Source: an uncultured virus (IMG/VR IMGVR_UViG_3300027787_000001) (Duplodnaviria > Heunggongvirae > Uroviricota > Caudoviricetes). Taken from it: a stretch of DNA of 64,000 bases. Below the pieces are notes generated by a model that saw only the letters and a program-made list of their open reading frames with translations, ran no database searches and had not been told where the DNA came from. Shown here in pieces: positions 1 through 64,000 of the stretch. How positions within the stretch are numbered: position 1 is the first letter of the stretch; the number at the start of each line of letters is the position of its first letter. The stretch lies in IMG/VR virus record IMGVR_UViG_3300027787_000001; one strand, 5' to 3'. The translations under genes and the position numbers were made by a program.

Positions 1-48
1 GATGGTAACGGAGGCGTCTTTTTCAGCAAGCATCCGACACGGCGAAGA

Positions 49-330
49 ATGGGCAAACCGACTGAAAACAGGAAACATAGGATCGGCATTAGGGTCCAGG
101 AACAAGACCGCGAGCGCATCCTTCAGCAGCTATTCCGCTGCCTCGGGAAATATGACCCTCGGGCCATCCCAAGGATCATCTCGAAGCGCACCGGGATCAC
201 TGAGCAGGCCGTTGATTACGTGTTCCAGCAGACCTGCCAGGAATTCAGAGAGTGGTCGCGTGAGATCCGACTTGGCCTAGCTAGAGCTGACGAAGCCGGA
301 TCGGCTGTGTGGGGAAGGAGAAGCGCATGA
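49..330 (+). CDS. Hypothetical phage protein
   Basis: ORF whose stop overlaps the next start (ATGA). Confidence 0.55.
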
Positions 331-830
331 TCGAAATCCTAGACCGATTCACGCGCGCGGTTCTGTACTCAAGCGCAACCGCGAACGATATTGCCACAGC
401 GGTGGCGGAAGCAGTTAAAAGCCGCGCGTACCTCAGCGGCGCGTACCTCAGCGGCGCGAACCTCAGCCGCGCGGACCTCAGCGGCGCGTACCTCAGCCGC
501 GCGGACCTCAGCGGCGCGTACCTCAGCGGCGCGTACCTCAGCCGCGCGGACCTCAGCGGCGCGTACCTCAGCGGCGCGGACCTCAGCGGCGCACAACACG
601 TCTTGCGGATCTCTGGCGGTCGGCACGACATCGTTGTTTCAGACACCGGCATGGTCTCAATCGGTTGCCATGATTATCCAATCGAGCGATGGCTGGCATC
701 GTATAAGGTCATCGGCCAAGCAGAGAACTACGGGCCAGAAGAGATCGAGGATTACGCGGATCGCCTGAAACTGGTCGCAAATTGGATTAGCCGCCAGAAG
801 GCTCACACAGATCAGGAGAAGACGGCATGA
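327..830 (+). CDS. Pentapeptide-repeat protein
   Basis: 11 x A(D/N/Y)LS(G/R) repeats, typical phage N-terminus and IGC-containing C-terminal domain; AAGGAG RBS. Confidence 0.93.
426..590 (+). repeat. 11 tandem 15-bp coding repeats (gcgDacctcagcSgc)
   Basis: Directly visible; encodes the pentapeptide repeats. Confidence 0.95.
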
Positions 831-947
831 AAGACTCTCCGGTTGATATCGCCTCTCTCCACAAATTCTTGCGCCGCTACGCAGGGCCTTTTGGCGCTGG
901 CGTTCATGGCGTTCGTGGCGGCGGTGATGCTGGCGGTTAAGGAGTGA
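827..947 (+). pseudogene. Small membrane-protein gene, apparently frameshifted
   Basis: [20 protein letters not shown] continues in the +1 frame as LLALAFMAFVAAVMLAVKE*, ending just before the next start. Confidence 0.45.
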
Positions 948-948
948 G

Positions 949-1143
949 ATGGCGATGAAGAGCTATGCCCAATCGACGGTATTACACGCCCAGAAAAGGG
1001 TACTGCGGATGGTCTTCGGGTATTTGTCAAAACTGAGGCCAAAAGACCTGGAGACGCTCTACACAGATGGCAAGGGACTGATGACGTTAGGCGAGGTGCT
1101 GAAGCACGTAGAAGCGGCCATGAACTTGAGGGTGAAAAGGTAA
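949..1143 (+). CDS. Hypothetical phage protein
   Basis: AAGGAG RBS, operon packing. Confidence 0.55.
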   Translation: MAMKSYAQSTVLHAQKRVLRMVFGYLSKLRPKDLETLYTDGKGLMTLGEVLKHVEAAMNLRVKR

Positions 1144-1147
1144 AGCG

Positions 1148-1363
1148 ATGTTCGCACGATTTTTCGATCCAAGCGCGATGCGCGACGACGACCTCGACCG
1201 CGAGATGGAACGGGTTGAGCGCCGGGACATGGAATGGTTACCAGATAAAACTTACGGGGGCCGAGACACGGCGGAGTCCTCTCTAAACGAGGTGGACCCC
1301 AATCTCTGCACGGTCGACGAAAGCCCCCACCCGAATGAAGCGAAAATCTGGCGGGACTCATGA
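1148..1363 (+). CDS. Hypothetical phage protein
   Basis: Operon packing, ATGA overlap with next gene. Confidence 0.5.
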   Translation: MFARFFDPSAMRDDDLDREMERVERRDMEWLPDKTYGGRDTAESSLNEVDPNLCTVDESPHPNEAKIWRDS

Positions 1364-1614
1364 TGGCTAACGGCATGTATCGGACTGCTGCCGGGAGCAC
1401 AGTAGAAATCTCCGGCGAGCACGGCGGCATTGCGACGGTCGACTTCGACTGGTTCGAGGAGCCGGAGGCTTGTTACGACTGCGTCGTGGAAGCCTATCCA
1501 CAGGAGTGGGGCGGCGAAGAGTGGCGCTTGGTTTGGCATTGCGAAAACGAATGCTGCGGCGGCGGATCGGCGGCGCTCTTTCCGGTGACAGCCAAAGAAA
1601 TGATCCTCCCATGA
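1360..1614 (+). CDS. Small acidic Cys-containing hypothetical protein
   Basis: ATGA overlaps on both sides; CxxC and Cys cluster. Confidence 0.6.
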   Translation: MMANGMYRTAAGSTVEISGEHGGIATVDFDWFEEPEACYDCVVEAYPQEWGGEEWRLVWHCENECCGGGSAALFPVTAKEMILP

Positions 1615-1967
1615 AACCCGCCCGCTTCCGATCCCGCATTCGCCAGCGTTCCAAGCCACGTCGGGGTCGCATCGTGGACAAAATTTATCTAGCTTGGGTC
1701 CACACTCAGCCATCGATTGTGCGGACGCATGACCCCAAGTGCCTGGGATGCCGGATAACAGCGCACCACGTAAAAGAGACGCCTGGGGCACCGAAGAATG
1801 ATCGCAGAGCCGTACCGCTTCGGGCCTGCCGCCACATGCTTGGGTTCGGCGACTTAACAGTGGAGCACTCGAAGAAACGATTCGAGTTGCACTTTGGAAT
1901 TGATCTGGAGCAAGAGATCAGACGTTTGAACGAGAAGTATCAAAGGGAAGGGCAATGGGATACATGA
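1611..1967 (+). CDS. DUF968-like / HNH-related phage protein
   Basis: YLAWVHTQP...AHHV...KNDRRAVPL...H motif pattern. Confidence 0.65.
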   Translation: MKPARFRSRIRQRSKPRRGRIVDKIYLAWVHTQPSIVRTHDPKCLGCRITAHHVKETPGAPKNDRRAVPLRACRHMLGFGDLTVEHSKKRFELHFGIDLEQEIRRLNEKYQREGQWDT

Positions 1968-2338
1968 GGCACCACGCGATCTTAGTCAGTACTTACCTAC
2001 GCGGAAATTTACGCCGAGCGCGGGCTGAGGCAAAATCTTTAGGACTAAGATATACCGACATCGTCGAATCACGTCTAAACAACGTAGTAACCTTTGCCGT
2101 CGTGCCAGACGGATCCAAGGAAGGATGGCCCGATTCCGATGCCGGTGATACCGCCCGCGATAAGTTCATAGCTTGGCTGGACCAGCAAAGGTATGAAGAC
2201 GGATCAAGTTGGTTTGAGTGGGCCGAGGTCCAGTATGGCGATGAAAATGATGACAACAAAATGACCCGATCCGAGGCGAACCACCGTCAAAGGCTTATTC
2301 AATCGATAACTGAGAAGTACGAGAGGGAGGAAACGTAA
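1955..2338 (+). CDS. Conserved-looking hypothetical phage protein
   Basis: MRHHAILV...PDGSKEGWPDSDAGD...WAEVQYG; coupled to neighbours. Confidence 0.7.
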   Translation: MGYMRHHAILVSTYLRGNLRRARAEAKSLGLRYTDIVESRLNNVVTFAVVPDGSKEGWPDSDAGDTARDKFIAWLDQQRYEDGSSWFEWAEVQYGDENDDNKMTRSEANHRQRLIQSITEKYEREET

Positions 2339-2592
2339 TGGGACACGTTAAAGTCGGCCACGCAGATTTTGAGCCTGGCGCTCGTTGCGAGATAGTCCGT
2401 TCATTCACCTACAAACTGAATGTCGGGGACTATGAAAGCCGAGATTTTTTCTGTTCTCAAAAGTCAGAATGCCGAATCGAGGACGCAGAGGACATCAGTC
2501 TGCGCCTATATCGCTTCTGCAAAGAACAGGTAATGCGATCCGTCATGGAATACAAACGCGAAGAACCTGTGTGCGTCAGAAAGGCTGGATAA
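2338..2592 (+). CDS. Hypothetical phage protein
   Basis: GGAGG RBS, TAATG overlap; RSFTYKLNVGDYESRDFFCSQK. Confidence 0.7.
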   Translation: MGHVKVGHADFEPGARCEIVRSFTYKLNVGDYESRDFFCSQKSECRIEDAEDISLRLYRFCKEQVMRSVMEYKREEPVCVRKAG

Positions 2593-2594
2593 GA

Positions 2595-3128
2595 GTGTCA
2601 ATCATAGCGTCAGCGAAAAGTGGGAAAGAGTTTCAACCAGCCCCGGCTGGAACCCACGCCGCGGTGTGCTGCGACATTGTCGATCTCGGTACTCTGGAAG
2701 TCACGTTCGGAGGAAAGACCAAATCACAGCACAAAATCAGGGTGGTCTGGCAGATAGACGAGGAACGCGACGATGGCAAGCCATTTACTGTAGGAAAGCG
2801 TTACACATTGTCACTCCATGAAAAATCAAATCTGCGCAAAGATCTCGAATCATGGAGAGGAAAATCATTTACCCCAGAGGAGCTCGACGGTTTCGACCTC
2901 GAAGTACTGATCGGCATTGGCTGCATGGTGAATATCATTCACCAGCCGAAACAGGACGGCGGCCAGCCGTGGGCCAACGTGGCAGCCGTAATGAAACTCC
3001 TAAAAGGCATGAGCGCACCCATCATTCGAGAGTACGTGCGCGTTTGTGACCGTAAAGATGAGGACAACAATCAATCCATCTCTGAGAGCCGAGAATATGC
3101 AATCACCGACGACGATGTCCCATTTTAA
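2595..3128 (+). CDS. SSB-like phage protein (NGO0469-like family)
   Basis: PAGTHAAVC..IVDLGT...YTLSLHEKSNLRKDLESWRG and acidic C-terminal tail DDDVPF. Confidence 0.8.
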   Translation: MSIIASAKSGKEFQPAPAGTHAAVCCDIVDLGTLEVTFGGKTKSQHKIRVVWQIDEERDDGKPFTVGKRYTLSLHEKSNLRKDLESWRGKSFTPEELDGFDLEVLIGIGCMVNIIHQPKQDGGQPWANVAAVMKLLKGMSAPIIREYVRVCDRKDEDNNQSISESREYAITDDDVPF

Positions 3129-3138
3129 GGAGGAACCA

Positions 3139-3897
3139 ATGACTGCTACTACTCCACTAGCCCTCGCTAGAACTCACTCGCTCTGGAAACTCGATGCTGA
3201 GCTTCAGGATCTCACCGAGCGCGCCCAGGAAGAAGAAGCGGGGCCGTGCCCAGGATGTGACGGTAAGCAGTTGATCCCTACACCTACCGGTCCAGTAACC
3301 TGTCCTGAATGCGCCGGTAAGGGCACCGGCGTGATCTCAGCCGCAACGCAGGAAGCGCTGACCGCTTACTTCGAGGCCACCGTGCAGAAGGTGGACCGGG
3401 TTGCGGAGTTCCTGAAGTTCCTGAAGGCGCTCGAAGAAACCTGTAAGGCTGAAGCGGCGCGAATCTCCGAGCGGCGGCATGTGGCCGAGAATACGGCCGA
3501 GCGCATAAAGAACATGCTTAAAGAATTTATGGCCAAGCGCGGAGATACCCAGATCAAGAGCAAACTCAACACGATCAGCTTGTGCCGGAACAGCCAACCG
3601 TCCCTGGAGATTCAGGACGCGACGGTGATTTACGGCAAGGAGAGAATCGCATCGGCAAAGGTACCAGCTAAATTCCAACGCATCCAAATCACGGTAACGC
3701 GGGAGTGGTGGGACCAATTCGTAGAGTCCTGCAAGTTCGACGGTGCCTTGCTGATCCCACCGGCAGAGTTGGCCCGTAAATTCATGAATATATCGGCTCC
3801 GTTCATCGACGAATCCGCGCTCCGTGATCATCTGGCGGCCGGAGAAACCATTGAAGGGGCCACGCTAGAAACCGGCCGACATATACGGGTGCGCTGA
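3139..3897 (+). CDS. Siphovirus Gp157-like (Gam-like) protein with inserted Zn finger
   Basis: Coiled coil EAARISERR, C-terminal GETIEGATLETGRHIRVR; CxxCxG..CxxCxGxG insertion; AAGGAGG RBS. Confidence 0.8.
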   Translation: MTATTPLALARTHSLWKLDAELQDLTERAQEEEAGPCPGCDGKQLIPTPTGPVTCPECAGKGTGVISAATQEALTAYFEATVQKVDRVAEFLKFLKALEETCKAEAARISERRHVAENTAERIKNMLKEFMAKRGDTQIKSKLNTISLCRNSQPSLEIQDATVIYGKERIASAKVPAKFQRIQITVTREWWDQFVESCKFDGALLIPPAELARKFMNISAPFIDESALRDHLAAGETIEGATLETGRHIRVR

Positions 3898-4106
3898 TGT
3901 CACGAACACGCAGAACAACACGCGTAGCCATAGAGGATATGTTTGCCACGCTACCACCGAGCCAGCGCGAATCCGTACTGGAATTCCTGCAGAGCTGGCA
4001 CCGGCTGAAGACAAAAGAGGAGGCCCGGAACGGTAAGCCGAGCGACGATAGGCCACCGATCCAGACCTGCACAATTCCCGACACAGAGAGGAGGGCGATG
4101 GATTAA
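3897..4106 (+). CDS. Hypothetical phage protein
   Basis: TGATG overlap with upstream gene. Confidence 0.55.
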   Translation: MSRTRRTTRVAIEDMFATLPPSQRESVLEFLQSWHRLKTKEEARNGKPSDDRPPIQTCTIPDTERRAMD

Positions 4107-4225
4107 ATCACTTTGGGAGTGCGTTCCGTGAAAAAGCAACCTGTGCAGGGGCCGTCAAGGACGTGAGGCGGCCCTCTCGAACCGGGTGCTCCGGTAGCCA
4201 AAGGTTCTGAAACCTGGGGAGGTGA

Positions 4226-4360
4226 ATGAAATTGGAACATCGGAGCATCCAGTTGGAGCGTTTAGCGCGTGGCTTTTACTATCTCGGATACCGCAGCACT
4301 CGCTTGCCATACCCTCCTTGGCTGCGCGGGATGGGGCGCTCCAGCCCTGAGAACGCATGA
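4226..4360 (+). CDS. 44-aa hypothetical protein (not in ORF track)
   Basis: GGAGGT RBS, MKLEHRSIQLERLARG...PENA*, ATGA overlap with next gene. Confidence 0.5.
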   Translation: MKLEHRSIQLERLARGFYYLGYRSTRLPYPPWLRGMGRSSPENA

Positions 4361-4551
4361 AACCTAAACGTAGCACAAAAACTCGGCCGACCACCTGGGA
4401 ACCTGCCTACGGTGAATACCACTCTGAATCCTGGCGCAAGCAATGGTGCAAGGATATGGGGCACCCCCTAGTGCTGCTCAATCCATCCAAATCGCGCAGG
4501 TATGGGAGAGAAATAAAACGCTGCGTATGCGGAGAAAAAGAAACTGCATGA
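4357..4551 (+). CDS. Hypothetical phage protein
   Basis: Coupled ORF with C...H...CxC residues. Confidence 0.55.
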   Translation: MKPKRSTKTRPTTWEPAYGEYHSESWRKQWCKDMGHPLVLLNPSKSRRYGREIKRCVCGEKETA

Positions 4552-4761
4552 ATCGTTCACCTGAATTTCTGGCGAGACGTGTGGGCCATGAAGTATGAGA
4601 CCGCCACGCCATACCGACAACAACCACTCTCGCCCACCCGTTCGCTGGGAGAGCCTGGCACGGCTGAATGAGTCGATACGGAAGCTGCGAGAGGCTGAGG
4701 CGGCGTGGCGAGCGGATCGAGCGGTACGGCGAGCGCTGGAAGACGTGAGGAACATGCGGTC

Positions 4762-4995
4762 ATGACCGCCCTGGAATATATCCGCATTCTATTCTACGAC
4801 TGCGGCTTCGATACCGTGAAGCAGCGTGAGGCATTTATAAACCGAGAGTTCGGTGCAAAGTATGAAGGCCCAATTCACTACGCCGATGAACTTAACTCGC
4901 AGGACCGCTTGCGGCTGATCGAGATCCTGAAGGACATCAAAGCCGGGCAGCAAGAGCGGTCGCGGGCCGATTCGCGGGAGGACACCGATGCCTGA
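4762..4995 (+). CDS. Hypothetical phage protein
   Basis: Operon packing; start reassigned to MTALEY. Confidence 0.6.
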   Translation: MTALEYIRILFYDCGFDTVKQREAFINREFGAKYEGPIHYADELNSQDRLRLIEILKDIKAGQQERSRADSREDTDA

Positions 4996-5206
4996 CCTTA
5001 TTCCGGGATCGATCCAATGTAGCCGCTGTGGCGCGACGAAGCGCGAGACAAACAAGTGGTGGTGCGGGTGGGTTTGTCTCGATGATCCGCATATCGTTCT
5101 CGCGCCCTATGCCGTCCAGTGGCATCCCGACGCAGTTCTCTGCGGTGAGTCTTGCGTCCTCAAGTGGATGAGTGAAGAGATGCCAAAGCTACAGAAGGAT
5201 AGATAA
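4988..5206 (+). CDS. Small Zn-binding hypothetical protein
   Basis: CSRCG..KRETNKWW...LCGESC pattern; GGAGG RBS. Confidence 0.7.
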   Translation: MPDLIPGSIQCSRCGATKRETNKWWCGWVCLDDPHIVLAPYAVQWHPDAVLCGESCVLKWMSEEMPKLQKDR

Positions 5207-5515
5207 ATGCCCGTCTTTAAAATCCGCGACAATGACCGGAAACTCCACGAAATAACTGGCAGCGTCTCCGGCCTATTCGGAATTCATCATAACGGTTTTT
5301 CTACCTATCCATGGACCGTTTGGCATATCCCATCCGGTTACGCCGTGGTGAGAAACATCAACACTGTCAGCACCGCGTACGCAATAATCCGCGAACTGAA
5401 GAAAGCACCATTTTCATGGAAGTCGCGGCGGTACACCGATTACAGCCGCAGCAAATCACGTCTCAAATGGTGGCGTGCAAATAGGGAACGCCTTGAACAA
5501 TTGGCGAAAGGATGA
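5207..5515 (+). CDS. Hypothetical phage protein
   Basis: WTVWHIPSG motif; abuts neighbours. Confidence 0.65.
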   Translation: MPVFKIRDNDRKLHEITGSVSGLFGIHHNGFSTYPWTVWHIPSGYAVVRNINTVSTAYAIIRELKKAPFSWKSRRYTDYSRSKSRLKWWRANRERLEQLAKG

Positions 5516-5736
5516 ACATGCCCGTAACCGAGATACGCCCGCGACTCATGACCTCCGATGAAGTGGCGGAGTTGCGGCTGCGTATTGGCCGAATGTTGGC
5601 GATGGTAGAAACCGGCATGGTCGAGGCCCAGGAAGTGTTTCTGCCGTACTGGGAGCAAGGCGGCAAGACGCTTTACCAGCATCTGCAGGAAAACAGATTC
5701 AAGGCACTCCCAGCACCATCTGGTGAAACCCAATGA
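5512..5736 (+). CDS. Hypothetical phage protein
   Basis: LAMVETGMV...EVFLPY...GKTLY; ATGA overlaps. Confidence 0.65.
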   Translation: MNMPVTEIRPRLMTSDEVAELRLRIGRMLAMVETGMVEAQEVFLPYWEQGGKTLYQHLQENRFKALPAPSGETQ

Positions 5737-6191
5737 CTACCGTCTTCCCAACCTCGGTTCCGGCAACCTCAGCCTTTGTGTGCCCGACGTTCACACTCAA
5801 CGGCCCGCCACGGACAAAAAAGAATCACGGCGTCACGAAAATTCTGCCTTCTCTTCCGTACCTGGAGTGGTACAAGCTGGCCATGCAGCAGGTGCCGATC
5901 ATTCGGACGATATTCAGGATGGCGAATATCCGGCTCCCGATCAGCGGCCCAGTGGCAGTTAAGGCGTTGTTCTACCGCGAGGCTCGCGTAGGTGATCTGA
6001 ACGGTTATATGCAGGCCCTGGGGGACTTCCTGCAGGAGTCGCGCATGTTTGGTAACAAGCAACGCACGGGCGCCGGAATCATCAAGGAGGATAGTCAAAT
6101 ATGTTCCTGGGATGGCTCCCGAAGACTGCATGACAAGAACTTTCCGCGGATTGAGGTCACGATCTCGATACTGCCGGAGGGAATGGAATAA
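5733..6191 (+). CDS. rusA: RusA-like Holliday junction resolvase
   Basis: GPPRTKKN, GDLNGY...GDFLQ, IIKEDSQI, PRIEVTI motifs. Confidence 0.8.
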   Translation: MTTVFPTSVPATSAFVCPTFTLNGPPRTKKNHGVTKILPSLPYLEWYKLAMQQVPIIRTIFRMANIRLPISGPVAVKALFYREARVGDLNGYMQALGDFLQESRMFGNKQRTGAGIIKEDSQICSWDGSRRLHDKNFPRIEVTISILPEGME

Positions 6192-6624
6192 ATAAGATGG
6201 CTCTGCTGATTGAAATCTGCTGTAACGACCCGAGCGATGGCCAGTTCCAAGGATCGGCTGACTTTATCGCAATCGAGGATGTGCGCATGCAGGGCGGGCG
6301 CGTCACGATCAATTACAGCGATGAGCAGGTCAGGAGTGCCGATCCACTGATCGACGGCCATTATACCCTCCGAGTCGGGCGCATTCTGGTCCCACACTGG
6401 CATCACCATTCCTGGTACGGCAATTGGTGCTGGGAGGCGTTCAGTGTTACCTGGCCGCATGCGTTGAAGGTTCTCAACTATCTTGCTAAGCAGCGAGATT
6501 GGCACTGCGAAGCGCCACACGATATTTTCCAAGCGATCAAATTACACAAACATGTGACGCCGCAACAGTGGAAGGAACGATTGGAGTTGAAGGTATGACC
6601 GCACTGCCGGAGGGGATGGAGTAG
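6170..6624 (+). repeat. Imperfect 22-bp direct repeat (6170-6191 / 6603-6624) flanking one gene
   Basis: actgccggagggaatggaataa vs actgccggaggggatggagtag, 19/22 identical. Confidence 0.8.
6197..6598 (+). CDS. Hypothetical protein (Trp-rich, WYGNWCWEA)
   Basis: ORF between the direct repeats. Confidence 0.7.
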   Translation: MALLIEICCNDPSDGQFQGSADFIAIEDVRMQGGRVTINYSDEQVRSADPLIDGHYTLRVGRILVPHWHHHSWYGNWCWEAFSVTWPHALKVLNYLAKQRDWHCEAPHDIFQAIKLHKHVTPQQWKERLELKV

Positions 6625-6626
6625 CG

Positions 6627-7025
6627 ATGCTGAGTTCCATACGTCAGTTTGATCTTCCCGACCCGTACTTCCTGCTCCGTGATCCGCTCAGTCAAAGTCC
6701 GTTTTTTCCGCTGTACGGAGCATACGGAGGTATCACAACGACCACCATGATGATCGTGATGGACCGTAGTTGTATGCCGATCGTTATAGGTGGAGAGGAA
6801 TTAGGCAGAGAGAGACACTGGAGTCCATTCGTGGCCAGTGACTTTTCGAATCGCCATCAATGCATCGAGTTACCCCGAGGCTTACACGACGAATTCGGTG
6901 GCCACTGGTACGTCATCGAACTCTGCATCATAAACGACACCGAGGAGACCGTGCTGAGGAGATTAAATGACGCAATGGACGCTCTGGCGGCTGACTCCAA
7001 AGCGCGAGAGGCGGTGAAGGCATGA
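6627..7025 (+). CDS. Hypothetical phage protein
   Basis: Operon packing, ATGA overlap. Confidence 0.6.
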   Translation: MLSSIRQFDLPDPYFLLRDPLSQSPFFPLYGAYGGITTTTMMIVMDRSCMPIVIGGEELGRERHWSPFVASDFSNRHQCIELPRGLHDEFGGHWYVIELCIINDTEETVLRRLNDAMDALAADSKAREAVKA

Positions 7026-7402
7026 CCGCACAGCCCTGGATCGCGCGCCGCGAGGAGTATCTCAAGAAGAAGGGCGTGGAGCCGCCGTCCTATGCATTGG
7101 CCGTAGCGAAAGAGCAGATCCGCCAGCACGTTGAACGTAAACCAGCTAGGTCGGAGTCGCAACGCGCCGCGGTATCGCGCACCATGAAGAGCTACCACGC
7201 GACGACCGAGAAGCGCCTGCACCACGAGGCTCTGTACGGGCGCCGGAAGCAGCCTGACCTTGAATTGGAGCTCAGATCAAGAATGGAGTCCGATATCGCG
7301 GCACTTCAGGGTCAGATGCGTGCTGCGCTCGGGATACTGGCGGAGCGCCGGCGGGAACTGGATCAGTTATGGGATCTGGTCGAGTGGATAATGAACCGAT
7401 GA
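7022..7402 (+). CDS. Hypothetical coiled-coil phage protein
   Basis: ATGA overlaps on both sides. Confidence 0.65.
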   Translation: MTAQPWIARREEYLKKKGVEPPSYALAVAKEQIRQHVERKPARSESQRAAVSRTMKSYHATTEKRLHHEALYGRRKQPDLELELRSRMESDIAALQGQMRAALGILAERRRELDQLWDLVEWIMNR

Positions 7403-7857
7403 ATTCTGTGCTCTTCAGTTCGGCTACGGATCGCTGGGCGACACCGCGCGATGTCTACGATGCGCTTGACGCTGAGTTCTGTTTTGACTTCGATCCCTGC
7501 CCGATTGACGGCACAGAAGATGGCCTTGCAACGCTCTATACGCAATGGATGGGACGCCGGATATTCTGCAACCCTCCATATGGCCCGGGGCTGGCTAAGT
7601 GGCTAGAACGCGGGCTGGAAGCGAACCTGGCGGTATTCCTGATTCCCGCCCGGACAGACACGCGCTGGTTTCATGACATCGTGTTGCCGAATGCAAAAGA
7701 GATCCGGTTTATAAGGGGACGGTTGAAATTCGGCAATGCCGTGAATGGCGCGCCGTTTCCGAGCATGATCGTGGTGTTCAAGCGCTTGGGCAGTGAAGAG
7801 AAGAAGCCCAGAAATGCCAGGGAACATGTGTGTGGCTCAAACTGTTTGGATTGGTAA
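7399..7857 (+). CDS. Phage DNA N6-adenine methyltransferase (Dam-like phage family)
   Basis: FSSATDRWATP, FDFDPCP, FCNPPYG, LIPARTDTRWFH, GRLKFG, APFPS. Confidence 0.92.
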   Translation: MNSVLFSSATDRWATPRDVYDALDAEFCFDFDPCPIDGTEDGLATLYTQWMGRRIFCNPPYGPGLAKWLERGLEANLAVFLIPARTDTRWFHDIVLPNAKEIRFIRGRLKFGNAVNGAPFPSMIVVFKRLGSEEKKPRNAREHVCGSNCLDW

Positions 7858-8200
7858 CGATGACTACTGTACTCAAGTATAGGTCCGTTCTACAGCCGAA
7901 GCCGGAATTTGGCAAGCGCCTCTCGCCGCGGATTTGGGCGCTCTGGGATGAAGGGGAAGGCGCTGTCCTACCAGAGTTCAGCGGCTTTGTACCAGGAGTC
8001 GGAACATCAATATGAGTACAAAATTCCGGGATGGCGAAAGAAAGGTGAAGTTGCCCCTTGAACAGAAAACGGTGTAGATATATGATGTCTGAAGCGCATG
8101 TTGTCGGCCTGATCCGCCGTTGCGCGGAAGATTGGGCAGTTCCACGGGGCGGCGCTCCTGTCGCCGCTCCAGCCCAAATCCCCACAGGAGGGGGATAAAA

Positions 8201-9169
8201 GTGGCGCGCACGCGCAATCTAAAACCTGGATTCTTCAAAAACAACAAACTGGCCAAATTAGGCCCCCTATCGCAACTTATTTTCGCTGGCCTGTGGACCA
8301 TAGCTGACCGAGAGGGGCGCCTGGAGGACGAGCCTGAACGTATAAAGGTCGAGGTTTTGCCTTATGACACAGGAAAGGTAAGCAGCATAGATGTCTGCCT
8401 GTCGAAACTGCATGAGTCCGGATTCATTCTAAGGTACGAGGTTGATGGTAACAAATACATTTCAATTCCGAAATGGCATGAGCACCAAAAGCCTCACTAC
8501 ATGGAGCCACCTTCAGAAATTCCTCCGCCGCCGGGCACCGAAAACAGATACAACTGTGAACCCATCAGGAAAGAACAGCGCCAACGGATATTTTCCAAAG
8601 ATAACTTTCGATGTGTGCTCTGTGGGTCAGAAGATCGACTTACTATCGATCACGTAATCCCGATCACCAAAGGTGGATCTAGCCTTGATTCAAACCTTAG
8701 AACTCTATGCCATCAATGCAACATGATGAAGGGATCAAGGATTGATGATGGCACGATCAAGCAGCTATCATCAAACTATGATGATGGCGTTCACGTTCCC
8801 CAAAGGGACGATCCCCTTAACCCTTCAAGCCTTAACCCTTCAAGCCTTAACCCTTCTCCTAACCTCTCACCACATGCCAAGTCCGAAATGAACGGCTACG
8901 ACCCGATGCCTGGATGGAACTGGTTCAGCAAAGAATATCCGGGGCACAGGCTGAACCCCAAAATGGACTCTCAACTATGGCTCTCAGTAGTAACCCCAGA
9001 GATTGAGGCTATTATCCGCGAGAAGCTACCGCACTTCAAGGCATCAGCAGAGTGGACGGAACGCAGCGGGCAGATGGTCCCATCAGCCAGCCGATTCTTG
9101 AGCGAGGGGCGCTACACGATGGAGCCAGGGGCGCCCCGACTAGGGAGAAAAGTCAACGTCAGCAGTTAA
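8201..9169 (+). CDS. Phage replication initiator (O-like) with inserted HNH domain
   Basis: N-terminal ARTRNLKPGFF...GLWTIADREGRLED; central CVLCG...IDHVIP..KGG...NLRTLCHQCN..KG; C-terminal W...VPSASRFL. Confidence 0.85.
   Translation: MARTRNLKPGFFKNNKLAKLGPLSQLIFAGLWTIADREGRLEDEPERIKVEVLPYDTGKVSSIDVCLSKLHESGFILRYEVDGNKYISIPKWHEHQKPHYMEPPSEIPPPPGTENRYNCEPIRKEQRQRIFSKDNFRCVLCGSEDRLTIDHVIPITKGGSSLDSNLRTLCHQCNMMKGSRIDDGTIKQLSSNYDDGVHVPQRDDPLNPSSLNPSSLNPSPNLSPHAKSEMNGYDPMPGWNWFSKEYPGHRLNPKMDSQLWLSVVTPEIEAIIREKLPHFKASAEWTERSGQMVPSASRFLSEGRYTMEPGAPRLGRKVNVSS
8815..8858 (+). repeat. Three tandem 15-bp units (ccttaacccttcaag) in initiator gene, near candidate origin
   Basis: Directly visible; encodes LNPSS repeats. 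Confidence 0.8.
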
Positions 9170-9191
9170 TCGAATCCGATACGGAGAACCT

Positions 9192-9701
9192 ATGAGCCTT
9201 GAACGTAAAACCGTGAAAGCCCAGGTCAGCCGCATGGAGAGCCTAGATTTCTTCCCGCAATTACCGGCGGGCCTGAAGGAGGTCGAGAACGCGCTGATGG
9301 AGTTCCCAACCGCGGCAATGTGCGAAAGTTGGGTCACCGACTGGCTACAGGGGCATGAGGATTTCCCGAAGCCGGCCGCAATCTACGCTTCGCTGCGAAC
9401 CGTCAAGAACCTTCAGACGGAGACACAAGAGGCATGGAAGAACCCGCCGGCTGAAAAATACGACTGCCCGCACGGATGCAAGGGGTGGGGTACAATTCGC
9501 AACGAAGCCGGCGCCCACCAGTTCTGCCTGTGCAGCGCAGGCCAGGCGCTACGTGAAGCGAGCCCTGGTTGGCTGGAGCTCCTGGGTAGGTTGGACGCCA
9601 GAGCGCGTAAAACGCCCCGTAGCGCGAAAGGCGGCCTATCGACGAAGTTGGAAGGACTGGAGGGAAGGTATTACGAGGCGAAGAAGGGGGCCGATGGCTG
9701 A
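9192..9701 (+). CDS. Putative helicase-loader/P-like replication protein
   Basis: Follows initiator; FPKPAAI and CPHGCKGWG...CLC motifs. Confidence 0.6.
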   Translation: MSLERKTVKAQVSRMESLDFFPQLPAGLKEVENALMEFPTAAMCESWVTDWLQGHEDFPKPAAIYASLRTVKNLQTETQEAWKNPPAEKYDCPHGCKGWGTIRNEAGAHQFCLCSAGQALREASPGWLELLGRLDARARKTPRSAKGGLSTKLEGLEGRYYEAKKGADG

Positions 9702-9912
9702 CCAACCACCGCCGATCCCGAATAATGGCCGCCCGGCGATCTGGGATTTGGTGATTGCCGACATGAAGGCGCGCGACCAAGTTGGGCGAGAGCGGTATGG
9801 AACGCCGCTGCAAGCGTTCAACGGAAAGGATGCGCTGCTAGAGGCTTACCAGGAAGCACTGGACCTTGCGGTTTATCTGAGGCAGGCGATCGAGGAGCGA
9901 GAGAATGGCTGA
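9694..9912 (+). CDS. Conserved phage protein (all-alpha NTP pyrophosphatase-like)
   Basis: GRERYGTPLQAFNG.DAL.EAYQEALDLAVYL. Confidence 0.75.
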   Translation: MADQPPPIPNNGRPAIWDLVIADMKARDQVGRERYGTPLQAFNGKDALLEAYQEALDLAVYLRQAIEERENG

Positions 9913-10144
9913 CCAACAGACCAAACCGGCAACGCTGCCGAGTGATGAGGAGTTGCGCTGCTTCGCGGTAGATCGTTGCGAATATTCTCCAGCGTACACT
10001 TTTGAGAAATTGTGTGAGATCCGCGCCCGGACGCTGCGATGGGCGGCGATGCGCGTTAAACAGGGAGGCGGCGCAAATAGCTGGGCGATATCGGAAGAGC
10101 TGCGTCAAGCCGCAGGGGAGGCCGCTGATGCCCGACCGAGATGA
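9905..10144 (+). CDS. Hypothetical phage protein
   Basis: ATGGCTGA overlap, GGAG RBS. Confidence 0.6.
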   Translation: MADQQTKPATLPSDEELRCFAVDRCEYSPAYTFEKLCEIRARTLRWAAMRVKQGGGANSWAISEELRQAAGEAADARPR

Positions 10145-10517
10145 GATCGTTGAGAAGGCGCGGAGGTTGTTAGATGTCCAACACTTCTGCGCGGGCTGCG
10201 GTCATCCTGTTGTTGCCGACCATGATCCTTCGATGCGTGCGTGTCTGTACGGTTCTCACGGAGACTTTCCATGCAATTGTGATAGCCCAAGCCATGATGG
10301 GCCGGAACTCGCCCGTACAGTGATTGAGATGGCCGAGGAGCGGAAGGAATTGCTTAGGCTGTCGCCGTCCGGTGGTCTAGCGGAGCGCGTCCAGCAACTA
10401 AAAGCGCAACTCACCGAGGCGCGGAGGCTAATCGTACACACGAAGAAAGCTGACGTGCGGACGCCGCAGTGGTATGACGATGCTGACCTCTTCCTGAAGG
10501 AGACCGAACGTGGCTGA
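10128..10517 (+). CDS. Hypothetical protein with CxxCGH..H..C..CxC Zn motif
   Basis: GGAGG RBS, operon packing. Confidence 0.65.
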   Translation: MPDRDEIVEKARRLLDVQHFCAGCGHPVVADHDPSMRACLYGSHGDFPCNCDSPSHDGPELARTVIEMAEERKELLRLSPSGGLAERVQQLKAQLTEARRLIVHTKKADVRTPQWYDDADLFLKETERG

Positions 10518-10764
10518 CAACCAAAAGCTGGCGGAAGAAACTTTCCTGAGTACGCTGCATTCATCGAAACGCGCGGAGAAGATCGCTGCGATTGCCCGCG
10601 CCTTCGAACAGGTGGCGCTGGATGGCAAGATCGAAGCGTATAAACACTTACTGCCAAATATCGGAGGCCTGCAGGGGGCAATGCACTATCGGCAGCACAG
10701 CGAAGAGTTGGCAGAGTTGTGCACTAGCCTCGCGCAACTGAAAGGAGGGAAGGATGCTAAGTAA
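10510..10764 (+). CDS. Hypothetical phage protein
   Basis: AAGGAG RBS, GTGGCTGA overlap. Confidence 0.6.
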   Translation: MADNQKLAEETFLSTLHSSKRAEKIAAIARAFEQVALDGKIEAYKHLLPNIGGLQGAMHYRQHSEELAELCTSLAQLKGGKDAK

Positions 10765-10927
10765 CGAATGTCCGATCTGCCACCGCTATTTTCCTGTCGG
10801 TTTATATGACCACATTGAAGAATGCTCCCGGCGCGAGCGTGCAAAAGCTCCACATGGATACGAATCATTTGAGGACTATATGAACGACAAGGCCGCACCA
10901 CCGCTGGAGGAGTCCCGCAATGGCTGA
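10754..10927 (+). CDS. 57-aa C2HC Zn-finger protein (not in ORF track)
   Basis: MLSNECPICHRYFPVGLYDHIEEC...; AGGAGG RBS; fills the gap and overlaps both neighbours. Confidence 0.7.
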   Translation: MLSNECPICHRYFPVGLYDHIEECSRRERAKAPHGYESFEDYMNDKAAPPLEESRNG

Positions 10928-11252
10928 CGATTACCGCGCGCTGGCGGCGGACGTACTAAAGGGCTGCGGCGTACATCCGCTTGGTCTGATTGGTGCTATT
11001 GATGCGGTGGCTCAGTTCGCTAAGGAACGGGTGATTGAGGAACTAGAGCGGTTGGCGAAGGTGCGGTGCGAATGGTGCGAGGATAGTCCGGCAGTTCTTG
11101 GGAAGACAAATTATATCCACCATCTGCCAAAAGGAAGCTCTGATTTTGATACGGAGATGTGCCACGCCCAACCCGAGCAGCGCCGCATAGCCGAACTCAA
11201 AGCCGAACTGGAGAAATCACAATGCCCGTCACTGATCCCGTCGAAGCCCTGA
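10920..11252 (+). CDS. Hypothetical phage protein
   Basis: GGAGG RBS; CEWC...H...C. Confidence 0.65.
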   Translation: MADDYRALAADVLKGCGVHPLGLIGAIDAVAQFAKERVIEELERLAKVRCEWCEDSPAVLGKTNYIHHLPKGSSDFDTEMCHAQPEQRRIAELKAELEKSQCPSLIPSKP

Positions 11253-11917
11253 TGCGGGAACTGAAACCTGAGCGCTTCCTACACCAATCGCGCGAAGCAA
11301 TAGAGCGCGATCATCTGCACATTGTGGAGCACCACCAAAAGTACCTGATACCGCACTTGCGCCGCTATATCACGCCGGACGTGCAGACGGTGCTGGATTT
11401 TGGCTGCGGTTCCGGCGGATCAACAATTGCGCTTGCTCTGGAATTCCCTGGGTTGGAGATTATCGGGACCGACGTGGACAATCGGGAAATTGAGATTGCG
11501 CGTTGTCGAAGGAGATGCTACGGCATAGATGCGAAGCGTTGCAGTTTTCTCTTTGAACTTGCGAATAAGCGCCTGGCATTCTGGGGAAACGATTTTGACC
11601 TCTGCATCTGCTCATCGGTCCTCGAATACGTGACTGACCCGGCGGCCCGGCGCTTCTGCGTTCAGGAGATGGTGCGGCTGGTAAAACCTGGTGGTCTGCT
11701 ATTCTTTTCGATGCCGAATCGCCTGTACCCGTTCGAGATTCACACGCGCAAATGGGGGTGGAACTGGTTCCCGAGGCTGATGAATGCGCGGACGCTTGAT
11801 TGTACCTGGATGGAGGTAGAATGGCTGGCGCGGCCGGCGAAGCTCAGTCTCTACTGGACGCCGGTCATGCAATTACTGAGGCACTGGTCGAACTTTTGCT
11901 TGAAGAAGATGGAGTGA
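11222..11917 (+). CDS. Class I SAM-dependent methyltransferase
   Basis: VLDFGCGSG, GTDVD, FDLCICSSVLEYV, VKPGGLL motifs. Confidence 0.92.
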   Translation: MPVTDPVEALMRELKPERFLHQSREAIERDHLHIVEHHQKYLIPHLRRYITPDVQTVLDFGCGSGGSTIALALEFPGLEIIGTDVDNREIEIARCRRRCYGIDAKRCSFLFELANKRLAFWGNDFDLCICSSVLEYVTDPAARRFCVQEMVRLVKPGGLLFFSMPNRLYPFEIHTRKWGWNWFPRLMNARTLDCTWMEVEWLARPAKLSLYWTPVMQLLRHWSNFCLKKME

Positions 11918-11923
11918 CCAACA

Positions 11924-12163
11924 ATGAAGACTCTCGCGCTTTACCTCGCATCAGTGATCTGCTGCGCCGCCGACATCCTGCCGCTCGCCGCCGAGTACCA
12001 CGCGACACCATGCGGCGATCTAGCCGGGGGCAACGACCCTATCTGTGGCAGCGACGTGTTCGGGCCGAGCCTCGTCATCGTGTCGCCCTTGCGGTTTGAT
12101 CCCGATCCGAAGGTGCAGCAGGACATCAACCTGCAATATACGGTTCCACTCGCCCAGAGGTAG
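11924..12163 (+). pseudogene. Exported protein, probably truncated by an IS end
   Basis: Signal-peptide-like N-terminus; its stop TAG lies within GGTAGTGTC at 12159. Confidence 0.55.
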
Positions 12164-12185
12164 TGTCTAAAATGTGCGTTGATCG
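12159..12185 (+). mobile_element. Orphan IS1-family-like left end
   Basis: ggtagtgtctaaaatgtgcgttg resembles the IR at 14382. Confidence 0.65.
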
Positions 12186-12234
12186 GAAAAACTGAGCGGT
12201 TGCTTTCCGTCCGATCCCGCCGCACCATGAAAGC

Positions 12235-12543
12235 ATGCCATCTGACCGCAGTTCATTGCTGGCCCTTCGAGACCTGATCGCCGATACAGACCTTACTCTC
12301 GAAACCATTCCTGATCTTCCCCAGAACCGCACGGCCCATTGTCGCGAAAATCTCCGTGCGGCGCTGGCGCTCGCCGATGATCTCATCAAGCAGGCCAAGA
12401 TGACACCGGCAGCGGCTATGGGGCATAAAGGCGGCGGGGCCACAGCGCGCAAGTACGGCAGCGAACATTTCCGTCAACTTGCGGCACAGCGCAAAACACG
12501 GGCTGGCGGAAGGCCACGAAAGCAGTCTCCTGACAAGAAGTAA
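12235..12543 (+). CDS. Small protein with C-terminal KGG motif and basic tail
   Basis: AAAMGHKGGGATARKYGSEHFRQLAAQRKTRAGGRPRK. Confidence 0.75.
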   Translation: MPSDRSSLLALRDLIADTDLTLETIPDLPQNRTAHCRENLRAALALADDLIKQAKMTPAAAMGHKGGGATARKYGSEHFRQLAAQRKTRAGGRPRKQSPDKK

Positions 12544-12568
12544 GGTAGTGTCCACCGATGCGTTGGTT
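12544..12568 (+). mobile_element. Second orphan IS1-family-like left end
   Basis: ggtagtgtccaccgatgcgttgg immediately after a stop codon. Confidence 0.55.
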
Positions 12569-12667
12569 AAATATTCATCGGCTTTGCGACCCCAACAGAT
12601 TGTGGTAGCGCGTGCCATCACCGATATGTCGCCGTACTGTTCCTCGGTGATAAAATATACCCTATAC

Positions 12668-12709
12668 ACAAAGGCCCGACTCTGCGACACCGCAGAACCG
12701 GGCCTTTGT
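12668..12709. terminator. Hairpin, possible bidirectional terminator
   Basis: acaaaggcccg ... cgggcctttgt inverted repeat. Confidence 0.55.
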
Positions 12710-13019
12710 TGAATCCGTGGTTGACGGACCGAGTAGCTGTTGACACTCCTACTCTAGTCCAATTCCGGGCGGTCCGTCAATTTCGGGGCCGAGCTGTCAA
12801 TGTCAATCGACGGCCATTATCGAAGTTGGAGAATTGAGAAAAATGCAAAAGCAACCGTGGCATTCGAAGAGACCAGGAGAGACGGTGTAACACGATAATG
12901 ACAAGTGCACCGAAGGAAACAACATCGAGACGTACTACATGGCACCCGGTACGGGCGGTCGCAGAAAATGCGAACACTGCGAGCGCCTGGATCGGGCTGG
13001 CCAATAAAAACCTAAGCGG

Positions 13020-13301
13020 TTACCGGATAGGGAAGAAGGTCAGTTCCCACCACGGACCGTTTATTTCACCATCACTGACGCCCCACACGCGTCTGAGATT
13101 GTACGCGTTCAGTTGGTTATTGAGCGCGATATGAAGTGCTCTCAGGCCCTCTGTGGGGCCGCCATGAAACCGTACCGTGGCCTCGGGAAATGTATGCCCG
13201 AGGCCACCCTGACATGATTCAAATGTCTCTATCCCAGCCGCTCGCAGAATCTCAACTTCGCGCTTGATGCCATCATCAAATTGATGATTCAGCGGGTACA
13301 T
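13020..13301 (-). CDS. Hypothetical passenger protein
   Basis: DDGI...VEILRAAGIETFESCQGG.GH motif; start uncertain. Confidence 0.7.
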   Translation of the reverse strand: MYPLNHQFDDGIKREVEILRAAGIETFESCQGGLGHTFPEATVRFHGGPTEGLRALHIALNNQLNAYNLRRVWGVSDGEINGPWWELTFFPIR

Positions 13302-13516
13302 CCCAAGAATTATATTCTGAAAGCAACGAATCTGTGCATAAAATCTGTTATGCGTCCCGATGATTTTGTTTCGGTTCTAATACAGAATTTCGCCTACGCT
13401 CCAGATCCGGTCCGCAATTTATATTACTACATAGGTATATCCTGTCAAGTAAAATATCTTATTGTAATACCCGCCATACTGTGATATTTTATAGTGGTAG
13501 ATCAGGGAGGGATCGA

Positions 13517-13864
13517 ATGCCGAGAGTGCCGATCACCGTGATGGGCTACCGCTGTGAGCGATGTAGCCATGAATGGATTCCACGTGACACGTCGCAAGAG
13601 CCATCCGTATGCCCAAAATGCAAAAGTCCCTATTGGAATCGTCCGAGGAAGAAGCCAAGCTCCATGCTGACCTACGAGGACTTTCGGGACAAGATCCAGC
13701 AGACCTTGAAGCAATCTAGCCCGCTCACGTGGACTGAGATACGGACCCTTGCGAAGCTACCGGAGAAATTTCCCAACAACAAGTGGGTGTGCCGGATGGA
13801 GCAGGATATCGGACTCAAGCGCAATAAAGACGCGCACGGGATTATTAAATGGAAACTCGGCTGA
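13517..13864 (+). CDS. Zn-ribbon plus putative winged-helix protein
   Basis: YRCERCSHEWIPR...CPKCKSPYWN; GGAGG RBS. Confidence 0.8.
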   Translation: MPRVPITVMGYRCERCSHEWIPRDTSQEPSVCPKCKSPYWNRPRKKPSSMLTYEDFRDKIQQTLKQSSPLTWTEIRTLAKLPEKFPNNKWVCRMEQDIGLKRNKDAHGIIKWKLG

Positions 13865-13883
13865 CCTGCGTTAAACTGAGGCC

Positions 13884-14408
13884 ATGCCACAGGCGAACAG
13901 GCTCAGTCTTCCAAGCGCTACCGTGAAAATGCAGGTTGCAAATCGGATAATTTGGAATGATGCACGTTCAGCTACCTTGGCTGATTTTTTCACAATTGGT
14001 TACACGGGCAGGAAGACCGAAGAGATTATAGCGACGCTTAAGCAGCACGGAGTGCGAACCCTGGTGGACATTCGGCAGAACCCCGTCAGCATGTATCGCC
14101 CAGAGCTAAGCAAGAGCAATCTCGCCCAACTTCTGGAAGATAACGGGATGTGTTACGCCCACCTGCCACAATTCGGAGTACCGCGCGATATTAGGGCCAA
14201 AGCAATTGAAACGGGAAGCCGTGATGTGATCTGGGCCTGGTATGACGAAAATGTTGTCGCGTCGTCCCTGAATCTTCACTACTTCCTAAATGGGTTCGAG
14301 CACCCGGTAGCGCTAATGTGCACCGAAATCGACCCACATGAATGCCATAGGCACCGCCTCTCGCTGGCACTGGAAGCGATGGGTAGTGTCCTAAATCTGC
14401 GGTGCTGA
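13884..14408 (+). CDS. DUF488 family protein, C-terminus supplied by IS end
   Basis: FTIGY, LVDIR..PVS, ALMC.E.DP..CHR; stop codon lies inside the IR. Confidence 0.85.
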   Translation: MPQANRLSLPSATVKMQVANRIIWNDARSATLADFFTIGYTGRKTEEIIATLKQHGVRTLVDIRQNPVSMYRPELSKSNLAQLLEDNGMCYAHLPQFGVPRDIRAKAIETGSRDVIWAWYDENVVASSLNLHYFLNGFEHPVALMCTEIDPHECHRHRLSLALEAMGSVLNLRC

Positions 14409-14415
14409 AGATAAT

Positions 14416-14940
14416 TCAATCTTTATCGCGACTGGCCAAAAGTTTACCGGCTAACGCAGACAGCATTGTGAAACTCGCAGCCAGAACAGGATTGCCTAAG
14501 CTTGAATTTCCCGTTGCCGATAGCACGAGGCCGCCACCGATGCCGCCAATCGTCACAACCAAAATTGTCACAGTGAGTGCAGTCTGATGATTAAGCTTTT
14601 TCTTCCTAAATTCATGATCGCGCTTGCTTTGCTCTTCGCGATTCTGCAATGAGGATTGAAATCCTTTTAATCTGCACTCTTCTTCGTGCATCTCGGTCTG
14701 AGCGAGCGTCTTTGCTGTCTCGGGGTCTGGGCCGAACCCAAATGTAGTCCGAGAAAGTGCCACGGACAAAATCGCTTTTGCATCTTGGTCAGGAACTTTC
14801 TCTAACGCACTCAGAATCGGGCGCGGCAGCGGAACAGAAATCTCGGGCGGCTTCTCAAGGCTCTTGGACGGATCGGCCACTTCTGGGGGTGTTTGGGGTG
14901 TAGCGGTTCCGTCGTGGGGGCTGTCCGGGCCAGCAGACAT
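14416..14940 (-). CDS. Membrane protein (DUF2335-like)
   Basis: FGPDPE.., E..HE, two C-terminal hydrophobic helices. Confidence 0.7.
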   Translation of the reverse strand: MSAGPDSPHDGTATPQTPPEVADPSKSLEKPPEISVPLPRPILSALEKVPDQDAKAILSVALSRTTFGFGPDPETAKTLAQTEMHEEECRLKGFQSSLQNREEQSKRDHEFRKKKLNHQTALTVTILVVTIGGIGGGLVLSATGNSSLGNPVLAASFTMLSALAGKLLASRDKD

Positions 14941-14949
14941 TTCTAAAGT

Positions 14950-15219
14950 CTACCGCTTTGCAGCAGCTTTGGATACGAATCTGTTCAACAACTCAGACCA
15001 CCGGCTGAGCAACTCGGAATAGACAGCGGCTCGCGAAATGGACTCGACTCGGAACGATGTCATATCAGAATCGACTGGCACGATTCGATGAAAATGGGCG
15101 GCATCGGACGACCGGAGCTGAGCAGCTCGCTTGACTGCCTCGTCCAGCGCAAGCGCCGGTTCATCGGCGTGTCTGTATTCGAACAGATCGTAATCTGTTG
15201 ATTCCATTAGGCTAGGCAT
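14950..15219 (-). CDS. Hypothetical passenger protein
   Basis: ORF directly upstream of the membrane protein. Confidence 0.65.
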   Translation of the reverse strand: MPSLMESTDYDLFEYRHADEPALALDEAVKRAAQLRSSDAAHFHRIVPVDSDMTSFRVESISRAAVYSELLSRWSELLNRFVSKAAAKR

Positions 15220-15394
15220 AAATATCGGCTATTGACAAAAAACTATATAACCAATGTTACCTTTAGTCAATCCCTTCCCGCTACCTTAGACGTGCGGTCA
15301 GGAACAGAAGTCTCTCATTTTTCACACATCGGCTGCTATGAATCCTAGTTCTCTTTGGTTATCGACAAGAAGATTTCTGATGGGAAAATTTTGC

Positions 15395-16330
15395 TCAAGA
15401 CAGAAGTTCTCTCAGATCCCACACGCGATTTGCGATCCCCGCCTGCATCGCCGGAGTCACCCGCAAACTGGAATGAATCCGGCAGAAGTTGTACCAGGCG
15501 AAGTGCAGACAGAGCGCTGCCCAAAGATTCTCCCACTTCTTACTAAAGCCGTTCGTGAGCCGCGTCAGCCTACGAATCTGCATCCGCATGGTGAGGTTCT
15601 GGCGTTCGATGTGAGAGGTACAGATGCGCTTCGGATCGGGATTGCCGATGACTGGGACCGCCTCTGTGGAAACGACTTCGGCGGGGCTGTAGCGTGCTTC
15701 GCCAGCAACGGAAGCGCGATAGACCTTGATGAGTTGCGCGAAGTCCACGCGGTCGGAGAGCGTGTTTTCCACGGCGCTAGGGTACGTTCCGAATCCGTCG
15801 GCGCTGAGCTGGTAGGGTTTCGGCGCGGTCGCGTGCCGCAAACCTTCGATGAAAATATCCGTTGTGGCCTGGTCGCGTTTCCCGAGGGCAAAGTTTAGAA
15901 CTAGTTTTGAGTGCCGTTCGATTGCAACGAACGTATAGGCGTCTCCAAAGTTAGGGTCATCACCGGGCTGGAGTGCCTTCTGCTTCTTGAAGCAGAATCC
16001 CCAGATTTCGTCGAGTTGAACATCGCGGACCGGCACATTGACGATCATCCGGCCCAGGATGGCCTCGCAGCGCTGTCCGGCGAGAACCAGCAGGCGCATG
16101 ATCGTATCGCGGTGTAGGCCAGTGATGCGCTCCGCGCTTCTGATGCTGTTCCCTTCGAGTAGGAGTTGAAGCGCCAGTAGGCCCTTATCTGCGGGCGTGT
16201 ACATCGCGTCAAAGGGGCGCTCATGAGCTTCCGTGAAGGTTTTCTTGCACTGAGCGCAGCGGTAGCGCTGAAGGCCGTTGCGGTGCTTACCGTTGCGCTT
16301 ACATTCGATCCGGCAGGAATGGCAGGTCAT
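15395..16330 (-). CDS. IS1-family DDE transposase (single ORF: Zn finger-HTH-DDE)
   Basis: CxxC...GLQRYRCxxC; LEGNSIRSAERITG; VQLDEIW, LSADGF..Y, HIERQNLTMR..IRRLTRLT.GFSKK, YNFCRIHSSLRVTPAMQAG. Confidence 0.93.
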   Translation of the reverse strand: MTCHSCRIECKRNGKHRNGLQRYRCAQCKKTFTEAHERPFDAMYTPADKGLLALQLLLEGNSIRSAERITGLHRDTIMRLLVLAGQRCEAILGRMIVNVPVRDVQLDEIWGFCFKKQKALQPGDDPNFGDAYTFVAIERHSKLVLNFALGKRDQATTDIFIEGLRHATAPKPYQLSADGFGTYPSAVENTLSDRVDFAQLIKVYRASVAGEARYSPAEVVSTEAVPVIGNPDPKRICTSHIERQNLTMRMQIRRLTRLTNGFSKKWENLWAALCLHFAWYNFCRIHSSLRVTPAMQAGIANRVWDLRELLS

Positions 16331-16461
16331 GGAATCTCCTCTTGAGTTCCGCAGCCTGAAGCCGGATAATCGAGGTGCGAACCTGTACGGCTTCGGCTGT
16401 ACGGATAGTGGCCCCGGTTGTAGCTCTAACTACTTCCGGGGCTTTTGTTTTCATGCTTCTA

Positions 16462-16536
16462 TTATACGTGAGCGGTCACGTATAAAGCAAGGGGAAAATG
16501 ATACAGAAATCCCTTTACTTTTCGTGAGCGCTCACG
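16462..16536. promoter_or_regulatory. Two palindromic operator-like sites between divergent genes
   Basis: ttatacgtga-gcgg-tcacgtataa (16462-16485) and cgtgagcgctcacg (16523-16536). Confidence 0.75.
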
Positions 16537-16549
16537 TATCATTGGTTAC

Positions 16550-16720
16550 GTGCCAAACAAGAGAAAGAATCCCGCTGCCGTGGCACTTGGCCGTAAAGGT
16601 GGTAAAAAAGGCGGCCCAGCGCGGGCGGCAAGTATGACCGCCGAGCAGCGCAAACAAAGTGCCCGAAAGGCAGTTCAGGCACGCTGGGCTAAGGTAAAGG
16701 CGGAAAACGCCGAAAGTTGA
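16550..16720 (+). CDS. 56-aa basic KGG-motif protein (not in ORF track)
   Basis: KNPAAVALGRKGGKKGGPARAASMTAEQRKQSARKAVQARW; TATCAT -10 seven bases before GTG. Confidence 0.85.
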   Translation: MPNKRKNPAAVALGRKGGKKGGPARAASMTAEQRKQSARKAVQARWAKVKAENAES

Positions 16721-17350
16721 GCTTTTGGAGACCAGGGCGGGAGTCGCGCCCGTTGCACAGGAGATGCAAGCTCCTGTCCCAGTAACTCACCGGGTTAAGC
16801 CCCTGGCCGTCTCCAAAAAGCGGGGGAGCATCAAAAAAACGGTGCTCCCCTGTCCGTCGAAACAAGGTTTCGCTTTTTTGCTGGACTGGTGGGCCGCGAA
16901 TATGGTAAGTAAACACGTAGAGCGGTCGCATTGTGAATCGCTTCCCTTCGGTGGAACCGGGTTTCTGAGGCCCTACGGTCCAGCGAAAGTCCTAATCCGA
17001 ATTGCTCTGGAGCCGCTTTAACGCGGCTCTTGGAGTTTTTGGGCTATAAATTCCTCCAAAACATTTTCTATCGAAATTGTATTATAGGCGACGCACCGAC
17101 AGATTTACAGTGCTCTCACCGCAGGATCGCTCCAATGCAAGGGATTGTGCTTCCGTGGATTCTGCCCGGCCTGTGCCCCCCGAACAGAAGCTACATTATA
17201 GGCTCAAAAATGTTGATTGCAAAGTGTTTTGTTCTGATCCACGGCTCATTGCGGATCACGCCGGGCAATGCAGGCGGAGATTGCGGATCGGGTTTGGCCA
17301 CTGACCGAATTACTGACCCCTTGATCGATATATAGTAGATCAAGCCCCCG

Positions 17351-18265
17351 ATGGATACTGAACCAGGCCGCGACGATCAGAAGGATACCTCCGAGTCCAA
17401 AAAACAGGAGGCGCTTTCGGTCGGGAAAGCTCGGGAGGAAGCCAAGAAAGCAGCATCCTCCAGTGGCGCAGAGAATGCCAATAGTCACCAGGAGCCAACC
17501 CACTCTCTGAAGATACTCCTTCGGGGCCATTCCATGCTGGAATGGATCAGCCTGGGATTCACTCTGGTTCTGGTATTGGTCGGCATTTTCTACACATTCT
17601 ATGCGGCAAAGCAATGGCAAGCCATGCAAGCGGCCCTTAAAAAAACGGACCAGTCCCTTGAGTTGACCCGACAATCCTTGGAACTCAACCGACGACAGAC
17701 TGTTGCCGCCGAGGAATCCGCAAAAGCTGCTAGTGAATCCGTTAGACTCGGCAAGTCGTCTTTGGATACCTCGACAAAATCCTTTCAGATAGAACAGCGC
17801 CCATACCTCATAACAGCGGGCGCACCCAGGTTTGTTGGCGACGCCCGCCCCGCCGCTGATCATCCGATACACGTCAACATTACTTTTCTGAATGTCGGCA
17901 AGACTCCTGCTATTAGAGTCCAGGCTTTCCGTCACTTGGCTATACTGCCAGGGCAATCCAATATGGTTGCCGTAAGTGCCTTCATCGAGAGGTTTTTCGC
18001 CGATGCAAGGCAAACAAAGGATGACGGCCAAGGAGAAGATGTAGCTCCAGGAGGAACCTTTTTTACCACTGGTCAGGACCTTCCGATATTGTCCGCTGAG
18101 GAGATTGCCGCAATAGAGCAGAGCCGAGATGCTATTTATTTCATTGGAGGAGCCAGTTATGAAGATGCTTTTCGCTCCAGACACAAGACCGAGTTTTGTT
18201 TCTCTTTTATCGGAACGGACATTACCGTTTGGCATATCTGTGGCACACATAACACCGTCCGCTGA
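17351..18265 (+). CDS. Single-pass membrane protein with coiled coil and beta-rich C-terminal domain
   Basis: One TM helix, QW.AM, EQRPYL, NVGKTPA, YEDAF...H.TEFC. Confidence 0.8.
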   Translation: MDTEPGRDDQKDTSESKKQEALSVGKAREEAKKAASSSGAENANSHQEPTHSLKILLRGHSMLEWISLGFTLVLVLVGIFYTFYAAKQWQAMQAALKKTDQSLELTRQSLELNRRQTVAAEESAKAASESVRLGKSSLDTSTKSFQIEQRPYLITAGAPRFVGDARPAADHPIHVNITFLNVGKTPAIRVQAFRHLAILPGQSNMVAVSAFIERFFADARQTKDDGQGEDVAPGGTFFTTGQDLPILSAEEIAAIEQSRDAIYFIGGASYEDAFRSRHKTEFCFSFIGTDITVWHICGTHNTVR

Positions 18266-18375
18266 AGATTCCCTGGGACGCGACCACGCGGCTGCCCTCA
18301 GTCTACACCCGCTGTCAAATTTCTCAGCACCGCAGATTTAGGACACTACCTAAAGTGTGCCCGAGAAAGGAAAAT

Positions 18376-18645
18376 ATGCAAATAATTGAAAATGAAGTTG
18401 TCTCTGGAAAAACAGTCTCGATTGACGACAAGAATTTCGTCAATTGTCGCTACAAAGACTGCACGGTTCTCTACAGTGGTGGGGACTTCGGTTGGGTCAA
18501 CACCTTCTTTGAGAACTGCCAAGTCAACTTGGCCGGGTCGGCGCAGAAGACCGCAAATCTGCTGACCTTCTTTGGCATTCTCAAGTTGCCCACGAATACC
18601 GGTGGGAACGGTCCTCACGGATCTGGCTCACCCGCAGTCCAGTAA
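18376..18645 (+). CDS. Hypothetical protein
   Basis: AAGGA RBS; IDDKNFVNCRYKDCTVLYSGG; followed by terminators. Confidence 0.75.
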   Translation: MQIIENEVVSGKTVSIDDKNFVNCRYKDCTVLYSGGDFGWVNTFFENCQVNLAGSAQKTANLLTFFGILKLPTNTGGNGPHGSGSPAVQ

Positions 18646-18693
18646 GCCGTAAATTCGCAGTAGAAAATCTGCGATTTACTTTTCCTTGTTTTC

Positions 18694-18731
18694 GGACCGC
18701 AGCTCCGCCATAAGCTGCGGTCCTTTTTTTT
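18694..18731 (+). terminator. Rho-independent terminator
   Basis: ggaccgcagct...agctgcggtcc followed by T8. Confidence 0.85.
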
Positions 18732-19010
18732 GCGGTTGCCCCTCAACCACGATTTAGCGAACTACCATGCGCCGAGGAGGGTCACAAGAACTGCTGTAAA
18801 ATAATAAAGGGGTGATAAGCGGCTGACACCGCCTCACCCCGGAACCTTTGCCTTAAGACTGTCTAGTTCGAAAGGAGACGTGAGTGCGTCTGAGATCCCT
18901 TATTATTTTACGATGCCGTGGGCCACCAGTCAACAACAAATACGTTAAACATCCAGCTTGTTAATGGGTTGGAAGGTACAGGAGAGCGGCTTGCGACGCT
19001 CTCCCGCATA

Positions 19011-19094
19011 AGGCCGAGGAGCTTTATCCTGATGGTAAGGGACGGGAGCCTGCAACTCCCGAGCAATGGGTTCGATCCCCACCTCGGTCTTCCA
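19011..19094 (+). tRNA. Irregular tRNA or tRNA-like gene (9-bp acceptor/4-bp T stem; anticodon TGC, or GCA off-register)
   Basis: aggccgagg/cctcggtct acceptor, cgggag-cctgcaa-ctcccg arm, tggg-ttcgatc-ccca T arm, encoded CCA. Confidence 0.7.
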
Positions 19095-19276
19095 TGTAGA
19101 GTCTACGTCTAATACTTGGACACGTCAACTTTTCTCTTGACAAACAGCGAGTGCTCGCTGTATTATTGGCTATGATAAAGACAGAAAACACCAACTCTTC
19201 AATGGCTTGCAGAGCTCTCGCGCCGCAGTGTCGAATAGCGAGCATGGGAACATTTAGTGCTGGGCACTACCGGGGA

Positions 19277-19732
19277 ATGATTACCGCCGAGGAAACCGTC
19301 CCGTCTTACGAATCCTTGATCGGCGTAGTGGAGATCCTTGCGAACGTTATGGAATCTCCGGCATCTTGGGCGCACTCTAAACTCAGCGGGATGACGGCTT
19401 GCGATGCAGATTGGAAAGCCATAGAATCGGCTCCTCCCAATGATGTCGCTAAAAGGCTGGCGTTTAGCGTCCTGAAATCAGCACATGCCTTGCGGCCAAT
19501 CGAACCGTCCTACGTAACGGCCTCCGCCGAGGGAGGCGTGGGAATCGTGTACAGGTCGAATGTGAAATATGCGGCGCTTGAATGCCTCAACACCGGCGAT
19601 CTTCGTCTGCTGTGGTTCGACCTGGGCGGTGCGCCACATTCAATCAAAGTTAGGCCAAGAAGGATTGGAGAAGCGCTGAAGCAAATCGCGGCAATACACG
19701 CGCCAAATGCCAGAGCCTCTCAATCCCGCTGA
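19277..19732 (+). CDS. Hypothetical protein, antitoxin/immunity-like
   Basis: DW..ESAPP...PSYVTASAEGGVGIVY pattern; overlaps downstream gene; start uncertain. Confidence 0.55.
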   Translation: MITAEETVPSYESLIGVVEILANVMESPASWAHSKLSGMTACDADWKAIESAPPNDVAKRLAFSVLKSAHALRPIEPSYVTASAEGGVGIVYRSNVKYAALECLNTGDLRLLWFDLGGAPHSIKVRPRRIGEALKQIAAIHAPNARASQSR

Positions 19733-20123
19733 TTTTCCAATTGAGATCCACAGGAATGGACAGCCACTCGTGCCTGAATTTGATGAGGATGAGTGGTTCT
19801 ACTGCCGGTTCGACCCGGCATTCGTTCTACCGAATAGTAATAACATAGACCCACTCCATATAAAACTGATACCATGTCCCGATTTTTCATCGAACCGTAG
19901 CAAGTTTAGTAAATCTTGGCATGTTCTTTGCCCATTAGCGAAATTTAGAAACCATGTTGTTTTTAAGTTCCGCATACAAGATCTTCCAGCTACGATTCAG
20001 GGCGACGGAAAAAACGCTCCGGTCCATGATGTCAAGACGGAGCACGATCCAGAAGAATATAACTACAGCCGACCTGGCAAGGCCCGAAGCATTCCGAAGA
20101 TCACTGAGGTTAGGGCGTCGTAG
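19707..20123 (+). CDS. Hypothetical protein, possibly ART/RES-like toxin, perhaps C-terminally truncated
   Basis: DEWFYCR...SSNRSKFS...VKTEHDP..NYS pattern. Confidence 0.5.
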   Translation: MPEPLNPADFPIEIHRNGQPLVPEFDEDEWFYCRFDPAFVLPNSNNIDPLHIKLIPCPDFSSNRSKFSKSWHVLCPLAKFRNHVVFKFRIQDLPATIQGDGKNAPVHDVKTEHDPEEYNYSRPGKARSIPKITEVRAS

Positions 20124-20532
20124 CGGACACCGTAAAGCTGGACGAAGTGGTTGATCCTGCCGCAATCGTCGTGCTGGCTGGCACCGTGAACTGGGTCGTG
20201 TCACTAGAGGATAGCGCCACGGTGGCGACCGCTGCTGGAGCGATATTGACTGTCGCGGTGCAACTTACCGATGTTCCCGCTACGATCTCCAGAATACCGG
20301 CAGGGTCGATACAGGCATTGGCCGTGGACGTGGATGACAGTGTCGAACATAGCGGCACCTGTGGGGCCGACAACGTCAGAGTCAGCTTCGGAACTTTCTT
20401 TATCCCCAGGATCGCCGAAGCTGTCTGCGGAGGGGCGCCAGTGGATGTCTGACCACTTACGGTTTGACCGAGCGCAACTCCCGCGAGTAGGAGCATGGTG
20501 CCTGCGGCTGTCATCGTCATCCTGAGTTTCAT
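20110..20532 (-). CDS. Secreted Ig-like protein
   Basis: Signal peptide (..VALG/Q); VALSSSD...VPASTTIAAGSTTSSSFTV. Confidence 0.75.
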   Translation of the reverse strand: MKLRMTMTAAGTMLLLAGVALGQTVSGQTSTGAPPQTASAILGIKKVPKLTLTLSAPQVPLCSTLSSTSTANACIDPAGILEIVAGTSVSCTATVNIAPAAVATVALSSSDTTQFTVPASTTIAAGSTTSSSFTVSATTP

Positions 20533-20548
20533 TTATCTTTTCCCCTTT

Positions 20549-23500
20549 CTAAAACTTTATCACCCCGCGCAATACTGCACCGTTCCCAAAGTTCGTTACT
20601 GTAAGCGTAACGGTAGTTGACCCCACCGCGCCGTTCGCATCGGTAGCTTGAACATCGAACGTAAATACGCCCAAACCGATTGCCGCAGTCGGCGTTCCGC
20701 TCAGAATTCCGCCAGAAGATAGCGTCAGGCCATTCGGAGGACTGCCTGACGAAATCAGCCACGTATACGGCGCGGTTCCGTTGGCCGCGGAAAATGTTAA
20801 GGTATAAGGCTGCCCGTATATCGCCGCAGTAAGAGTTGGCCCCGGAGTGATCGTGATGCCTGGAGCAATTGTCACGGCGAAAGTCTGAGTGGGATTTCCG
20901 CCAGAGCCTCCGTCCGTGACGGCTACAAGGACATTGAAAGTTCCCGATTGCGTGGGAGTTCCGCCGAAGGCCCCGCTGGAAGCGTTTAGTGTGAGCCCTG
21001 CCGGAGCGCCACTGGTGATAGCAAATGATGGAGTCGTGCAACCAGAGGTCGTGACGGTGACTGATCCCGACAATGGGTACGCAAGGTTGACAGTGCCGTC
21101 TGGAAGTGGGCTGGCGGGACCACTAATCGAGCAGGTGGCTCCTGCGGGGCGCACTGCTAGTGCAAACTTAGACTGTTTCGCGCTGGTGCTGCAATTATTT
21201 GACTGGCCGTTGACAACTGTGTGGTTGTAGTATGGGACATTGTTTAGCAGCCAAGTCTGCGCGCTAGCTCCGGAGCAGGTGCCCGCAGGACAGCCGGCCT
21301 GGGCATAGCTGATTGCCCCAACGAAGGTCCCGTGAGCGCGGGCAGAGTTGGAGTAGCCGTGGTCAGCACACCGGAAGTTTCCCCACTGCAAAGAAGTCAA
21401 CGAGGCGTTATGGCCTGAGCCAGCATCGTCAAAACTCGCTATAGCCTGAAGCGTGGATAGGAATTCTCCCAATACAGTTCCCCAATCTGTTGCGAATGGT
21501 CCGGTGCTAAGGTCGCTGGCACAACTAGTGCTGTTGCGGTAGGGGGACACCAGGGACGCGATCAGATAGGGATTGTAGTTGGCATTCATGACTTCCCCAA
21601 CGAGACGGGTGTCGAGCGCTGTCGCGTCCGTAGCGGCGTTGCTAAACCCCATTTCCAGCAGGTGGTGCAACACCACGCCCCCAGGCCACACCTGCCATTC
21701 GCCGTTTGTGACTTTTGATTTCGTGGTGTCGATAATGACTGAAGAAGATGTACAATCTCCCGTCACCGGGTAGTTCAACGGAGATACGGCCACAGTGTTA
21801 GCGCAATTTGTGCCATTGTTCAGGGAGCAGTTAGAGCGAACCGTGCAATTGGCCCAGTCCCAGCGGGTAGCTAGGCTAACCGTATACGATGAACATCCGG
21901 GGTTCGGGCCGGGGCTAGTAGGAGTAAGAGGAGAGCCGGTTTTGCCGAGAAAGCCTTCTAGAAGTTCGAGGTTGCTGTTGACCTTGGCGGTAAAGTATAA
22001 CTTCTCTGGTGTACCGTTCGGAGCCATGAAAGCCGCATGGCCGAGAGTGTTCATCGAAGCGGCGTAAGCGCGGAAAGCGTTGTGCGTGGAGGTGTAATTG
22101 AAGAATGTGAAGAATCCGTTGGAAGCATAGCTGGGAGTGGTCCCAGCTTCCTTGTCGTTAACCAATAAACCTGATGCCTCAAAATACAATTCATCCAAGT
22201 AAAACTGTTCGCCGGTCAGCATGTAGGCTACGTAAGCGTACTCCTGCCAGTGAGAAGGGAAGCCGTCAGACGCATTGTCCCAAGCGCCATAGGTAGCCGT
22301 CTTATTGTCTACGCCGACCAGAGCTACCGGATAAACACGGTTGGATTCCCAACCAGTGTTTAATGTTGCGGATGGGTGAGCATCGCGGGACAATACGCGA
22401 CCGTTCTCAGGGTAAGTTGCATAGGTCGACCCGCATGCTGTGGCGGGCGTTGCGTTCTTGTCGTCATAACCTACGCAGTAGAACGGCGCTGCGGCACGGC
22501 TCTCACGGGCATGGATAGGTACCGAACCTGTAGAGGCCCACACACCGCCCCCACCCGTGACATTGTTAGCGGTAAGATTGGTGTCAATCGCTCCACTGAG
22601 TCCAGTGAGCATTTGCCACGCTCGGGCGCATTTGCTGTGGGTTGCTCCTGCGTCTGCCGTAGCGCAGTCGTTGTTCATGTTGCGCAGGTATACAAGGTCG
22701 TACCAAGAAAGGGGCGAATACTCATCGTTATTGTTGAATTGCAAGACTCGATTACTCGTACCGTTCGCATCGCCCTTGTCGCCTGTTGCCCATTGTGTGT
22801 AAGTGGTAACCACAGTGGGGTCCATCGAAACATCAGGGTCGGGTAGCGTCACATTGGTGTCGTAGTACAGGATCGCCTTAGTCTTGCGGAGGTAGTCGAA
22901 GTTGAAGTCCATCCTGGTCTGACCGGGTGCCGTGACGGTCCAGACGGTTTTGTGCCAACGGGAAAAGATCGGATGAACGCCGATCTGGAGTTCGATGGCT
23001 GATGCGCTGCCTTGGGGCGTGCGGTCAAGAACTGCGGTTGTGCCATTGGTTACGCTTTTGATAACGCCCCAGTTCCCGGTGCCCCCTGCTGGATACTCGA
23101 CCGGCATCCCCACATCACCGGCGACAAAAGCGGCAGTGGCCGAAGTGATGGTCGTGCTGCCATTGGTGACGACAGCATCGGTTACGGCACGGCCTGTAGA
23201 AGCTCCGCTGCCCCGCGTCCACACGGACGAAGGAGTGGACGTGCCAACCTTGAGATTGACCGTGTAGAGTTGGTTCTGCGCCCGTTGGGTCCAGTCGTTT
23301 TCGAGAGTGATTGTGACCTTCACGCCACAGAACGGATCGCCTGCGTTGCAGGAGTTCGTGCCGGTGTTGTAGGACAGGCCGGGGTAGAAGTATAGATCCC
23401 AGATCGGATGGAGGCTACAAGTATTCCCGGCGTTCCCAGGCGGGCAAGCCGTGCCCATCGCAGGAGGCACGGTGTTGTTGTAGGCCCAGCCGAAGTCGTA

Positions 23501-24085
23501 CTTGTAGGCCGTCGTGCAGTCCTGAACGCGGATCGCGGTGACCACTGGACCCGAGAGCCACGTTTGTATCTGGCAGTAGGTTCCGAATCCCAGCGCAACG
23601 TCAGCCAGCATAGTCTGAGCATCCGTTGTGACGGTCGTACCGTTGGCGGTGATGAGCAGTTGCGCTCCCCATCCTGAATGGGCGCTGTCGAAGTTCTCCA
23701 TCTGGGTGCGGGTGAGAGCACCGCTCGTAGGGCACGCGCCAGAGGTGGGATTGAAGCTGACCAACGTGGCGCTTAACGCCGTGAGCGTCTTGTAAAAGCT
23801 GACGATCCCCCACTGCACACTACCGTCAGGCCAAGTGTTCTTTACGTCGAACTGGTACGTGGCTATGAGGCTTGCGCCGCTTACGGTGCCATCGCCCTGG
23901 ACCGTTCCCCCAGTAGCAGGCTGTGGGCAGTCCCCCGAAGGGATGTCCCCCTGCTTGAACGTCACGCCGTAGCTGAAGGGATGGTTGGTCTGCCCGGCGT
24001 TATCAACCTCGTAGATAGTCTGCGGGTTGAGGGTATTGGCCCATGCAGGAGCCAGAGCTACAAATAACAGGATCAGCTTTTTCAT
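20549..24085 (-). CDS. Large secreted protein: YetA/PL26-like N-terminal and helical domains plus two putative Ig (He_PIG) repeats
   Basis: Signal peptide; PFSYGVTFKQGDIP...VKNTWPDGSVQW; AYVAYMLTGEQFYLDEL; LPDGTVN..Y, GTAPYTW.ISSGSPPNGLTLSSGGILSGTPT. Confidence 0.75.
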   Translation of the reverse strand: MKKLILLFVALAPAWANTLNPQTIYEVDNAGQTNHPFSYGVTFKQGDIPSGDCPQPATGGTVQGDGTVSGASLIATYQFDVKNTWPDGSVQWGIVSFYKTLTALSATLVSFNPTSGACPTSGALTRTQMENFDSAHSGWGAQLLITANGTTVTTDAQTMLADVALGFGTYCQIQTWLSGPVVTAIRVQDCTTAYKYDFGWAYNNTVPPAMGTACPPGNAGNTCSLHPIWDLYFYPGLSYNTGTNSCNAGDPFCGVKVTITLENDWTQRAQNQLYTVNLKVGTSTPSSVWTRGSGASTGRAVTDAVVTNGSTTITSATAAFVAGDVGMPVEYPAGGTGNWGVIKSVTNGTTAVLDRTPQGSASAIELQIGVHPIFSRWHKTVWTVTAPGQTRMDFNFDYLRKTKAILYYDTNVTLPDPDVSMDPTVVTTYTQWATGDKGDANGTSNRVLQFNNNDEYSPLSWYDLVYLRNMNNDCATADAGATHSKCARAWQMLTGLSGAIDTNLTANNVTGGGGVWASTGSVPIHARESRAAAPFYCVGYDDKNATPATACGSTYATYPENGRVLSRDAHPSATLNTGWESNRVYPVALVGVDNKTATYGAWDNASDGFPSHWQEYAYVAYMLTGEQFYLDELYFEASGLLVNDKEAGTTPSYASNGFFTFFNYTSTHNAFRAYAASMNTLGHAAFMAPNGTPEKLYFTAKVNSNLELLEGFLGKTGSPLTPTSPGPNPGCSSYTVSLATRWDWANCTVRSNCSLNNGTNCANTVAVSPLNYPVTGDCTSSSVIIDTTKSKVTNGEWQVWPGGVVLHHLLEMGFSNAATDATALDTRLVGEVMNANYNPYLIASLVSPYRNSTSCASDLSTGPFATDWGTVLGEFLSTLQAIASFDDAGSGHNASLTSLQWGNFRCADHGYSNSARAHGTFVGAISYAQAGCPAGTCSGASAQTWLLNNVPYYNHTVVNGQSNNCSTSAKQSKFALAVRPAGATCSISGPASPLPDGTVNLAYPLSGSVTVTTSGCTTPSFAITSGAPAGLTLNASSGAFGGTPTQSGTFNVLVAVTDGGSGGNPTQTFAVTIAPGITITPGPTLTAAIYGQPYTLTFSAANGTAPYTWLISSGSPPNGLTLSSGGILSGTPTAAIGLGVFTFDVQATDANGAVGSTTVTLTVTNFGNGAVLRGVIKF

Positions 24086-25917
24086 CGGCTCAACCCAGAA
24101 ACAATGTTGTCCATGTAATCCAAATCGAGGCGCTCATCGGTAACGGAGCCGTTGTTATAAATCGTGGCGAATGGTGCCACTGCAATGTTCGGCACATTCG
24201 TGGCGCAGGTTTGCGGCGTACCCGCATCAATCGAAAACTGAATGGTCCCTGCTACGGTGGCGATGATATGGAATTCATGAAACGAGGTATCCACTGCGGC
24301 CACCGCAGTAGTCCTCGTTTGGGCACCTCCTACTCGGCATACCCCAAACCACGAAGTATCGGCGGCTAACTTCTCAAAGTACACGCCATCCGTGGGTTGG
24401 AAGGTTGGGCCGCTACCTAAAGCGTTTCCGTGCATACCAAAACGAGTTTGCAAATTGGCGTCGTTGGTGGGAGTGCGCGCAATCCACAAATTGTCAAATA
24501 GATCTGTCGTAGGATTGAAGAATCCACTTGTGGCGCTTTGGGCAATGTTCACGAATAATGAACCATTACCACTCGCCGTTGTGCTGGAGCTGAGAGTGAT
24601 GATACCAGGATGACCCGCAACTACAGTTCCAATCACCGCTCCATTGTTAGCGAGGCTCGATGTCCAACCCAAGTCTCCAGGGTTGGCAGTTGCGGTGGTG
24701 CTGTGAGAAAACGTCTCGCGCACGCACTCAGTCTTTGTGGAATCTAGGCAGGGTGCCCAGCGCCCGGCTGTCCCCGGCGGCGAGTTCCCTGAAATTCCCA
24801 TCGTCTGCCAGTTGGTCCCGTCGAATTGTACGGGCGTGCATCCTACAGGAGATGCTCGAAGATCATTAGCGACGAGCGCAGCTTGGCCCTGTTGTTTTTG
24901 GATCGCGGGTGTGCCCGCTTGTGAATTGACCACGAGCGTAGACGCCCCGGTATTGGCTACATCGGGGCAGAACAAAATTGTGTCCTTAGCTGCCGGCACG
25001 AAGGTAGGAGTCGTGGAACACGTATATGCCGTGCCTGAAGCTCCCGCTGCTGCACAGACAAGTGGAGTTGTTATCCCGTGGGCCGTTGCCGCGACGATTT
25101 GTTTACTGGAATTAGTCCCAGCAACATTGGCCGAGGCAGGGATGGTAGCGCCGTTCAACTGAGACGGGTTGTGGCCCTGGCAACCAAGGAAGTAGTTGGT
25201 CCCATCGGTTGAAATACATACGCTCTCACCGTTCAGCAGAGCAATACTCGTTACGCCGTTCTGAAACGTAGACACCGATGGAGTGATGGTCTGAGTTCCG
25301 GCCCCACTATTTGATACAACCAGCAGAAATTCTCCCGGCATTGTATTGGCGTTTGGCAGGGTAGGTGTCTGCGGAGCGGCATTCGATAGGTTCACAAAAC
25401 CAGGGATGGTATCTTGCGCGGTGATTGCGTAGTTGGCTCCGGTTTGGCTGTTGACCCCCGTGCCGCTGGTCCAATACCCCTGCGGGTATGCTGTGGTGCC
25501 GTTATACCAGAGCGTTTCGACGGTCACGACATTTGGCCTGTTGTCCACCGGAATCGCATTGCTGAACCCCGCCGGCCACGACACCGCATGTTTCGTCGCG
25601 TTGTTGTCCATTGTGTACTGGAACTGCAAGAGCATTCCGACGGGTGTTGCACAAGTCGTATCAATAGTCGGTGCTGTGATGTCCCCTGTCACCGTGATTG
25701 CGAATGCGGTATTGGCGACCGGCGATCCGCAGACGTAATTCGGCGTCGCGGAAAACGCTACCGTAGCCGCCGGCAGCACGGGCATGGAAGTAACAACCTT
25801 TACCCCAGTACAGTCGGGCAAGTGCGTCCGCGGGTTCACAGCCATAACGCCGCATTGAGAAAAGGCCGGCAGACAAATGAAGATTGCTAGGAATAACAGC
25901 AGCAGTGTTCGGGTCAT
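24082..25917 (-). CDS. Mosaic fibre-like protein with signal peptide
   Basis: Thr/Gly/Ala-rich modules (GVNSQTGANY, ANTGASTL, lectin-like C-terminus). Confidence 0.75.
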   Translation of the reverse strand: MTRTLLLLFLAIFICLPAFSQCGVMAVNPRTHLPDCTGVKVVTSMPVLPAATVAFSATPNYVCGSPVANTAFAITVTGDITAPTIDTTCATPVGMLLQFQYTMDNNATKHAVSWPAGFSNAIPVDNRPNVVTVETLWYNGTTAYPQGYWTSGTGVNSQTGANYAITAQDTIPGFVNLSNAAPQTPTLPNANTMPGEFLLVVSNSGAGTQTITPSVSTFQNGVTSIALLNGESVCISTDGTNYFLGCQGHNPSQLNGATIPASANVAGTNSSKQIVAATAHGITTPLVCAAAGASGTAYTCSTTPTFVPAAKDTILFCPDVANTGASTLVVNSQAGTPAIQKQQGQAALVANDLRASPVGCTPVQFDGTNWQTMGISGNSPPGTAGRWAPCLDSTKTECVRETFSHSTTATANPGDLGWTSSLANNGAVIGTVVAGHPGIITLSSSTTASGNGSLFVNIAQSATSGFFNPTTDLFDNLWIARTPTNDANLQTRFGMHGNALGSGPTFQPTDGVYFEKLAADTSWFGVCRVGGAQTRTTAVAAVDTSFHEFHIIATVAGTIQFSIDAGTPQTCATNVPNIAVAPFATIYNNGSVTDERLDLDYMDNIVSGLSR

Positions 25918-25941
25918 TTGGTTTGATTCTCCTGATGCCTA

Positions 25942-26493
25942 CTAGCTGTAGGCAAGGCTTGTGCGGTTATTCCAGATGAATTTCTGCGCTGGGCTACCGG
26001 CAGTTAGAGCCGAGGTCCCTGCCCCCGGTACTGCCGCAGCCCAACCGGCCCAGATCAGTTTTCCCCCGGCGTCGTATACATTTTTGGAGATGGCCCAGAC
26101 CGCATTCGATGTGAGCGGTGCGCGAGTCGTAACGACAAGTGTCCCGGTTAAAGCTCCAAAAGCCGTGGAGTCCACAAGTATCGTGAAGGCGTTTGCACTC
26201 GTCGGCGTAGCGATCCAGACACCGTTGATGGCAGCCCAGTTCCCGGTTCCTCCCGTAATCTTAACGGCTGGCGTAGCGGTTGCAAGAGACTGGTAGTCAA
26301 AACCGTGAGAAGTGGCGGTGAACGATACTGGACTGGCATTGGATGCCGCAGAGACAGATATCACCTGGTCCTTCAGTTGATCGGAATCTGCGTATCCAGT
26401 GTAAATCAGGTTAGTTCCGCCACCGTAATCGGAGATTATCTGATAGGCTCTCGGGGCCGGACCCTGACTTTGGTTAACTTGAACTCCTGGCAT
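25942..26493 (-). CDS. Putative virion structural protein with FCCH-like beta insertion
   Basis: IYTGYA...AVWAI.K..YD...W.NRTSLAYS frame with inserted ASNASPV..TATSHG...GNWAAING module; AAGGAG RBS. Confidence 0.7.
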   Translation of the reverse strand: MPGVQVNQSQGPAPRAYQIISDYGGGTNLIYTGYADSDQLKDQVISVSAASNASPVSFTATSHGFDYQSLATATPAVKITGGTGNWAAINGVWIATPTSANAFTILVDSTAFGALTGTLVVTTRAPLTSNAVWAISKNVYDAGGKLIWAGWAAAVPGAGTSALTAGSPAQKFIWNNRTSLAYS

Positions 26494-26511
26494 TGATGTC
26501 TCCTTAGAAAA

Positions 26512-28938
26512 CTACTTTGTGATCTGCGATGGTGCGATGGCGATTGTCGCTGGCGGTTTTGGAGGCGGTTGACGATAGGGCGATCGCCGCAACTTCAGGC
26601 CCCAATCCGGGCTTTGTGCCACATTCACCGGCGGTGGCATGATCGGCTGATTCTGCGGAGGTGGAATTACCGCACGAAAGAATGCTGCCGCGGCCTGGCC
26701 ATACTGTTCAGGCGTCAGATTCTGCGGTGGAGTCGGCGGCGGCATCGCCCCACCTGCGTTCAGTTGCGGCGGGGGCGCCGGCGGAACTGCGGTGGCTGGC
26801 GGGCCCACGATTCCACCGCGCGCCAACTTCTTGAGCTTTCGGTGCCACTTCAGACCCCTACCGGGAAGCACTAGGCCGCCCTTAGACATTTGGGGAAGCG
26901 GGGGTTTGGCAGAAGCACTTTCTTCCGGTTTTGCTTGTTCGGATTCCGCCGCTGCCGGTAGAGATACAGGACTGGCATCCTTGCCTGCCAATTTTAGAAT
27001 TTGCCCTGCGGTAACGGCTGCAATATTCCCTGAACTCGGAGCAAGCGGCAGTCGTGCTCCTCTGATGAGCAGACTAGATCCAGCCGGGTCGTAGAGCATT
27101 CTCGCTAGAGCACGATTGGCGATCAGGTAGGCTGCCTGAGTGCCGAGCATAGACATCCCGACTTTAGGACTTGCCACGACCCACCCGAGACCGTGAACGA
27201 ATTGGAGAACATTCAATCCGGCACCGGCGACGTAAGCCGTGCCGCTGGGATTTGGGTTCTCTGCCTCCATTTTGGCGAGTTGGAAAAAGTTATCTAGCTT
27301 GCTTATCAACTTTGGATCACGGAAGAGGATTCTCTTGGTGGCATCGCCCATCTTGTTCCACGAAGACAGGGCAGTTTGGGCGCCGGGTTTTCCTTCTGGA
27401 TTGAGAGCGCTGTCGAATAGACCTTCAAGGGTGGCTCTACCTACTGCGGGGAGGGCTTCGGGCGCATTCTTTTGAACGTCACGGAGCAGGCTGATGTTCA
27501 TGTCGCCTTTTTGCGTCAGCTGATTGAAGAGGCGTACAGGTTCGTCAACATTCAATTGATCCATCGTGGCCTGCGTTGCATATTTCGCGGCAGTGAGTTT
27601 TCTACCTTCTCGAAGAGCCGCTATCGCGTCGGGACCGGCAGAAGAAACCGCCGACTCAACCTGAGGAGCCAAGGCATCTATCGCCTGCTTGGCTAGGTAT
27701 TTAGTTCGTTCATTCACGTTCTCGCGGAGGATAGCTTTAACAGCTCCCAAGTTGTCTTCTGCGATGCTTGCCGGGAGTGTATCGGGACCGTTGATGATGT
27801 TGCCGATTGCCTTCAGGCCACGGGAAGCTTGCTGTTGCGCGAGCGGCATGTCTTGGCTAAGTCGGTCATAGATGGGCTGCAAAGATGTCTTTGCGTCTCC
27901 CATGCTGACCGGAATCGCCATCTGCTCTACCTGTGGGACGGATCGTGTGATGGGTTGCCCGCTCTGATCCAAGACGCCGGTCTGGACGGTCTTTACCCCA
28001 GTTTGAATTGGCTTGATATTGGCAGGATCTTGCTCGATTGCTGCGAGTCGAGCATAAGCCCCGCGAGCCTGCTGGGCCTGAGACGATTTGGCCGCTGCGA
28101 GTTGTTTCGTCACCGCCGCGCCGGCACCTTCCGGTGTCGTGATACCCCCTGGCGCTACTTGCTCTGCCAGATTCTGCGACACCTGCCCCATTCGAGCGCG
28201 GGTATTTTCCACCGCCTGTTGCGCTACATTCGCGCCTCCGGGAGCATTGGCGACGGCACCCTGAACGTTCTTAACGGCTCGGTTACCCGTTCGTGTTGCC
28301 GCACTGATGGGGATGTTCTGCTCTTCGGCGAAGCGGACAGCCGATGTGCCTGCCGGTGTGAGTCTGGGTTCAACACCCGGCAACTTTATATTCTCGGGAA
28401 GTTTTGTCGCACCATGAAGCAGGGCGATCATTGATCCCGCCCCGGCAAGCCCAGCCCAGTCCTTGTTCCTAACTTTGTCTTCTATGTAACTGAGCGCATC
28501 GCCGAATCCAGGGATAGCCTCGGCGGTGCTGAGAACGGCGCGAGCCTTATTCCGAAACATCTGTCCAGGATCACTAGCCGGTGCATTCAAAGCCGTACCG
28601 GCTTCAGATAATTTCTGTTTGGATCGCTGGATCTGTCCTTCGATGAGATTTGGATCTACCAGTCCCGTCGACGCTCCGCCTAATGTCATCGTCGGCGGAA
28701 GACTGAATGCCTGCGGAGTTGCCTTCGCAATATCACCGGCGCCAGATGCAAAACGGCTTACCGCACCTGGTCCCTCGGGCGGGGGCGCAGAGTCTATTGC
28801 GCCGGCCTGCTTCGCAAGAGCCGCATAGTCTATCGGTTGCTTCCCACCAGGAGGCCCGAGAGACGGCGCGGGCGCGGCAGGCGGCAGACCTCGTGCCTGT
28901 CGATCCAGCGCGTCGTAATCTATCGTTTGTCCGGCCAT
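26512..28938 (-). CDS. Putative ejection (internal virion) protein
   Basis: Ala/Gly-rich helical protein, IDYDAL/IDYAAL N-terminal repeats, position after nozzle. Confidence 0.7.
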   Translation of the reverse strand: MAGQTIDYDALDRQARGLPPAAPAPSLGPPGGKQPIDYAALAKQAGAIDSAPPPEGPGAVSRFASGAGDIAKATPQAFSLPPTMTLGGASTGLVDPNLIEGQIQRSKQKLSEAGTALNAPASDPGQMFRNKARAVLSTAEAIPGFGDALSYIEDKVRNKDWAGLAGAGSMIALLHGATKLPENIKLPGVEPRLTPAGTSAVRFAEEQNIPISAATRTGNRAVKNVQGAVANAPGGANVAQQAVENTRARMGQVSQNLAEQVAPGGITTPEGAGAAVTKQLAAAKSSQAQQARGAYARLAAIEQDPANIKPIQTGVKTVQTGVLDQSGQPITRSVPQVEQMAIPVSMGDAKTSLQPIYDRLSQDMPLAQQQASRGLKAIGNIINGPDTLPASIAEDNLGAVKAILRENVNERTKYLAKQAIDALAPQVESAVSSAGPDAIAALREGRKLTAAKYATQATMDQLNVDEPVRLFNQLTQKGDMNISLLRDVQKNAPEALPAVGRATLEGLFDSALNPEGKPGAQTALSSWNKMGDATKRILFRDPKLISKLDNFFQLAKMEAENPNPSGTAYVAGAGLNVLQFVHGLGWVVASPKVGMSMLGTQAAYLIANRALARMLYDPAGSSLLIRGARLPLAPSSGNIAAVTAGQILKLAGKDASPVSLPAAAESEQAKPEESASAKPPLPQMSKGGLVLPGRGLKWHRKLKKLARGGIVGPPATAVPPAPPPQLNAGGAMPPPTPPQNLTPEQYGQAAAAFFRAVIPPPQNQPIMPPPVNVAQSPDWGLKLRRSPYRQPPPKPPATIAIAPSQITK

Positions 28939-28940
28939 GC

Positions 28941-30842
28941 TTACTTGATCCCCGCTAACTGCTTGAAGCGATCCGCTGATGCCTGATCCGGGAACGTATG
29001 GATGCCGCCGTTTGGATCGGTCACCTTAATGCCGCCTTGGCTCGGTGGAGGAGTTGCAGCGGTAGGATCAAAACCATGCTTCACAAACACAGAGCGAGCC
29101 GCTGGCAGCACAGGAGACCATACTTTATCGCCTGGGATCTGCTGGCTGTATCGCTGCTGATAGGTGCTCATCTTGGCGCCGAGAATATGCAGATTCGTGT
29201 CGATCGCCCCCAGTCCTTGTTCAGGAGATTGCGCGTCGTTCATGTTTTTCTTCATCGTGGCGATCTCCACATCGGTGGCATTGCCCTTTAGGGCTGCCGC
29301 CATTTCGCCAGATACCGCCGCGCTCAATGCCGCATAGTTCGTTGGGGGGGCCTTGCCGAATATAGTCTTGAAGTAGTTGTACGCAGCGTTCCCAGGCTGG
29401 AATGTGCCGTTATTCAGCGCCTGAATCGCATCCGACAGTTGATCCAGATGGACCGTCGCAGTATTCAGCGCACCGATGTTCTTGCCATCCGTCCCGGTGG
29501 TAAAGGCCTTGCGAATCTCTGCACGCTGAGCGCTCCATTGCGGATCGTAGTGATTCACAGCGTTCATGATCTGAGCGCCTGGACCACGAGTCATGGCAAA
29601 TCCAGTGATCGGAGCTTGCCGTCCTTCAGCGATGGCCTTCACTGTTTTCTGAAGACCCCTCGGCAAGGTTGCGAGATAGTCTTCTCCCGTGAGATTTTGC
29701 CCAGCGGTTCCTCCAGGGTCAGAGAACCCAGCGGCAGTCTGGGCAGCTTGCGTTTGCCCAGCGGTGTAAATTTTGATCGGAGATGTTGCCTTGGCTGTGG
29801 CGACTGCCGTCTCCGTGGCGCTGATTTCCTTAGCGGCAGCTTTCACGGCATCCTTGGCAGCCACCACATCACCTTCGGCCAGTGCTGCCGCCACTAGCGT
29901 GTGGGTTCGCGCGTTCAACTCCGGGGCTTTCTTCTTATCGACGATCTTGTCCACAGTGGATTGAAGATCATCTGGGTTTGTGGTCTGTAGAAGATTCAGT
30001 TTGTTCGCTGTGACAGCCGCCGCCTCCAACTTCGGAAGCTCGTCAGGGAGGATCTTGTCACCATAGGTCGGGAATGCCTTCTTGATTGCGGCAGGCGTCG
30101 GAATACCGAACTGATCCAACTGTGCTTGGCGAGCATCACGCGCAGCCTGGGCATCCGTCTGTTTTTTCTCCTGCTCAATCACGCTCGCCGGTGGGATAAA
30201 TCCCTTCTGGCCGCGTACCGTCGATTCAATTGAAGCTGGTGGCAGCGGTGCGGGCATCGGAGTTGTAGCACCTGCAAAAGCCGGGATATCCTGAAGCCCG
30301 GTGAGTGGAACATTGTTCGGCGGAGGCATCGGGCGCCATCCGCGGGCATTCGCTTGGGTGGCCGCGTTCTGTGCCCTTGCTTCTCCAATGGCCCGCCGGT
30401 AGGCCGCCTGGTTCAGCATGGCCTCGTTCATGCGCTCTTCATTGGCCGATTGCTTCGCAAGTCCCAACTGCTGCAACCGTGCCGATACGCCGGGATGCTC
30501 GATGTTCTGGGCAATCTCCGCCGCAGCACCGGGAGCACGCCTGCCCAGGAAGAATTGCGTCGCCACCCCACCGAGGGTTCGCAGCCCCTTTTGCCAGCCG
30601 GGAGCCGCAGCCTGTTTAGCCAGCAGGTCCTGAAGTTGCTGTTCACGGTTCTGATAATCAGTCACCTTTGGACCGGGCGTGTACGGAGTTGTCGGTGCGG
30701 CACCGCCTGGTGCTATCCCGGCTGGCGGCATTGGCGGCGGCATGACAGGACCACCACCCATCGTCGCCACATTCAACGGATTCGGCGGCGGCATCATGCC
30801 TGCGTCGTCGTACCACTCGCCTGTAGTTGGATCGTAAGGCAT
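28941..30842 (-). CDS. Putative ejection (internal virion) protein
   Basis: Pro/Ala-rich N-terminus, helical C-terminal domain. Confidence 0.7.
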   Translation of the reverse strand: MPYDPTTGEWYDDAGMMPPPNPLNVATMGGGPVMPPPMPPAGIAPGGAAPTTPYTPGPKVTDYQNREQQLQDLLAKQAAAPGWQKGLRTLGGVATQFFLGRRAPGAAAEIAQNIEHPGVSARLQQLGLAKQSANEERMNEAMLNQAAYRRAIGEARAQNAATQANARGWRPMPPPNNVPLTGLQDIPAFAGATTPMPAPLPPASIESTVRGQKGFIPPASVIEQEKKQTDAQAARDARQAQLDQFGIPTPAAIKKAFPTYGDKILPDELPKLEAAAVTANKLNLLQTTNPDDLQSTVDKIVDKKKAPELNARTHTLVAAALAEGDVVAAKDAVKAAAKEISATETAVATAKATSPIKIYTAGQTQAAQTAAGFSDPGGTAGQNLTGEDYLATLPRGLQKTVKAIAEGRQAPITGFAMTRGPGAQIMNAVNHYDPQWSAQRAEIRKAFTTGTDGKNIGALNTATVHLDQLSDAIQALNNGTFQPGNAAYNYFKTIFGKAPPTNYAALSAAVSGEMAAALKGNATDVEIATMKKNMNDAQSPEQGLGAIDTNLHILGAKMSTYQQRYSQQIPGDKVWSPVLPAARSVFVKHGFDPTAATPPPSQGGIKVTDPNGGIHTFPDQASADRFKQLAGIK

Positions 30843-30848
30843 CGAGAT

Positions 30849-33800
30849 TTACCGCGCCGCGTAGCGCCGTTCGAGCTTTGGAATATCTGTCGGGCGAACC
30901 CTTGCCCCTGGAGCGCCCTTTTTCAACGGCATCACGGCCTCTGGCTGACGCTTGCCCAATTCCATGACGGTGGGGTGGTCGACGATTTCAGTCTTCCCAT
31001 ACCGTGTAGACTTGGGAGGCGTGAACAGCCGTTCTCCGGGCCGACTCCTCGGGGCGAACACGCCACCGCGAGCTTCGCCAGCATTAAACTCCGGTGGCGG
31101 GCCACCGGGATCGGAACCGTAATAGCCGCCAAAATCCCCACCACCGAAATAACCACCACCAAGACCCGCGCCTCCGCCGCCTACAATATCGCCTCCAGAT
31201 CCAGGATCAGGGGTCGTGATCGGAAGATTTTCTCCGGTCCCGCCGGCGTTTGGATCGGTCGGCAACTGGCCGTAGGAAACACCGATGCTGGGATCTGTCA
31301 CACCTGGATTTTGGAGACCTGGATCAGGTGTCCATCCGGGGTAGTTGATCGGGTCGTTCCCTGGTGCGGGGAGACCGCCAACGCTAGGATCGGTGGGGAC
31401 TTCACCGCCATACCGGATCGTGCTGCCAACATCAGGGTTAAGCGTACCAGGAGGTGTCGGCATCACCTCGCCCGGAGGAGGAGGAGCGGTAGGGTCTGGA
31501 ACTTCTCCTCCGAACTGAATCGTGCTGCTCGAATTCCCTTCATGCGTTGCACCTCCGCCTCCGCCACTTCCGCCTATCGGAGGGGGCGGCGGCAAGTGCT
31601 GCTGGCCAATGTTGATCTGCGGCGGCGTATTCGTCGGTGGATTCTGCTTGGCCGTCCCGCCTCGAGGCATACCGAGCTTTGGAATCGGCAACGGAGATGA
31701 TGGCCGCGGGCTGAAAGTCAGGGCGTCATGCGTGGCCGGGTAGGGGTTGTCCCGAAAGATCCACGGAAGAGTCGTGCCCTGATACTGCGCGGTATCGGCC
31801 TCAACGCCAGGAGAACGGGGGATGCCCGTATCTGTTTTGGGGGTATCGGCTGACGGCCCCGAGCCGAAGGGCGGTTTCTTCCCCTGCGACCCTGAAGTGC
31901 CTTGATCCTTTGACTTGTCCTTTTTGTAGGCTTCCGCCAGGTTAGCGGCCAACCCCATGAGACCGCCGCGCGATTGAGCATACTGCTTGGCCAGTCTCAG
32001 CCACGGTGGATCGGTATCGACCGTCCCACCATCTGCCATCGGAACAGGCTCGACAATGCCTCCATCTTCAAAGCGTGGCAGAATCCTCTGGAAACCTGAG
32101 CGAGTCATCATCCGCGGCATCGAGGAAGGCGATATCCCGTATCGCGGTGCCGGCCCAGCAGCGAAATGAGGCAACCGCGGTGCACTACCTACATGCGGGA
32201 TCGCTACCCCACCCATCCCGTATCGCGGAGGGCCGACTTTGATAATGGCCTCAGGAGCATAGCCGGTAGGGGACTGCGGATCTGGCTTCTCGCCGACTAG
32301 AGAAAGTTGCGGACCTTCAATCGTGGCGCCTTTCTCATGGCCGAATATGACATTCGGGATCGATCCTGGATTGTTCTGGTTAACTGCCTTGTTTTCAACT
32401 TGTAGCCCACCAGCCTGATTCGAGCCTGAAGTCGTCGCAGTATAGGCTCCCGTCTGCTGTTGCTGGCCTACCTGTGCGCCTTGGTTCGCCTGAGACTCCT
32501 GACCACCCAGATAGTTGTTCCGGGCCTCAGCAGCTTGCCCTTGCTCCTGGTTCGCGACTGTGGTGCCACGCTGGGAGGCTTCCCCTTCAGCGGTTTGAGC
32601 CGCGGAAGTTCCAAGGCCGGTTTCGTACTGCTTAGCTCCTATCCCCTGCGCGCCGAGCTCGAGTTGTGCCCCTGTGTTGCGCTGGGCGGTCTGCTGCGCG
32701 TTCTGGGCTCCCAGGTTGGCATAGGCCTGAGCGGCGCTAAGACGGGCTTGCTGTGCCGCAAGACGGGCATTTGCCATCGTATCGGCGGAATTGACCTCTC
32801 CGGTTAACCTGGCACGGTCTTCCATCGCGGCAAGAGCTTGGGGAGTGACGTTCCCGGCGGCTACGGCGTTGCGCCGGATGGCGTCTTCCTCGGCTTGGGT
32901 GTTGGCACCTACGGACCGGGCGGCTTGGTTGACCATCGCCTCGGTCATTTCAGGCGTCCAGGTCAACTGGTTCGGATCGATGTATTGGTTTACGTTGGCC
33001 GCTCCCGTGCCGAGCGCGTTATTGACCGCCGCTCCTTCTCCGGCGACGGCAGTATCCATCCCGGCAGCACCTTGCTGGAAGGCCTGAACGCCGGCTTGCG
33101 GGTTCCCCTCAATTGCGGCAGTTTCCGTAGGATTGTATCCGCCTTTTCCTTCGAGAAGTGGGTTGTAGATGCCTGCCAGTTGATCCTGAAGGGCCTTAGT
33201 CCGAGCCAAGTTAGCGGCTGTGTAGCTGGCGAACTGGTCCTGAAGCCCCGTACCCCCAGATAGGGCGATCTGGCGCTGACTTTCGAGCTCCGCAGCTAGG
33301 TTCTTGTCTCCTGTTCCTACTTGCGGCCCAGGATAGCCCCCTGGAAGCGTAGGATAAGTTGTGCTCCCGGTATATGGGCCGATCGGGGGAGGTGTCCCGA
33401 CATTCACGTTCCCCACAGTCGATCCGGGCAATGTTGGTGGCGGCATCGACCCTGTGGAACCGGGCAAAACCGGGTTTGGACCACCCGATGGACCGGCTAA
33501 TCCCGGACCAGTAGCCGGCGGAAATGGCGGGTAGGATGGGCCGGCCGGCGGCATGTAGGTATTGCCCGCAATTCGGTTTGGATCATAAGGATTCCCAGCA
33601 ACTCCCCCACCACCGTCAGATGGAGTAGCCACTGGCATAGATGCGGTCCCCGATGGCGGCAGAACAGGCGCCGCAGTCTTCGGCGGAACTGGCGGAGCCT
33701 GAGGAGGGGCGCCTGCCGGTGGAGTAAATGGAACCCCAGGAGCGTTCGGGTTCCCTAATGGATTTGCTTGGTTAGGCTCCTTGCCAATTTGGTCCGCCAC

Positions 33801-34211
33801 ATAAGAAGCGCCATAACGATTGATGCTGTCTGCCAGCAGACCAGCATTGTAGGTTGTACCGCCTATTTTCACCCCCCACTGGGTCGGCGAACTAGCCCCT
33901 GGCCCGGTAAAAGTATTGGGCAGTTGGACGGGTGTGCCAAAGAACATTTGGGCAATCTGCGCAGCACCAGATTGTGTGCCGTATTCCGCCGGATTCAGGG
34001 GAGATACCACCCCATTCAGAGTGTTCGTTGGCTTCGTCTGGAAGGCCGAAGAGCCGAACGTGGTTCCTGGCGCGTTCGGAGCCGGAGCCGAGGTCCCGGC
34101 GGGCGCGTAGGGCGAAGTGGGACGTGGGATTACCTGGATCGTGTCCCCAGCCGCTTGAATCTGCGCCTGGGTTGCCGCATCCGGCATCGTGTAGTATTGC
34201 CTTACCGCCAT
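30849..34211 (-). CDS. Putative ejection/pilot protein, low complexity
   Basis: Pro/Gly/Gln/Ala-rich; several xxxGG...PEA motifs. Confidence 0.7.
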   Translation of the reverse strand: MAVRQYYTMPDAATQAQIQAAGDTIQVIPRPTSPYAPAGTSAPAPNAPGTTFGSSAFQTKPTNTLNGVVSPLNPAEYGTQSGAAQIAQMFFGTPVQLPNTFTGPGASSPTQWGVKIGGTTYNAGLLADSINRYGASYVADQIGKEPNQANPLGNPNAPGVPFTPPAGAPPQAPPVPPKTAAPVLPPSGTASMPVATPSDGGGGVAGNPYDPNRIAGNTYMPPAGPSYPPFPPATGPGLAGPSGGPNPVLPGSTGSMPPPTLPGSTVGNVNVGTPPPIGPYTGSTTYPTLPGGYPGPQVGTGDKNLAAELESQRQIALSGGTGLQDQFASYTAANLARTKALQDQLAGIYNPLLEGKGGYNPTETAAIEGNPQAGVQAFQQGAAGMDTAVAGEGAAVNNALGTGAANVNQYIDPNQLTWTPEMTEAMVNQAARSVGANTQAEEDAIRRNAVAAGNVTPQALAAMEDRARLTGEVNSADTMANARLAAQQARLSAAQAYANLGAQNAQQTAQRNTGAQLELGAQGIGAKQYETGLGTSAAQTAEGEASQRGTTVANQEQGQAAEARNNYLGGQESQANQGAQVGQQQQTGAYTATTSGSNQAGGLQVENKAVNQNNPGSIPNVIFGHEKGATIEGPQLSLVGEKPDPQSPTGYAPEAIIKVGPPRYGMGGVAIPHVGSAPRLPHFAAGPAPRYGISPSSMPRMMTRSGFQRILPRFEDGGIVEPVPMADGGTVDTDPPWLRLAKQYAQSRGGLMGLAANLAEAYKKDKSKDQGTSGSQGKKPPFGSGPSADTPKTDTGIPRSPGVEADTAQYQGTTLPWIFRDNPYPATHDALTFSPRPSSPLPIPKLGMPRGGTAKQNPPTNTPPQINIGQQHLPPPPPIGGSGGGGGATHEGNSSSTIQFGGEVPDPTAPPPPGEVMPTPPGTLNPDVGSTIRYGGEVPTDPSVGGLPAPGNDPINYPGWTPDPGLQNPGVTDPSIGVSYGQLPTDPNAGGTGENLPITTPDPGSGGDIVGGGGAGLGGGYFGGGDFGGYYGSDPGGPPPEFNAGEARGGVFAPRSRPGERLFTPPKSTRYGKTEIVDHPTVMELGKRQPEAVMPLKKGAPGARVRPTDIPKLERRYAAR

Positions 34212-34292
34212 ATGGAATTTGCGTCTTAGAATCAGAGGGTTGGAAATGAGTGCTGTAACTTCTCGCCGCTTGAGCGCACTATCAAATAAGAC

Positions 34293-34505
34293 ATGATTCT
34301 CTTATTTGTAGCAGGGTTGATGATCCTGCCATGGAGCCATCACCCAAAGAAAGATTTCGAGATCCATTACACGATCACTTACACGTTTACGAACCCGTTT
34401 GGTAAGGGAAACATTTCGATCAAGTACCTGAACCTGACGTCTGAAGAAACGAATTGGTCAGAGGACATTAGGAACTCGCTGCACCCAGTCTCCGATCTCA
34501 GATGA
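34293..34505 (+). CDS. Small counter-oriented membrane-anchored protein (moron)
   Basis: Hydrophobic N-terminus, lower GC, fills gap in late operon. Confidence 0.5.
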   Translation: MILLFVAGLMILPWSHHPKKDFEIHYTITYTFTNPFGKGNISIKYLNLTSEETNWSEDIRNSLHPVSDLR

Positions 34506-35003
34506 AAAACGGAGCAACAAGGAGCTTCTGGTCGCAATCGTGATGGTGTTGGCCGACAGCCGCAGATTGCTCCCGGCCAGCGTGCCCTGGTCCTGAAAAA
34601 TTATGTTGTTCGCGCTCACATTCAGCAATTCGACACACTGCCCGTTCTTCCCGTCCGCAATCGTAGGTGCCGAAGTAAGCGTTACCGCTCCGCCGCTTGT
34701 ATTGTTCAACCGTACCCAATCTCCAAGTACAACGATCTGGTAAGTGGCCGCCGGCACATTCTGAATGTCCGGTGCATCCGCGAATGTGAAACGCTTTGTG
34801 ACATTGCGGATCGCCAAGGAGTCTGCCGAGTAGTCCTGCGTCTGCCCGACTTGGAACAAGGCGCTGAATTGATTAAAGGCTGCCCCTACGGCATCATGGG
34901 TCTTTTGGATTGCCTCTGCGATCGCTTGCCCTACTGGGCCAGGAGTTTTGCTGCGAATTACGGCTACGTAAGAGCTGATGTCGTATTCTGGATGAGTGCT
35001 CAT
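34458..35003 (-). CDS. Putative tail/virion protein
   Basis: TLTSAPTIADGKNGQ...GSNLRL fibre-tip-like module; ATGA coupling. Confidence 0.7.
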   Translation of the reverse strand: MSTHPEYDISSYVAVIRSKTPGPVGQAIAEAIQKTHDAVGAAFNQFSALFQVGQTQDYSADSLAIRNVTKRFTFADAPDIQNVPAATYQIVVLGDWVRLNNTSGGAVTLTSAPTIADGKNGQCVELLNVSANNIIFQDQGTLAGSNLRLSANTITIATRSSLLLRFSSEIGDWVQRVPNVL

Positions 35004-37078
35004 ACGTTGCTCACCCAGAGGTTGTAGTACGTGCGAATCCCAGACAGAACACAATTTCCATCCACGGTGTTTTCTCTGAAGTGATAGATCAGCCCCGGAG
35101 AATTCATACTGAATCGTCGCAGGATGGGTTTATCGGGCGAAGCAGTCAGCGTGATGTTGCTCAGCACGGCATTCTTAGCCCGGTCGTAGCTGTAAATCGT
35201 AGTCTGTAAAGTCCCTGTTCCCTTGACGCGCAGATGAGCATTCTGAAACTTCAACCACTCTCCCCCGGTCCCGCTGCCGGAAGATGCTCCCTGGAAAGTG
35301 GCCGACGTGGAGGGCCGCGGCGCCATAGGTGGGTCGTACTGCCAATCAATGACAACGGCTGTTCCTGCCTGTGCATCGTGGTCATGGTATACGGGAGCAT
35401 CAAAGGTGCCCGTCAGTCTCTCAATCGCATATTGGCCAGCAATCCAGAGCTCCAACGCCCGCATTTGTGCTGTGCCATGAAGATCATTTTCCACGAGTTC
35501 GATGGCATAAGGACCGGCCGGCGCCGGCCATTTAGAATACTTGACATCATATGGACCCAAACCGTTCGTGTAGTCCCAAACCATAATGAAATTCGTTACA
35601 GTCTGAGGAGCGACAAGCAGCGGTGCCAAAAAATATACGCGGTGATTAACCGGATCATCTTTCAGGCAGATCGCGTAAGGCTCGGTAGTCCAGTTGATCG
35701 TGTTCCAATCAGGGCTCTGCAGATATGAGATCGGAAGCGGGGCATAGTTACCGTCGAAGTAGTACAACCCACTTCCGTCCGCAATCCAAGCATAAGCCCC
35801 TGACGGGCTGACCGATACGGCCCGTGGGTGTAGCGTACCTTTTTGGCCGTCCACTAAAAATGGCCCCGGCCAGGTGGATGGCAGATCGTTGTTGTCAGCC
35901 GTGCGATAGGTCCAGTGCGGACCCAGCAAATAGGTGGTCCCGAGAAGATCGAATACCGAGATCACCTGTTTGCCACCGGGCAGACCTACGAAGTGCTGAT
36001 CGCTGCTAAATGTTTGGGGAGATCCTGGATCTGAGATAATGACCTGACTTGTTGCATTACCTAGTTGATCCGTCGTCTTTACTAGGTAAAAAGTTCGATT
36101 CCCGGCTCCGGTCACGTGATAGCATTCCAACAGGTTAGTACCACCGACTCCCTGCGAATAGAGATTCAAAGAATTTGTGCATTCGGCGCCGCGCGTCTGG
36201 ATGAGCGTAGCGTCATCAATCGACCATGCGATAGTTTTGGACGCAGCCCCGCCTCCCACTGGGAGCAGAGCCGTGGCGCCCGGCACAAGGTAGTATTTAT
36301 TTGGGTTAGATACCGGCGACATGATGATCTGCACCTGATATCCATTGACCGGCCATCCGCCGCCGCCGGGGTTGAGCGTGATTGAAAGGTTCTTTCCTCC
36401 AGAAGACGTGAACTGGATTGGCACAAAGGTCTGGGGTGTTGGGATGGTCGCCCCGCTATCTGGACACGGCCTGCCGAGATACCCCGAACGATCCAGGATG
36501 CGATAACCGATGTTGTGCAGTCCTGCGGTTATGATCCCGCCAGCCGGTTCCGTCGCCGCAACCGAATAAGTCATCGGTGGAGAGCAGATGGAGTCTGCCA
36601 CCCATGTACCCGCCGCAGTTTTCAGAACATTCCCAGGATGAGACCCGACAAATCCAGGCAAGTTGGAAATAGTCTGCCCGAACCACTGGACATACGTTAA
36701 TCTCGTTCCGGCCGGGTAAAAGGTCGCGGTGTATGCGTTACCGCCAGCGATGTGCGCCGTATCGACGACGGTCGGCGTAAGTGGGTTTCCGCCGATGTCC
36801 ATTATTTGAACCCCGGCGAGTTGCGTTTTGAAGGCCAAAAGGTCCCCGAGTTCTGAGACCCAATTGAACATGGCGAAGACACTGTCAACAGTTACGCCAC
36901 CGACAAGGGGTACCGAGTATATTTTCAAAAAGCCAGGCCGTTTCCCTACCATGCCTGGGTTGAAGATACAGTTCTGAGCCGCCAGTGCTCCGCGCGCATC
37001 GACATCCGGCGGGTCGGGTAGTGACCACAACCCGCCAAAGTCGCGCTGTTCGTAGGTCTGTAGCCCCTTTAAGCTCAC
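35000..37078 (-). CDS. Putative tail nozzle / packaged-DNA stabilization protein (P22 gp10-like)
   Basis: DFGGL...AQNC.F..G.VGKRPG N-terminus, beta-propeller-like composition, position; GTG start chosen. Confidence 0.7.
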   Translation of the reverse strand: MSLKGLQTYEQRDFGGLWSLPDPPDVDARGALAAQNCIFNPGMVGKRPGFLKIYSVPLVGGVTVDSVFAMFNWVSELGDLLAFKTQLAGVQIMDIGGNPLTPTVVDTAHIAGGNAYTATFYPAGTRLTYVQWFGQTISNLPGFVGSHPGNVLKTAAGTWVADSICSPPMTYSVAATEPAGGIITAGLHNIGYRILDRSGYLGRPCPDSGATIPTPQTFVPIQFTSSGGKNLSITLNPGGGGWPVNGYQVQIIMSPVSNPNKYYLVPGATALLPVGGGAASKTIAWSIDDATLIQTRGAECTNSLNLYSQGVGGTNLLECYHVTGAGNRTFYLVKTTDQLGNATSQVIISDPGSPQTFSSDQHFVGLPGGKQVISVFDLLGTTYLLGPHWTYRTADNNDLPSTWPGPFLVDGQKGTLHPRAVSVSPSGAYAWIADGSGLYYFDGNYAPLPISYLQSPDWNTINWTTEPYAICLKDDPVNHRVYFLAPLLVAPQTVTNFIMVWDYTNGLGPYDVKYSKWPAPAGPYAIELVENDLHGTAQMRALELWIAGQYAIERLTGTFDAPVYHDHDAQAGTAVVIDWQYDPPMAPRPSTSATFQGASSGSGTGGEWLKFQNAHLRVKGTGTLQTTIYSYDRAKNAVLSNITLTASPDKPILRRFSMNSPGLIYHFRENTVDGNCVLSGIRTYYNLWVSNV

Positions 37079-37136
37079 GGAAGTTTGCTCGTGATGAAAA
37101 CGGGCCGCCCAGAACAATCCAGGCGGCCCTACTGCT

Positions 37137-38825
37137 TTAGGTGATCGCGCTGGCCGAACGAGCCAGTTCAACCCAGTTAGTCCCATCGGACCAGAACTGG
37201 ATCACATGCGTCTTGGAAGCGGTGAGGGTCAGAGTTCCAGTGGGACGGAAACCTGTTCCGAATGTGATAACGCGCCCGCCACCAGCGTCAGACGTGAATT
37301 GCATCGTTAGGCAGGTCCCCGCTGCCAGAACCGTGGCTGCATTGACTGTTACGTTTCCAGCAGCGGTCGCCCCGGCGATGTACGTCCCGAGCGTGGTATC
37401 GAGAGCATAGGTCGGGGTAGCATAAGTGACGCCGGATTGCGGAAAAGTGGATGGCGCCTTAATGACGCACGTCCCGGTGCCTTTTTGGAGGTTCAGGCTG
37501 GTCGATACGTTGGCGTCAGTCGTGGTATCCAGGGCCACGATTGGATTTGCCGTGGTCACATTTCCGGTTACCGTGATGCGGTTGATGATCGTACCGGCGG
37601 TATCGATAATCTTGGCCTGGACGCGGGCGTTGTTGCCCGTCGCCAGAGAAAGCGCCCCCGTGCCGTTGGAGCTGAGATTTACGCCGGCATTGGCGTCCGC
37701 GCCAGCTACCGCCGAGGAGAGTAGTGCAGGGCTGCCCGTAGCTGCCGGAGTGACCAGCAGACCATTGACGGCAGAACTGACGCCAACGACCGATAGCCCA
37801 GGCCCTGTGTTCCCAGACTGTGTGACGTTGAACGCCCCGGTAGCTTTGGGCGCTACGGTGATGCCCACGTTCGCATCGGTGGTGGTTCCGATAGCGATCT
37901 GCGGAGGGGCGGTGGTCGCCGCTCCAGTGACCGTCAGATTGTTGATGATGGTCCCGGCTGTGTCGATCACCGCGAACTGCTTGCGGGCGACACCGCCGGT
38001 AAAGACATTCACCGCACCAGTGCCCTTGCCAGACACATCCAGGCCCGTGTTGGTTTCACCGGCTGCTGCGACTGAGGCATTGACTCCGGTGGATTGGTTG
38101 GTGACCGTGACGGAGTTAACGGCACTGGCTGTGGTACCGATACCGATCACCGGCAGACCGTTGGCGTCGTTTATCGAACTACCTGTTCGGTAGCCGCGGT
38201 ACAGCGTGCATGCTTCAGCGCCTCCTGTAACATTCGTGCAGCGAAGCACAAACGTGCGGCTGGCTCCGGACGGGATGGTCAGGTCGGTATCGCCGGGAAT
38301 CGTGACACCGACTCCTCCAGCCACCGTGATGGTCTGGCCGGCTGATGAGATGTTCTCCACAATGAATTCGACGCTCGATCCTACTACCGCTGCCGTAATG
38401 GCGGCGACGATAGCCGCTGCCGTATCGGTTGTATCCGTTCGGCTCGCGCCATTGCAATTGCGGGTGATGACATTGATACCCTCACCGGCGCCTGCAATCG
38501 CGGCCGCCAGATATGTCCCAGCGCCCGCTGTGGTGATGGCCGTCAGCGTGGTTACATCGCTGAATGCTCCGCCAGCGTTGAAGGTGGCGGCTCCATTGAA
38601 GGTAACCGGGCCATCGAAGAGATTCCCTGATGCGTTCGGGAATTCCGTGACGTTGCTGGCATTCAATTTGACCAGTGCTACGTTTGCTGTGTTCGCCGCA
38701 TTCCGAGCGTTGATTGGATCGTTGTTTAGCAGATCGATGGCATCGATGTTGCTGATGTCGTTCGTCGCTCCGTAATACTTGCGAAGCCGCCGTGTGAGGA
38801 CGGACAAGATGACTCCAAGTGCCAT
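37137..38825 (-). CDS. Fibre/decoration-like virion protein with internal duplication
   Basis: Two copies of SAVN...GTGA...DTAGTIIN..TVTG...TTTDANV; AAGGAG RBS. Confidence 0.75.
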   Translation of the reverse strand: MALGVILSVLTRRLRKYYGATNDISNIDAIDLLNNDPINARNAANTANVALVKLNASNVTEFPNASGNLFDGPVTFNGAATFNAGGAFSDVTTLTAITTAGAGTYLAAAIAGAGEGINVITRNCNGASRTDTTDTAAAIVAAITAAVVGSSVEFIVENISSAGQTITVAGGVGVTIPGDTDLTIPSGASRTFVLRCTNVTGGAEACTLYRGYRTGSSINDANGLPVIGIGTTASAVNSVTVTNQSTGVNASVAAAGETNTGLDVSGKGTGAVNVFTGGVARKQFAVIDTAGTIINNLTVTGAATTAPPQIAIGTTTDANVGITVAPKATGAFNVTQSGNTGPGLSVVGVSSAVNGLLVTPAATGSPALLSSAVAGADANAGVNLSSNGTGALSLATGNNARVQAKIIDTAGTIINRITVTGNVTTANPIVALDTTTDANVSTSLNLQKGTGTCVIKAPSTFPQSGVTYATPTYALDTTLGTYIAGATAAGNVTVNAATVLAAGTCLTMQFTSDAGGGRVITFGTGFRPTGTLTLTASKTHVIQFWSDGTNWVELARSASAIT

Positions 38826-38888
38826 TGCTGAAATCTCCTTCTTGTGTTGGGATTGTTGCTGTTTACTTCCGTTTTTGAAGTTGTTCTA

Positions 38889-39815
38889 TTACCACGGAAA
38901 ACCGAAGCCAGTTGCGGTGACGCGACGTACCCGGAATCTGCGCCGCGACGATGGTGTTGCCTGAGCGGCTTTGATGATGGGGTTCAGAAAATCCCACATC
39001 AGGCCGCCATCTCCGTTCAGATTCGGCCCCATCGCCATCGTGTTGAGAATTTGGGCCAGCGGAGAGTCATTTGCATCCGCGGCTAGGCCGGCTGTGCGAC
39101 AGGCCGCCAGGCTCAGGCAGCCGTCTACTGCTACTGACCCCGTTGAGACTGGATTTCCGCTCACGGTGTAGGTCAACTCCAATTGCCTCTGAACCGTCGC
39201 CCCGATGAATCGGAAAACGTCTCCGCGCCATTCGAATATTCTCAAATGATCGGTCGGGTCTTGCTCTCCGAGGTCTTCTACTTCGTCCACCGGCGTGAAA
39301 CGATCCGTTGAGGCGGTGAATGTTCCACCGGAGACGTAGGAACCACCAGAAGATGATCCATTGAGCGTAAAGTTGGATGGGTCTACTACCGTGATGAAAA
39401 AGCGACCGTTGGCTCCCGTCTGCCCTACAACTCCTGATCCGAATACTTCCTGATTCGTCGCCCACCCGTGGGGTGCCGTTGTGGTCACCTTGATCGGCGT
39501 CCCCGTATCGGTTGTGGAGACCGAAGCGGTGGTGTTCACATCCCGCTCGACCATCCCTCCAGCAACCAGTTCCCCAAAATCAGAGATTCCTGCGGTGGCC
39601 GGACTGAGAAGAGTCGTGTAGGCCGCTAGGTTGTAGTAGGCACGATTCTTGATCTTCGGCCCGCCAATGGCTGCGATCTTGCCGTAGAACTCTTCCCAGA
39701 ACGTTCCGAAGTACGGGGTGAGATAGGTGTTGGTGTATTTCTCGCCGCCCGCCACATCGGTATCACCCAAGTGGGCGCGCGCTCGGTCGCAGATATTTTC
39801 AAAAGTGGGGATCAT
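38889..39815 (-). CDS. Putative head-tail adaptor with FCCH-like insertion
   Basis: TFENICDRARAHLGD N-terminus; TPIKVTTTAPHG...GVVGQTGANG...FTLNGS..Y.SGG module. Confidence 0.65.
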   Translation of the reverse strand: MIPTFENICDRARAHLGDTDVAGGEKYTNTYLTPYFGTFWEEFYGKIAAIGGPKIKNRAYYNLAAYTTLLSPATAGISDFGELVAGGMVERDVNTTASVSTTDTGTPIKVTTTAPHGWATNQEVFGSGVVGQTGANGRFFITVVDPSNFTLNGSSSGGSYVSGGTFTASTDRFTPVDEVEDLGEQDPTDHLRIFEWRGDVFRFIGATVQRQLELTYTVSGNPVSTGSVAVDGCLSLAACRTAGLAADANDSPLAQILNTMAMGPNLNGDGGLMWDFLNPIIKAAQATPSSRRRFRVRRVTATGFGFPW

Positions 39816-39882
39816 TGGGGTCTAATGGGGTATCTAGTGGGGTGTATTGGGGTGTATTGGGGTGTATTGGGGTGTATTGGGG
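39807..39882 (+). repeat. Eight GGGG tracts at about 10-bp spacing, incl. (GGGGTGTATT)x4
   Basis: Directly visible. Confidence 0.95.
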
Positions 39883-39959
39883 TTCAGCGGCGTTCCTAAG
39901 TTCCTGCTCTGGGCCTAGAAACCCCGCATCCTTTCACGGAAACGGGCGCCGCTGAAGAG

Positions 39960-40514
39960 TTAAACGCCCGCGGCCTTCTGCTCTGCAGCGATCTCGGCGA
40001 GCCGCGCTGTTAGTGCGCCTCCGGTTAGCAGAATGTTTGCCTCTTCTACTTTTCCGGCGAAGAACGCCGCTGTTAAAGGTCCGCCCGGCGTCGGCGCCGG
40101 CATATCTCCCAAGCCGACCGTCTGGCCCATATCGTTATGCCAATACGCACTGAGGGCAGGCGACGGCTCAGGAAAAGCGGGAGGCGGCAGATGCAAACCG
40201 GCGCGATTATCGGCGTTCGCCGTCCAGTCAGAGACCCGGTGAGCATAGTTGGGTACGCCTTCCATCGGATCGTTCTGGATGCCTTCTAAATGAACGATTT
40301 CACCGTTGAGCCGATCAATCAGATCCATCGCGGCCTGCTGCTGCGGCTGAACGATGCCGAGGTCAGAAATGCGCTGGCGCCGGCTGGCGATGGCTTGCCC
40401 AAGAAATACCCTTATCTGTGCGATCTGGACGAGCGTAAAATCGGCGCGTGGTTGGTTCGGCGAAGGGTAACCGCCTGCAATTGCGGGCGCACTGGTGGCC
40501 CAAAATGTTCCCAT
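39960..40514 (-). CDS. Hypothetical protein
   Basis: AAGGAG RBS. Confidence 0.7.
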   Translation of the reverse strand: MGTFWATSAPAIAGGYPSPNQPRADFTLVQIAQIRVFLGQAIASRRQRISDLGIVQPQQQAAMDLIDRLNGEIVHLEGIQNDPMEGVPNYAHRVSDWTANADNRAGLHLPPPAFPEPSPALSAYWHNDMGQTVGLGDMPAPTPGGPLTAAFFAGKVEEANILLTGGALTARLAEIAAEQKAAGV

Positions 40515-40546
40515 ACTGTTGTTCTCCTTTTGTTTGAATGCGATGT

Positions 40547-40807
40547 CTACGTTTGATTCCGTGCTTCCAGAAGTCCTGCTGAAAGCAGACCCAACTTGCG
40601 GAGGTGATACGTCAGGTCCGTGAGGATATCGGCCTCACCATCTTTGTCCCAAAAGCTACGGTTGAGAAGATCGACCACCCGCATACGTTCGCCTTCCCAG
40701 CGTTCGCGTGTAGCGCGTGGCTCTGGTTTCTCTGGTTCAGCATCCAAGATTCTGCGAAGTTCATCACGTTCTTTCTGACATTGCTGAGAGAAGCTGAAGG
40801 CGATCAT
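40547..40807 (-). CDS. Hypothetical protein
   Basis: ORF in late-operon orientation. Confidence 0.5.
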   Translation of the reverse strand: MIAFSFSQQCQKERDELRRILDAEPEKPEPRATRERWEGERMRVVDLLNRSFWDKDGEADILTDLTYHLRKLGLLSAGLLEARNQT

Positions 40808-40831
40808 AAACGACCACCCCGAGAGACGGAC

Positions 40832-41098
40832 CTATTGTTTCCCGATATCCTGAGCCTTAGGCGCGCTATCCAAAGCCTTCTTGATCGTGTCCTTGAATAC
40901 GGCTGAGAGCATCATCTTCTCAACGACACCCGAGATCCCATGACGCAGACTCATGCCTCCGAGCGCCGCCAGGATCGTGTCGGTGGCGTCCTTGCTGCTC
41001 AGGTGCCCGGTCCACCATCCGCTGAGTGCGTAGAGAATAGTAACCAAGCCAACGATGTAAGTCTTCCTGCCTTTTAGGAAGTTCCAGAATGCGATCAT
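40832..41098 (-). CDS. Putative holin
   Basis: FLKGRKTYIVG, two hydrophobic segments, LR.GI; coupled to endolysin. Confidence 0.75.
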   Translation of the reverse strand: MIAFWNFLKGRKTYIVGLVTILYALSGWWTGHLSSKDATDTILAALGGMSLRHGISGVVEKMMLSAVFKDTIKKALDSAPKAQDIGKQ

Positions 41099-41601
41099 GT
41101 GTTCGATTCTCCTGCTTGCGAATTGATATTCCCCCTCGCAGATTGGATCGCTGCCGTTACGTGCGGACCGCGAGACAACGTCAATATCTTGTCGGCGTAA
41201 TCTGGGTCTGTAGCATAGTGAGCCGATAGCGCCCGAACGTAAGCCGGGAAGTCCCGGTCCTGCTGATATTGTTCGAACGACGATCGGAAGAACGTCCCGG
41301 TCGTTATGAGATTTGCATGACGAGTGAAAGCATCGGCCAGTGTGGGGAAAGCCTCAAAGTTCTGGTCGATTATCTCTTGGGCCCCTGCCACCACTTCTGT
41401 GGTCGCGCAACGTGTGTACGCTTCGTCTCCGACTGCTTTTATGCCGAAGGGGTTATTCCCTGGCTGATGTCTCCCCCATCCCGATTCGTCTATCCATTGC
41501 GGGACAGTCAGTTCGGCCGGGACGCCGGTAGCAGCCTCGGACTGCACTGCCGCTTGTGCGGCTGCTGAGAGGTTATCGAGTTGTTCCTGAGTCAGCGACA
41601 T
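41095..41601 (-). CDS. Endolysin, GH73 glucosaminidase (FlgJ-like)
   Basis: Q..DESGWG, NNPFGIKA, TTE, YATDPDYADKI. Confidence 0.9.
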   Translation of the reverse strand: MSLTQEQLDNLSAAAQAAVQSEAATGVPAELTVPQWIDESGWGRHQPGNNPFGIKAVGDEAYTRCATTEVVAGAQEIIDQNFEAFPTLADAFTRHANLITTGTFFRSSFEQYQQDRDFPAYVRALSAHYATDPDYADKILTLSRGPHVTAAIQSARGNINSQAGESNT

Positions 41602-41882
41602 TAGGCTATCCGCTCCGCGCATACTCTGGCCCCGGTGATCTTGCCCTCTTCGGAAATTTCGATCTCGATGTCGAATCCGTCACGATGGATCTCAAGCTGA
41701 AGGCCGCCGTCGGAACATGGGACTACAGAGGTCTCATCCACAGCCGCTATGGCCTTCGCGCTTATTCGTTTGGCATTCACCAAGTCCCAGCCTTCCTGGA
41801 GTTCCAGCAGAGTACGCTTCCAGTTACTGCCGATGATCGGGGCTGCCATGTCTTCAGGAACTCCGCCGGATTCCCATCTCAC
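41601..41882 (-). CDS. Hypothetical protein (GWD...VPCSDGGLQLE family)
   Basis: Motif pattern similar to 19277-19732; true start may be the internal M. Confidence 0.6.
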   Translation of the reverse strand: MRWESGGVPEDMAAPIIGSNWKRTLLELQEGWDLVNAKRISAKAIAAVDETSVVPCSDGGLQLEIHRDGFDIEIEISEEGKITGARVCAERIA

Positions 41883-42134
41883 GATGTCGCGTGGCTTTCT
41901 CTATCCCGCCTGCCTTACCACGCCGGGGCGCGGGCGGATCTGAGCACGGCTTAAGCTCTGCCCCAACAATGCACATATCGTGATCGTGATTATTAAGGCC
42001 GGGGAGAACTGTAGTCGTACCCTGTTTCCAAATGTCAATTTGCATCACCTGCCTTTATGCCGTAAAATGACTTTGGCTCACTTGGCACGTAATGGTGCAC
42101 CCGGCATACCCACGGGATAGTTATAAGTGGGCCA

Positions 42135-42797
42135 CTAAAAACTTCTCCCTATCCCAGCTTCATATATCGTCTGCGTCGAGCTGATGGCGGTCTTCAGCAC
42201 CCGCGCCCCCAGCACAACGCACCAGGCGCTCTTGCCGATCTTGATGACTCCAACGCCGCCGCCGGAGAATGCCCCGCCCAGGTTTGTCCCGCTTAGAGCC
42301 ACGCCCGCGTCTCCGAGGCCGAAGATGCTCACTGGCCCGTATCTCCGAACCAACGTGGCGAAGCCGGTTCGTGTACTTGTCTGGATTGTGAACGGTCTCG
42401 CCGTCCGCGAGGTCACGTCGTAGGTCGAGTACGAATAGATGCCCACGCCCGGCGTCGAGATCAGATGCGCCATCGAAGCCCAGCCGTTGATCTGCGGGTG
42501 AGCATATTGGTTCCAGCCAGCGCCCGCGGCGTAGAAGTTCGGCGGCAATTCAGTGGTTGTCGGAGTCGATACGGGAACAGGGACGGTAATCACCGGAATC
42601 GGCTCGGCAGTGGGCGCCGGAGCAGGAGGCACAACGGCAGGCGCGGGCTTTGGGATCGGGCAGGTGTAGGACGCTCCGTCAGGGTTTACCTTACAGCCGG
42701 GAGGAATCGTCTGGCAGTGCGCCGTCGCCGCGAATATGAGGATCATCAGTACGAGTGCGAGTCCAGCCAGTGTCAATTTGAAAGTCTGTCCATTCAT
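42135..42797 (-). CDS. Putative outer-membrane beta-barrel protein
   Basis: Signal peptide, Pro-rich linker, amphipathic beta strands, C-terminal YEAGIGRSF. Confidence 0.6.
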   Translation of the reverse strand: MNGQTFKLTLAGLALVLMILIFAATAHCQTIPPGCKVNPDGASYTCPIPKPAPAVVPPAPAPTAEPIPVITVPVPVSTPTTTELPPNFYAAGAGWNQYAHPQINGWASMAHLISTPGVGIYSYSTYDVTSRTARPFTIQTSTRTGFATLVRRYGPVSIFGLGDAGVALSGTNLGGAFSGGGVGVIKIGKSAWCVVLGARVLKTAISSTQTIYEAGIGRSF

Positions 42798-43120
42798 TTG
42801 GTTATCTTCGTTTCCTCTACCGTCGTTACGATCACCGCTGGCGGGTCCTTGCGCTTCTCCGTAGTTTCTACGGTGGTCACGGTCTTCACGGCTGGCAGCG
42901 GTTTCTGGTGCAGATACGCAAAGAACGGCGGCAGGCCGGAAAATATGAAGGTCCAGAACATGACTTTCAACAGCAGGGCCGGATGCTGGATGTTAAAATC
43001 GTTCGGGTCAACGACTATCGTCCCCAAGCCGCCCGACAGAGCCCCAGAGCCGCCTCCGATGAAGGCCGCGAACAAGCCGTACACCCACTGATCCCAGTCG
43101 AGGTTTAAGAGTCTACCCAT
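42794..43120 (-). CDS. Holin-like membrane protein
   Basis: Two hydrophobic segments, YL...PLP. Confidence 0.6.
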   Translation of the reverse strand: MGRLLNLDWDQWVYGLFAAFIGGGSGALSGGLGTIVVDPNDFNIQHPALLLKVMFWTFIFSGLPPFFAYLHQKPLPAVKTVTTVETTEKRKDPPAVIVTTVEETKITK

Positions 43121-43152
43121 GTATCACCGTCCGCGTATAGAATAGAGCCAAC

Positions 43153-43857
43153 GTGCCGCTGGCCCATGACGTTCTCCGCTTCGTGCTGATAATCGTCATG
43201 GCCATTTACCTCTGGTATTTCTGGAAGACCTCGCGGGGCCACTTTGCGTTTGCTACCTACGTCCTACTGCTGATCTGGCAGGCCGTCTGGATGCACGCTC
43301 CGGGCGATATGGCTTGGTGGGCGTCTCGCTGGTTGCTCCTCGAGTCTGCTGTCATGGCAATGATGGTCTGCGCGGTGTACGAGGCGTTTTATTGGTCTAC
43401 CGAATGGCTTCCGGCCCGCGAACGGCAACTGCTGTTTTCCTGTCTGATCGGACTGGGGGTCTGGTTCGCATCCCTGGTTTTTCATCCGCCATCTCCTACT
43501 CTCTTTGCCGTTTTCCTGTTGATCCGGGATTTGCTCTACGCCGCGGCCTTTGGATTTCTGCTAGGTTGGCTGATGTACCTGGTCATAAAACCGTTTTCTT
43601 GTGAACGCTATCCTGTGGTTCACACGATCCTGCTGATGCTACTAGTTGCCGACCATACGCTCTCGCGCCCGATCGGTCATTACCTGTTCACCCAGACCAA
43701 CGCAATCTTCGCTCCGGTGGCGATAGTGTTGTTCGCTATATGGGTCGCGGCCGTCAAATCTCTGCCTCCGCGAGTCGGCGCCCCAGGCGTCGTATCTCCT
43801 GCAAGTTCACCTGCTCGGCAGAACGCAAAATGGTCACGTCGTCCTCAAGATGATTGA
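43153..43857 (+). CDS. Counter-oriented polytopic membrane protein (moron)
   Basis: About seven hydrophobic helices; TAGAAT -10 at 43138. Confidence 0.75.
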   Translation: MPLAHDVLRFVLIIVMAIYLWYFWKTSRGHFAFATYVLLLIWQAVWMHAPGDMAWWASRWLLLESAVMAMMVCAVYEAFYWSTEWLPARERQLLFSCLIGLGVWFASLVFHPPSPTLFAVFLLIRDLLYAAAFGFLLGWLMYLVIKPFSCERYPVVHTILLMLLVADHTLSRPIGHYLFTQTNAIFAPVAIVLFAIWVAAVKSLPPRVGAPGVVSPASSPARQNAKWSRRPQDD

Positions 43858-44215
43858 CCCTTTCCGAAACAGATTGAATCCTCGATAGCCCCATCTCGGC
43901 CGCCGATTCAATTCTAGTGGCCACGGATTCAATCCTACCTACCATACCGTCCACCCGAGCAGCTATGGTGTCCGACGATCCTTCTGCCCTATCTAATTGG
44001 GCGTTGAGTTCATCAATGCGGGCGGTCTCGTCGGCGATGCGACGAGTAAGAGTGCCTAGCGTTGAGTTGACAGTCTCTTTCCAGCGGACCAGGTCCAGCG
44101 CATCGCCGTTTTTTATAGCAATTGCGCGGCGCGTGCGGATGGCTCTGAAAAATTGCGCGGCCGCCCAGACGAAGGCACTCATACCGCCGCTGCCGACAAC
44201 GGTTTGGTAGTCCAT
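43754..44215 (-). CDS. N-anchored coiled-coil protein
   Basis: GGAG RBS, hydrophobic N-terminus, heptads. Confidence 0.65.
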   Translation of the reverse strand: MDYQTVVGSGGMSAFVWAAAQFFRAIRTRRAIAIKNGDALDLVRWKETVNSTLGTLTRRIADETARIDELNAQLDRAEGSSDTIAARVDGMVGRIESVATRIESAAEMGLSRIQSVSERVNHLEDDVTILRSAEQVNLQEIRRLGRRLAEAEI

Positions 44216-44230
44216 TATGGTCTCCCTGGG

Positions 44231-44413
44231 CTATGGGACATCTCCGGGAGGTTCTTCGCTCTGATCCGATTTGTCCTCGGCATCGTCCAACGCCTTCTCA
44301 AGTGCTGTCAGCCCTGCCGTCACATTCGGATCGGTCGAGGTCCGGCAGATAGTGAAGAATGCGTTGTAGGCATCCACCTGCGCCTGATTGAGTTTCACGA
44401 ATTTGTGAGCCAT
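44231..44413 (-). CDS. Small hypothetical protein
   Basis: AAGGA RBS. Confidence 0.55.
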   Translation of the reverse strand: MAHKFVKLNQAQVDAYNAFFTICRTSTDPNVTAGLTALEKALDDAEDKSDQSEEPPGDVP

Positions 44414-44434
44414 TGTTTTGTCCTTTCCCTACTT

Positions 44435-45130
44435 CTAGTGCGGCAATCCAAAACGGCTGATAACGGCTACTATGACGCTTACCAAAATCGCCACAGCCGC
44501 GAGCGATATCGTTAGGAACAATCCCCCGGTGCTCGACACGCCTTCGCTTTTCCCTTTTTGCTGAGCGGCGAGTCCTTCTGCAATCGCAATTCTCGCCGAC
44601 AACGCCTTGACTTCAATTTCAACTTCGCTCCTCCTGGCAAAAGTATTCTGCTGATCTGACAATTGGTTGCGGAATTCATTTACCGCGTCGAAGCGTTTCT
44701 CCGTCGCCATGTCTGCCTTGACCACGGCTTTCTCCATCGACTGCAACATCTGCTCTATTTCTGATTTTCTGGCGAAGTCGCTCAACTGGCTGGCTATCTG
44801 GGAACGTGCCAGGGATTCCGCTTCGAATCTCTTGTCGAGCGCTCCAAGCGCTTGTCTGATGTTGTCATTCGCGGTCGTGAGTGCCTGATTGGTGTTGACG
44901 GTTGCCTTTTCTAAAGCGTCCTTTGTGCTCAACAGAGCCGTATTCAATGCTTCCTTGATCGACTGGCCAAGGTCGCTGATTACTTTATCGGTCGAAGAAA
45001 AACGTTGCTCGTATTTGCGATCCCGCTCATTGATGGTGTCCATCAAATACTCTTTGAGCGTGACCTCGCCTGTTAACCGAATCGGGTCAACATTCTTGCC
45101 GTTCATGTCCGAGGAAGTTCCCAGAGGCAT
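44435..45130 (-). CDS. Coiled-coil protein with C-terminal TM anchor
   Basis: AVVKADMATEKRFDAVNEFR.QLSDQ motif and terminal hydrophobic helix. Confidence 0.75.
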   Translation of the reverse strand: MPLGTSSDMNGKNVDPIRLTGEVTLKEYLMDTINERDRKYEQRFSSTDKVISDLGQSIKEALNTALLSTKDALEKATVNTNQALTTANDNIRQALGALDKRFEAESLARSQIASQLSDFARKSEIEQMLQSMEKAVVKADMATEKRFDAVNEFRNQLSDQQNTFARRSEVEIEVKALSARIAIAEGLAAQQKGKSEGVSSTGGLFLTISLAAVAILVSVIVAVISRFGLPH

Positions 45131-45206
45131 AGCAGTCAGTTTGTACGATACGCCTCACACAGCTAAAGACTGTTCCGACTTCGCTCTGCAATCTCCCTAT
45201 TTATTA

Positions 45207-45878
45207 CTACGGATGCAATGGTTCCCGCTTCGATGTCGGCGGCGCTGGCTGGTTGAGCCGCGCGAGCTCTTGCGGGAACTCCGCAATCTGCGTCTGGCAA
45301 CGTGGGCAGACCACTGCCGCGGCCGGGATGTAGGACTGGCAGGCCGGGCAGGCCTTCCGTTCACCGTGCGCTTCGGGCAGCCACGGCTTGTCCGAGATTT
45401 TCAGCCACTGCGCCATGATGCGGTGAATCGGCTGGATGTACTTGGCCTTATTGTCCCGGTGCCAGGCATCGGCCTCTTCGACCATCTTCATGCCCCAGTT
45501 CCACTGGCGTTTGTAGGCGGTGCTGAGTTCCAGCTTGCTGGGCTTTGACTCTTCGCATACGAAGACCCCTGGACAAGCATCAGGAGTAGCCAGTGGCACG
45601 CGATCGCACCAGCATTCCTTCAGATCATTCGCAATCACGATCGGATAGATCGGATGCGGATAGACACCTACATTCTCCCCGCCGTAGGTTGACTGGGAGC
45701 AATGCGGGATCACGATGAACTTGTACTCCCCTTCGACGTATGGGATCGCCGCGGGAGCCAGCGTGAACAGCCCCACCGGGGTGAAGGGCCGGCGCTCCTG
45801 CAGCGGCAGTGGATAAATTGACGCTACCGTTACCGATGGGCGCCTGAGGTCGTCTTTTGAAAACTTGGATACATCCAT
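45207..45878 (-). CDS. Hypothetical late protein with C-terminal Zn ribbon
   Basis: CPAC...CPRC; AGGAG RBS. Confidence 0.75.
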   Translation of the reverse strand: MDVSKFSKDDLRRPSVTVASIYPLPLQERRPFTPVGLFTLAPAAIPYVEGEYKFIVIPHCSQSTYGGENVGVYPHPIYPIVIANDLKECWCDRVPLATPDACPGVFVCEESKPSKLELSTAYKRQWNWGMKMVEEADAWHRDNKAKYIQPIHRIMAQWLKISDKPWLPEAHGERKACPACQSYIPAAAVVCPRCQTQIAEFPQELARLNQPAPPTSKREPLHP

Positions 45879-45923
45879 TGTTGTGTTCTCCTATTCAGGA
45901 TTGAATTGCGTTAGAATGTGTGT

Positions 45924-46193
45924 ATGAAATTGTCAAGGCGCGGCCTGTTCCGGATGCTGTTTTCACTACCGCTTGTTAAAGTGTTCCGTCAGCATCCACC
46001 AACACTCGGAGGCGTGCGCTTTATGCTCAACAGAAATCAACCAAAAGAGCGGATCGATTTCATTACTCCGAATGACTGGGGCCATGCGCTTGGTTTGGAT
46101 ATTTCGTCCAATCAAGAAAAGCTCCGATATTTCTTCGTCACAAAGAGTGGGGATCTCATCCAACCGAGCCCTAATCCCCGCCAAGTGCGATAG
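45924..46193 (+). CDS. Counter-oriented small protein: twin-Arg-like N-terminus plus capsid-like segment
   Basis: MKLSRRGLF...; segment alignable to major capsid residues 345-395; TAGAAT -10 six bases before ATG. Confidence 0.7.
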   Translation: MKLSRRGLFRMLFSLPLVKVFRQHPPTLGGVRFMLNRNQPKERIDFITPNDWGHALGLDISSNQEKLRYFFVTKSGDLIQPSPNPRQVR

Positions 46194-46203
46194 GATTGTG
46201 AAC

Positions 46204-46428
46204 ATGGCAGCCTCAGAAAGAATCCTGGAACTTCAGCGAGACATCGTCGATGAACTAGTGCGTAAATCGAAAGAGGCAGAGACGCCAAGCGACCGCGCTA
46301 TGCTCCGCTTTTTGGGAACGATCACCAAAATTGACTACAGCGATGTTGGCCATGCTGAATACCTGCTGAAAGATCCCCATACGCTGATCGCGGCTATCAT
46401 TGCTTACCTAGAGGAACGGGACGGCTAG
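46204..46428 (+). CDS. Counter-oriented small protein sharing TKIDYS with the major capsid
   Basis: MAASERILE...; TAGGAT -10 seven bases before ATG. Confidence 0.6.
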   Translation: MAASERILELQRDIVDELVRKSKEAETPSDRAMLRFLGTITKIDYSDVGHAEYLLKDPHTLIAAIIAYLEERDG

Positions 46429-47024
46429 ATTCCGCCGAAGCTGACTGAACCCTTCCCCACTCGCAGCGTCGGGGCATCCAGCATGTCGTCCATTTCTTCG
46501 CCGATGCGGTTGGTCTTCTCTTCCAGCACCTGCTGATTGATTGCCTCGCCCTCGCGTTTGTGGTCCTCGAACGTCATTCCCAGATTGGTTTTGAGGACGT
46601 GGATCAGGACGTAATTGGCATCCTCGGACGGAACCTTGCCGCGTTTGATTCGCATGTTCTCCAGGGGTTGCCAGTCTCCGTATGGTGCCCAAGGGACTCC
46701 CCCGCCGTATAGGTTAAAGTGCGACCGCTCGGATATCGGGGGTTTCCAGATTGCCGCGATCCAGCATGGACCGTACATCCTCGCCCATGATTCCCTCTTG
46801 TAGATCGGCACCGTAGCGAGAATGTTCCCCACCGCAACAATGTCCCGCTTTGGCGTGAAGACACCCATCTCGTTGATCTGGCCGTCCCGCACCCAATATT
46901 CCATCTCCGTGCTGTAGACCCATTTGCATTTTGGCTGCTCGCCCTGGTTGCCGAACGAGACAAAGCCAAAAGTTTCACCGAGGCGTTGATTCAATTTGTT
47001 GATGTGGCGCTGTGTGTCGGTCAT
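46425..47024 (-). CDS. Hypothetical late protein
   Basis: Long ORF in operon, Trp-rich. Confidence 0.75.
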   Translation of the reverse strand: MTDTQRHINKLNQRLGETFGFVSFGNQGEQPKCKWVYSTEMEYWVRDGQINEMGVFTPKRDIVAVGNILATVPIYKRESWARMYGPCWIAAIWKPPISERSHFNLYGGGVPWAPYGDWQPLENMRIKRGKVPSEDANYVLIHVLKTNLGMTFEDHKREGEAINQQVLEEKTNRIGEEMDDMLDAPTLRVGKGSVSFGGI

Positions 47025-47030
47025 ACTGAT

Positions 47031-48806
47031 CTACCTTTTGCTGTTCCCGCCCATCACGGCCGTGCCGCCGAGGACGGAGGACGCACCAGCCGCAATGCCG
47101 GTACTAAACTCAAACGCCCCACGCTCCCAAGTACCGTCAAACGTCCGGCTGACTCCGGCTAAATCCACGTTGTACGGTGCCGACAATGTAATGCCGTCGT
47201 TCAAGTGGGCGTCCACCGTTTCACTGGTCAGGTGAAAGTCAGTAGCGGATACGAATGGATTAACCCCAACTCCTCCAGGAGCGGTGCCGACCTGAAATTC
47301 ATGCGCGGCAACCGTTGTCGGCCCTTCCCCGGTATTAAGCCACGTGTTGTAATCATGCGAGATATCGGCGTTGCTAAATATGTCCCCGGCTGTACAATTC
47401 CACCAGAGATTATTTTGAACTGTGTTTCCCGTAGAAGCAGCCAAGGTGATTCTGACACCGGCAACATCCGCTCCGGGGTGCCCAGGAGCTAAATGGATTC
47501 CAGAAAAAGTGTTCCCATAGAATACCGAATTCGTCAAGACACCTGTAGGTCCGTTATCACCGATGCCTTTTGATACCCCACAAGTAGACGACGTGTCACC
47601 TAAATGTGTACAAACAGAATCCCAGTCGCTCGTATAGTAAAAGATATTGTTATATACCAGCCAACTGTCACACAGCCCGTTCAAACACGTGATAAAGCCG
47701 GTACCCTGGATATTTTTGAACGTGGAAGAAACAACCGTCAAATTACTCAGGCCCGTTTTTGTTGAATCGTTTGCCGGTGCCTGCGTCTGAATGGCGTTAG
47801 AGTGCTGAGCCGCATCGCTAAAATTATTTTCTATCCAATCATTTGACACGGTGAACCCGGTGACATTGCCGGCAGATTGCACCAAAACCTGGATGTCATG
47901 AACAAAAGAATGTTTAAGACTGATGGTCGTAACTGTTGGTGTGGTCGTCGACGGACTTCCAAAATAAAACGCAGTAGAGCCTGACTGGCTGGCGGCATAC
48001 GCCAAACCGGAGGCCGTGGTGGGGGATGAAGTAAGAATTAAGTGCGTGGCATCCGTGACTGAGGAAATGGTGCGGACCACAGCGTTAATCGTTATTTGCT
48101 TTCCACTCCAAAAACCGGATGTATCGAACTGGCTACGTGGGCTACCGGAAGCGTCTGTCGCCCAAGTGACTGTAGTAGTTCCATCTGTATTGAGAGTGCC
48201 TGTGCCGAGCACCGCTGAACCAGCCGCCTCTACACCATCCAGTTCTATATGCGCGAGAGTGATATGAGATAGCGACGCTTCGCTGCACGCATGGCTGTCA
48301 ATGCGAATGAACCCAAACATTCGTCCGCTGCTGACGAAATGGAACCCGTAGGTCCCCGTTGTATCGGAAGTCCCAACTTGTCCGTCCACGTCGTAGTAGT
48401 TGCCGCACATATCCCAAAAGGGATTCTTGAGTCCGTCTGTTGCAACAAAAGAATTGGACCACAAGATGTTAGGCGTCACGTCCACGCCAAAACTGGCATT
48501 CCATCCGGTTGCCGTTCCGTGATCCGCCCCAGTCGCCGCCTTGATCGTGATGTGACTCCCGGCTGTCCCGCTGGTGCTGAAGGTGTGAGTAAGTTCCCCG
48601 GCACACGGCGTGGTCGTGTCCGCAAGGTTGCCGCCGGAGTTCCCGATGTAGACTACATCTCCTGCCGCGAGCGGTGGGATTTTACAGTTGGCGTTTGACC
48701 AATCTGTCCCAGCGTGTGTCCCCGCGCCACCGGCGAGAACAAAGAACGTCGATGCAGAGCAATCCGACACCAGCAGAAACACGTAGATGGGGAATCGCAG
48801 TATCAT
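47031..48806 (-). CDS. Secreted beta-helix-like protein (choice-of-anchor Q-like C-terminus)
   Basis: Signal peptide; GTDWSNA; YNNIF/GNTF/NNLW repeats; DFHL...DLAGVSR...WERGAFEF. Confidence 0.7.
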   Translation of the reverse strand: MILRFPIYVFLLVSDCSASTFFVLAGGAGTHAGTDWSNANCKIPPLAAGDVVYIGNSGGNLADTTTPCAGELTHTFSTSGTAGSHITIKAATGADHGTATGWNASFGVDVTPNILWSNSFVATDGLKNPFWDMCGNYYDVDGQVGTSDTTGTYGFHFVSSGRMFGFIRIDSHACSEASLSHITLAHIELDGVEAAGSAVLGTGTLNTDGTTTVTWATDASGSPRSQFDTSGFWSGKQITINAVVRTISSVTDATHLILTSSPTTASGLAYAASQSGSTAFYFGSPSTTTPTVTTISLKHSFVHDIQVLVQSAGNVTGFTVSNDWIENNFSDAAQHSNAIQTQAPANDSTKTGLSNLTVVSSTFKNIQGTGFITCLNGLCDSWLVYNNIFYYTSDWDSVCTHLGDTSSTCGVSKGIGDNGPTGVLTNSVFYGNTFSGIHLAPGHPGADVAGVRITLAASTGNTVQNNLWWNCTAGDIFSNADISHDYNTWLNTGEGPTTVAAHEFQVGTAPGGVGVNPFVSATDFHLTSETVDAHLNDGITLSAPYNVDLAGVSRTFDGTWERGAFEFSTGIAAGASSVLGGTAVMGGNSKR

Positions 48807-50212
48807 TGCACGAACGCTGTCTGTCCGCCGACACTAGCCTGATGCTGTGCGGCCCCGACATCACGAAAATTGGTTGTCAATCCCGCAGGGAAAGTCAAAG
48901 GGTCTCCGACCGATTGAAGAAGCGCTCCGGCTCCGACCGTGTTGTTGAGAAGAAAGTTGGACGCTGCTGCGTTGACGAACACCGATCCGGCAGTGACTGG
49001 AATAGCTCCGACATTGGCCATTGGGTTGGCGTTGGTGGCGACCCCAACGGAATTATTGTTGAAGTAGGAAACATTTCTAAGGTTTTTCCCTTGACCAGTA
49101 AAATTGAATCCGGCAGAAGCAACGCTGACGCCGTTGTTTTCTGCATGAGAGTCAACGACTAGCCCTGGCGCGTTGGTGGTACTGGCAGCAAATCCATGCT
49201 GGCCGTTGGACACAGCAACGCAGTGGTAACAGACTTGATTTGAATAACCGATAGTGGTTGCGCCTGTGTTCCCGTAGGATAAACAATCGACACAATACAG
49301 AGTCGTTATCGGGGTCGCTGTATTTGCCCATGCTTCACAGGCAATGCAGATGGCAGTTCCTCCGAAGACCGCGGCAGAATTAGTCGTCGCGCCGCACTTG
49401 TAGAAGATCGGGGTACCGCTGGTAGCGGTATTGAAGTTTTTGAATAGGCAGTTGGTAAAAATGTTGGCCCCCGATGTCAACTTAGCCGCGGTCTGTGTAT
49501 TTCCGTCGAAGATGATGTTCTTATATATAGTCGCGCTGGTCGTAGCGATTGTTACGGTGGTCGTGTTGATTTGGATCGTCGGTCTGTTGTCCGAGTTCCC
49601 CAGTGTGCGGCTGGAAGTATACCCTTGCATAAATACCACGGTCGCCCCGGAGAACGTGCCGCCCGCCACATTGCCTGTCGCCGAAGTGATCGAGTAGACG
49701 GATGCCCCGTCAGCACCAACATTCAAAAGAAAGATCACGTTTCCGGAAATTGCCAATGAGTTCGCCTGACCGGGGCTTAGAAGTGCCCCACCGATGTTCA
49801 TGGTCGCTCCGGTCCCAGTAGTCAAGCCGGTTGACCGATCCACCACAATCGTGGTCGAGTTGGTGAAAGTAATAACTTGATACCAAGCTGAGGCTATTGA
49901 TCCTGTACCGCCAGACACGTTGATGATGTTGCCGACGATGGCAGCGCTGAAATTAGCCGTTGCCGAGGTGATGGTGGTCGTTCCATTTGTGACCGCATCT
50001 GTGGTGGAGATGTTGATCGTCGCGCTCTGACAGGACGTGCAAGCCACGGCATTCTTATTGGCGAACAGGGACATATCCGTGCCCGATGCGCCGGTGACGA
50101 ATCCGCCGCCATTGGTGTCGCTGCCGGTGAGCCTGACTTCAAAAACCGATTGCGCTGATATGGCGGAAAACGCCCGAGATGCAAAGAGTAAAACGACGAG
50201 TAGCTTTTTCAT
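48803..50212 (-). CDS. Secreted beta-helix-like protein
   Basis: Signal peptide MKKLLVVLLFASRAFS/A; GSDTNGGGF; Cys-rich repeats; RDVGAAQH. Confidence 0.7.
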   Translation of the reverse strand: MKKLLVVLLFASRAFSAISAQSVFEVRLTGSDTNGGGFVTGASGTDMSLFANKNAVACTSCQSATINISTTDAVTNGTTTITSATANFSAAIVGNIINVSGGTGSIASAWYQVITFTNSTTIVVDRSTGLTTGTGATMNIGGALLSPGQANSLAISGNVIFLLNVGADGASVYSITSATGNVAGGTFSGATVVFMQGYTSSRTLGNSDNRPTIQINTTTVTIATTSATIYKNIIFDGNTQTAAKLTSGANIFTNCLFKNFNTATSGTPIFYKCGATTNSAAVFGGTAICIACEAWANTATPITTLYCVDCLSYGNTGATTIGYSNQVCYHCVAVSNGQHGFAASTTNAPGLVVDSHAENNGVSVASAGFNFTGQGKNLRNVSYFNNNSVGVATNANPMANVGAIPVTAGSVFVNAAASNFLLNNTVGAGALLQSVGDPLTFPAGLTTNFRDVGAAQHQASVGGQTAFVQ

Positions 50213-51246
50213 TATTGTGTCCCCGAAAGCGTGACCTTCCCAGACAGTGTGTGGATGTTTGTAGGGGAAGTAAGCACTATGCAAACCACTATTGGCGCGG
50301 CTGCCGTGCCTGAGATTGTTTTCGACCACCCGGTTAGAGTTGTGTCTTTGAATCCGAGAACCGCCGAGAAGGTTGGTGTATCCGAGGCTGTGATTGATGT
50401 GGCACCGCCAGGGCCGGATGTCAGATAGTTGGCAAAGGTCTCGGTCTGAAGATCCAGCGTAGCGCCGCCCGAAACATCCCCGAGTAGGCTAATGCCCGTG
50501 ATGGTCGCGGTGTAGGTTATGGTATTGCAGGCTGTCTGTCCTGTGAGGACGGCTGTGCTGGAGAATCCTATCGCAATTTCATGTGTGACCGCCGTCACAC
50601 CGGAGCCGCTGCATCCGCTTGTCGTCGCTCCGCCGTTTGCGTCGGTACAGAGAGACGCGCCAGTTCCCGAGACCGTGCCGGAACTCAGGAGCTTCGTGTC
50701 GGTGCCTTGGATGGCCTTGATGGAGAGCGTGCCCGGTGTACCAGCGCCGTCGCTCACAATTGCGCCTGCTGCGTCGGCGGCGGGGACTTTCCACTGGTAG
50801 GCGGTAGGAATCGACGTTGGGGCAAAGATTGTTAGGCCGTTGGCACCAAAGATAGGTAGCGTGCCCTGCCCAAAGAAGGAAGTACCGGCGATACCAGATC
50901 CTACTTGGGTGCTCAACGTGCCAGTGAGCGATAAGTTGCCGTTGGAATCAAGCAGGCACAAAGGGCATATCGTCTGGATCGCGGTCCCGCCCGCGCTGGT
51001 CACGATGGCCCCGTTGGTCATGGTGCCGGTGGTGGTGACGGAGCCGTTCCCAGATCCCATATCTGCCCAGGTGTCCGTCGCGGTGCAAAGTCGTTCCTTC
51101 GCTGTTGAGGTGTCGAAATATTTTTCACCGGCCGCGCAATGCGTTGGAGCCGTGGCGAGTTCGGGCCACGGGGGATTAGGTCCAACTATGACCTGAGCGA
51201 ACATCGCAGGACAAACCAGGGAAAAAAGTAGCGCCTGGTATCTCAT
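50212..51246 (-). CDS. Fibre-like mosaic protein with signal peptide
   Basis: MRYQALLFSLVCPAMFA/Q; C.AGEKYFDT...LCTATDTW; LCTDANG. Confidence 0.7.
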   Translation of the reverse strand: MRYQALLFSLVCPAMFAQVIVGPNPPWPELATAPTHCAAGEKYFDTSTAKERLCTATDTWADMGSGNGSVTTTGTMTNGAIVTSAGGTAIQTICPLCLLDSNGNLSLTGTLSTQVGSGIAGTSFFGQGTLPIFGANGLTIFAPTSIPTAYQWKVPAADAAGAIVSDGAGTPGTLSIKAIQGTDTKLLSSGTVSGTGASLCTDANGGATTSGCSGSGVTAVTHEIAIGFSSTAVLTGQTACNTITYTATITGISLLGDVSGGATLDLQTETFANYLTSGPGGATSITASDTPTFSAVLGFKDTTLTGWSKTISGTAAAPIVVCIVLTSPTNIHTLSGKVTLSGTQ

Positions 51247-51249
51247 TGT

Positions 51250-51603
51250 CTACTCCCCTCTTTCTACGAGAACCCAAACCGAATACGCACCCGTCCCCGC
51301 ATAGGTACTAGAAATGGTAATGGTGCTGATTGATCGGATCAGGGCAGCGCTCGTGGCGGCATTATTAGAGGTCAGATTGAATCCCGCAGGGATCGTAAGA
51401 CTTTTAGCCCCGCTATCTGTTGTGAACCCCACTGAAAATGAGACAGACCCAGATCCAGCGGTAGAAGTTTCTGCATACACGCTTACTCTGTAGAGTCCAC
51501 TGGGAAGTGAGGAGCCGACTATCGCTCCAGAAAGACTGGCGGACTGGGAAAGAAACGAAGTCACTTTCCCGCCGTTTTTTAGGCGCCCCTGGTAGTTGAG
51601 CAT
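51250..51603 (-). CDS. Small beta-rich virion-like protein
   Basis: GLYRVSVY jelly-roll-like motif; GGAG RBS. Confidence 0.65.
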   Translation of the reverse strand: MLNYQGRLKNGGKVTSFLSQSASLSGAIVGSSLPSGLYRVSVYAETSTAGSGSVSFSVGFTTDSGAKSLTIPAGFNLTSNNAATSAALIRSISTITISSTYAGTGAYSVWVLVERGE

Positions 51604-51688
51604 AGCGGCTCCATTCTGATTTGAAGCCGGTCTCTTCCGGCCGTCACGCCGCGCAAGCGTCTGGGGGCGTTCACAGAATTGCTAGGTT

Positions 51689-52105
51689 CTAGCTGACCAG
51701 CAGGAAGATTTTCATGGTCCCGGTTTCGGCACCATCGGCTACTTCCGTGTTGGTCAGGTTCGAGTAGAGCCGACACGTGAAGACGTAGGCTGTACTCGTC
51801 CTCGTCCAGACATTTGGCTGGCCGATCTTGATGTTGGTCCCGGCTGCCGTGACGACAGCGAATAGGACATCGACAGCTCGGATAGATGCGATGCCTTTCT
51901 GGAAAGTCCCTCCCTGCTGGCCTGAAGGCATGTCAGGGAAATCGCCATGTTCGAGCGATTGCAACGGAGCGGTGAAATCGAATGTGATACCGCCAGTTGC
52001 GGTAGCGTAAGTGAATCCGATCGTCGCCGTCAGCGAAACGATACGCGGATTGGTCAGGTGCGACAGACCAATTGGTGTGGGGTTAACTACAAAGCTGTTT
52101 GCCAT
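51689..52105 (-). CDS. Putative capsid cement/decoration protein
   Basis: Immediately after major capsid; YATATGGI, TEVADG motifs. Confidence 0.65.
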   Translation of the reverse strand: MANSFVVNPTPIGLSHLTNPRIVSLTATIGFTYATATGGITFDFTAPLQSLEHGDFPDMPSGQQGGTFQKGIASIRAVDVLFAVVTAAGTNIKIGQPNVWTRTSTAYVFTCRLYSNLTNTEVADGAETGTMKIFLLVS

Positions 52106-52132
52106 GTCGTTTGTCCTTTTTCTTTCTAAGCC

Positions 52133-53428
52133 CTAGTAACCAGAGGGCAAACTGCATCCATAGATCGTCCCTTGGCTGCCTGGGTCAAAGGACACAAAGT
52201 TCTCGTCCTGCGTGAGAGAAAACCAGAGTCCCGCCTGCGGTGCTCCGCTCGGACCAGGGATGAAGAAGAAGCGCTGGCCACCGATCTCGAAATAGCCGAG
52301 TTGGTTCAGCCGCGCCTTGCCCCAGAGAGAAGGAACGATCCAATCGAGGCGCGAACGATCCTGCCGGTAATCCAGCAGGTGATCGATGCCGGCGAATGGG
52401 AACGAGGACTTCGAAGCGTCCTTGGTGGCATTGGGCAGGAAATCGCGTGCCTCCATGTCCTTCGAGTTCTGGAGGTTGACGGTTAAGGCGACCTGCTCGG
52501 AGAAAATCTGCGCGCGCTGCGAGATATTGGCGAGGCCCTTCAGCCCAGTCGGTTCCTGGCCGCGCCGTTGGCCGATTGCATCGAGTAGCAGCAGGCCGTG
52601 GTTCCAGGTCAAGGCTCCATTGGCGTTGATCGAGTTGACGGCCAATTCCGGCTCGACTGCTCGATCCAGGCCCTGATAGGTGCCCGAGGAGGCGTAAGAG
52701 TTGTGGTAGTACAGTCCCTGTTTCCAGGTTGGTGCGGCGCCGGTGGTATTGACACCATCGAAGCAGATCACATCTGTTGCTCCGGCCGAAGCGACCAGGC
52801 CACTCAAAGTGATCTTTTTGTTGGAGTAGTCGATTTTGGTCACGAACATTCCCGAGGCGCGCAGTGTGTTGAAGTCGCTCGAATACACGACGACATACAT
52901 GCCGCGCCGCATACGCTGAATGCCAAAATTTGCATCGAGCGTATAAGTGGTAGCGCCCGAAACGGTAGCGGTGGCCGTCGCAGTTCCTGCTACTGCCGTG
53001 CCATCTGTGTGGAAGCTGAAATCGTTGTAGACGGCGAATTCCCTCATCGCCCTCTTCATCGTTTCCTTGAAAACCGATCCGGCCGGTGAGACTTTGGCAT
53101 CGGCCGTTGCATCCATCTTGAGCTTCGACAACTCAAAGTTGAGGCGCAGGGGGAAGAACGTCGAGATGAGCCGATCCCCAGTCATTGAGGAGCCGCGGCC
53201 CATGTCGCCGAAGTTGTTGTCGTAAGTTCCGAACCGACCGCCGGCCGATAGCCAAATGGGAGCCCGGAAATCGCGCTCACCTACTCGCGTTACTTCCGTC
53301 TTCTCGATTAGGTTCGACGCGACGACAAATGATTCCTGCCATTCTTGCAGCTTTGGCCGGATGACCTCCGACTGCATCCAAAGTGAGTTTGTGTTGGTAT
53401 AACCGTGAGTGGTACTGGCGTCTGCCAT
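52133..53428 (-). CDS. Major capsid protein
   Basis: 431 aa after scaffold; DMGRGS, DGTAV.GT, GL.Y....SGTYQGLDR; AAGGA RBS. Confidence 0.8.
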   Translation of the reverse strand: MADASTTHGYTNTNSLWMQSEVIRPKLQEWQESFVVASNLIEKTEVTRVGERDFRAPIWLSAGGRFGTYDNNFGDMGRGSSMTGDRLISTFFPLRLNFELSKLKMDATADAKVSPAGSVFKETMKRAMREFAVYNDFSFHTDGTAVAGTATATATVSGATTYTLDANFGIQRMRRGMYVVVYSSDFNTLRASGMFVTKIDYSNKKITLSGLVASAGATDVICFDGVNTTGAAPTWKQGLYYHNSYASSGTYQGLDRAVEPELAVNSINANGALTWNHGLLLLDAIGQRRGQEPTGLKGLANISQRAQIFSEQVALTVNLQNSKDMEARDFLPNATKDASKSSFPFAGIDHLLDYRQDRSRLDWIVPSLWGKARLNQLGYFEIGGQRFFFIPGPSGAPQAGLWFSLTQDENFVSFDPGSQGTIYGCSLPSGY

Positions 53429-53523
53429 AGGAATTCCTTTTGATCGTCAGGTACACTTGTCCTGAGCGAATCGAATGAATTTGGTACTGCGGCGGGAGTT
53501 AGTAGGCCGCCGTGCGGATTCCG

Positions 53524-54933
53524 CTAGATACCGAAGTTCTGCCGGAAAATCTCATCAATCTCTGCGCTCGGGTCTCGCCCTTTGACTGCCGTTCCCACCT
53601 TCGTGAGATCGGGGGCAATCGAGCGCCTGACTGGAGATCCTCCGGCCAGGTTCTTCTGGCTGGCGGAATTCGCTAACTGCTGATGCCGTTGTCTGTTTTG
53701 CTCGACAACGGTATTGGTGGCCTGTGGCAGCAGACGCTTCACTTCAGAAGTGATGATGCTTTTGGCCCTTGCTGCATACCGCTTCACGGCTTTATCCAGG
53801 TCCCTTTCGGACCCGGATCGCCGGGCGGATTCCATATCGAGATCGTAGAGCGATTTCCACTCTGCGTTCTCGGAAACTTTCTTTTCAACCCCGCTGAGTA
53901 CTCCGGTGCGGATCATCTCGAGCAGGGCCGGTCGATCTTTGAATCCTTCCTTGACCTTGGAGAGCAATTCGTCGGCAATTTCCATGACCGCCGACTCGCG
54001 CTTGGCGTTGGCGTTGGCTTCCCACTGTTTGGACTGCTCCTGGAAGTGCTGATGCCGAATCGCGTTGATGCGGCGCTCTTCCTGCTGCAGTTCGGCACGT
54101 TGCTGGGCGTATGGGTCCACGCTTCGCGCGTCATCGATCTGCTTATATCTCCCGGTAAGTTCCCAATTCGTCCTTTGGATGCGGAATATCTCTGCCTGGG
54201 CGGCCGAGATGCGTTTGGGGTCTCGGGATGCCTCTGCCTGGCGCAGTGCGTCAAACGCAGCCGGATAAAGCGCATCGAAGCTGGTCGTGATGATCGGTTC
54301 GGCTATGGTGCTGTTGAAAACCTGCGGAGCCGATCCAGCCAGAACACGTGTTCCATGCGCCACCATCTGCCCGAAGGCCTGCGGGTTGCCGGAATCGACC
54401 GCGACATTGACCAGATGCTGGACGAACGTCCCAATTCGGTTCGGGTCACCCGAAATCAGGTCGGCATTCATCCGGCGTAGGTCCGTGAAGCCCTGATAAT
54501 GCTCGACGGCGGCCTCGGGTGTGAATTCTGGGATCTGTTCACGGATTTGCCGGAGCTCTTGATGCTCGGAAACGAGAAGCTTTCCTTTGGTCTCTGAAAA
54601 ATGCCACTTTTTAGCACCATCACGCGAGGTCGTAATTTCTGGTTCGCCTATTTCATCGTCTGCCGGCTCCGCTGGAGCCTGTTCAGTGGCTTCTGCGCCC
54701 TCTTTTTCAGGCGCCGCGGCTTCCTGGCCGGGTTCCGGCGCTAATTCTTCGGGCGGCCGTCCATCGGGAGGCCCGATGGACTCCTCAGGATTGGAGAATT
54801 CAGGTGCTGTGAAGCCTGGGCCGGCTCCTGTGGTGGCGCTGGTCGTCCCAGTCTCAAAAGCGGCGTCAATTTGGGAGTCTACGAAGCCAGAAGATGGCAG
54901 TGTGCCGGCATCGGGCGCTAACGTTTCAGGCAT
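53524..54933 (-). CDS. Putative scaffolding protein
   Basis: Acidic disordered N-terminus, helical body, between portal and capsid; AGGAG RBS. Confidence 0.7.
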   Translation of the reverse strand: MPETLAPDAGTLPSSGFVDSQIDAAFETGTTSATTGAGPGFTAPEFSNPEESIGPPDGRPPEELAPEPGQEAAAPEKEGAEATEQAPAEPADDEIGEPEITTSRDGAKKWHFSETKGKLLVSEHQELRQIREQIPEFTPEAAVEHYQGFTDLRRMNADLISGDPNRIGTFVQHLVNVAVDSGNPQAFGQMVAHGTRVLAGSAPQVFNSTIAEPIITTSFDALYPAAFDALRQAEASRDPKRISAAQAEIFRIQRTNWELTGRYKQIDDARSVDPYAQQRAELQQEERRINAIRHQHFQEQSKQWEANANAKRESAVMEIADELLSKVKEGFKDRPALLEMIRTGVLSGVEKKVSENAEWKSLYDLDMESARRSGSERDLDKAVKRYAARAKSIITSEVKRLLPQATNTVVEQNRQRHQQLANSASQKNLAGGSPVRRSIAPDLTKVGTAVKGRDPSAEIDEIFRQNFGI

Positions 54934-54981
54934 TGGATCTCCTATTCAGGAAAATCTTGAAAATTTGGTCCCGGAAAACGA

Positions 54982-55026
54982 AAAAGGGGCCACCGATGAC
55001 GTGTTAGGTCATCAGCGACCCCCTTC
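54982..55026 (-). terminator. Hairpin plus T-tract upstream of scaffold gene
   Basis: On -: gggggtcgctgatgac...gtcatcggtggccccttttt. Confidence 0.55.
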
Positions 55027-55103
55027 GAAGGTTCGCTTTCCGGGATTTACAGCATCGCCGCGGTCATGAGGCGCGACGAAACGGTTAGAAAATGGCGGTT
55101 ACA

Positions 55104-55427
55104 TTATCGTTTTCTCAGATCGTGCTGTCGGACCGCCGTCTCAAACATCCGGCGCCGCTGGTCATGTATCGATGCGCGAATGCGGTGGTCAGGGTCTGGG
55201 GATTCAGTTCCGCAGAGGATACGTGCCTGTTGCTGAGCTTGTGCCAATTGGGCGCGCTCCTGCTCAAAATACATTTGCGTCTCTTGTATCCCAGCCCTTA
55301 TACGTCCCTCGATGAACTGTACGACTTCATTAGATGGGCACCAGACTGCGTGTTCTGCCCGGCCGAACACGCATCCCTCGCAGCATTGGCTGGGGCGATA
55401 CGGGCGCGAGTAGAGAGGTTCGCTCAT
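55104..55427 (-). CDS. Hypothetical protein (CCEGCVFG..H..WC)
   Basis: ATGA coupling, Cys motif. Confidence 0.6.
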   Translation of the reverse strand: MSEPLYSRPYRPSQCCEGCVFGRAEHAVWCPSNEVVQFIEGRIRAGIQETQMYFEQERAQLAQAQQQARILCGTESPDPDHRIRASIHDQRRRMFETAVRQHDLRKR

Positions 55428-55672
55428 TGCTCAGTATGATCCGGCCCTCTATGGAATCCAGTTGGTCCCCGATCCGTGGACTTATAGTCCGCTGGCATTG
55501 AAGCAAACGCCCCACCGGGTTGCATTTTCTGCGGCATTTTGCTGTACAACGCCCCACAAATGGAGCAACATTCATGGGCTCCCGCTGGTTTGGATTTCAA
55601 CCGCTCCAGCGCCTCGTGGCAATCGCATTCTTGGTTGGAGTAGACTGATTCACTCATTGGGTACCCGTTCAA
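55424..55672 (-). CDS. Small Cys-containing hypothetical protein
   Basis: Coupled ORF; start uncertain. Confidence 0.5.
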   Translation of the reverse strand: MNGYPMSESVYSNQECDCHEALERLKSKPAGAHECCSICGALYSKMPQKMQPGGAFASMPADYKSTDRGPTGFHRGPDHTEQ

Positions 55673-55871
55673 GACTGTAGAATACCCCCTCGTATGTGGC
55701 TTGTGCTGGAAGAGCCTTCCGCATCGCCTGTCTCATCTTCATCGCTCGTTCGTGTCGTGAGTGGAACCAGACAACCGACCCATCACGTAGCTGAAGCGCA
55801 CAGGCCGGATAACGATGGGAAATCTCAGTGCGTCGAACTGGCGGAAGATCTTTGTTTAGATATCCGAACAT
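55650..55871 (-). CDS. Hypothetical protein, likely leaderless
   Basis: TAGAAT six bases before ATG. Confidence 0.55.
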   Translation of the reverse strand: MFGYLNKDLPPVRRTEISHRYPACALQLRDGSVVWFHSRHERAMKMRQAMRKALPAQATYEGVFYSLERVPNE

Positions 55872-55880
55872 CTCAACATT

Positions 55881-58226
55881 CTACTGTATCGGTAAATTGG
55901 CCGGTGGTGCGCTGATCGGCCCTGGTTCATTCGTTCCTGGAGGTGCTGCTATGTTCGTGCTGGCCGCCGCCGCCGAACCATTAGGCTTCGCGTGGAGCGG
56001 TTTGCCGATGGGTTTTTGAGGAACTCCGGGAGGAGGTACTGGACTCGTTCCCGGAGGTGGTGCTGGCGGAGAGAGCGCCAACTTATGCTGTTGCCAGAAG
56101 TTTACCACGTTCTGAAAGTTCGGGTTCTCGTCCTGCGCCTGCTGCCCCTCATCGGAGATCATCCATGCCCGCAGGAGGTCCGAGACAATGGCATGGTCAT
56201 CGAATGCATCCACCTGCACGATCTGGCCGGCCAGGAGCTTCTTGACCGCGCGCCGTACTTTCTCTCTCGCAGCTTCAACTGGCGCCCACATGCCTGGCAC
56301 GCCAAGGTAGCGCTGTAACTTGCCAGCATTGAATGGCGAATCGAAACCTACCGCAGTAGAGATCGGCGGAGCGTTGAGCATGATATCCTTGATCCCATCT
56401 CTACGCTCTGCGAAAGTATCCGGCATCCCCGGATCAGCCTCGAAGTGATAGCCTTCGTCGGCCAGTTCCGCAATATCGGCCGTCCTGGAATAGGTCCCAA
56501 GAAACCCTTCATCCGATGCCACGCGAATCTGCCCTGTTCCGTATCGCGCCATCTGCTTAACTGCATTGAGGGTCAACCCGCAGTTGAACGCCCGGATATT
56601 GTCATAGGTGATCGACATCTGCATCAGGGCCATCTGCTTCTCAATCAGAGCCTGCTTTGCCGTCTTCTCAGTGGGGTCGTATCCTCCATAGATCGAGCGA
56701 TTGACGCCCACGAGTTCGCGGCCCATTTCACGCTGCGAGTTCTGTAGATTAGTTACGTCAGGGGAAATTGTGGCAACCGGGAAAGGGTAAACCTGGTCCT
56801 GAAGGCGCACGCCGCCGCCGGGTTTCGTCCAGATGAAGTCTGCCGCATTCGGAGGGCGGTTCTCGAGCGATTCCCGATCCATAATTTCGTTCGACACCAG
56901 AAGCGCCGGTAACTGCTTCATCACCGCCTCTTCCTGCATGTTGACGGTGTTGTTCGTAATGTCCTGGGCCGGAATCTCATCGGTGCAGAGCGCATCAGAC
57001 ATGAGTTTGCTCGATACCGTTGGCTTGCAAATCTCCCAACAGTCGAACAAGTCTTCATCTTTGATGTCCACCAGATCGCCGTTAACGAAGTCCAGCCGAC
57101 AGCCCTTGGGATAGATGTCCTTCATCAGATCGCACAGCTTCTGCTTGCCCTGGACGGCGAATTGCGCCGGTACGTCGCCTTTGATGAGTTCGTAGATCGA
57201 AGGTTTCAGCCAGTTGAGCTCGGAGCGCCAGAGATTAGGATGTGGAAAGCGAACTCCGGTCGGTGACGATAGCGACCCGCGCACCTCGACCCCAGATTGC
57301 TTCGATGAAGTCGTTCCCCCTTCTGATGCTGACTCCAACTTGTCCCTGAGTTGAGGGTACATCGTCACCAGCTTTCCCTTTGGCATGTCGCGTTCGAGCT
57401 TCAGGTATTCCAACTCCAGTTTGGCTGCGGCATAGAACGAGATCGAGACCTCAAGTGCGGAGTAGATATCAAGCTCGACGCTACCGTTTTCGTATTTGTT
57501 GATCTTGCCCGTATCGTGCGGGATCGGTACCGTATCAGGCTTGATGAAATTCTCATCACCTAACGGTCCCCCGCAGGTAGGGCAGGACGCAACGGAACCC
57601 TGCTCGCCTTCGGTAGCCTCATGGCAGGTCGGACATGCGTAACGCCCAGGTGTCAGCGGGACATCCTGCGTCTCGATGACTGGCTCCTCGGTATAACCGT
57701 ACTTTGCTCCGTCGGCGCTGTAGTAGGTCCACCCGAATGCCGGGCCGAGAATCCACAGAATGAACGCCGTCTGCCGCGTCTTCTCATCCATGTTCCATTT
57801 GTCGTGCAAATCCTGCGCCACCACATCGGCCAGAATCGCTTGGCGCTCGCCATCGTCTGACTCGGGGTCGTCGGCCACCGCTCGCACAGTTGGCGCCTTG
57901 CCCATCACCGCGACGGCCTTCAGGCAATCGCCGCGGATGATGTTGAAGACGTAATCGAACTGACCGACCTGGGCATCCGGGCTGAAGTTGTTCGCCAGCG
58001 GAGCGCCAGAGGACCCGAAGTCCGCAAAGTTCGTGCCAATCCACTGCGGGACGATGTTCTGCTTCCCCTCGAAGTAGAGGTGGTTCCTCCGCATCGTGCG
58101 GTAGGTGACGATCTTCTCCTGCTCGCAGTCCGGGTCAACCTCATCGTCGATCAGCTTCTTCAGCGGCGTTTTGAGGAGGATGAGGAGCGTCTTCTTATCG
58201 AGTTGTGGGAGGCCTGGGGCCATCAT
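55881..58226 (-). CDS. Portal protein with Zn-ribbon insertion
   Basis: About 780 aa after TerL; YVFNII, P.VRAVADDP...D, PAQD..N, DDHAI; CPTC..CPTC insertion. Confidence 0.8.
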   Translation of the reverse strand: MMAPGLPQLDKKTLLILLKTPLKKLIDDEVDPDCEQEKIVTYRTMRRNHLYFEGKQNIVPQWIGTNFADFGSSGAPLANNFSPDAQVGQFDYVFNIIRGDCLKAVAVMGKAPTVRAVADDPESDDGERQAILADVVAQDLHDKWNMDEKTRQTAFILWILGPAFGWTYYSADGAKYGYTEEPVIETQDVPLTPGRYACPTCHEATEGEQGSVASCPTCGGPLGDENFIKPDTVPIPHDTGKINKYENGSVELDIYSALEVSISFYAAAKLELEYLKLERDMPKGKLVTMYPQLRDKLESASEGGTTSSKQSGVEVRGSLSSPTGVRFPHPNLWRSELNWLKPSIYELIKGDVPAQFAVQGKQKLCDLMKDIYPKGCRLDFVNGDLVDIKDEDLFDCWEICKPTVSSKLMSDALCTDEIPAQDITNNTVNMQEEAVMKQLPALLVSNEIMDRESLENRPPNAADFIWTKPGGGVRLQDQVYPFPVATISPDVTNLQNSQREMGRELVGVNRSIYGGYDPTEKTAKQALIEKQMALMQMSITYDNIRAFNCGLTLNAVKQMARYGTGQIRVASDEGFLGTYSRTADIAELADEGYHFEADPGMPDTFAERRDGIKDIMLNAPPISTAVGFDSPFNAGKLQRYLGVPGMWAPVEAAREKVRRAVKKLLAGQIVQVDAFDDHAIVSDLLRAWMISDEGQQAQDENPNFQNVVNFWQQHKLALSPPAPPPGTSPVPPPGVPQKPIGKPLHAKPNGSAAAASTNIAAPPGTNEPGPISAPPANLPIQ

Positions 58227-58600
58227 CCGGCTTCTCCGTGTACTGTCTTCCACTGATCCTTAGCCTGCGAGATGAAGTTGAGGGTTTCCTTCTTGCGGAT
58301 CATCGCCGTCTGGCTCATCGGTCGTTCAATCGGTCCCGGCTTCTGCTCAACCGACCGCCCCTCGGGAATGCCCGGCGCCTCAGGATATAGCTTTATGCCG
58401 TACTGCCGCTGCCATTCCACGTTAGCGATCGTCTTCAGCGCGTCCGACAGTTCCTTGTCCTTGCGAGTGAACTGCTCATACCAGCGGTCGCGCTCGTTCT
58501 GAACCGCGATGAGCCGGTCCTCGGCCAGCACGCGGGCGTCGTTGGCAGCATCGAGCAGGCGCTTAAGGGCGATGGGGTTTAGATTGATCGGGAGCATCAC
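58223..58600 (-). CDS. Hypothetical coiled-coil protein
   Basis: Coupled to portal. Confidence 0.65.
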   Translation of the reverse strand: MMLPINLNPIALKRLLDAANDARVLAEDRLIAVQNERDRWYEQFTRKDKELSDALKTIANVEWQRQYGIKLYPEAPGIPEGRSVEQKPGPIERPMSQTAMIRKKETLNFISQAKDQWKTVHGEAG

Positions 58601-58851
58601 TTTGTCATCCGCTCCAGTTCCTGCAGCTCCAGGTCTGTCGCCATACCGCGATGGTCACCCATGAGCCGTAGCTGTTTACGCTTGCCACATTCACACGAAA
58701 GTACAACCAGTGTGTATCCCCACAGGCACCGCAAACTATCGACCGTGTAACAACCCCAGACCGCAGCGGATGGGTTGGCATCGTTGAAAACACACGACAG
58801 CATCCTGAACCTGTGCCCGACGATCAGCGCGTGGTAGAGACGCTTGAGCAT
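58597..58851 (-). CDS. Hypothetical protein
   Basis: TAATG coupling; GH...CECG. Confidence 0.55.
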   Translation of the reverse strand: MLKRLYHALIVGHRFRMLSCVFNDANPSAAVWGCYTVDSLRCLWGYTLVVLSCECGKRKQLRLMGDHRGMATDLELQELERMTK

Positions 58852-59120
58852 TACAGGCCTCCGACGAATCGCATCTGCCAGACCTTGTAGTGGCGGTACC
58901 CGCCGCACTCCCACTCGCGGGCTTTGAGCACATTCCAGTATGAGGGCAACCAAAATAACGCTATACCGTAGAATCTGCCATACCTAGGGACGCCAGTGGT
59001 CCCCCAATCCGGTGCGCCATCCGAAATAAGTAGAGAGAACAGCGGTGTGCTACAAATCAGGTAATCCGCATCGAACTGGAAGCGCCAATACTGCCTCCAG
59101 AGCCAGAGAAGCCGTCTCAC
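58851..59120 (-). CDS. Hypothetical Trp-rich protein
   Basis: GTG start overlapping upstream stop. Confidence 0.45.
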   Translation of the reverse strand: MRRLLWLWRQYWRFQFDADYLICSTPLFSLLISDGAPDWGTTGVPRYGRFYGIALFWLPSYWNVLKAREWECGGYRHYKVWQMRFVGGL

Positions 59121-59386
59121 TAGCTTCCGTAGCCTCCGCCAGCGCCCCCACCGCCCGCTTCCTGCCCTTCGCCCTCGCCGGCCTCTTCGGTCTGCACCGC
59201 GGCCTCGATCTGGTCGCACAGGTCGCGCATCTGCGAGACAAGCCCCATCACCGCATCAGGACCTTTGCCTCCGCCGTCTGCCGCGCCATCGTCCAGACCG
59301 GCGCCCGCTCCGTTCGCTTTTGGTCTCGCCTCAATCGCTACCGACATCATCGGTCGCGGTGGCGGCATTCGTCTGCTTGGTGACAT
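59120..59386 (-). CDS. Small acidic/Gly-rich protein
   Basis: AAGGA RBS before MSPSRR. Confidence 0.55.
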   Translation of the reverse strand: MSPSRRMPPPRPMMSVAIEARPKANGAGAGLDDGAADGGGKGPDAVMGLVSQMRDLCDQIEAAVQTEEAGEGEGQEAGGGGAGGGYGS

Positions 59387-59433
59387 GGTTTTCTTCTTTC
59401 CTTGGTGCTGGCATAGATGGCCAGCGATCTTCC

Positions 59434-59793
59434 CTAGCCTCTCGGAACATCTGCAGCCCCTGTCCTGTAGGCAATACCGAATTTGGCGGCACCCCAAAGC
59501 AACATATCTTCAATTACCTGCTTGGAATCATCTGTGTTTGATCTCGTCTCAACAACTAGAAGCGTGGTGAAGATCGTAAACTTCTGAATCACCTTATTCC
59601 CGGCCTTGCCGTCTTCAAATACAACGCCGTTCGATTCATCAAACTCCTCTGGCTTGGTAGGGAATTTTCTAAACCTGTATCGCTCCACCATCGCCTTAAC
59701 CACGTCAGGGAGAAACACATTTCCTCTCGGGCTGAGATCAAACGTTTCGATATAGGCAAGGGTTCTAGCGAGGACAACTGCGGCGAGTTGCAC
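59434..59793 (-). CDS. Hypothetical accessory protein, possibly truncated
   Basis: Lower-GC ORF between TerL and portal. Confidence 0.55.
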   Translation of the reverse strand: MQLAAVVLARTLAYIETFDLSPRGNVFLPDVVKAMVERYRFRKFPTKPEEFDESNGVVFEDGKAGNKVIQKFTIFTTLLVVETRSNTDDSKQVIEDMLLWGAAKFGIAYRTGAADVPRG

Positions 59794-59797
59794 TAGC

Positions 59798-60061
59798 TTA
59801 TTTTCCCTTGAGTGCTGCTTCCTCTGCTGGTGTCGACTTTACATCCACCGGCAGAATACCGATAGATGCCTGTAGTGTGGCGGCGGCCCGTGTAGCGGGT
59901 GTCGATAACAAATCGTTTACGTTAGAACTCGTGCCACGTGACCCTACAGCCACATCGAAATTATCACGAGACCGGGAACGTTTCTTGGGAGGTCCGGAAA
60001 AGACTCCCACGGCAAAAACAAAAGCCAATATAATAAAAAGACCCACCGATGCTTGCAGCAT
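59798..60061 (-). CDS. Small N-anchored membrane protein
   Basis: Hydrophobic N-terminus, GGAGG RBS. Confidence 0.55.
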   Translation of the reverse strand: MLQASVGLFIILAFVFAVGVFSGPPKKRSRSRDNFDVAVGSRGTSSNVNDLLSTPATRAAATLQASIGILPVDVKSTPAEEAALKGK

Positions 60062-60067
60062 GATGCT

Positions 60068-60226
60068 TTAGTCCTCCCTTTCCGTAGCCGCCAGCACAAA
60101 TGCCGCGAGAAGAAATACTCCGACCAAGAGGAGGCTGGTGTGCCAAAGGGCGTCGGCTGTGGGCATCAATCTCCTCAATATCCTCCCCGCCCTCCACTCG
60201 AACATCATATCCGGTGGGAACATTAG
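60068..60226 (-). CDS. Small membrane protein
   Basis: Hydrophobic C-terminal helix; start approximate. Confidence 0.4.
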   Translation of the reverse strand, partial: LMFPPDMMFEWRAGRILRRLMPTADALWHTSLLLVGVFLLAAFVLAATERED

Positions 60227-62085
60227 GCTGGGTGATCCCATCTGCGCCGGTTCCTCATCGAACCTCGCGCGAATCTTCCCCACGGTAGCGGCCGGTTCTT
60301 CTCCTGATCCAGCAGCGTCTTCTGAACCACCTGGTGCCGTACCATTGGATCGCTCAACACCTCGGCATTGACCACGCCGGCGGCCGCGATGCGCTCCGCG
60401 ATCTGGATATCCAGCGGCTTCTGATTCTCGCGGGACCGGTCACCCATTACGAGATAGCGGGCGCTCTGCAAAGGGTCGTCACCAACGAACTTTCTTATGT
60501 CATGTTTGCCATCGTCATCATGAGTCGCAATTGCCAGAAGCTCTTTCAGCTTTTGGCAGCAATCCCATATCTGGATCTTTGGCAGGACTTCCCGCGGTTT
60601 CTTGTGACGAGCCAAGTATTGCTGGTAAGCGTCCCGGCCTTCACTGAGAAACAGTTCGCGGGCGAAGTCCATGTCTGGCTGCACCTCCGGCTCGATCGGT
60701 GTGAAGCGCATCAACCCATGAAGATACTGCCAGCCGTCCGCGCGCCGGTTATTGGCGCGATAGATGATGATCCGCATGCGGCCATCGAGCGCGTTGTACC
60801 GCTGCTCCATTGACTGCCAGGCCTTTTCCGGTGAACCAAGACGTTGCTCATCGTCCGTCAGATCTACCAGGAACGCGGAGCCAGCTCCCAGCACAATCTC
60901 GATACCGCGGCGAATCTGCTCGGCAAAAGTATACTTCGCGTCAGTTTTAGAGAAACACGACGGGTCGAGATGCAGCGGTATCGTGTGATCCGGCAGCCCT
61001 TCCAGGTCGCTCATGGACATCTTGGCGATCTCAGACCCCAAGACCTCCGAACCCATGCCCTTGATGACAAACTCCCGGTAGATGTGCAGCCTTCCATCGG
61101 CCTTGTTCTGGCAACCCCAATGCACCGACGAGAAGTGATCGTATCCCCAGTCGACACCCATCGTCCGCGGCCACCAGGGAAGCAGATCGGCGCCAAGAAT
61201 GACGTGCCGCGCCTCGGGTGGTTCGCCCGCGAGCGGGCCGTGCGGTCGATACCACTTGAAGTACGGACCCAGCATCGAGTCCCAGTCACCCTCAAGCCAA
61301 GCCCTTCGCGTCGCTTCCGGCTGATCCTTCAGCTGATTGAGATAGTCCTCATTGTGCATCAGATAAGGATTGTCTTTTAGAAACGCCGGGATAAATATTC
61401 TGGTGCGCTTCGTCGCTGCGTCCAGCATCGTTGTCATCGACGGAATCAGGTTCCCGTCCTTGTCCAATACTTTGACGTAGCGTGCGTTAACCCAGGCCGA
61501 CCCCGGACCGTCAGGATTAGTCGTGGCGAAGAATTGGGCCTTAATCTCTGGCATCGTGGAGCGGCAGCATCCGAGAAGTCTCTTGAACAGGTCGAGGTCT
61601 GGAACCTGCGTCAATTCTTCTACCAGAACCTGTTGATATTGTTGCGACTTGTACAACTCGTAGGACTTTGAATCCTTGAGGTGCCCGCCGCGGATGATAT
61701 GGCCGTCCGGCCAGCGGATCTGAAGCGGACGTTCGGCAAACTTGGCGCCAGTCGGCTCGTAGAGCACTCGAGCGCGCGAGATCCACTCGGCCAGATCCTT
61801 TTCATTAGCCCGGATCACTAGACCGCGTAGGTCACGCAGGATACGCGGTTCCTGCGGTTCGATCTCGATCATCCCTGTTTCGGGATTGAATCGTTGAATC
61901 GTCCGATGTTTTACCAGCCAGGCGATGCCGCAGTCTGACTTCGCCCCACCGCGAGCACCACCGTAAAGAACCTCATTCTCCGTGCGTGCCAGAGCTATCG
62001 CCTGCTTCGGCAGAGGTTTCCAGATAATGTTAGGTTGGATTTGGATGCGCCCCGTATCGCAGCCCTTTGCCCTTGGGCGCCTCAC
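60223..62085 (-). CDS. terL: Terminase large subunit
   Basis: VLYGGARGGAKS (Walker A), VLVEELTQ (Walker B), ATTNPDGPG, FIPA.L.DNPYL, GVDWGY, DDPLQSARY. Confidence 0.95.
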   Translation of the reverse strand: MRRPRAKGCDTGRIQIQPNIIWKPLPKQAIALARTENEVLYGGARGGAKSDCGIAWLVKHRTIQRFNPETGMIEIEPQEPRILRDLRGLVIRANEKDLAEWISRARVLYEPTGAKFAERPLQIRWPDGHIIRGGHLKDSKSYELYKSQQYQQVLVEELTQVPDLDLFKRLLGCCRSTMPEIKAQFFATTNPDGPGSAWVNARYVKVLDKDGNLIPSMTTMLDAATKRTRIFIPAFLKDNPYLMHNEDYLNQLKDQPEATRRAWLEGDWDSMLGPYFKWYRPHGPLAGEPPEARHVILGADLLPWWPRTMGVDWGYDHFSSVHWGCQNKADGRLHIYREFVIKGMGSEVLGSEIAKMSMSDLEGLPDHTIPLHLDPSCFSKTDAKYTFAEQIRRGIEIVLGAGSAFLVDLTDDEQRLGSPEKAWQSMEQRYNALDGRMRIIIYRANNRRADGWQYLHGLMRFTPIEPEVQPDMDFARELFLSEGRDAYQQYLARHKKPREVLPKIQIWDCCQKLKELLAIATHDDDGKHDIRKFVGDDPLQSARYLVMGDRSRENQKPLDIQIAERIAAAGVVNAEVLSDPMVRHQVVQKTLLDQEKNRPLPWGRFARGSMRNRRRWDHPA

Positions 62086-62314
62086 CCTTCTCCTCAGGCG
62101 TCAGCTCGATCTCTTTGCCGCAGTGCGGGCAACTCACGACACCGCCATGCTCCAGGTGCTTCAGTGTGATCGCCAGGCGAGCTCTCTGGCCGGCCTTCCC
62201 GCTGTCGTGCTTGTGCTCCTGTTCGTAAGCGGAGTTCGAGACGCCTTCGCGCTTGGCGGCCGCGGTCATGGCGCCTGGATGCTTTATTGCGCCTTGGATA
62301 AAGTGTTCAGCCAT
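62030..62314 (-). CDS. Conserved small phage protein
   Basis: FIQGAIKHPGA...GQRARLAITLK; GAGGT RBS. Confidence 0.75.
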   Translation of the reverse strand: MAEHFIQGAIKHPGAMTAAAKREGVSNSAYEQEHKHDSGKAGQRARLAITLKHLEHGGVVSCPHCGKEIELTPEEKGEAPKGKGLRYGAHPNPT

Positions 62315-62630
62315 GGTCGTTTACCTCACTCAATAAAACTGCGGGTGCGGTTGTGTCGCCCCAGTATCCGATCGGGGTATCTTCGTCGGTGGGCCCAACT
62401 ACCTCAATCCTAAGATCACGCGGGTTCTTGCATCGCCGCTCGACTGCTCTCTTACTGTCGGCCGCTTCGTGATCGACCTCTAAAGTCTGTAGAAGACTGA
62501 TACCGTAAAGACCGCAGGTACAGGACCACCGCGCGGCGAGCTTGGGCCTTTCGCTGTATGGCAATGGGCGCGGGGCGTTTTCGAGTTGTCTGAACAGCAT
62601 GTCGGTAACCGTTGGCTGCCGTTTGCTCAT
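62307..62630 (-). CDS. Hypothetical protein, likely leaderless
   Basis: CATGAT six bases before ATG. Confidence 0.55.
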   Translation of the reverse strand: MSKRQPTVTDMLFRQLENAPRPLPYSERPKLAARWSCTCGLYGISLLQTLEVDHEAADSKRAVERRCKNPRDLRIEVVGPTDEDTPIGYWGDTTAPAVLLSEVNDHG

Positions 62631-62786
62631 GCCGACATCATGCCGATTTCAGCCCGAGAAACAAAAGGAGCCGTTCAAACCACGTGACCCGTCTGCACTC
62701 ACTTGACGACAACTCTCCGCAGCGCCACCGCCAGTAACTATGGTAGCCATGCAGTGGATGGTACATCAGGATGGCTTTCTCGCGTT

Positions 62787-63458
62787 TCATGCCGACTTAG
62801 GGTCAATCACCCGCACCGCGTTCTCGATAGTCAACGGCGCGTGACCGTTAACCTGGTCCGCCGCGTGCCCGTTCGCCTGGCTGACCTGCGGAGCGATCAG
62901 CACCAGCACTTGCGCCGCGGTCGGCCCGTCGCCTTCATCGTCTTTCTTGACCGTCAACGCCCCAACCGCGCCGGCGATCTCCATTGCCATTTTAGCTGAC
63001 CTGGTCGCCGACTCGAGCGCCTGCCAACTCACCGGCTTGATGATCGTGATCCGCGTTTTGCCGTCTTCGTCTTCCTTGACCTCCTGCTGAGTCAACGGCC
63101 ACTTGGCCAGCGTCATCCATTTTTGCAGGATCAGGCCAGCACCGAGCGCGGAATTTTCCCGGTTCTCGATCAGGCGAAGCGCCCAAACATCACCGGCTTG
63201 CTCTACTCGGGCAAGCTGCTTGCCGAGGCTTGCCGCTTGAAGCCTTTCGTCAAAAGCCTTTGCTCGCTCGATCCACTGGAAGTCCTTTACCCACTTAGAG
63301 AATTTGCCAGAGCATTGGCTTGCCCGCGGCTTGCCAGACCACTTGCGGTAGGCCTCACGAAAGGTACGATTCTGCATTTCGCGGTAAAGCACAAAAGCTC
63401 GCCACGCTGGCTCATTCTCATCGGGCAGACGATCCCAGGCATGCTTCTCAGAGGTCAC
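62787..63458 (-). CDS. Putative terminase small subunit
   Basis: WDRLPDE...AWRAFVLYREM...W...FQWIERAKAFD; upstream of TerL. Confidence 0.65.
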   Translation of the reverse strand: MTSEKHAWDRLPDENEPAWRAFVLYREMQNRTFREAYRKWSGKPRASQCSGKFSKWVKDFQWIERAKAFDERLQAASLGKQLARVEQAGDVWALRLIENRENSALGAGLILQKWMTLAKWPLTQQEVKEDEDGKTRITIIKPVSWQALESATRSAKMAMEIAGAVGALTVKKDDEGDGPTAAQVLVLIAPQVSQANGHAADQVNGHAPLTIENAVRVIDPKSA

Positions 63459-63976
63459 GGCTTGAACCTATGCCCGCAACTGGGGCACTTCACGCTCTTG
63501 TCTTTTCCCGCTGCCTCTGGCTGCTCGTCAACCAGTTTGCGCCCCATGTCGTCCATGATCTCCTGCAGCGCCTCTTCGTCAAACCCTGTTCCTTTCAGGT
63601 CACCTTGATCTGATCTAATGGATTCAAGCAGTTCCGCAAGTTCCTGCGGGTTGTCGACGCCGAGCCGCGCCGTCCGGTTGTCTGCCAGCATGAAACACAG
63701 GGCGGTAGCATCATCCAAGTCGGCCCAGATCACCGGGAATTGAATCAACCCCCGTTCCTTGGCCGCCAGCCAGCGATGCTTGCCAGCCACAATGTAGCCG
63801 GTCGAGCGCTGCACCACCGCGGCCCCGATGAATCCGTTAACCTCAATGCTTTCAATGATACAACCGACATCGCCTTCATTCGTATTTTTGGGATGCGGCT
63901 GCACTGAGTCAATATCGACCAACTCGTAGGTCTGTTCCGCCACAGTTACCGTTGCGGTTTCTCTTTTTCTCCCCAT
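63455..63976 (-). CDS. ParB/Srx-like N-terminal domain protein
   Basis: PHPKN, I.ESI..NGF, IVAGKHRW.AA, LADNRTA, C-terminal CPSCG. Confidence 0.88.
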   Translation of the reverse strand: MGRKRETATVTVAEQTYELVDIDSVQPHPKNTNEGDVGCIIESIEVNGFIGAAVVQRSTGYIVAGKHRWLAAKERGLIQFPVIWADLDDATALCFMLADNRTARLGVDNPQELAELLESIRSDQGDLKGTGFDEEALQEIMDDMGRKLVDEQPEAAGKDKSVKCPSCGHRFKP

Positions 63977-64000
63977 CGAAGTGGTGTATAGTGCTCAGTA

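What the first reader, a model, noticed from the sequence alone, without database searches (positions are those of the whole stretch)
19011..19094. Irregular tRNA-like gene with 9-bp acceptor / 4-bp T stem and mixed Ala/Cys identity
Seen: acceptor aggccgagg:cctcggtct (G3:U wobble), 7-nt connector, short D arm with TGG, 6-bp anticodon stem with loop CCTGCAA, T arm tggg-TTCGATC-ccca, discriminator T and encoded CCA. A centred anticodon is TGC (Ala; fits G3:U but has C33); one base over is T-GCA (Cys; fits U73). Established: canonical tRNAs are 7/5; archaeal/eukaryotic tRNA-Sec is 9/4; 8/4 and 9/3 allo-tRNAs are known from mobile DNA. Inference: a non-canonical tRNA, anticodon-nuclease decoy, antitoxin RNA, or a decayed tRNA.
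Basis: partly seen in the sequence, partly recalled or inferred. Interest (0 to 1): 0.72.

Follow-up and report, generated by a model that had tools for sequence, protein, structure and literature searches.

The report
Irregular "E-loop" tRNA in phage
A soil phage carries a real gene for an odd-shaped transfer-RNA look-alike that belongs to a little-known family first reported from forest-soil RNA in 2017, and a second copy rides on a jumping gene in the same phage; what these RNAs do is still unknown.

Summary
The cloverleaf is real and not chance: 1 of 500 shuffled windows gave one. Standard finders miss it. It is not a new kind. By eye it aligns over its full 79 nt to the 15 distinct "tRNA1 (8/4, E-loop)" sequences in the supplement of Mukai et al. 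2017 (PMC5389517). Those come from soil metatranscriptomes. Every stem difference I read is compensatory. The family register is an 8-bp acceptor, a 6-7-nt extra loop, a 4-bp T stem and U73. That places the gene at 19012-19090. The anticodon is UGC; the Cys reading fails. A model built from this copy alone finds a second copy at 16808-16729 (-), at 56.7 bits. The two differ by four two-sided compensatory changes. The second copy lies inside a 3,969-bp IS1-family element that sits elsewhere in other samples. The host replicon is a roughly 67-68-kb soil phage with no integrase found and no other tRNA. Function is unknown. I favour a tRNA surrogate, either an unusual decoder or a decoy, used by mobile DNA. 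Verdict: new member of a known, uncharacterised family, in a new setting.

The parts
19012..19090 (+). W: gene for an irregular 8/4 'E-loop' tRNA, anticodon UGC (loop CCUGCAA, C33), discriminator U19090
   Evidence: Sequence; fold; ARAGORN -mt call at exactly these ends; by-eye full-length match to the published family; model R1
19011..19094 (+).
   Evidence: The ninth pair and the in-register CCA hold only for this copy. In W2 the base before the 5' end is C and CCA follows U73 directly
18981..19004 (+). 8-bp GC-rich hairpin (loop GCUUGCGA) ending 7 nt before W; role unknown
   Evidence: no listed difference in the X4 relative from 18978 to 19009
18767..19210 (.). Block shared at about 90-95% with a relative in run X4, which has unrelated sequence on both sides
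   Evidence: tables 3, 4, 7 and 8
16729..16808 (-). W2: second, diverged copy of the same tRNA type; anticodon UGC (loop CUUGCAU), T loop CGCGACU, U73; CCA follows at 16728-16726
   Evidence: Rfam sub-threshold Tymo_tRNA-like, 23.4 bits; cloverleaf minimum-energy fold; model R1 56.7 bits, E 4.5e-12; pair counts
16823..16850 (-). Hairpin followed by a T run, ending 14 nt before the 5' end of W2
   Evidence: read directly
14382..18350 (.). IS1-family element (3,969 bp) with perfect 27-nt terminal inverted repeats; carries W2, the transposase and three unknown ORFs
   Evidence: I2; transposase hits; found at another site in other samples
15395..16330 (-). IS1-family transposase
   Evidence: NCBIfam NF033558, E 9.1e-24, below its cut-off; Pfam DDE_Tnp_IS1; at most 43% identity to plasmid IS1 transposases
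18934..18942 (.). Alternative insertion site of the IS in runs X2 and X3 and in contig L010, about 70 nt upstream of W, with an 8-9-bp target duplication
   Evidence: joint 18349>18934; records 6, 10, 11
19137..19166 (+). Strong sigma-70-like promoter (TTGACA-18-TATTAT) with a palindrome in its spacer; it drives the downstream ORFs, not W
19172..20123 (+). Two overlapping ORFs (186 aa and 138 aa) of no known family downstream of W

Best explanation
W (19012-19090, + strand) is an intact, selectively maintained gene for an irregular tRNA. It belongs to the published 'tRNA1 (8/4, E-loop)' type: 8-bp acceptor, a 6-7-nt extra loop before the D arm, a 6-bp anticodon stem, a 5-nt variable region, a 4-bp T stem and U73. 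Its anticodon is UGC. It sits in the backbone of a roughly 67-68-kb soil phage. A diverged sister copy (W2) is cargo of an IS1-family element in the same phage. Inferred, not shown: the RNA is cut out like a tRNA, with RNase P cutting at G19012 and the 3' end at U19090 receiving CCA. It folds into an L shape with a normal elbow (D-loop GG, T-loop UUCGAUC). It acts as a tRNA surrogate for mobile DNA rather than as a housekeeping tRNA-Ala. My odds within this reading are: unusual decoder of GCA/GCG with an undetermined amino acid, about 40%; uncharged or non-decoding decoy or regulator aimed at tRNA-targeting enzymes, about 40%; something else, about 20%.
For: Shape beyond chance. Family match, read by eye in the supplement of PMC5389517. 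I read all of sheet 2, 111 rows, and parts 1 and 21 of sheet 1. In sheet 2, 31 rows are typed E-loop, giving 15 distinct sequences, all from forest or peat metatranscriptomes and all with N73 = T. W has the same length (79 nt) and segment lengths as most of them. It shares the AGCU..AUCC / GGUA-GGGAC / GAGCAA / UGGGUUCGAUCCCCA blocks and is about 80% identical to the nearest rows (Ga0058901_1524500; Ga0058901_1223014, which has the same loop CCUGCAA labelled UGC). Across the 15 sequences plus W and W2, I saw no non-standard pair in the acceptor, anticodon or T stems. Acceptor pairs 2, 4, 6 and 7, anticodon-stem pairs 2, 3, 5 and 6, and T-stem pair 2 each show two or more standard pair types. 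Tool-based evidence: a covariance model built from W alone scores W2 at 56.7 bits (E 4.5e-12), against at most 32.2 bits for ordinary phage tRNAs in 18 other sources. Between W and W2, 42 of 44 cells pair and 4 pairs changed on both sides, against 0 in all six slid controls. The two are 55 of 76 aligned bases identical. W2 has CCA directly after U73, which supports the 8/4 register. Local conservation: the X4 relative shows 15 listed substitutions or indels in 18950-18977 and 19110-19171, and none listed inside 19011-19094. Mobile-DNA setting: phage genes; the IS.
Against: There is no RNA evidence for this copy, and I found no convincing + strand promoter between the terminator at 18694-18731 and W. 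W stands alone. No tRNA0 or tRNA2 partner was found, whereas published members lie in polycistrons. [quoted passage not shown] The family comparison was done by eye and carries no statistics. With only two sequences the shuffle control is weak (38 of 500). In the X4 relative, differences within 31 nt of contig ends (19043-19073, 19080-19109) are not listed, 19074-19079 is not covered, and three differences in each of records 14 and 15 are unplaced. Full conservation of W in that relative is therefore not shown. W2 has a non-canonical T loop (CGCGACU) and may be decaying. Folding energy is not exceptional.
Confidence: 0.72

Rival explanations
1. W is a working alanine tRNA in the reader's 9/4 register. 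In that reading the mature RNA starts at A19011, G.U falls at 3:70 for AlaRS, the discriminator is U19091 and CCA is encoded. It would supply a decoder for GCA, possibly one that host anticodon nucleases do not recognise.
For: In that register the alanine anticodon UGC, a G.U at the third pair and an in-register CCA coincide. W and W2 are only 72% identical, yet both keep G.U at the same acceptor pair, while none of the 15 published members has a G.U there (by eye). Nine viral tRNA-Ala(UGC) genes called by ARAGORN carry the same loop CCUGCAA, together with G3.U70 and A73, so C33 is compatible with real alanine tRNAs. Allo-tRNAs bearing G3:U70 inserted Ala in E. coli (paper).
Against: The family register is 8/4 with U73. 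In W2 the base before the 5' end is C, so there is no ninth pair, and CCA follows U73 directly. That puts its G.U at 2:71. Other family members with alanine anticodons lack any G.U. G.U is also the expected intermediate between the A-U and G-C seen at that pair in relatives. A73 is absent. GCA is an ordinary codon here, 234 of 1,195 Ala codons in 19 long ORFs, so there is no sign of a need for codon supply.
Confidence: 0.13
2. W is a decaying relic of an irregular tRNA that hitch-hiked into the phage and no longer does anything.
For: No promoter found. No partner tRNAs. Standard finders reject it. The paper reports inactive and pseudogene-like relatives near transposons. W2 has a degenerate T loop.
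Against: All 22 pairs of W are standard. The elbow motifs are canonical. Differences from relatives are compensatory. No change is listed inside W in the X4 relative, although the flanks differ. W is identical in three soil runs.
Confidence: 0.1
3. The element is a DNA site, for example an attP core copied from a host tRNA gene, rather than an RNA gene.
For: Two viral contigs end beside it: G001 at 18724 and G002 at 19092. Phages often integrate into tRNA genes.
Against: Pfam and PHROGs scans of the ORFs I submitted found no integrase: ORFs of about 80 aa or more from the window, and of 116 aa or more from the extra G001 stretch. The whole cloverleaf is present, not just a 3' half. Its relatives are transcribed RNAs in polycistrons. 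Logan contigs of X1-X3 run through it without a joint.
Confidence: 0.03

Closest known systems
'tRNA1 (8/4, E-loop)' irregular tRNAs of soil metatranscriptome polycistrons (Mukai et al. 2017, Nucleic Acids Res 45:2776, PMC5389517; restated in Krahn et al. 2020, PMC7609411)
   Same: Same length and architecture: 8-bp acceptor, extra loop between acceptor and D stem, 6-bp anticodon stem, 5-nt variable region, 4-bp T stem and U73. Full-length sequence similarity of about 80%. Alanine-box anticodons are common (22 of 31 rows by the authors' labels). C33 occurs in some members. Soil origin.
   Different: W stands alone in a phage backbone, and W2 is cargo of an IS1-family element. Neither sits in a tRNA0-tRNA1-tRNA2 polycistron. 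Both carry a G.U at acceptor pair 2, which I saw in none of the 15 published sequences. W has a 7-nt rather than a 6-nt extra loop. W2 has an aberrant T loop and an encoded CCA.
Allo-tRNAs (8/4 and 9/3) of the same paper
   Same: 12-bp acceptor/T branch split 8/4; found on mobile DNA and in soil bacteria; fast-changing anticodons on a constant body.
   Different: Allo-tRNAs have a long variable arm and Ser-type identity. W has a 5-nt variable region and an extra loop instead.
tRNA-Sec (Rfam RF01852)
   Same: Long acceptor, short T stem and 6-bp anticodon stem. It is the best Rfam match.
   Different: The score of 20.9 bits is far below the cut-off of 47. The anticodon is UGC, not UCA. There is no long variable arm.
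Canonical phage tRNA-Ala(UGC) genes with loop CCUGCAA (9 viral loci found here)
   Same: Identical 7-nt anticodon loop with C32 and C33, and anticodon UGC.
   Different: Those are 7/5 tRNAs with G3.U70 and A73 that ARAGORN calls. W is 8/4 with an extra loop and U73.

Membership tests
tRNA1 (8/4, E-loop) irregular tRNA (Mukai 2017) | 8-bp acceptor stem plus 4-bp T stem (12-bp branch) | tested here: met
   All 8 + 4 pairs are standard in both W and W2.
tRNA1 (8/4, E-loop) irregular tRNA (Mukai 2017) | Extra loop between acceptor stem and D stem | tested here: met
   7 nt (AGCUUUA) in W and 6 nt in W2. The feature is described.
tRNA1 (8/4, E-loop) irregular tRNA (Mukai 2017) | Discriminator U73 | tested here: met
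   U19090 in the 8-bp register. All E-loop rows in the parts of sheet 1 that I read have N73 = T. W2 also has U.
tRNA1 (8/4, E-loop) irregular tRNA (Mukai 2017) | Full-length sequence homology to published members, with compensatory stem changes | tested here: met
   Compared by eye only with the 15 distinct sequences. No program alignment was made, because sequences from a paper were not entered into tools.
tRNA1 (8/4, E-loop) irregular tRNA (Mukai 2017) | Position in a tRNA0-tRNA1-tRNA2 polycistron | tested here: not met
   No other tRNA-like gene next to W or W2 by ARAGORN, Rfam at E up to 5 or model R1. This is a matter of context, not of the molecule.
tRNA1 (8/4, E-loop) irregular tRNA (Mukai 2017) | Transcribed (published members come from metatranscriptomes) | not testable with these tools
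   No RNA holder listed. All runs laid were contigs.
Allo-tRNA (8/4 or 9/3) | Long variable arm with Ser-type features | tested here: not met
   The variable region is 5 nt. Definition.
tRNA-Sec | UCA anticodon, long variable arm, Rfam gathering score | tested here: not met
   20.9 bits against 47; the loop is CCUGCAA.
Canonical tRNA-Ala | 7/5 cloverleaf, G3.U70, A73 | tested here: not met
   Not called by ARAGORN. G.U lies at pair 2 of the 8-bp stem, or at pair 3 only in the 9-bp reading. The discriminator is U.
tRNA-Cys | GCA at positions 34-36 of a 7-nt loop | tested here: not met
   Centring GCA shifts the loop and breaks the 6-bp stem. True viral tRNA-Cys genes containing CCTGCAA use the register C31 + CUGCAAA.

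The most novel reading that the evidence does not exclude
E-loop tRNAs with UGC anticodons are nuclease-proof replacement decoders for alanine GCA codons, carried by phages and IS1-type transposons. In this reading the odd body (8/4 plus an extra loop) and the C32-C33 loop hide them from a host enzyme that attacks tRNA-Ala(UGC). The G.U pair kept in both W and W2 would let AlaRS still charge them. The same CCUGCAA loop in nine ordinary viral tRNA-Ala genes would be a convergent answer to the same enzyme.
Probability: 0.12. Interest if true: 0.75.

Novelty: new member of a known kind. Interest (0 to 1): 0.5.

Why it matters
The E-loop irregular tRNAs appear in one paper from 2017 and one review, and have no known function. 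A search of the held library for 'allo-tRNA' from 2020 on gave 18 papers (17 listed); judged by title and the start of each abstract, none addresses their natural role. This window places two members on defined mobile elements. One is in a phage backbone. The other is inside an IS1-family element that has demonstrably moved within the phage population. That setting gives a concrete system for asking what such RNAs do, namely one phage with two copies that share an anticodon. It also supports the idea that irregular tRNAs are tools of mobile DNA rather than of cellular translation. For annotation, it shows that standard tRNA finders and Rfam miss this class.

Tried and rejected
- **Own genome:** not held. 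Relatives of a virus record cannot be drawn.
- **Exact and degenerate DNA scans for homologues:** Viral contigs gave nothing or chance hits. These were unrelated tRNAs, hairpins and one coding match.
- **Metagenome scan:** the 22-mer scan found only L010, which is the same phage.
- **Genome scans:** a 26-mer and a loop pattern found nothing.
- **Neighbour-protein searches:** they found only the same phage, as G002.
- **Phage and plasmid collections by DNA:** no match.
- **Host inference:** this failed. Terminase identity to isolates is at most 34%, and IS1 transposase identity to plasmids is at most 43%.
- **Sequencing runs:** no RNA holder is listed for the stretch.
- **Toxin-antitoxin or defence identity of the two ORFs downstream of W:** nothing in Pfam, PHROGs, NCBIfam or PADLOC beyond one match at E 0.0094. 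The Atlas gave only unnamed clusters.
- **Flank homology between W and W2:** none by blastn.
- **Codon-supply argument:** GCA is 19.6% of Ala codons and is not rare.
- **attP idea:** dropped, because no integrase was found.
- **Earlier notes of this scan:** none by sequence or by place.
- **Program alignment and covariation statistics with the published E-loop sequences:** left out, because sequences from a paper were not entered into tools.
- **Unread material:** the supplementary PDF of PMC5389517 (figures S5-S7) could not be read, and parts 2-20 of sheet 1 were not read. Either may hold more E-loop rows or the authors' drawing of the E-loop.

Full report
**What is at 19011-19094**

- Nine possible acceptor pairs, including one G.U.
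- A 7-nt connector, AGCUUUA.
- A D arm: UCCU / GAUGGUAA / GGGA.
- A 6-bp anticodon stem with the 7-nt loop CCUGCAA.
- A 5-nt variable region.
- A T arm: UGGG / UUCGAUC / CCCA.
- Then U and CCA.

The minimum-energy fold is a cloverleaf, but its energy is ordinary (z -1.45). ARAGORN finds no tRNA in the window, in the rest of the phage genome, or here even at 60% thresholds. Only its mitochondrial mode calls Ala(tgc), at 19012-19090, with an 8-bp acceptor, a 4-bp T stem and a 6-bp anticodon stem. Rfam has nothing at gathering score. The best sub-threshold match is tRNA-Sec at 20.9 bits against a cut-off of 47.

I ran a chance test. It required a T-loop motif, a T stem of at least 4 bp, an abutting perfect acceptor of at least 7 bp and a correctly placed anticodon hairpin. 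This site is the only one in the window, and 1 of 500 shuffled windows holds any. Without the anticodon hairpin the pattern is not rare (20 of 100 shuffles).

**Where it lies**

The window is phage DNA.
- PHROGs and Pfam find a large terminase, a scaffold protein, a Gam-like/Gp157 protein, a replication-initiator/HNH protein, Dam, another methyltransferase, a ParB-like domain and pentapeptide repeats.
- Two IMG/VR fragments are 99-100% identical to parts of it. G001 joins the window's end to its start across about 2.5-4.5 kb. The genome is therefore circular or circularly permuted, at roughly 67-68 kb.
- That extra stretch encodes Mom and ASCH proteins.
- None of the ORFs scanned is an integrase.
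- The terminase is at most 34% identical to those of isolated phages. The host is unknown.
- The DNA occurs in soil metagenomes.

W lies in a 500-nt gap. Upstream is a terminator at 18694-18731. Downstream is a strong promoter at 19137-19166 that drives two ORFs of no known family.

**Searches for relatives**

Exact and degenerate pattern scans of the viral, metagenome and genome collections found either the same phage or chance matches.

Laying four public runs gave the first comparative signal. Three soil runs hold W unchanged. A fourth, X4, holds a relative at about 90-95% over 18767-19210 only, with unrelated sequence on both sides. Its listed differences cluster at 18950-18977 and 19110-19171. 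One inserted base follows 19009, and none is listed inside W.

This is weaker than it looks. Differences within 31 nt of a contig end are not listed, and that covers 19043-19073 and 19080-19109. Positions 19074-19079 are not covered. Three differences in each of two contigs are unplaced.

**The family**

Mukai et al. 2017 (PMC5389517) describe polycistrons of irregular tRNAs (tRNA0, tRNA1, tRNA2) near toxin-antitoxin genes. I read the abstract, Results sections 12 and 16, and the supplement. The material came from forest and peat soil metatranscriptomes. [quoted passage not shown] The authors attribute the sequences tentatively to Acidobacteria. [quoted passage not shown]

The supplementary spreadsheet lists the sequences. 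I read all of sheet 2, which has 111 rows, and parts 1 and 21 of sheet 1.
- 31 rows of sheet 2 are typed E-loop, and they give 15 distinct sequences.
- The authors' anticodon labels are AGC 11, UGC 8, GCU 8, GGC 3 and GGU 1.
- 22 of the 31 rows therefore sit in the alanine box.
- One row labelled GCU actually carries the loop CCUGCAA.

By eye, W matches these sequences over its whole length. The total is the same (79 nt), and so are the segment lengths apart from one base moved between the extra loop and the D loop. Identity to the nearest rows is about 80% (Ga0058901_1524500 and Ga0058901_1223014). The latter has W's exact loop and is labelled UGC.

**Stem differences, read by eye**

I saw no non-standard pair in the acceptor, anticodon or T stems of the 15 sequences, W or W2. 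The variable pairs are listed below.

| Stem | Pair | Pair types seen |
|---|---|---|
| Acceptor | 2 | C-G, G-C, A-U; G.U in W and W2 |
| Acceptor | 4 | C-G, A-U, G-C, U-A |
| Acceptor | 6 | G-C; A-U in W |
| Acceptor | 7 | A-U; G-C in W, W2 and one published row |
| Anticodon | 2 | A-U; G-C in W |
| Anticodon | 3 | G-C, C-G, A-U |
| Anticodon | 5 | A-U, U-A, G-C |
| Anticodon | 6 | G-C, A-U |
| T | 2 | G-C, A-U, C-G |

I did not enter the paper's sequences into any tool, so this comparison has no program alignment and no statistics.

**A second copy in the window**

An Rfam scan at permissive E-values flagged 16718-16797 (-) as a weak tRNA-like element. Read on the minus strand, it is another E-loop tRNA, which I call W2.
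- It runs from 16808 to 16729.
- Its acceptor is GGCCAGGG/CCCUGGUC.
- It has a 6-nt extra loop.
- Its anticodon loop is CUUGCAU, so the anticodon is again UGC.
- Its T stem is CGGG/CCCG, around an aberrant loop CGCGACU.
- U73 is followed directly by CCA.

A covariance model built from W alone scores W2 at 56.7 bits (E 4.5e-12). Ordinary phage tRNAs in 18 other sources score at most 32.2 bits. No third copy turned up in the window or in G001 and G002.

On the model-guided alignment, 42 of 44 cells pair. Four pairs changed on both sides: two in the acceptor, one in the anticodon stem and one in the T stem. None did so in the six slid controls. With two sequences the shuffle control is weak (38 of 500). 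Overall identity is 55 of 76 aligned bases.

**Register**

W2 fixes the family register within this genome. Its CCA follows U73, and the base before its 5' end is C, which cannot pair with U73.

For W this makes G19012 the first base and U19090 the discriminator. I cannot exclude that W itself is matured in the 9/4 register.

In that register G.U would fall at 3:70, beside an alanine anticodon. It is notable that both W and W2 keep G.U at this pair while I saw it in no published member. However, G.U is also the natural intermediate between the A-U and G-C found there in the closest relatives.

**C33**

The loop CCUGCAA has C at position 33, where tRNAs almost always have U.
- Four of the 15 published E-loop sequences have C33 (by eye).
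- Two tRNA0 rows in the same sheet also have C33.
- A viral-contig scan for GGTAA..CCTGCAA..GTTCRANYC gave 16 loci.
- ARAGORN calls a tRNA at the match in 13 of those 16.
- Nine of the 13 are tRNA-Ala(tgc) whose 7-nt loop is CCUGCAA. In those I checked, the 5-bp stem is good and G3.U70 and A73 are present.
- The other four are tRNA-Cys in the register C31 + CUGCAAA.

C33 is therefore a recurrent trait of mobile-element tRNAs reading GCA, not a mark of decay. The scan selected for the loop, so it says nothing about how frequent the trait is.

**The IS element**

W2 lies inside a 3,969-bp unit (14382-18350) bounded by perfect 27-nt inverted repeats. The unit encodes an IS1-family transposase.

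In runs X2 and X3 and in contig L010, the same unit sits at 18934-18942, about 70 nt upstream of W, with an 8-9-bp target duplication. The element has therefore moved within this phage population and carries an irregular tRNA as cargo.

W2 has its own promoter-like site (17223-17195) and terminator-like hairpins after it (16682-16659 and 16626-16614). Two unchecked earlier notes from this scan describe IS1-type transposons carrying irregular tRNAs in another genome, one of them with a UGC anticodon.

**How it probably works**

Shown:
- An intact four-helix tRNA shape, kept by compensatory change.
- Membership in a transcribed family.
- Residence on mobile DNA.

Inferred:
- Maturation like a tRNA.
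- An L shape with a normal elbow in W.

Unknown:
- The amino acid, if any.
- Whether the RNA enters the ribosome.

The paper reports that one E-loop member was not charged by E. coli GlyRS or ThrRS, and that related irregular tRNAs were charged but not used in translation in E. coli. Anticodon loops differ between family members that share identical anticodon stems (by eye). This points to fast turnover of the anticodon on a constant body. That pattern fits either a mis-decoding adaptor or a decoy for anticodon-reading enzymes.

Phage tRNAs that escape anticodon nucleases through loop changes have been proposed (PMC10264068, Results read). GCA is not rare in this phage, so simple codon supply is unlikely. 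I rate decoder and decoy about equally likely, and an inert relic at about 10%.

**Verdict**

The element is real and was correctly seen. It is a new member of a published but uncharacterised family, found in a new setting: a phage backbone plus IS1 cargo. The 9/4 and Ala/Cys readings are not supported as stated, although an alanine identity for this copy is not excluded.

Noticed in passing
window 14382-18350; alternative site 18934-18942: An IS1-family element with perfect 27-nt inverted repeats. It carries W2, a transposase and three unknown ORFs. It sits at a different site, with an 8-9-bp target duplication, in runs X2 and X3 and in contig L010. In the window copy the flanks show no target duplication. 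A third, 78%-similar repeat copy lies at 12158-12189.
   Followed up: partly
window 12693-18597: This 5.9-kb stretch is absent from the otherwise identical viral record G001, which joins 12692 directly to 18598. The same junction appears as loose ends in runs X1-X3.
   Followed up: partly
L015, L016, L018, L022, L023, L025, L026, L027, L028 (about 1484-1560 in each): Nine viral tRNA-Ala(UGC) genes called by ARAGORN have C32-C33 in the anticodon loop (CCUGCAA) in place of the near-universal U33. L024 holds an uncalled Ala-like tRNA with the same loop and an odd D arm.
   Followed up: partly
window 19092; 19074-19079: Viral record G002 starts exactly at 19092, just after W. The X4 contigs break inside W's T loop. 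Assemblies seem to break at this element, perhaps because several W-like variants co-occur in soils.
   Followed up: no
window 19137-19166 and 19100-19128: A near-consensus promoter (TTGACA-18-TATTAT) with a perfect 7+7 palindrome in its spacer faces a weaker divergent promoter-like site. The weaker site's transcript would start at about the 3' end of W, on the opposite strand.
   Followed up: no
window 13884-14408: A DUF488 protein matches PADLOC candidate-defence models (PDC-M19A, E 5e-29). Its last codons run into the left inverted repeat of the IS.
   Followed up: no
window 1-127; G001 26601-26727 and 28518 onward: The first 127 bases of the window occur twice in G001, about 1.9 kb apart. 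This suggests a repeat-flanked indel near the window's start.
   Followed up: no
window 16461-16542: A 20-nt inverted repeat pair (90% complementary, 42 nt apart) lies between W2 and the transposase gene. It could be a regulatory site of the IS.
   Followed up: no
L011 3773-4444 and 4482-5348; window 309-830, 7369-7857, 11159-11917: The phage encodes Mom, an ASCH protein, a pentapeptide-repeat protein, Dam and another SAM methyltransferase. This is a set typical of anti-restriction functions.
   Followed up: no

What the first reader, a model, noticed from the sequence alone, without database searches (positions are those of the whole stretch)
45924..46193. Counter-oriented moron encoding a fragment-mimic of the phage's own major capsid protein behind a twin-arginine-like leader
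Seen: residues LGGVRFMLNRNQPKERIDFITPNDWGHA of this 89-aa protein align without gaps to major capsid residues 345-372, FAGIDHLLDYRQDRSRLDWIVPSLWGKA (10/28 identical, several conservative), and the similarity continues (RYFFVTKSG vs RFFFIPGPSG). The N-terminus MKLSRRGLF.. resembles a Tat/membrane-binding helix. The gene is antisense to the late operon and has its own TAGAAT -10, as lysogen-expressed morons do. Inference: a membrane-tethered or exported capsid decoy that poisons head assembly or blocks related superinfecting phages, analogous to prophage tail-assembly blockers but aimed at the capsid. The divergence from the resident capsid suggests either self-avoidance or capture from a related phage.
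Basis: partly seen in the sequence, partly recalled or inferred. Interest (0 to 1): 0.88.

Follow-up and report, generated by a model that had tools for sequence, protein, structure and literature searches.

The report
Capsid-gene piece inside small counter-oriented ORF
A small reverse-oriented gene inserted in the head-gene block of an uncultured soil phage really does carry a short stretch related to the phage's capsid protein family, but it looks more like a by-product of gene shuffling than a proven capsid decoy.

Summary
About 33 residues (aa 27-59) are related to the capsid family of the 431-aa protein at 52133-53428. A profile built from 40 relatives, without the resident capsid, picks this ORF as the only outlier among all 1,843 six-frame pieces of the window (18.8 bits, E 5e-5; next best 3.9 bits). 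The best of 100,268 reversed or shuffled pieces scored 12.3 bits.

The claimed continuation (RYFFVTKSG) is no better than shuffles. The 431-aa protein models as an HK97-fold capsid.

The ORF and a 74-aa neighbour fill a 546-nt, low-GC, counter-oriented insertion between two genes that are adjacent in 18 of 18 related loci. Only identical copies of the ORF were found, so selection cannot be measured.

Lysogeny is not shown, and neither is export or decoy action. TAGAAT sits where a leaderless transcript would start at the ATG. A related phage (L019) has a small ORF that combines an SRRGFL leader with a piece of its own capsid.

Best reading (about 0.5): a chimeric accessory ORF whose capsid-derived block came in by illegitimate recombination. 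A functional protein built from a capsid piece remains possible (about 0.3 over the three functional rivals).

The parts
45924..46193 (+). Small ORF, 89 aa including the stop codon. The stop-to-stop frame opens at 45915.
   Evidence: It is the best of six frames by codon usage (0.033 bits/codon, others -0.23 to -0.63). This exact 89-aa protein was called on 1 contig and is held letter for letter in the ESM Atlas.
46023..46193 (+). Alternative 56-aa form starting at Met34, with GGAGG at 46008-46012, 10 nt upstream
   Evidence: Called on 7 contigs (P0002). Codon score is 0.11 bits/codon, against -0.098 for the first 33 codons. Shine-Dalgarno check.
46002..46100 (+). Capsid-family block (aa 27-59), matching capsid residues 344-376
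   Evidence: hhalign E 2.8e-6. HMM without the resident capsid: 18.8 bits, E 5e-5 in the whole-window scan. Null maximum 12.3 bits. The block-only HMM gives 26.6 bits, above genuine distant-clade capsids at 22.3-25.9 bits.
45933..45950 (+). SRRGLF twin-arginine-like motif (aa 4-9)
   Evidence: [ST]RRG[FL][FL] in the first 14 aa occurs in 3 of 10,415 candidate ORFs of the window plus 68 loci. No Pfam or NCBIfam signal model matched, but those models also missed the clearer L019 leader.
45912..45917 (+). TAGAAT, a -10-like hexamer ending 6 nt before the ATG
   Evidence: A hexamer matching TATAAT at 5 of 6 or better at this distance precedes 17 of 1841 ATG triplets. TANNNT at this distance precedes 8 of 77 genes. 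No -35 element; the promoter scan found 0.
46204..46428 (+). Second ORF of the insertion, 74 aa. It starts 10 nt after the small ORF's stop and overlaps the stop of the 199-aa gene.
   Evidence: Called on 8 contigs. It has a distant homologue in related phage L061 at 1415-1615: phmmer E 8e-4 among 23,224 pieces, tblastn E 1.7e-4, alignment.
45879..46424 (.). Lineage-specific 546-nt insertion between the 223-aa and 199-aa genes
   Evidence: Homologues of the two flanking genes are directly adjacent (estimated gaps -37 to +43 nt) in 18 of 18 related loci where both were detected, out of 68 loci. GC is 0.475-0.51, against 0.57-0.645 in the flanks and 0.558 window-wide.
52133..53428 (-). Major capsid protein, 431 aa, HK97 fold
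   Evidence: AlphaFold2 with 41 sequences: pLDDT 84.4, pTM 0.81. Foldseek against PDB: 217 matches at E <= 0.001, led by the SU10, cyanophage A-1(L) and Pa223 capsids. No Pfam or PHROG hit.
46425..47024 (-). Conserved 199-aa gene flanking the insertion. In relatives it follows the capsid gene.
   Evidence: No family or PDB match.
45207..45878 (-). Conserved 223-aa gene with a C-terminal zinc-ribbon-like motif, flanking the insertion

Best explanation
The ORF is a chimeric accessory ORF inside a lineage-specific, counter-oriented two-ORF insertion in the head-gene block of an uncultured soil phage. Its central 33 or so residues descend from a capsid gene of the same HK97-fold family as the resident capsid, but from a divergent lineage. 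This is shown as homology by profile statistics.

I infer that the piece arrived by illegitimate recombination together with, or next to, the real accessory gene at 46204-46428. I also infer that the capsid-derived block is a by-product of that event and not a device aimed at capsids. On this reading the ORF is either untranslated leader sequence of the 74-aa gene, or a translated small protein (56 or 89 aa) whose capsid block has no capsid-related role.
For: - Homology of the block is supported.
- All 41 family members place the ORF on the same capsid site. It is closest to P0039, P0032 and P0041 (20.7 bits) and not to the resident capsid (11.7 bits).
- Codon identity to the resident gene is 12, 16 and 12 of 28 at positions 1, 2 and 3, so this is not a recent self-duplication.
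- The block scores like a genuine distant capsid (26.6 bits against 22.3-25.9), so no long independent history of the ORF is needed to explain the divergence.
- Similarity stops outside the block, as expected at a recombination junction.
- The flanking genes are adjacent in 18 of 18 relatives, and the insert has lower GC.
- Short pieces of the phage's own capsid also turn up in small ORFs of three other relatives, each from a different part of the capsid: residues 1-52 and 54-74 in L016, residues 2-48 in L019, and the last 18 residues in L022. Scattered scars would look like this; a single conserved functional motif would not.
- No orthologue of the ORF exists among 5.8 billion clustered proteins or 1.84 billion representatives.
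- The Atlas model of the ORF has pLDDT 0.34.
- The first 33 codons score like non-coding sequence.
Against: - The frame is open for 89-92 codons around a 33-codon block.
- It is the best of six frames, and gene callers call it on 8 contigs.
- It sits 10 nt upstream of a real gene, as in an operon.
- Of the 13 block positions I judged most conserved in the family from the alignments, I count 9 kept by eye. No script scored this.
- TAGAAT is placed for a leaderless start at the ATG.
- Two of the five capsid-piece ORFs found (the window's and L019's) begin with SRRG[FL][FL], a motif seen in only 3 of 10,415 candidate ORFs. Pure chance fusion explains this poorly.
Confidence: 0.5

Rival explanations
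1. The ORF is a functional small envelope protein of a recurrent class in this phage group. A twin-arginine-type leader carries a short mature part built from a piece of the phage's own capsid protein. It would be exported or membrane-anchored and would act at the envelope, for example in superinfection exclusion, and not on head assembly.
For: - SRRGLF lies at aa 4-9.
- L019 1042-1344 encodes a 100-aa ORF with a clearer leader (SRRGFL, then an uncharged Ala-rich stretch ending in Cys). This is followed by a copy of its own capsid residues 2-48 (33.5 bits, E 4e-7) with one motif duplicated.
- The motif is rare: 11 of 10,415 candidates match the relaxed form and 3 match the strict form.
- Further RR-leader small ORFs occur in L061 (665-958) and L032. 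The L061 one lies about 450 nt upstream of the homologue of the 74-aa gene.
- The window ORF and the L019 ORF share the same nearest Atlas clusters, including Tat-signal clusters. Scores are 0.78-0.87, which counts as a lead only.
- A leaderless-type -10 hexamer is present.
Against: - The window's hydrophobic stretch is short and interrupted by R10 and K19.
- There is no Ala-x-Ala site; the first Ala is residue 55.
- The leader codons score as non-coding.
- Seven of 8 gene calls omit the leader.
- The two capsid pieces come from opposite ends of the capsid, so no common mature domain exists.
- The motif was defined after seeing the data.
Confidence: 0.2
2. One reading: a cytoplasmic or membrane-tethered capsid decoy that co-assembles with or caps capsid subunits and poisons head assembly of related superinfecting phages.
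For: The block covers four consecutive beta-strands of the capsid model (E342-345, E348-352, E360-364, E369-379) and keeps most of the positions I judged conserved by eye in the alignments. Full-length capsid homologues that redirect assembly are known (Ccm, PMC8569155, start of abstract seen in the search listing).
Against: - Thirty-three residues taken out of a larger sheet are unlikely to fold alone; the Atlas model has pLDDT 0.34.
- A Tat-type leader would take the block out of the cytoplasm.
- The phage would expose its own capsid, which shares the block, to the poison.
- No lysogeny genes were found.
- No orthologues exist.
Confidence: 0.08
3. The ORF acts as bait for host immunity. A short capsid-derived peptide would occupy or desensitise a host sensor that recognises this conserved capsid segment.
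For: Only indirect. The block is the best-conserved stretch of the C-terminal third of the family (consensus). Many bacterial sensors recognise capsid proteins (recalled; the preprint 10.64898/2026.01.04.697583 on sensing of core phage proteins was seen as a listing and in 'find' passages only, and those passages were irrelevant).
Against: No sensor is known for this unknown host, no homologues exist, there is no expression evidence, and the leader argues against cytoplasmic action.
Confidence: 0.05
4. The similarity is chance: an ORF that happens to resemble a Trp/Arg/Asp-rich capsid segment.
For: - The pairwise score is matched by four other, mostly unrelated, pairs in the window.
- Own-capsid BLASTP gives E 0.018, within the null range.
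- The same ORF segment also gave an inflated hit to an unrelated 1166-aa repeat protein.
- The finding was picked out of a very large scan of many windows.
Against: - The profile built without the resident capsid gives E 5e-5 window-wide, 15 bits clear of the noise.
- No null piece out of 100,268 exceeds 12.3 bits.
- All 41 family members align to the same site, while the control ORF scatters.
- Twenty of the 25 best phmmer hits among 23,224 pieces are capsid genes at the homologous position.
Confidence: 0.07

Closest known systems
Gene remnants at mosaic junctions of phage genomes (illegitimate or relaxed recombination; PMC3945230 and PMC8136500, starts of abstracts seen in the search listing)
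   Same: A piece of a structural gene lies away from its gene, at the edge of an inserted accessory segment, and is more similar to other lineages' copies than to the resident copy.
   Different: Here the piece is in frame inside a called ORF with an RR-type N-terminus and tight spacing to a real gene. Divergence is at the level of distant clades, so decay cannot be judged.
Ccm of SaPIbov5, a capsid-protein homologue that redirects helper capsid assembly (PMC8569155, start of abstract seen in the search listing)
   Same: A second, divergent relative of the capsid protein encoded beside the functional one. It is the nearest precedent for a 'capsid look-alike that acts on capsids'.
   Different: Ccm is a full-length HK97-fold protein of a satellite and co-assembles. 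This ORF holds about 33 residues of the fold, is encoded by the phage itself, and no effect is shown.
Tab, the prophage tail assembly blocker (PMC10884400, start of abstract seen in the search listing), and Tai systems (PMC11364771, start of abstract seen in the search listing)
   Same: Phage-encoded or island-encoded proteins that stop virion assembly of invaders.
   Different: Their target is the tail. I saw no statement that they mimic their target. No PADLOC model matches the ORF.
Twin-arginine (Tat) signal peptides (consensus S/T-R-R-x-F-L-K, recalled)
   Same: S-R-R-G-L-F lies near the N-terminus, followed by hydrophobic residues.
   Different: The hydrophobic region is interrupted by Arg10 and Lys19, there is no Ala-x-Ala site, and no signal model matched. 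The models also failed on the clearer L019 leader, so that negative says little.
Gol peptide of the T4 capsid protein, recognised by the Lit protease (recalled, not looked up)
   Same: It shows that a short internal capsid segment can by itself be a ligand of another protein.
   Different: Gol is part of the capsid gene, not a separate ORF. There is no sequence relation and nothing was tested.

Membership tests
HK97-fold major capsid family of this phage group (alignment A1, 41 sequences) | Significant profile match | tested here: met
   18.8 bits, E 5e-5 in the window-wide scan with the resident excluded. hhalign E 2.8e-6. Block HMM 26.6 bits, against 22.3-25.9 for genuine distant capsids.
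HK97-fold major capsid family of this phage group (alignment A1, 41 sequences) | Full-length fold (N-arm, E-loop, P and A domains, about 415-450 aa) | tested here: not met
   The ORF is 89 aa. Only profile positions 325-359 of 418 match, and the tail is not significant. It is a fragment, not a capsid protein.
Tat signal peptide | Twin-arginine motif S/T-R-R-x-F-L-K near the N-terminus (recalled consensus) | tested here: inconclusive
   SRRGLF at aa 4-9 has the last two residues swapped relative to the consensus. The motif is rare in the data set (3 of 10,415).
Tat signal peptide | Uncharged hydrophobic region of about 12 or more residues and a small-x-small cleavage site | tested here: not met
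   Read from the sequence: R10 and K19 interrupt the stretch, the longest uncharged run is 8 residues (MLFSLPLV), and the first Ala is residue 55.
Tat signal peptide | Match to curated signal models (Pfam TAT_signal, NCBIfam) | tested here: inconclusive
   0 families at E <= 10. The clearer L019 leader also gave 0, so the test lacks power. Atlas feature neighbours include Tat-signal clusters at 0.78-0.83, a lead only.
Moron (autonomous accessory unit in a late operon) | Insertion between genes that are adjacent in relatives, with deviating composition | tested here: met
   18 of 18 relatives have the flanking genes adjacent. GC is 0.475-0.51 against 0.558.
Moron (autonomous accessory unit in a late operon) | Own promoter and terminator | tested here: inconclusive
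   A -10-like TAGAAT is placed for a leaderless start, but there is no -35, the scan found 0 promoters, and no terminator lies at the 3' end. The 74-aa ORF overlaps the convergent gene's stop.
Moron (autonomous accessory unit in a late operon) | Expression from the prophage in a lysogen | not testable with these tools
   No integrase or repressor appeared among the 73 proteins scanned. No relative was found in genome contigs. No RNA run is listed.
Capsid-redirecting capsid homologues (Ccm type) | Full-length capsid homologue able to co-assemble | tested here: not met
   The ORF holds only a 33-residue block.
Invertible alternative-C-terminus cassette (Mu G / P1 C type, recalled) | Inverted repeats at the gene's 3' part and at the inverted fragment, plus an invertase | tested here: not met
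   No inverted repeat links 45900-46200 with 52200-52420. No recombinase of that kind appeared in the scans.

The most novel reading that the evidence does not exclude
This group of uncultured soil phages encodes a recurrent class of small proteins with a twin-arginine-type leader whose short mature part is assembled from a piece of the phage's own major capsid protein. In the window it is a four-strand block from the C-terminal third. In L019 it is the N-terminal helix plus a duplicated invariant motif. Such proteins would display capsid epitopes at the cell envelope or titrate a partner of the capsid, a form of self-mimicry not described for phages.
Probability: 0.18. Interest if true: 0.8.

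Novelty: new variant of a known kind. Interest (0 to 1): 0.52.

Why it matters
If the block is only a recombination scar, the case is a well-documented example of how capsid-gene pieces get scattered into accessory ORFs. It is also a warning that self-similarity inside a phage genome need not mean mimicry. If the RR-leader plus capsid-piece architecture is functional, it would be a new way for phages to reuse their own structural sequence. It is directly testable with export reporters, assembly assays and plating tests in a laboratory host once a cultivable relative or a surrogate system is available.

Tried and rejected
- Complex prediction of capsid (alignment A1) with the 89-aa ORF gave 'no answer' (score 0.00, controls not run). 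This counts neither for nor against binding.
- The look-up of sequencing runs listed no RNA holder. There were three soil DNA runs, two of which may be the source of this DNA. Their contigs show no difference inside 45879-46428, so no polymorphism is available to judge selection.
- Searches for homologues of the ORF found only identical copies. They also found a 1166-aa repeat protein whose E 5e-6 comes from five summed weak repeats; I judged this spurious. INPHARED phages gave only E 2-3 hits to microvirus capsid genes, which I take as chance.
- The resident capsid has no match in INPHARED, none in genome contigs, and none in metagenome contigs with the single protein. The alignment query gave 34 loci, all at 57% identity or less (45% or less over full-length matches).
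- The invertible-cassette idea was rejected because there are no inverted repeats.
- No flanking direct or inverted repeats mark the insertion as a mobile element.
- The antisense 79-aa ORF (45966-46205, -) was considered. Its codon score is 0.018, it has an SD-like GAGG, and it has no family hit. I rejected it because the capsid-like frame and the homologue-backed 74-aa gene are both on the + strand.
- Weak own-capsid BLAST hits in L021, L033-L036, L038 and L039 (E 0.06-0.4) look like off-frame sequence and score 5.4 bits or less with the HMM; dropped. The hit in L071 is antisense to its own capsid gene on a 2.4-kb contig; dropped.
- PADLOC gave no hit for either ORF.
- The search of earlier findings was not open.
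Full report
**What is at the coordinates.** On the + strand, 45924-46193 is an ATG-started ORF of 89 aa. It begins 45 nt from the start codon of a 223-aa gene on the - strand (45207-45878). It ends 10 nt before a second + strand ORF of 74 aa (46204-46428), whose stop overlaps the stop of a 199-aa gene on the - strand (46425-47024). All larger genes from 20549 to 62085 run on the - strand. They include a large terminase (60223-62085; PHROG E 2.6e-25) and an endolysin (41095-41622). A 79-aa antisense ORF (45966-46205, -) overlaps the small ORF.

The Smith-Waterman score is 61. Shuffles of the ORF give mean 28.3, sd 4.2, max 55 (0 of 2000 reach 61), and shuffles of the capsid give 0 of 1000.

That alone is not enough. 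In an all-against-all comparison of 77 window proteins the pair is only third, and four other pairs reach 27.7 bits. A plain BLASTP of the capsid against the window's six-frame pieces gives E 0.018, which a reversed-capsid control also reaches.

- *Profile test.* I collected 41 family members, aligned them and built a profile from the 40 that are not the resident capsid. I searched every stop-to-stop piece of 20 aa or more in all six frames of the window (1,843 pieces, 108,021 aa). Besides the capsid gene (605 bits), one piece stands out: +45915_46190, 18.8 bits, E 5e-5, profile positions 325-359. The next best is 3.9 bits.
- *Null.* The same profile against 100,268 reversed or shuffled pieces (61 times the window's six-frame content) gave at best 12.3 bits, then 7.2.
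- *Profile-profile.* hhalign gives probability 88%, E 2.8e-6 over 33 columns, aa 27-59 against capsid 344-376.
- *Consistency of mapping.* phmmer places the ORF on the same capsid site in 41 of 41 family members, 17 of them at E <= 0.001 for a database of 41. The neighbouring 74-aa ORF, used as a control, scores 1.4 bits or less at scattered sites. Among 23,224 six-frame pieces of 68 related loci, 20 of the ORF's 25 best phmmer hits are capsid genes at the homologous position.

I therefore take the block as homologous.

**Limits of the resemblance.** The claimed continuation fails. Residues 56-89 against the 41 family tails score no better than shuffles (296 of 1000 shuffles reach the mean, 651 of 1000 the maximum). 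Residues 1-26 face a variable, low-confidence loop of the capsid (residues 325-339, pLDDT below 50), so nothing can be said there. The demonstrable capsid-derived part is thus about 100 nt (46002-46100).

**Where did the piece come from?**
- The ORF is nearer to the capsids P0039, P0032 and P0041 (20.7 bits, alignments aa 24-76) than to the resident capsid (11.7 bits).
- Codon identity with the resident gene over the 28 codons is 12, 16 and 12 at positions 1, 2 and 3. No nucleotide repeat links the two places. It is not a recent self-duplication.
- A 41-column profile of the block alone scores the ORF at 26.6 bits. That is below the core family (40-84 bits) but just above genuine capsids of the distant clades L033-L044 (22.3-25.9 bits).

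So the block is as capsid-like as real distant capsids are. A fairly recent capture from an unsampled, divergent lineage explains it without assuming a long history as an independent gene. Equally, its divergence cannot be used as evidence of decay.

**Is the 431-aa protein the capsid?** It has no Pfam, PHROG or NCBIfam hit. AlphaFold2 with the 41-sequence alignment gives pLDDT 84.4 and pTM 0.81. Foldseek finds 217 PDB chains at E <= 0.001, led by the capsids of phage SU10 (E 6.4e-10), cyanophage A-1(L) and Pa223, followed by encapsulins. It is an HK97-fold major capsid protein.

The block corresponds to four consecutive strands (342-345, 348-352, 360-364, 369-379) after the second long helix (302-317) and the disordered loop. 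From my recollection of HK97 gp5 topology, this is where the chain returns to the P-domain sheet. I did not verify that by residue-level superposition.

**Context.** Homologues of the 199-aa and 223-aa genes follow the capsid gene in relatives. Both were detected in 18 of 68 related loci, and in 18 of those 18 they are directly adjacent on one strand (estimated gaps -37 to +43 nt). Some loci are the same contig held in two collections, leaving about 15 distinct.

In the window the two genes are 546 nt apart, and the gap holds the two + strand ORFs. GC there is 0.475-0.51, against 0.57-0.645 beside it. This is a lineage-specific, counter-oriented insertion.

The 74-aa ORF is a real gene family. 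Related phage L061 (capsid 42% identical) has a 66-aa homologue at 1415-1615, upstream of its terminase gene. The small ORF itself has no relative other than identical copies:
- none in 5.8 billion clustered proteins;
- none in 1.84 billion representatives read by phmmer;
- none in IMG/VR, apart from three contigs with an identical region;
- none in INPHARED.

**Expression signals.**
- *Codon usage.* The ORF's frame is the best of six (0.033 bits per codon). This is below the 5th percentile of 110 true-gene windows (0.067) and above the 95th percentile of 550 off-frame windows (0.006). The last 56 codons score 0.11, the first 33 score -0.098, and the 74-aa ORF scores 0.127.
- *Start codon.* Met34 has GGAGG 10 nt upstream, and gene callers chose that 56-aa form on 7 contigs against 1 for the 89-aa form. 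Only 17 of 45 confident genes have an SD-like motif, so its absence at Met1 means little.
- *Promoter and terminator.* The sigma-70 scan finds no promoter and no relevant terminator. TAGAAT (45912-45917) ends 6 nt before the ATG, where a transcript would start at or next to the A. Such a hexamer (5 of 6 or better to TATAAT) stands at that distance before 17 of 1841 ATG triplets. TANNNT stands there before 8 of 77 genes, against 61 of 1841 triplets. A leaderless 89-aa form is therefore plausible.

**The leader.** SRRGLF resembles the Tat consensus (recalled), but the hydrophobic stretch is broken by R10 and K19 and there is no Ala before residue 55. Pfam and NCBIfam give nothing at E <= 10. They also give nothing for the much clearer leader of L019, so this negative has no weight. 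The ESM Atlas lists Tat-signal clusters among the ORF's feature neighbours at 0.78-0.83, below the tool's 0.9 bar. Its own model of the ORF has pLDDT 0.34.

**An unexpected comparative result.** I scanned the related loci with the capsid profile, and with each locus's own capsid, to look for further fragments. Among 25,067 real pieces, four non-capsid pieces score 8.5 bits or more (window 18.8; L016 15.9 and 8.5; L019 10.5). The 100,268 null pieces hold a single one.
- *L019 1042-1344* (100 aa, held letter for letter in the Atlas) starts with an SRRGFL leader, followed by an uncharged Ala-rich stretch ending in Cys. It then repeats its own capsid's residues 2-48 (33.5 bits, E 4e-7), with the family's invariant ERDYRIP motif present twice. 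It lies just upstream of the homologue of the window's 790-aa gene.
- *L016* has two adjacent small ORFs with its own capsid's residues 54-74 (13 of 21 identical, E 4e-7) and 1-52 (E 3e-5).
- *L022* has a short ORF ending in 18 residues that are 78% identical to its capsid's C-terminal end (E 8.6e-6 within the locus).
- *Control.* With reversed capsids as queries, the best hits outside the capsid genes' own antisense strands are E 0.045 or weaker.

Of 10,415 Met-started candidate ORFs of 50 aa or more in the window and 68 loci, 11 have [ST]RRx[FLIVM][FLIVM] in the first 14 residues. Only 3 have SRRG[FL][FL]: the window's ORF, L019's ORF and one off-frame-looking ORF in L067. The motif was defined after seeing the data and the loci include duplicates, so this is a lead and not a test. 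Still, two of five capsid-piece ORFs carrying so rare a start is hard to dismiss. Other RR-leader small ORFs without capsid pieces occur in L061 (665-958, with an Ala-Ser-Ala site) and in L032.

**Lifestyle.** Among the 73 window proteins scanned I found no integrase or repressor. I did find an IS-type transposase, a Gam-like protein, a RusA-like resolvase, a replication initiator, methyltransferases and a ParB-like protein. No relative was found in one genome for each of 185,579 species, using the patterns that scan chose. 'Prophage' and 'lysogen-expressed' are therefore unsupported, though not excluded.

**Weighing the explanations.** Three things are shown: a capsid-family block, an insertion, and a real neighbouring gene. 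The rest is inferred.

I put about 0.5 on a chimeric accessory ORF whose capsid block is a by-product of illegitimate recombination.
- *For this reading:* the similarity ends sharply; the pieces seen in four phages come from four different parts of the capsid; no orthologue exists; the predicted structure is poor.
- *Against this reading:* the frame stays open well beyond the block; the spacing to the next gene is operon-like; the -10 hexamer is well placed; the RR-leader coincidence is hard to explain.

The rivals are:
- about 0.2 on a functional envelope protein of an RR-leader class;
- about 0.05 on a bait for a host capsid sensor;
- about 0.07 on chance.

**Comparison with what is known.** The nearest described things are:
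- gene remnants at mosaic junctions (PMC3945230, PMC8136500; starts of abstracts in the search listing);
- the satellite protein Ccm, a full-length capsid homologue that redirects assembly (PMC8569155; start of abstract in the search listing);
- assembly-blocking defences such as Tab and Tai (PMC10884400, PMC11364771; starts of abstracts in the search listing).

The ORF fails membership of the capsid family as a protein, since it is only a fragment. It fails two of three Tat-signal features. My searches for a phage-encoded capsid-fragment decoy found no such report (one search checked one preprint, where 'decoy' referred to mass-spectrometry databases). That covers only the held open-access library.

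Noticed in passing
L019:1042-1344 (+): A 100-aa ORF just upstream of the homologue of the window's 790-aa gene. It has a clear twin-arginine-type leader followed by a copy of its own capsid's residues 2-48, with the invariant ERDYRIP motif duplicated by a 39-nt tandem repeat.
   Followed up: partly
L016:1003-1296 and L016:1567-1959 (+): Two neighbouring small ORFs upstream of the terminase gene. They carry pieces of that phage's own capsid: residues 54-74 (13/21 identical) and residues 1-52. The first is a paralogue of the ORF at 1290-1580, which lacks the capsid-like insert.
   Followed up: partly
L022:573-770 (+): A short ORF whose last 18 residues are 78% identical to the C-terminal end of L022's capsid and which ends at the same residue. 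No nucleotide-level repeat with the capsid gene was found.
   Followed up: partly
L061:665-958 (+) and L032 around 1553 (-): Further small ORFs with twin-arginine-type leaders in related phages. The L061 one has an Ala-Ser-Ala site and a Cys-rich mature part, and lies about 450 nt upstream of the homologue of the window's 74-aa gene.
   Followed up: no
window 47031-52105 (-): Five genes (138, 117, 344, about 469-508 and 591 aa) lie between the capsid gene and the 199-aa gene, a gap of 5,108 nt. In relatives that gap is 29-1,548 nt. Three of them begin with Sec-signal-like N-termini, read by eye and not tested. That is odd inside a head-gene block.
   Followed up: no
window 13020-13301 (-), 13884, 14940, 18918, 46204, 55672, 63458: TANNNT hexamers end 5-8 nt before the start codon in 8 of 77 genes, against 61 of 1841 ATG triplets. 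A perfect TATAAT stands before the gene ending at 13301. This hints at leaderless transcripts in this phage-host pair.
   Followed up: partly
window 15395-16330 (-): An IS-type DDE transposase gene lies inside the phage's early region (Pfam DDE_Tnp_IS1 E 2.6e-6; PHROG transposase E 1.8e-8).
   Followed up: no
window 20549-24085 (-) and 48803-50329 (-): The 1178-aa and 508-aa proteins share a 59-residue segment at 52.5% identity (41.6 bits, E 4e-6). It is the strongest intra-window protein similarity.
   Followed up: no
P0044 (1166 aa, from the representative library): A repeat protein with about eight copies of a roughly 49-residue unit reached E 5e-6 against the small ORF through five summed weak matches. 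It shows how tandem repeats inflate phmmer scores.
   Followed up: yes
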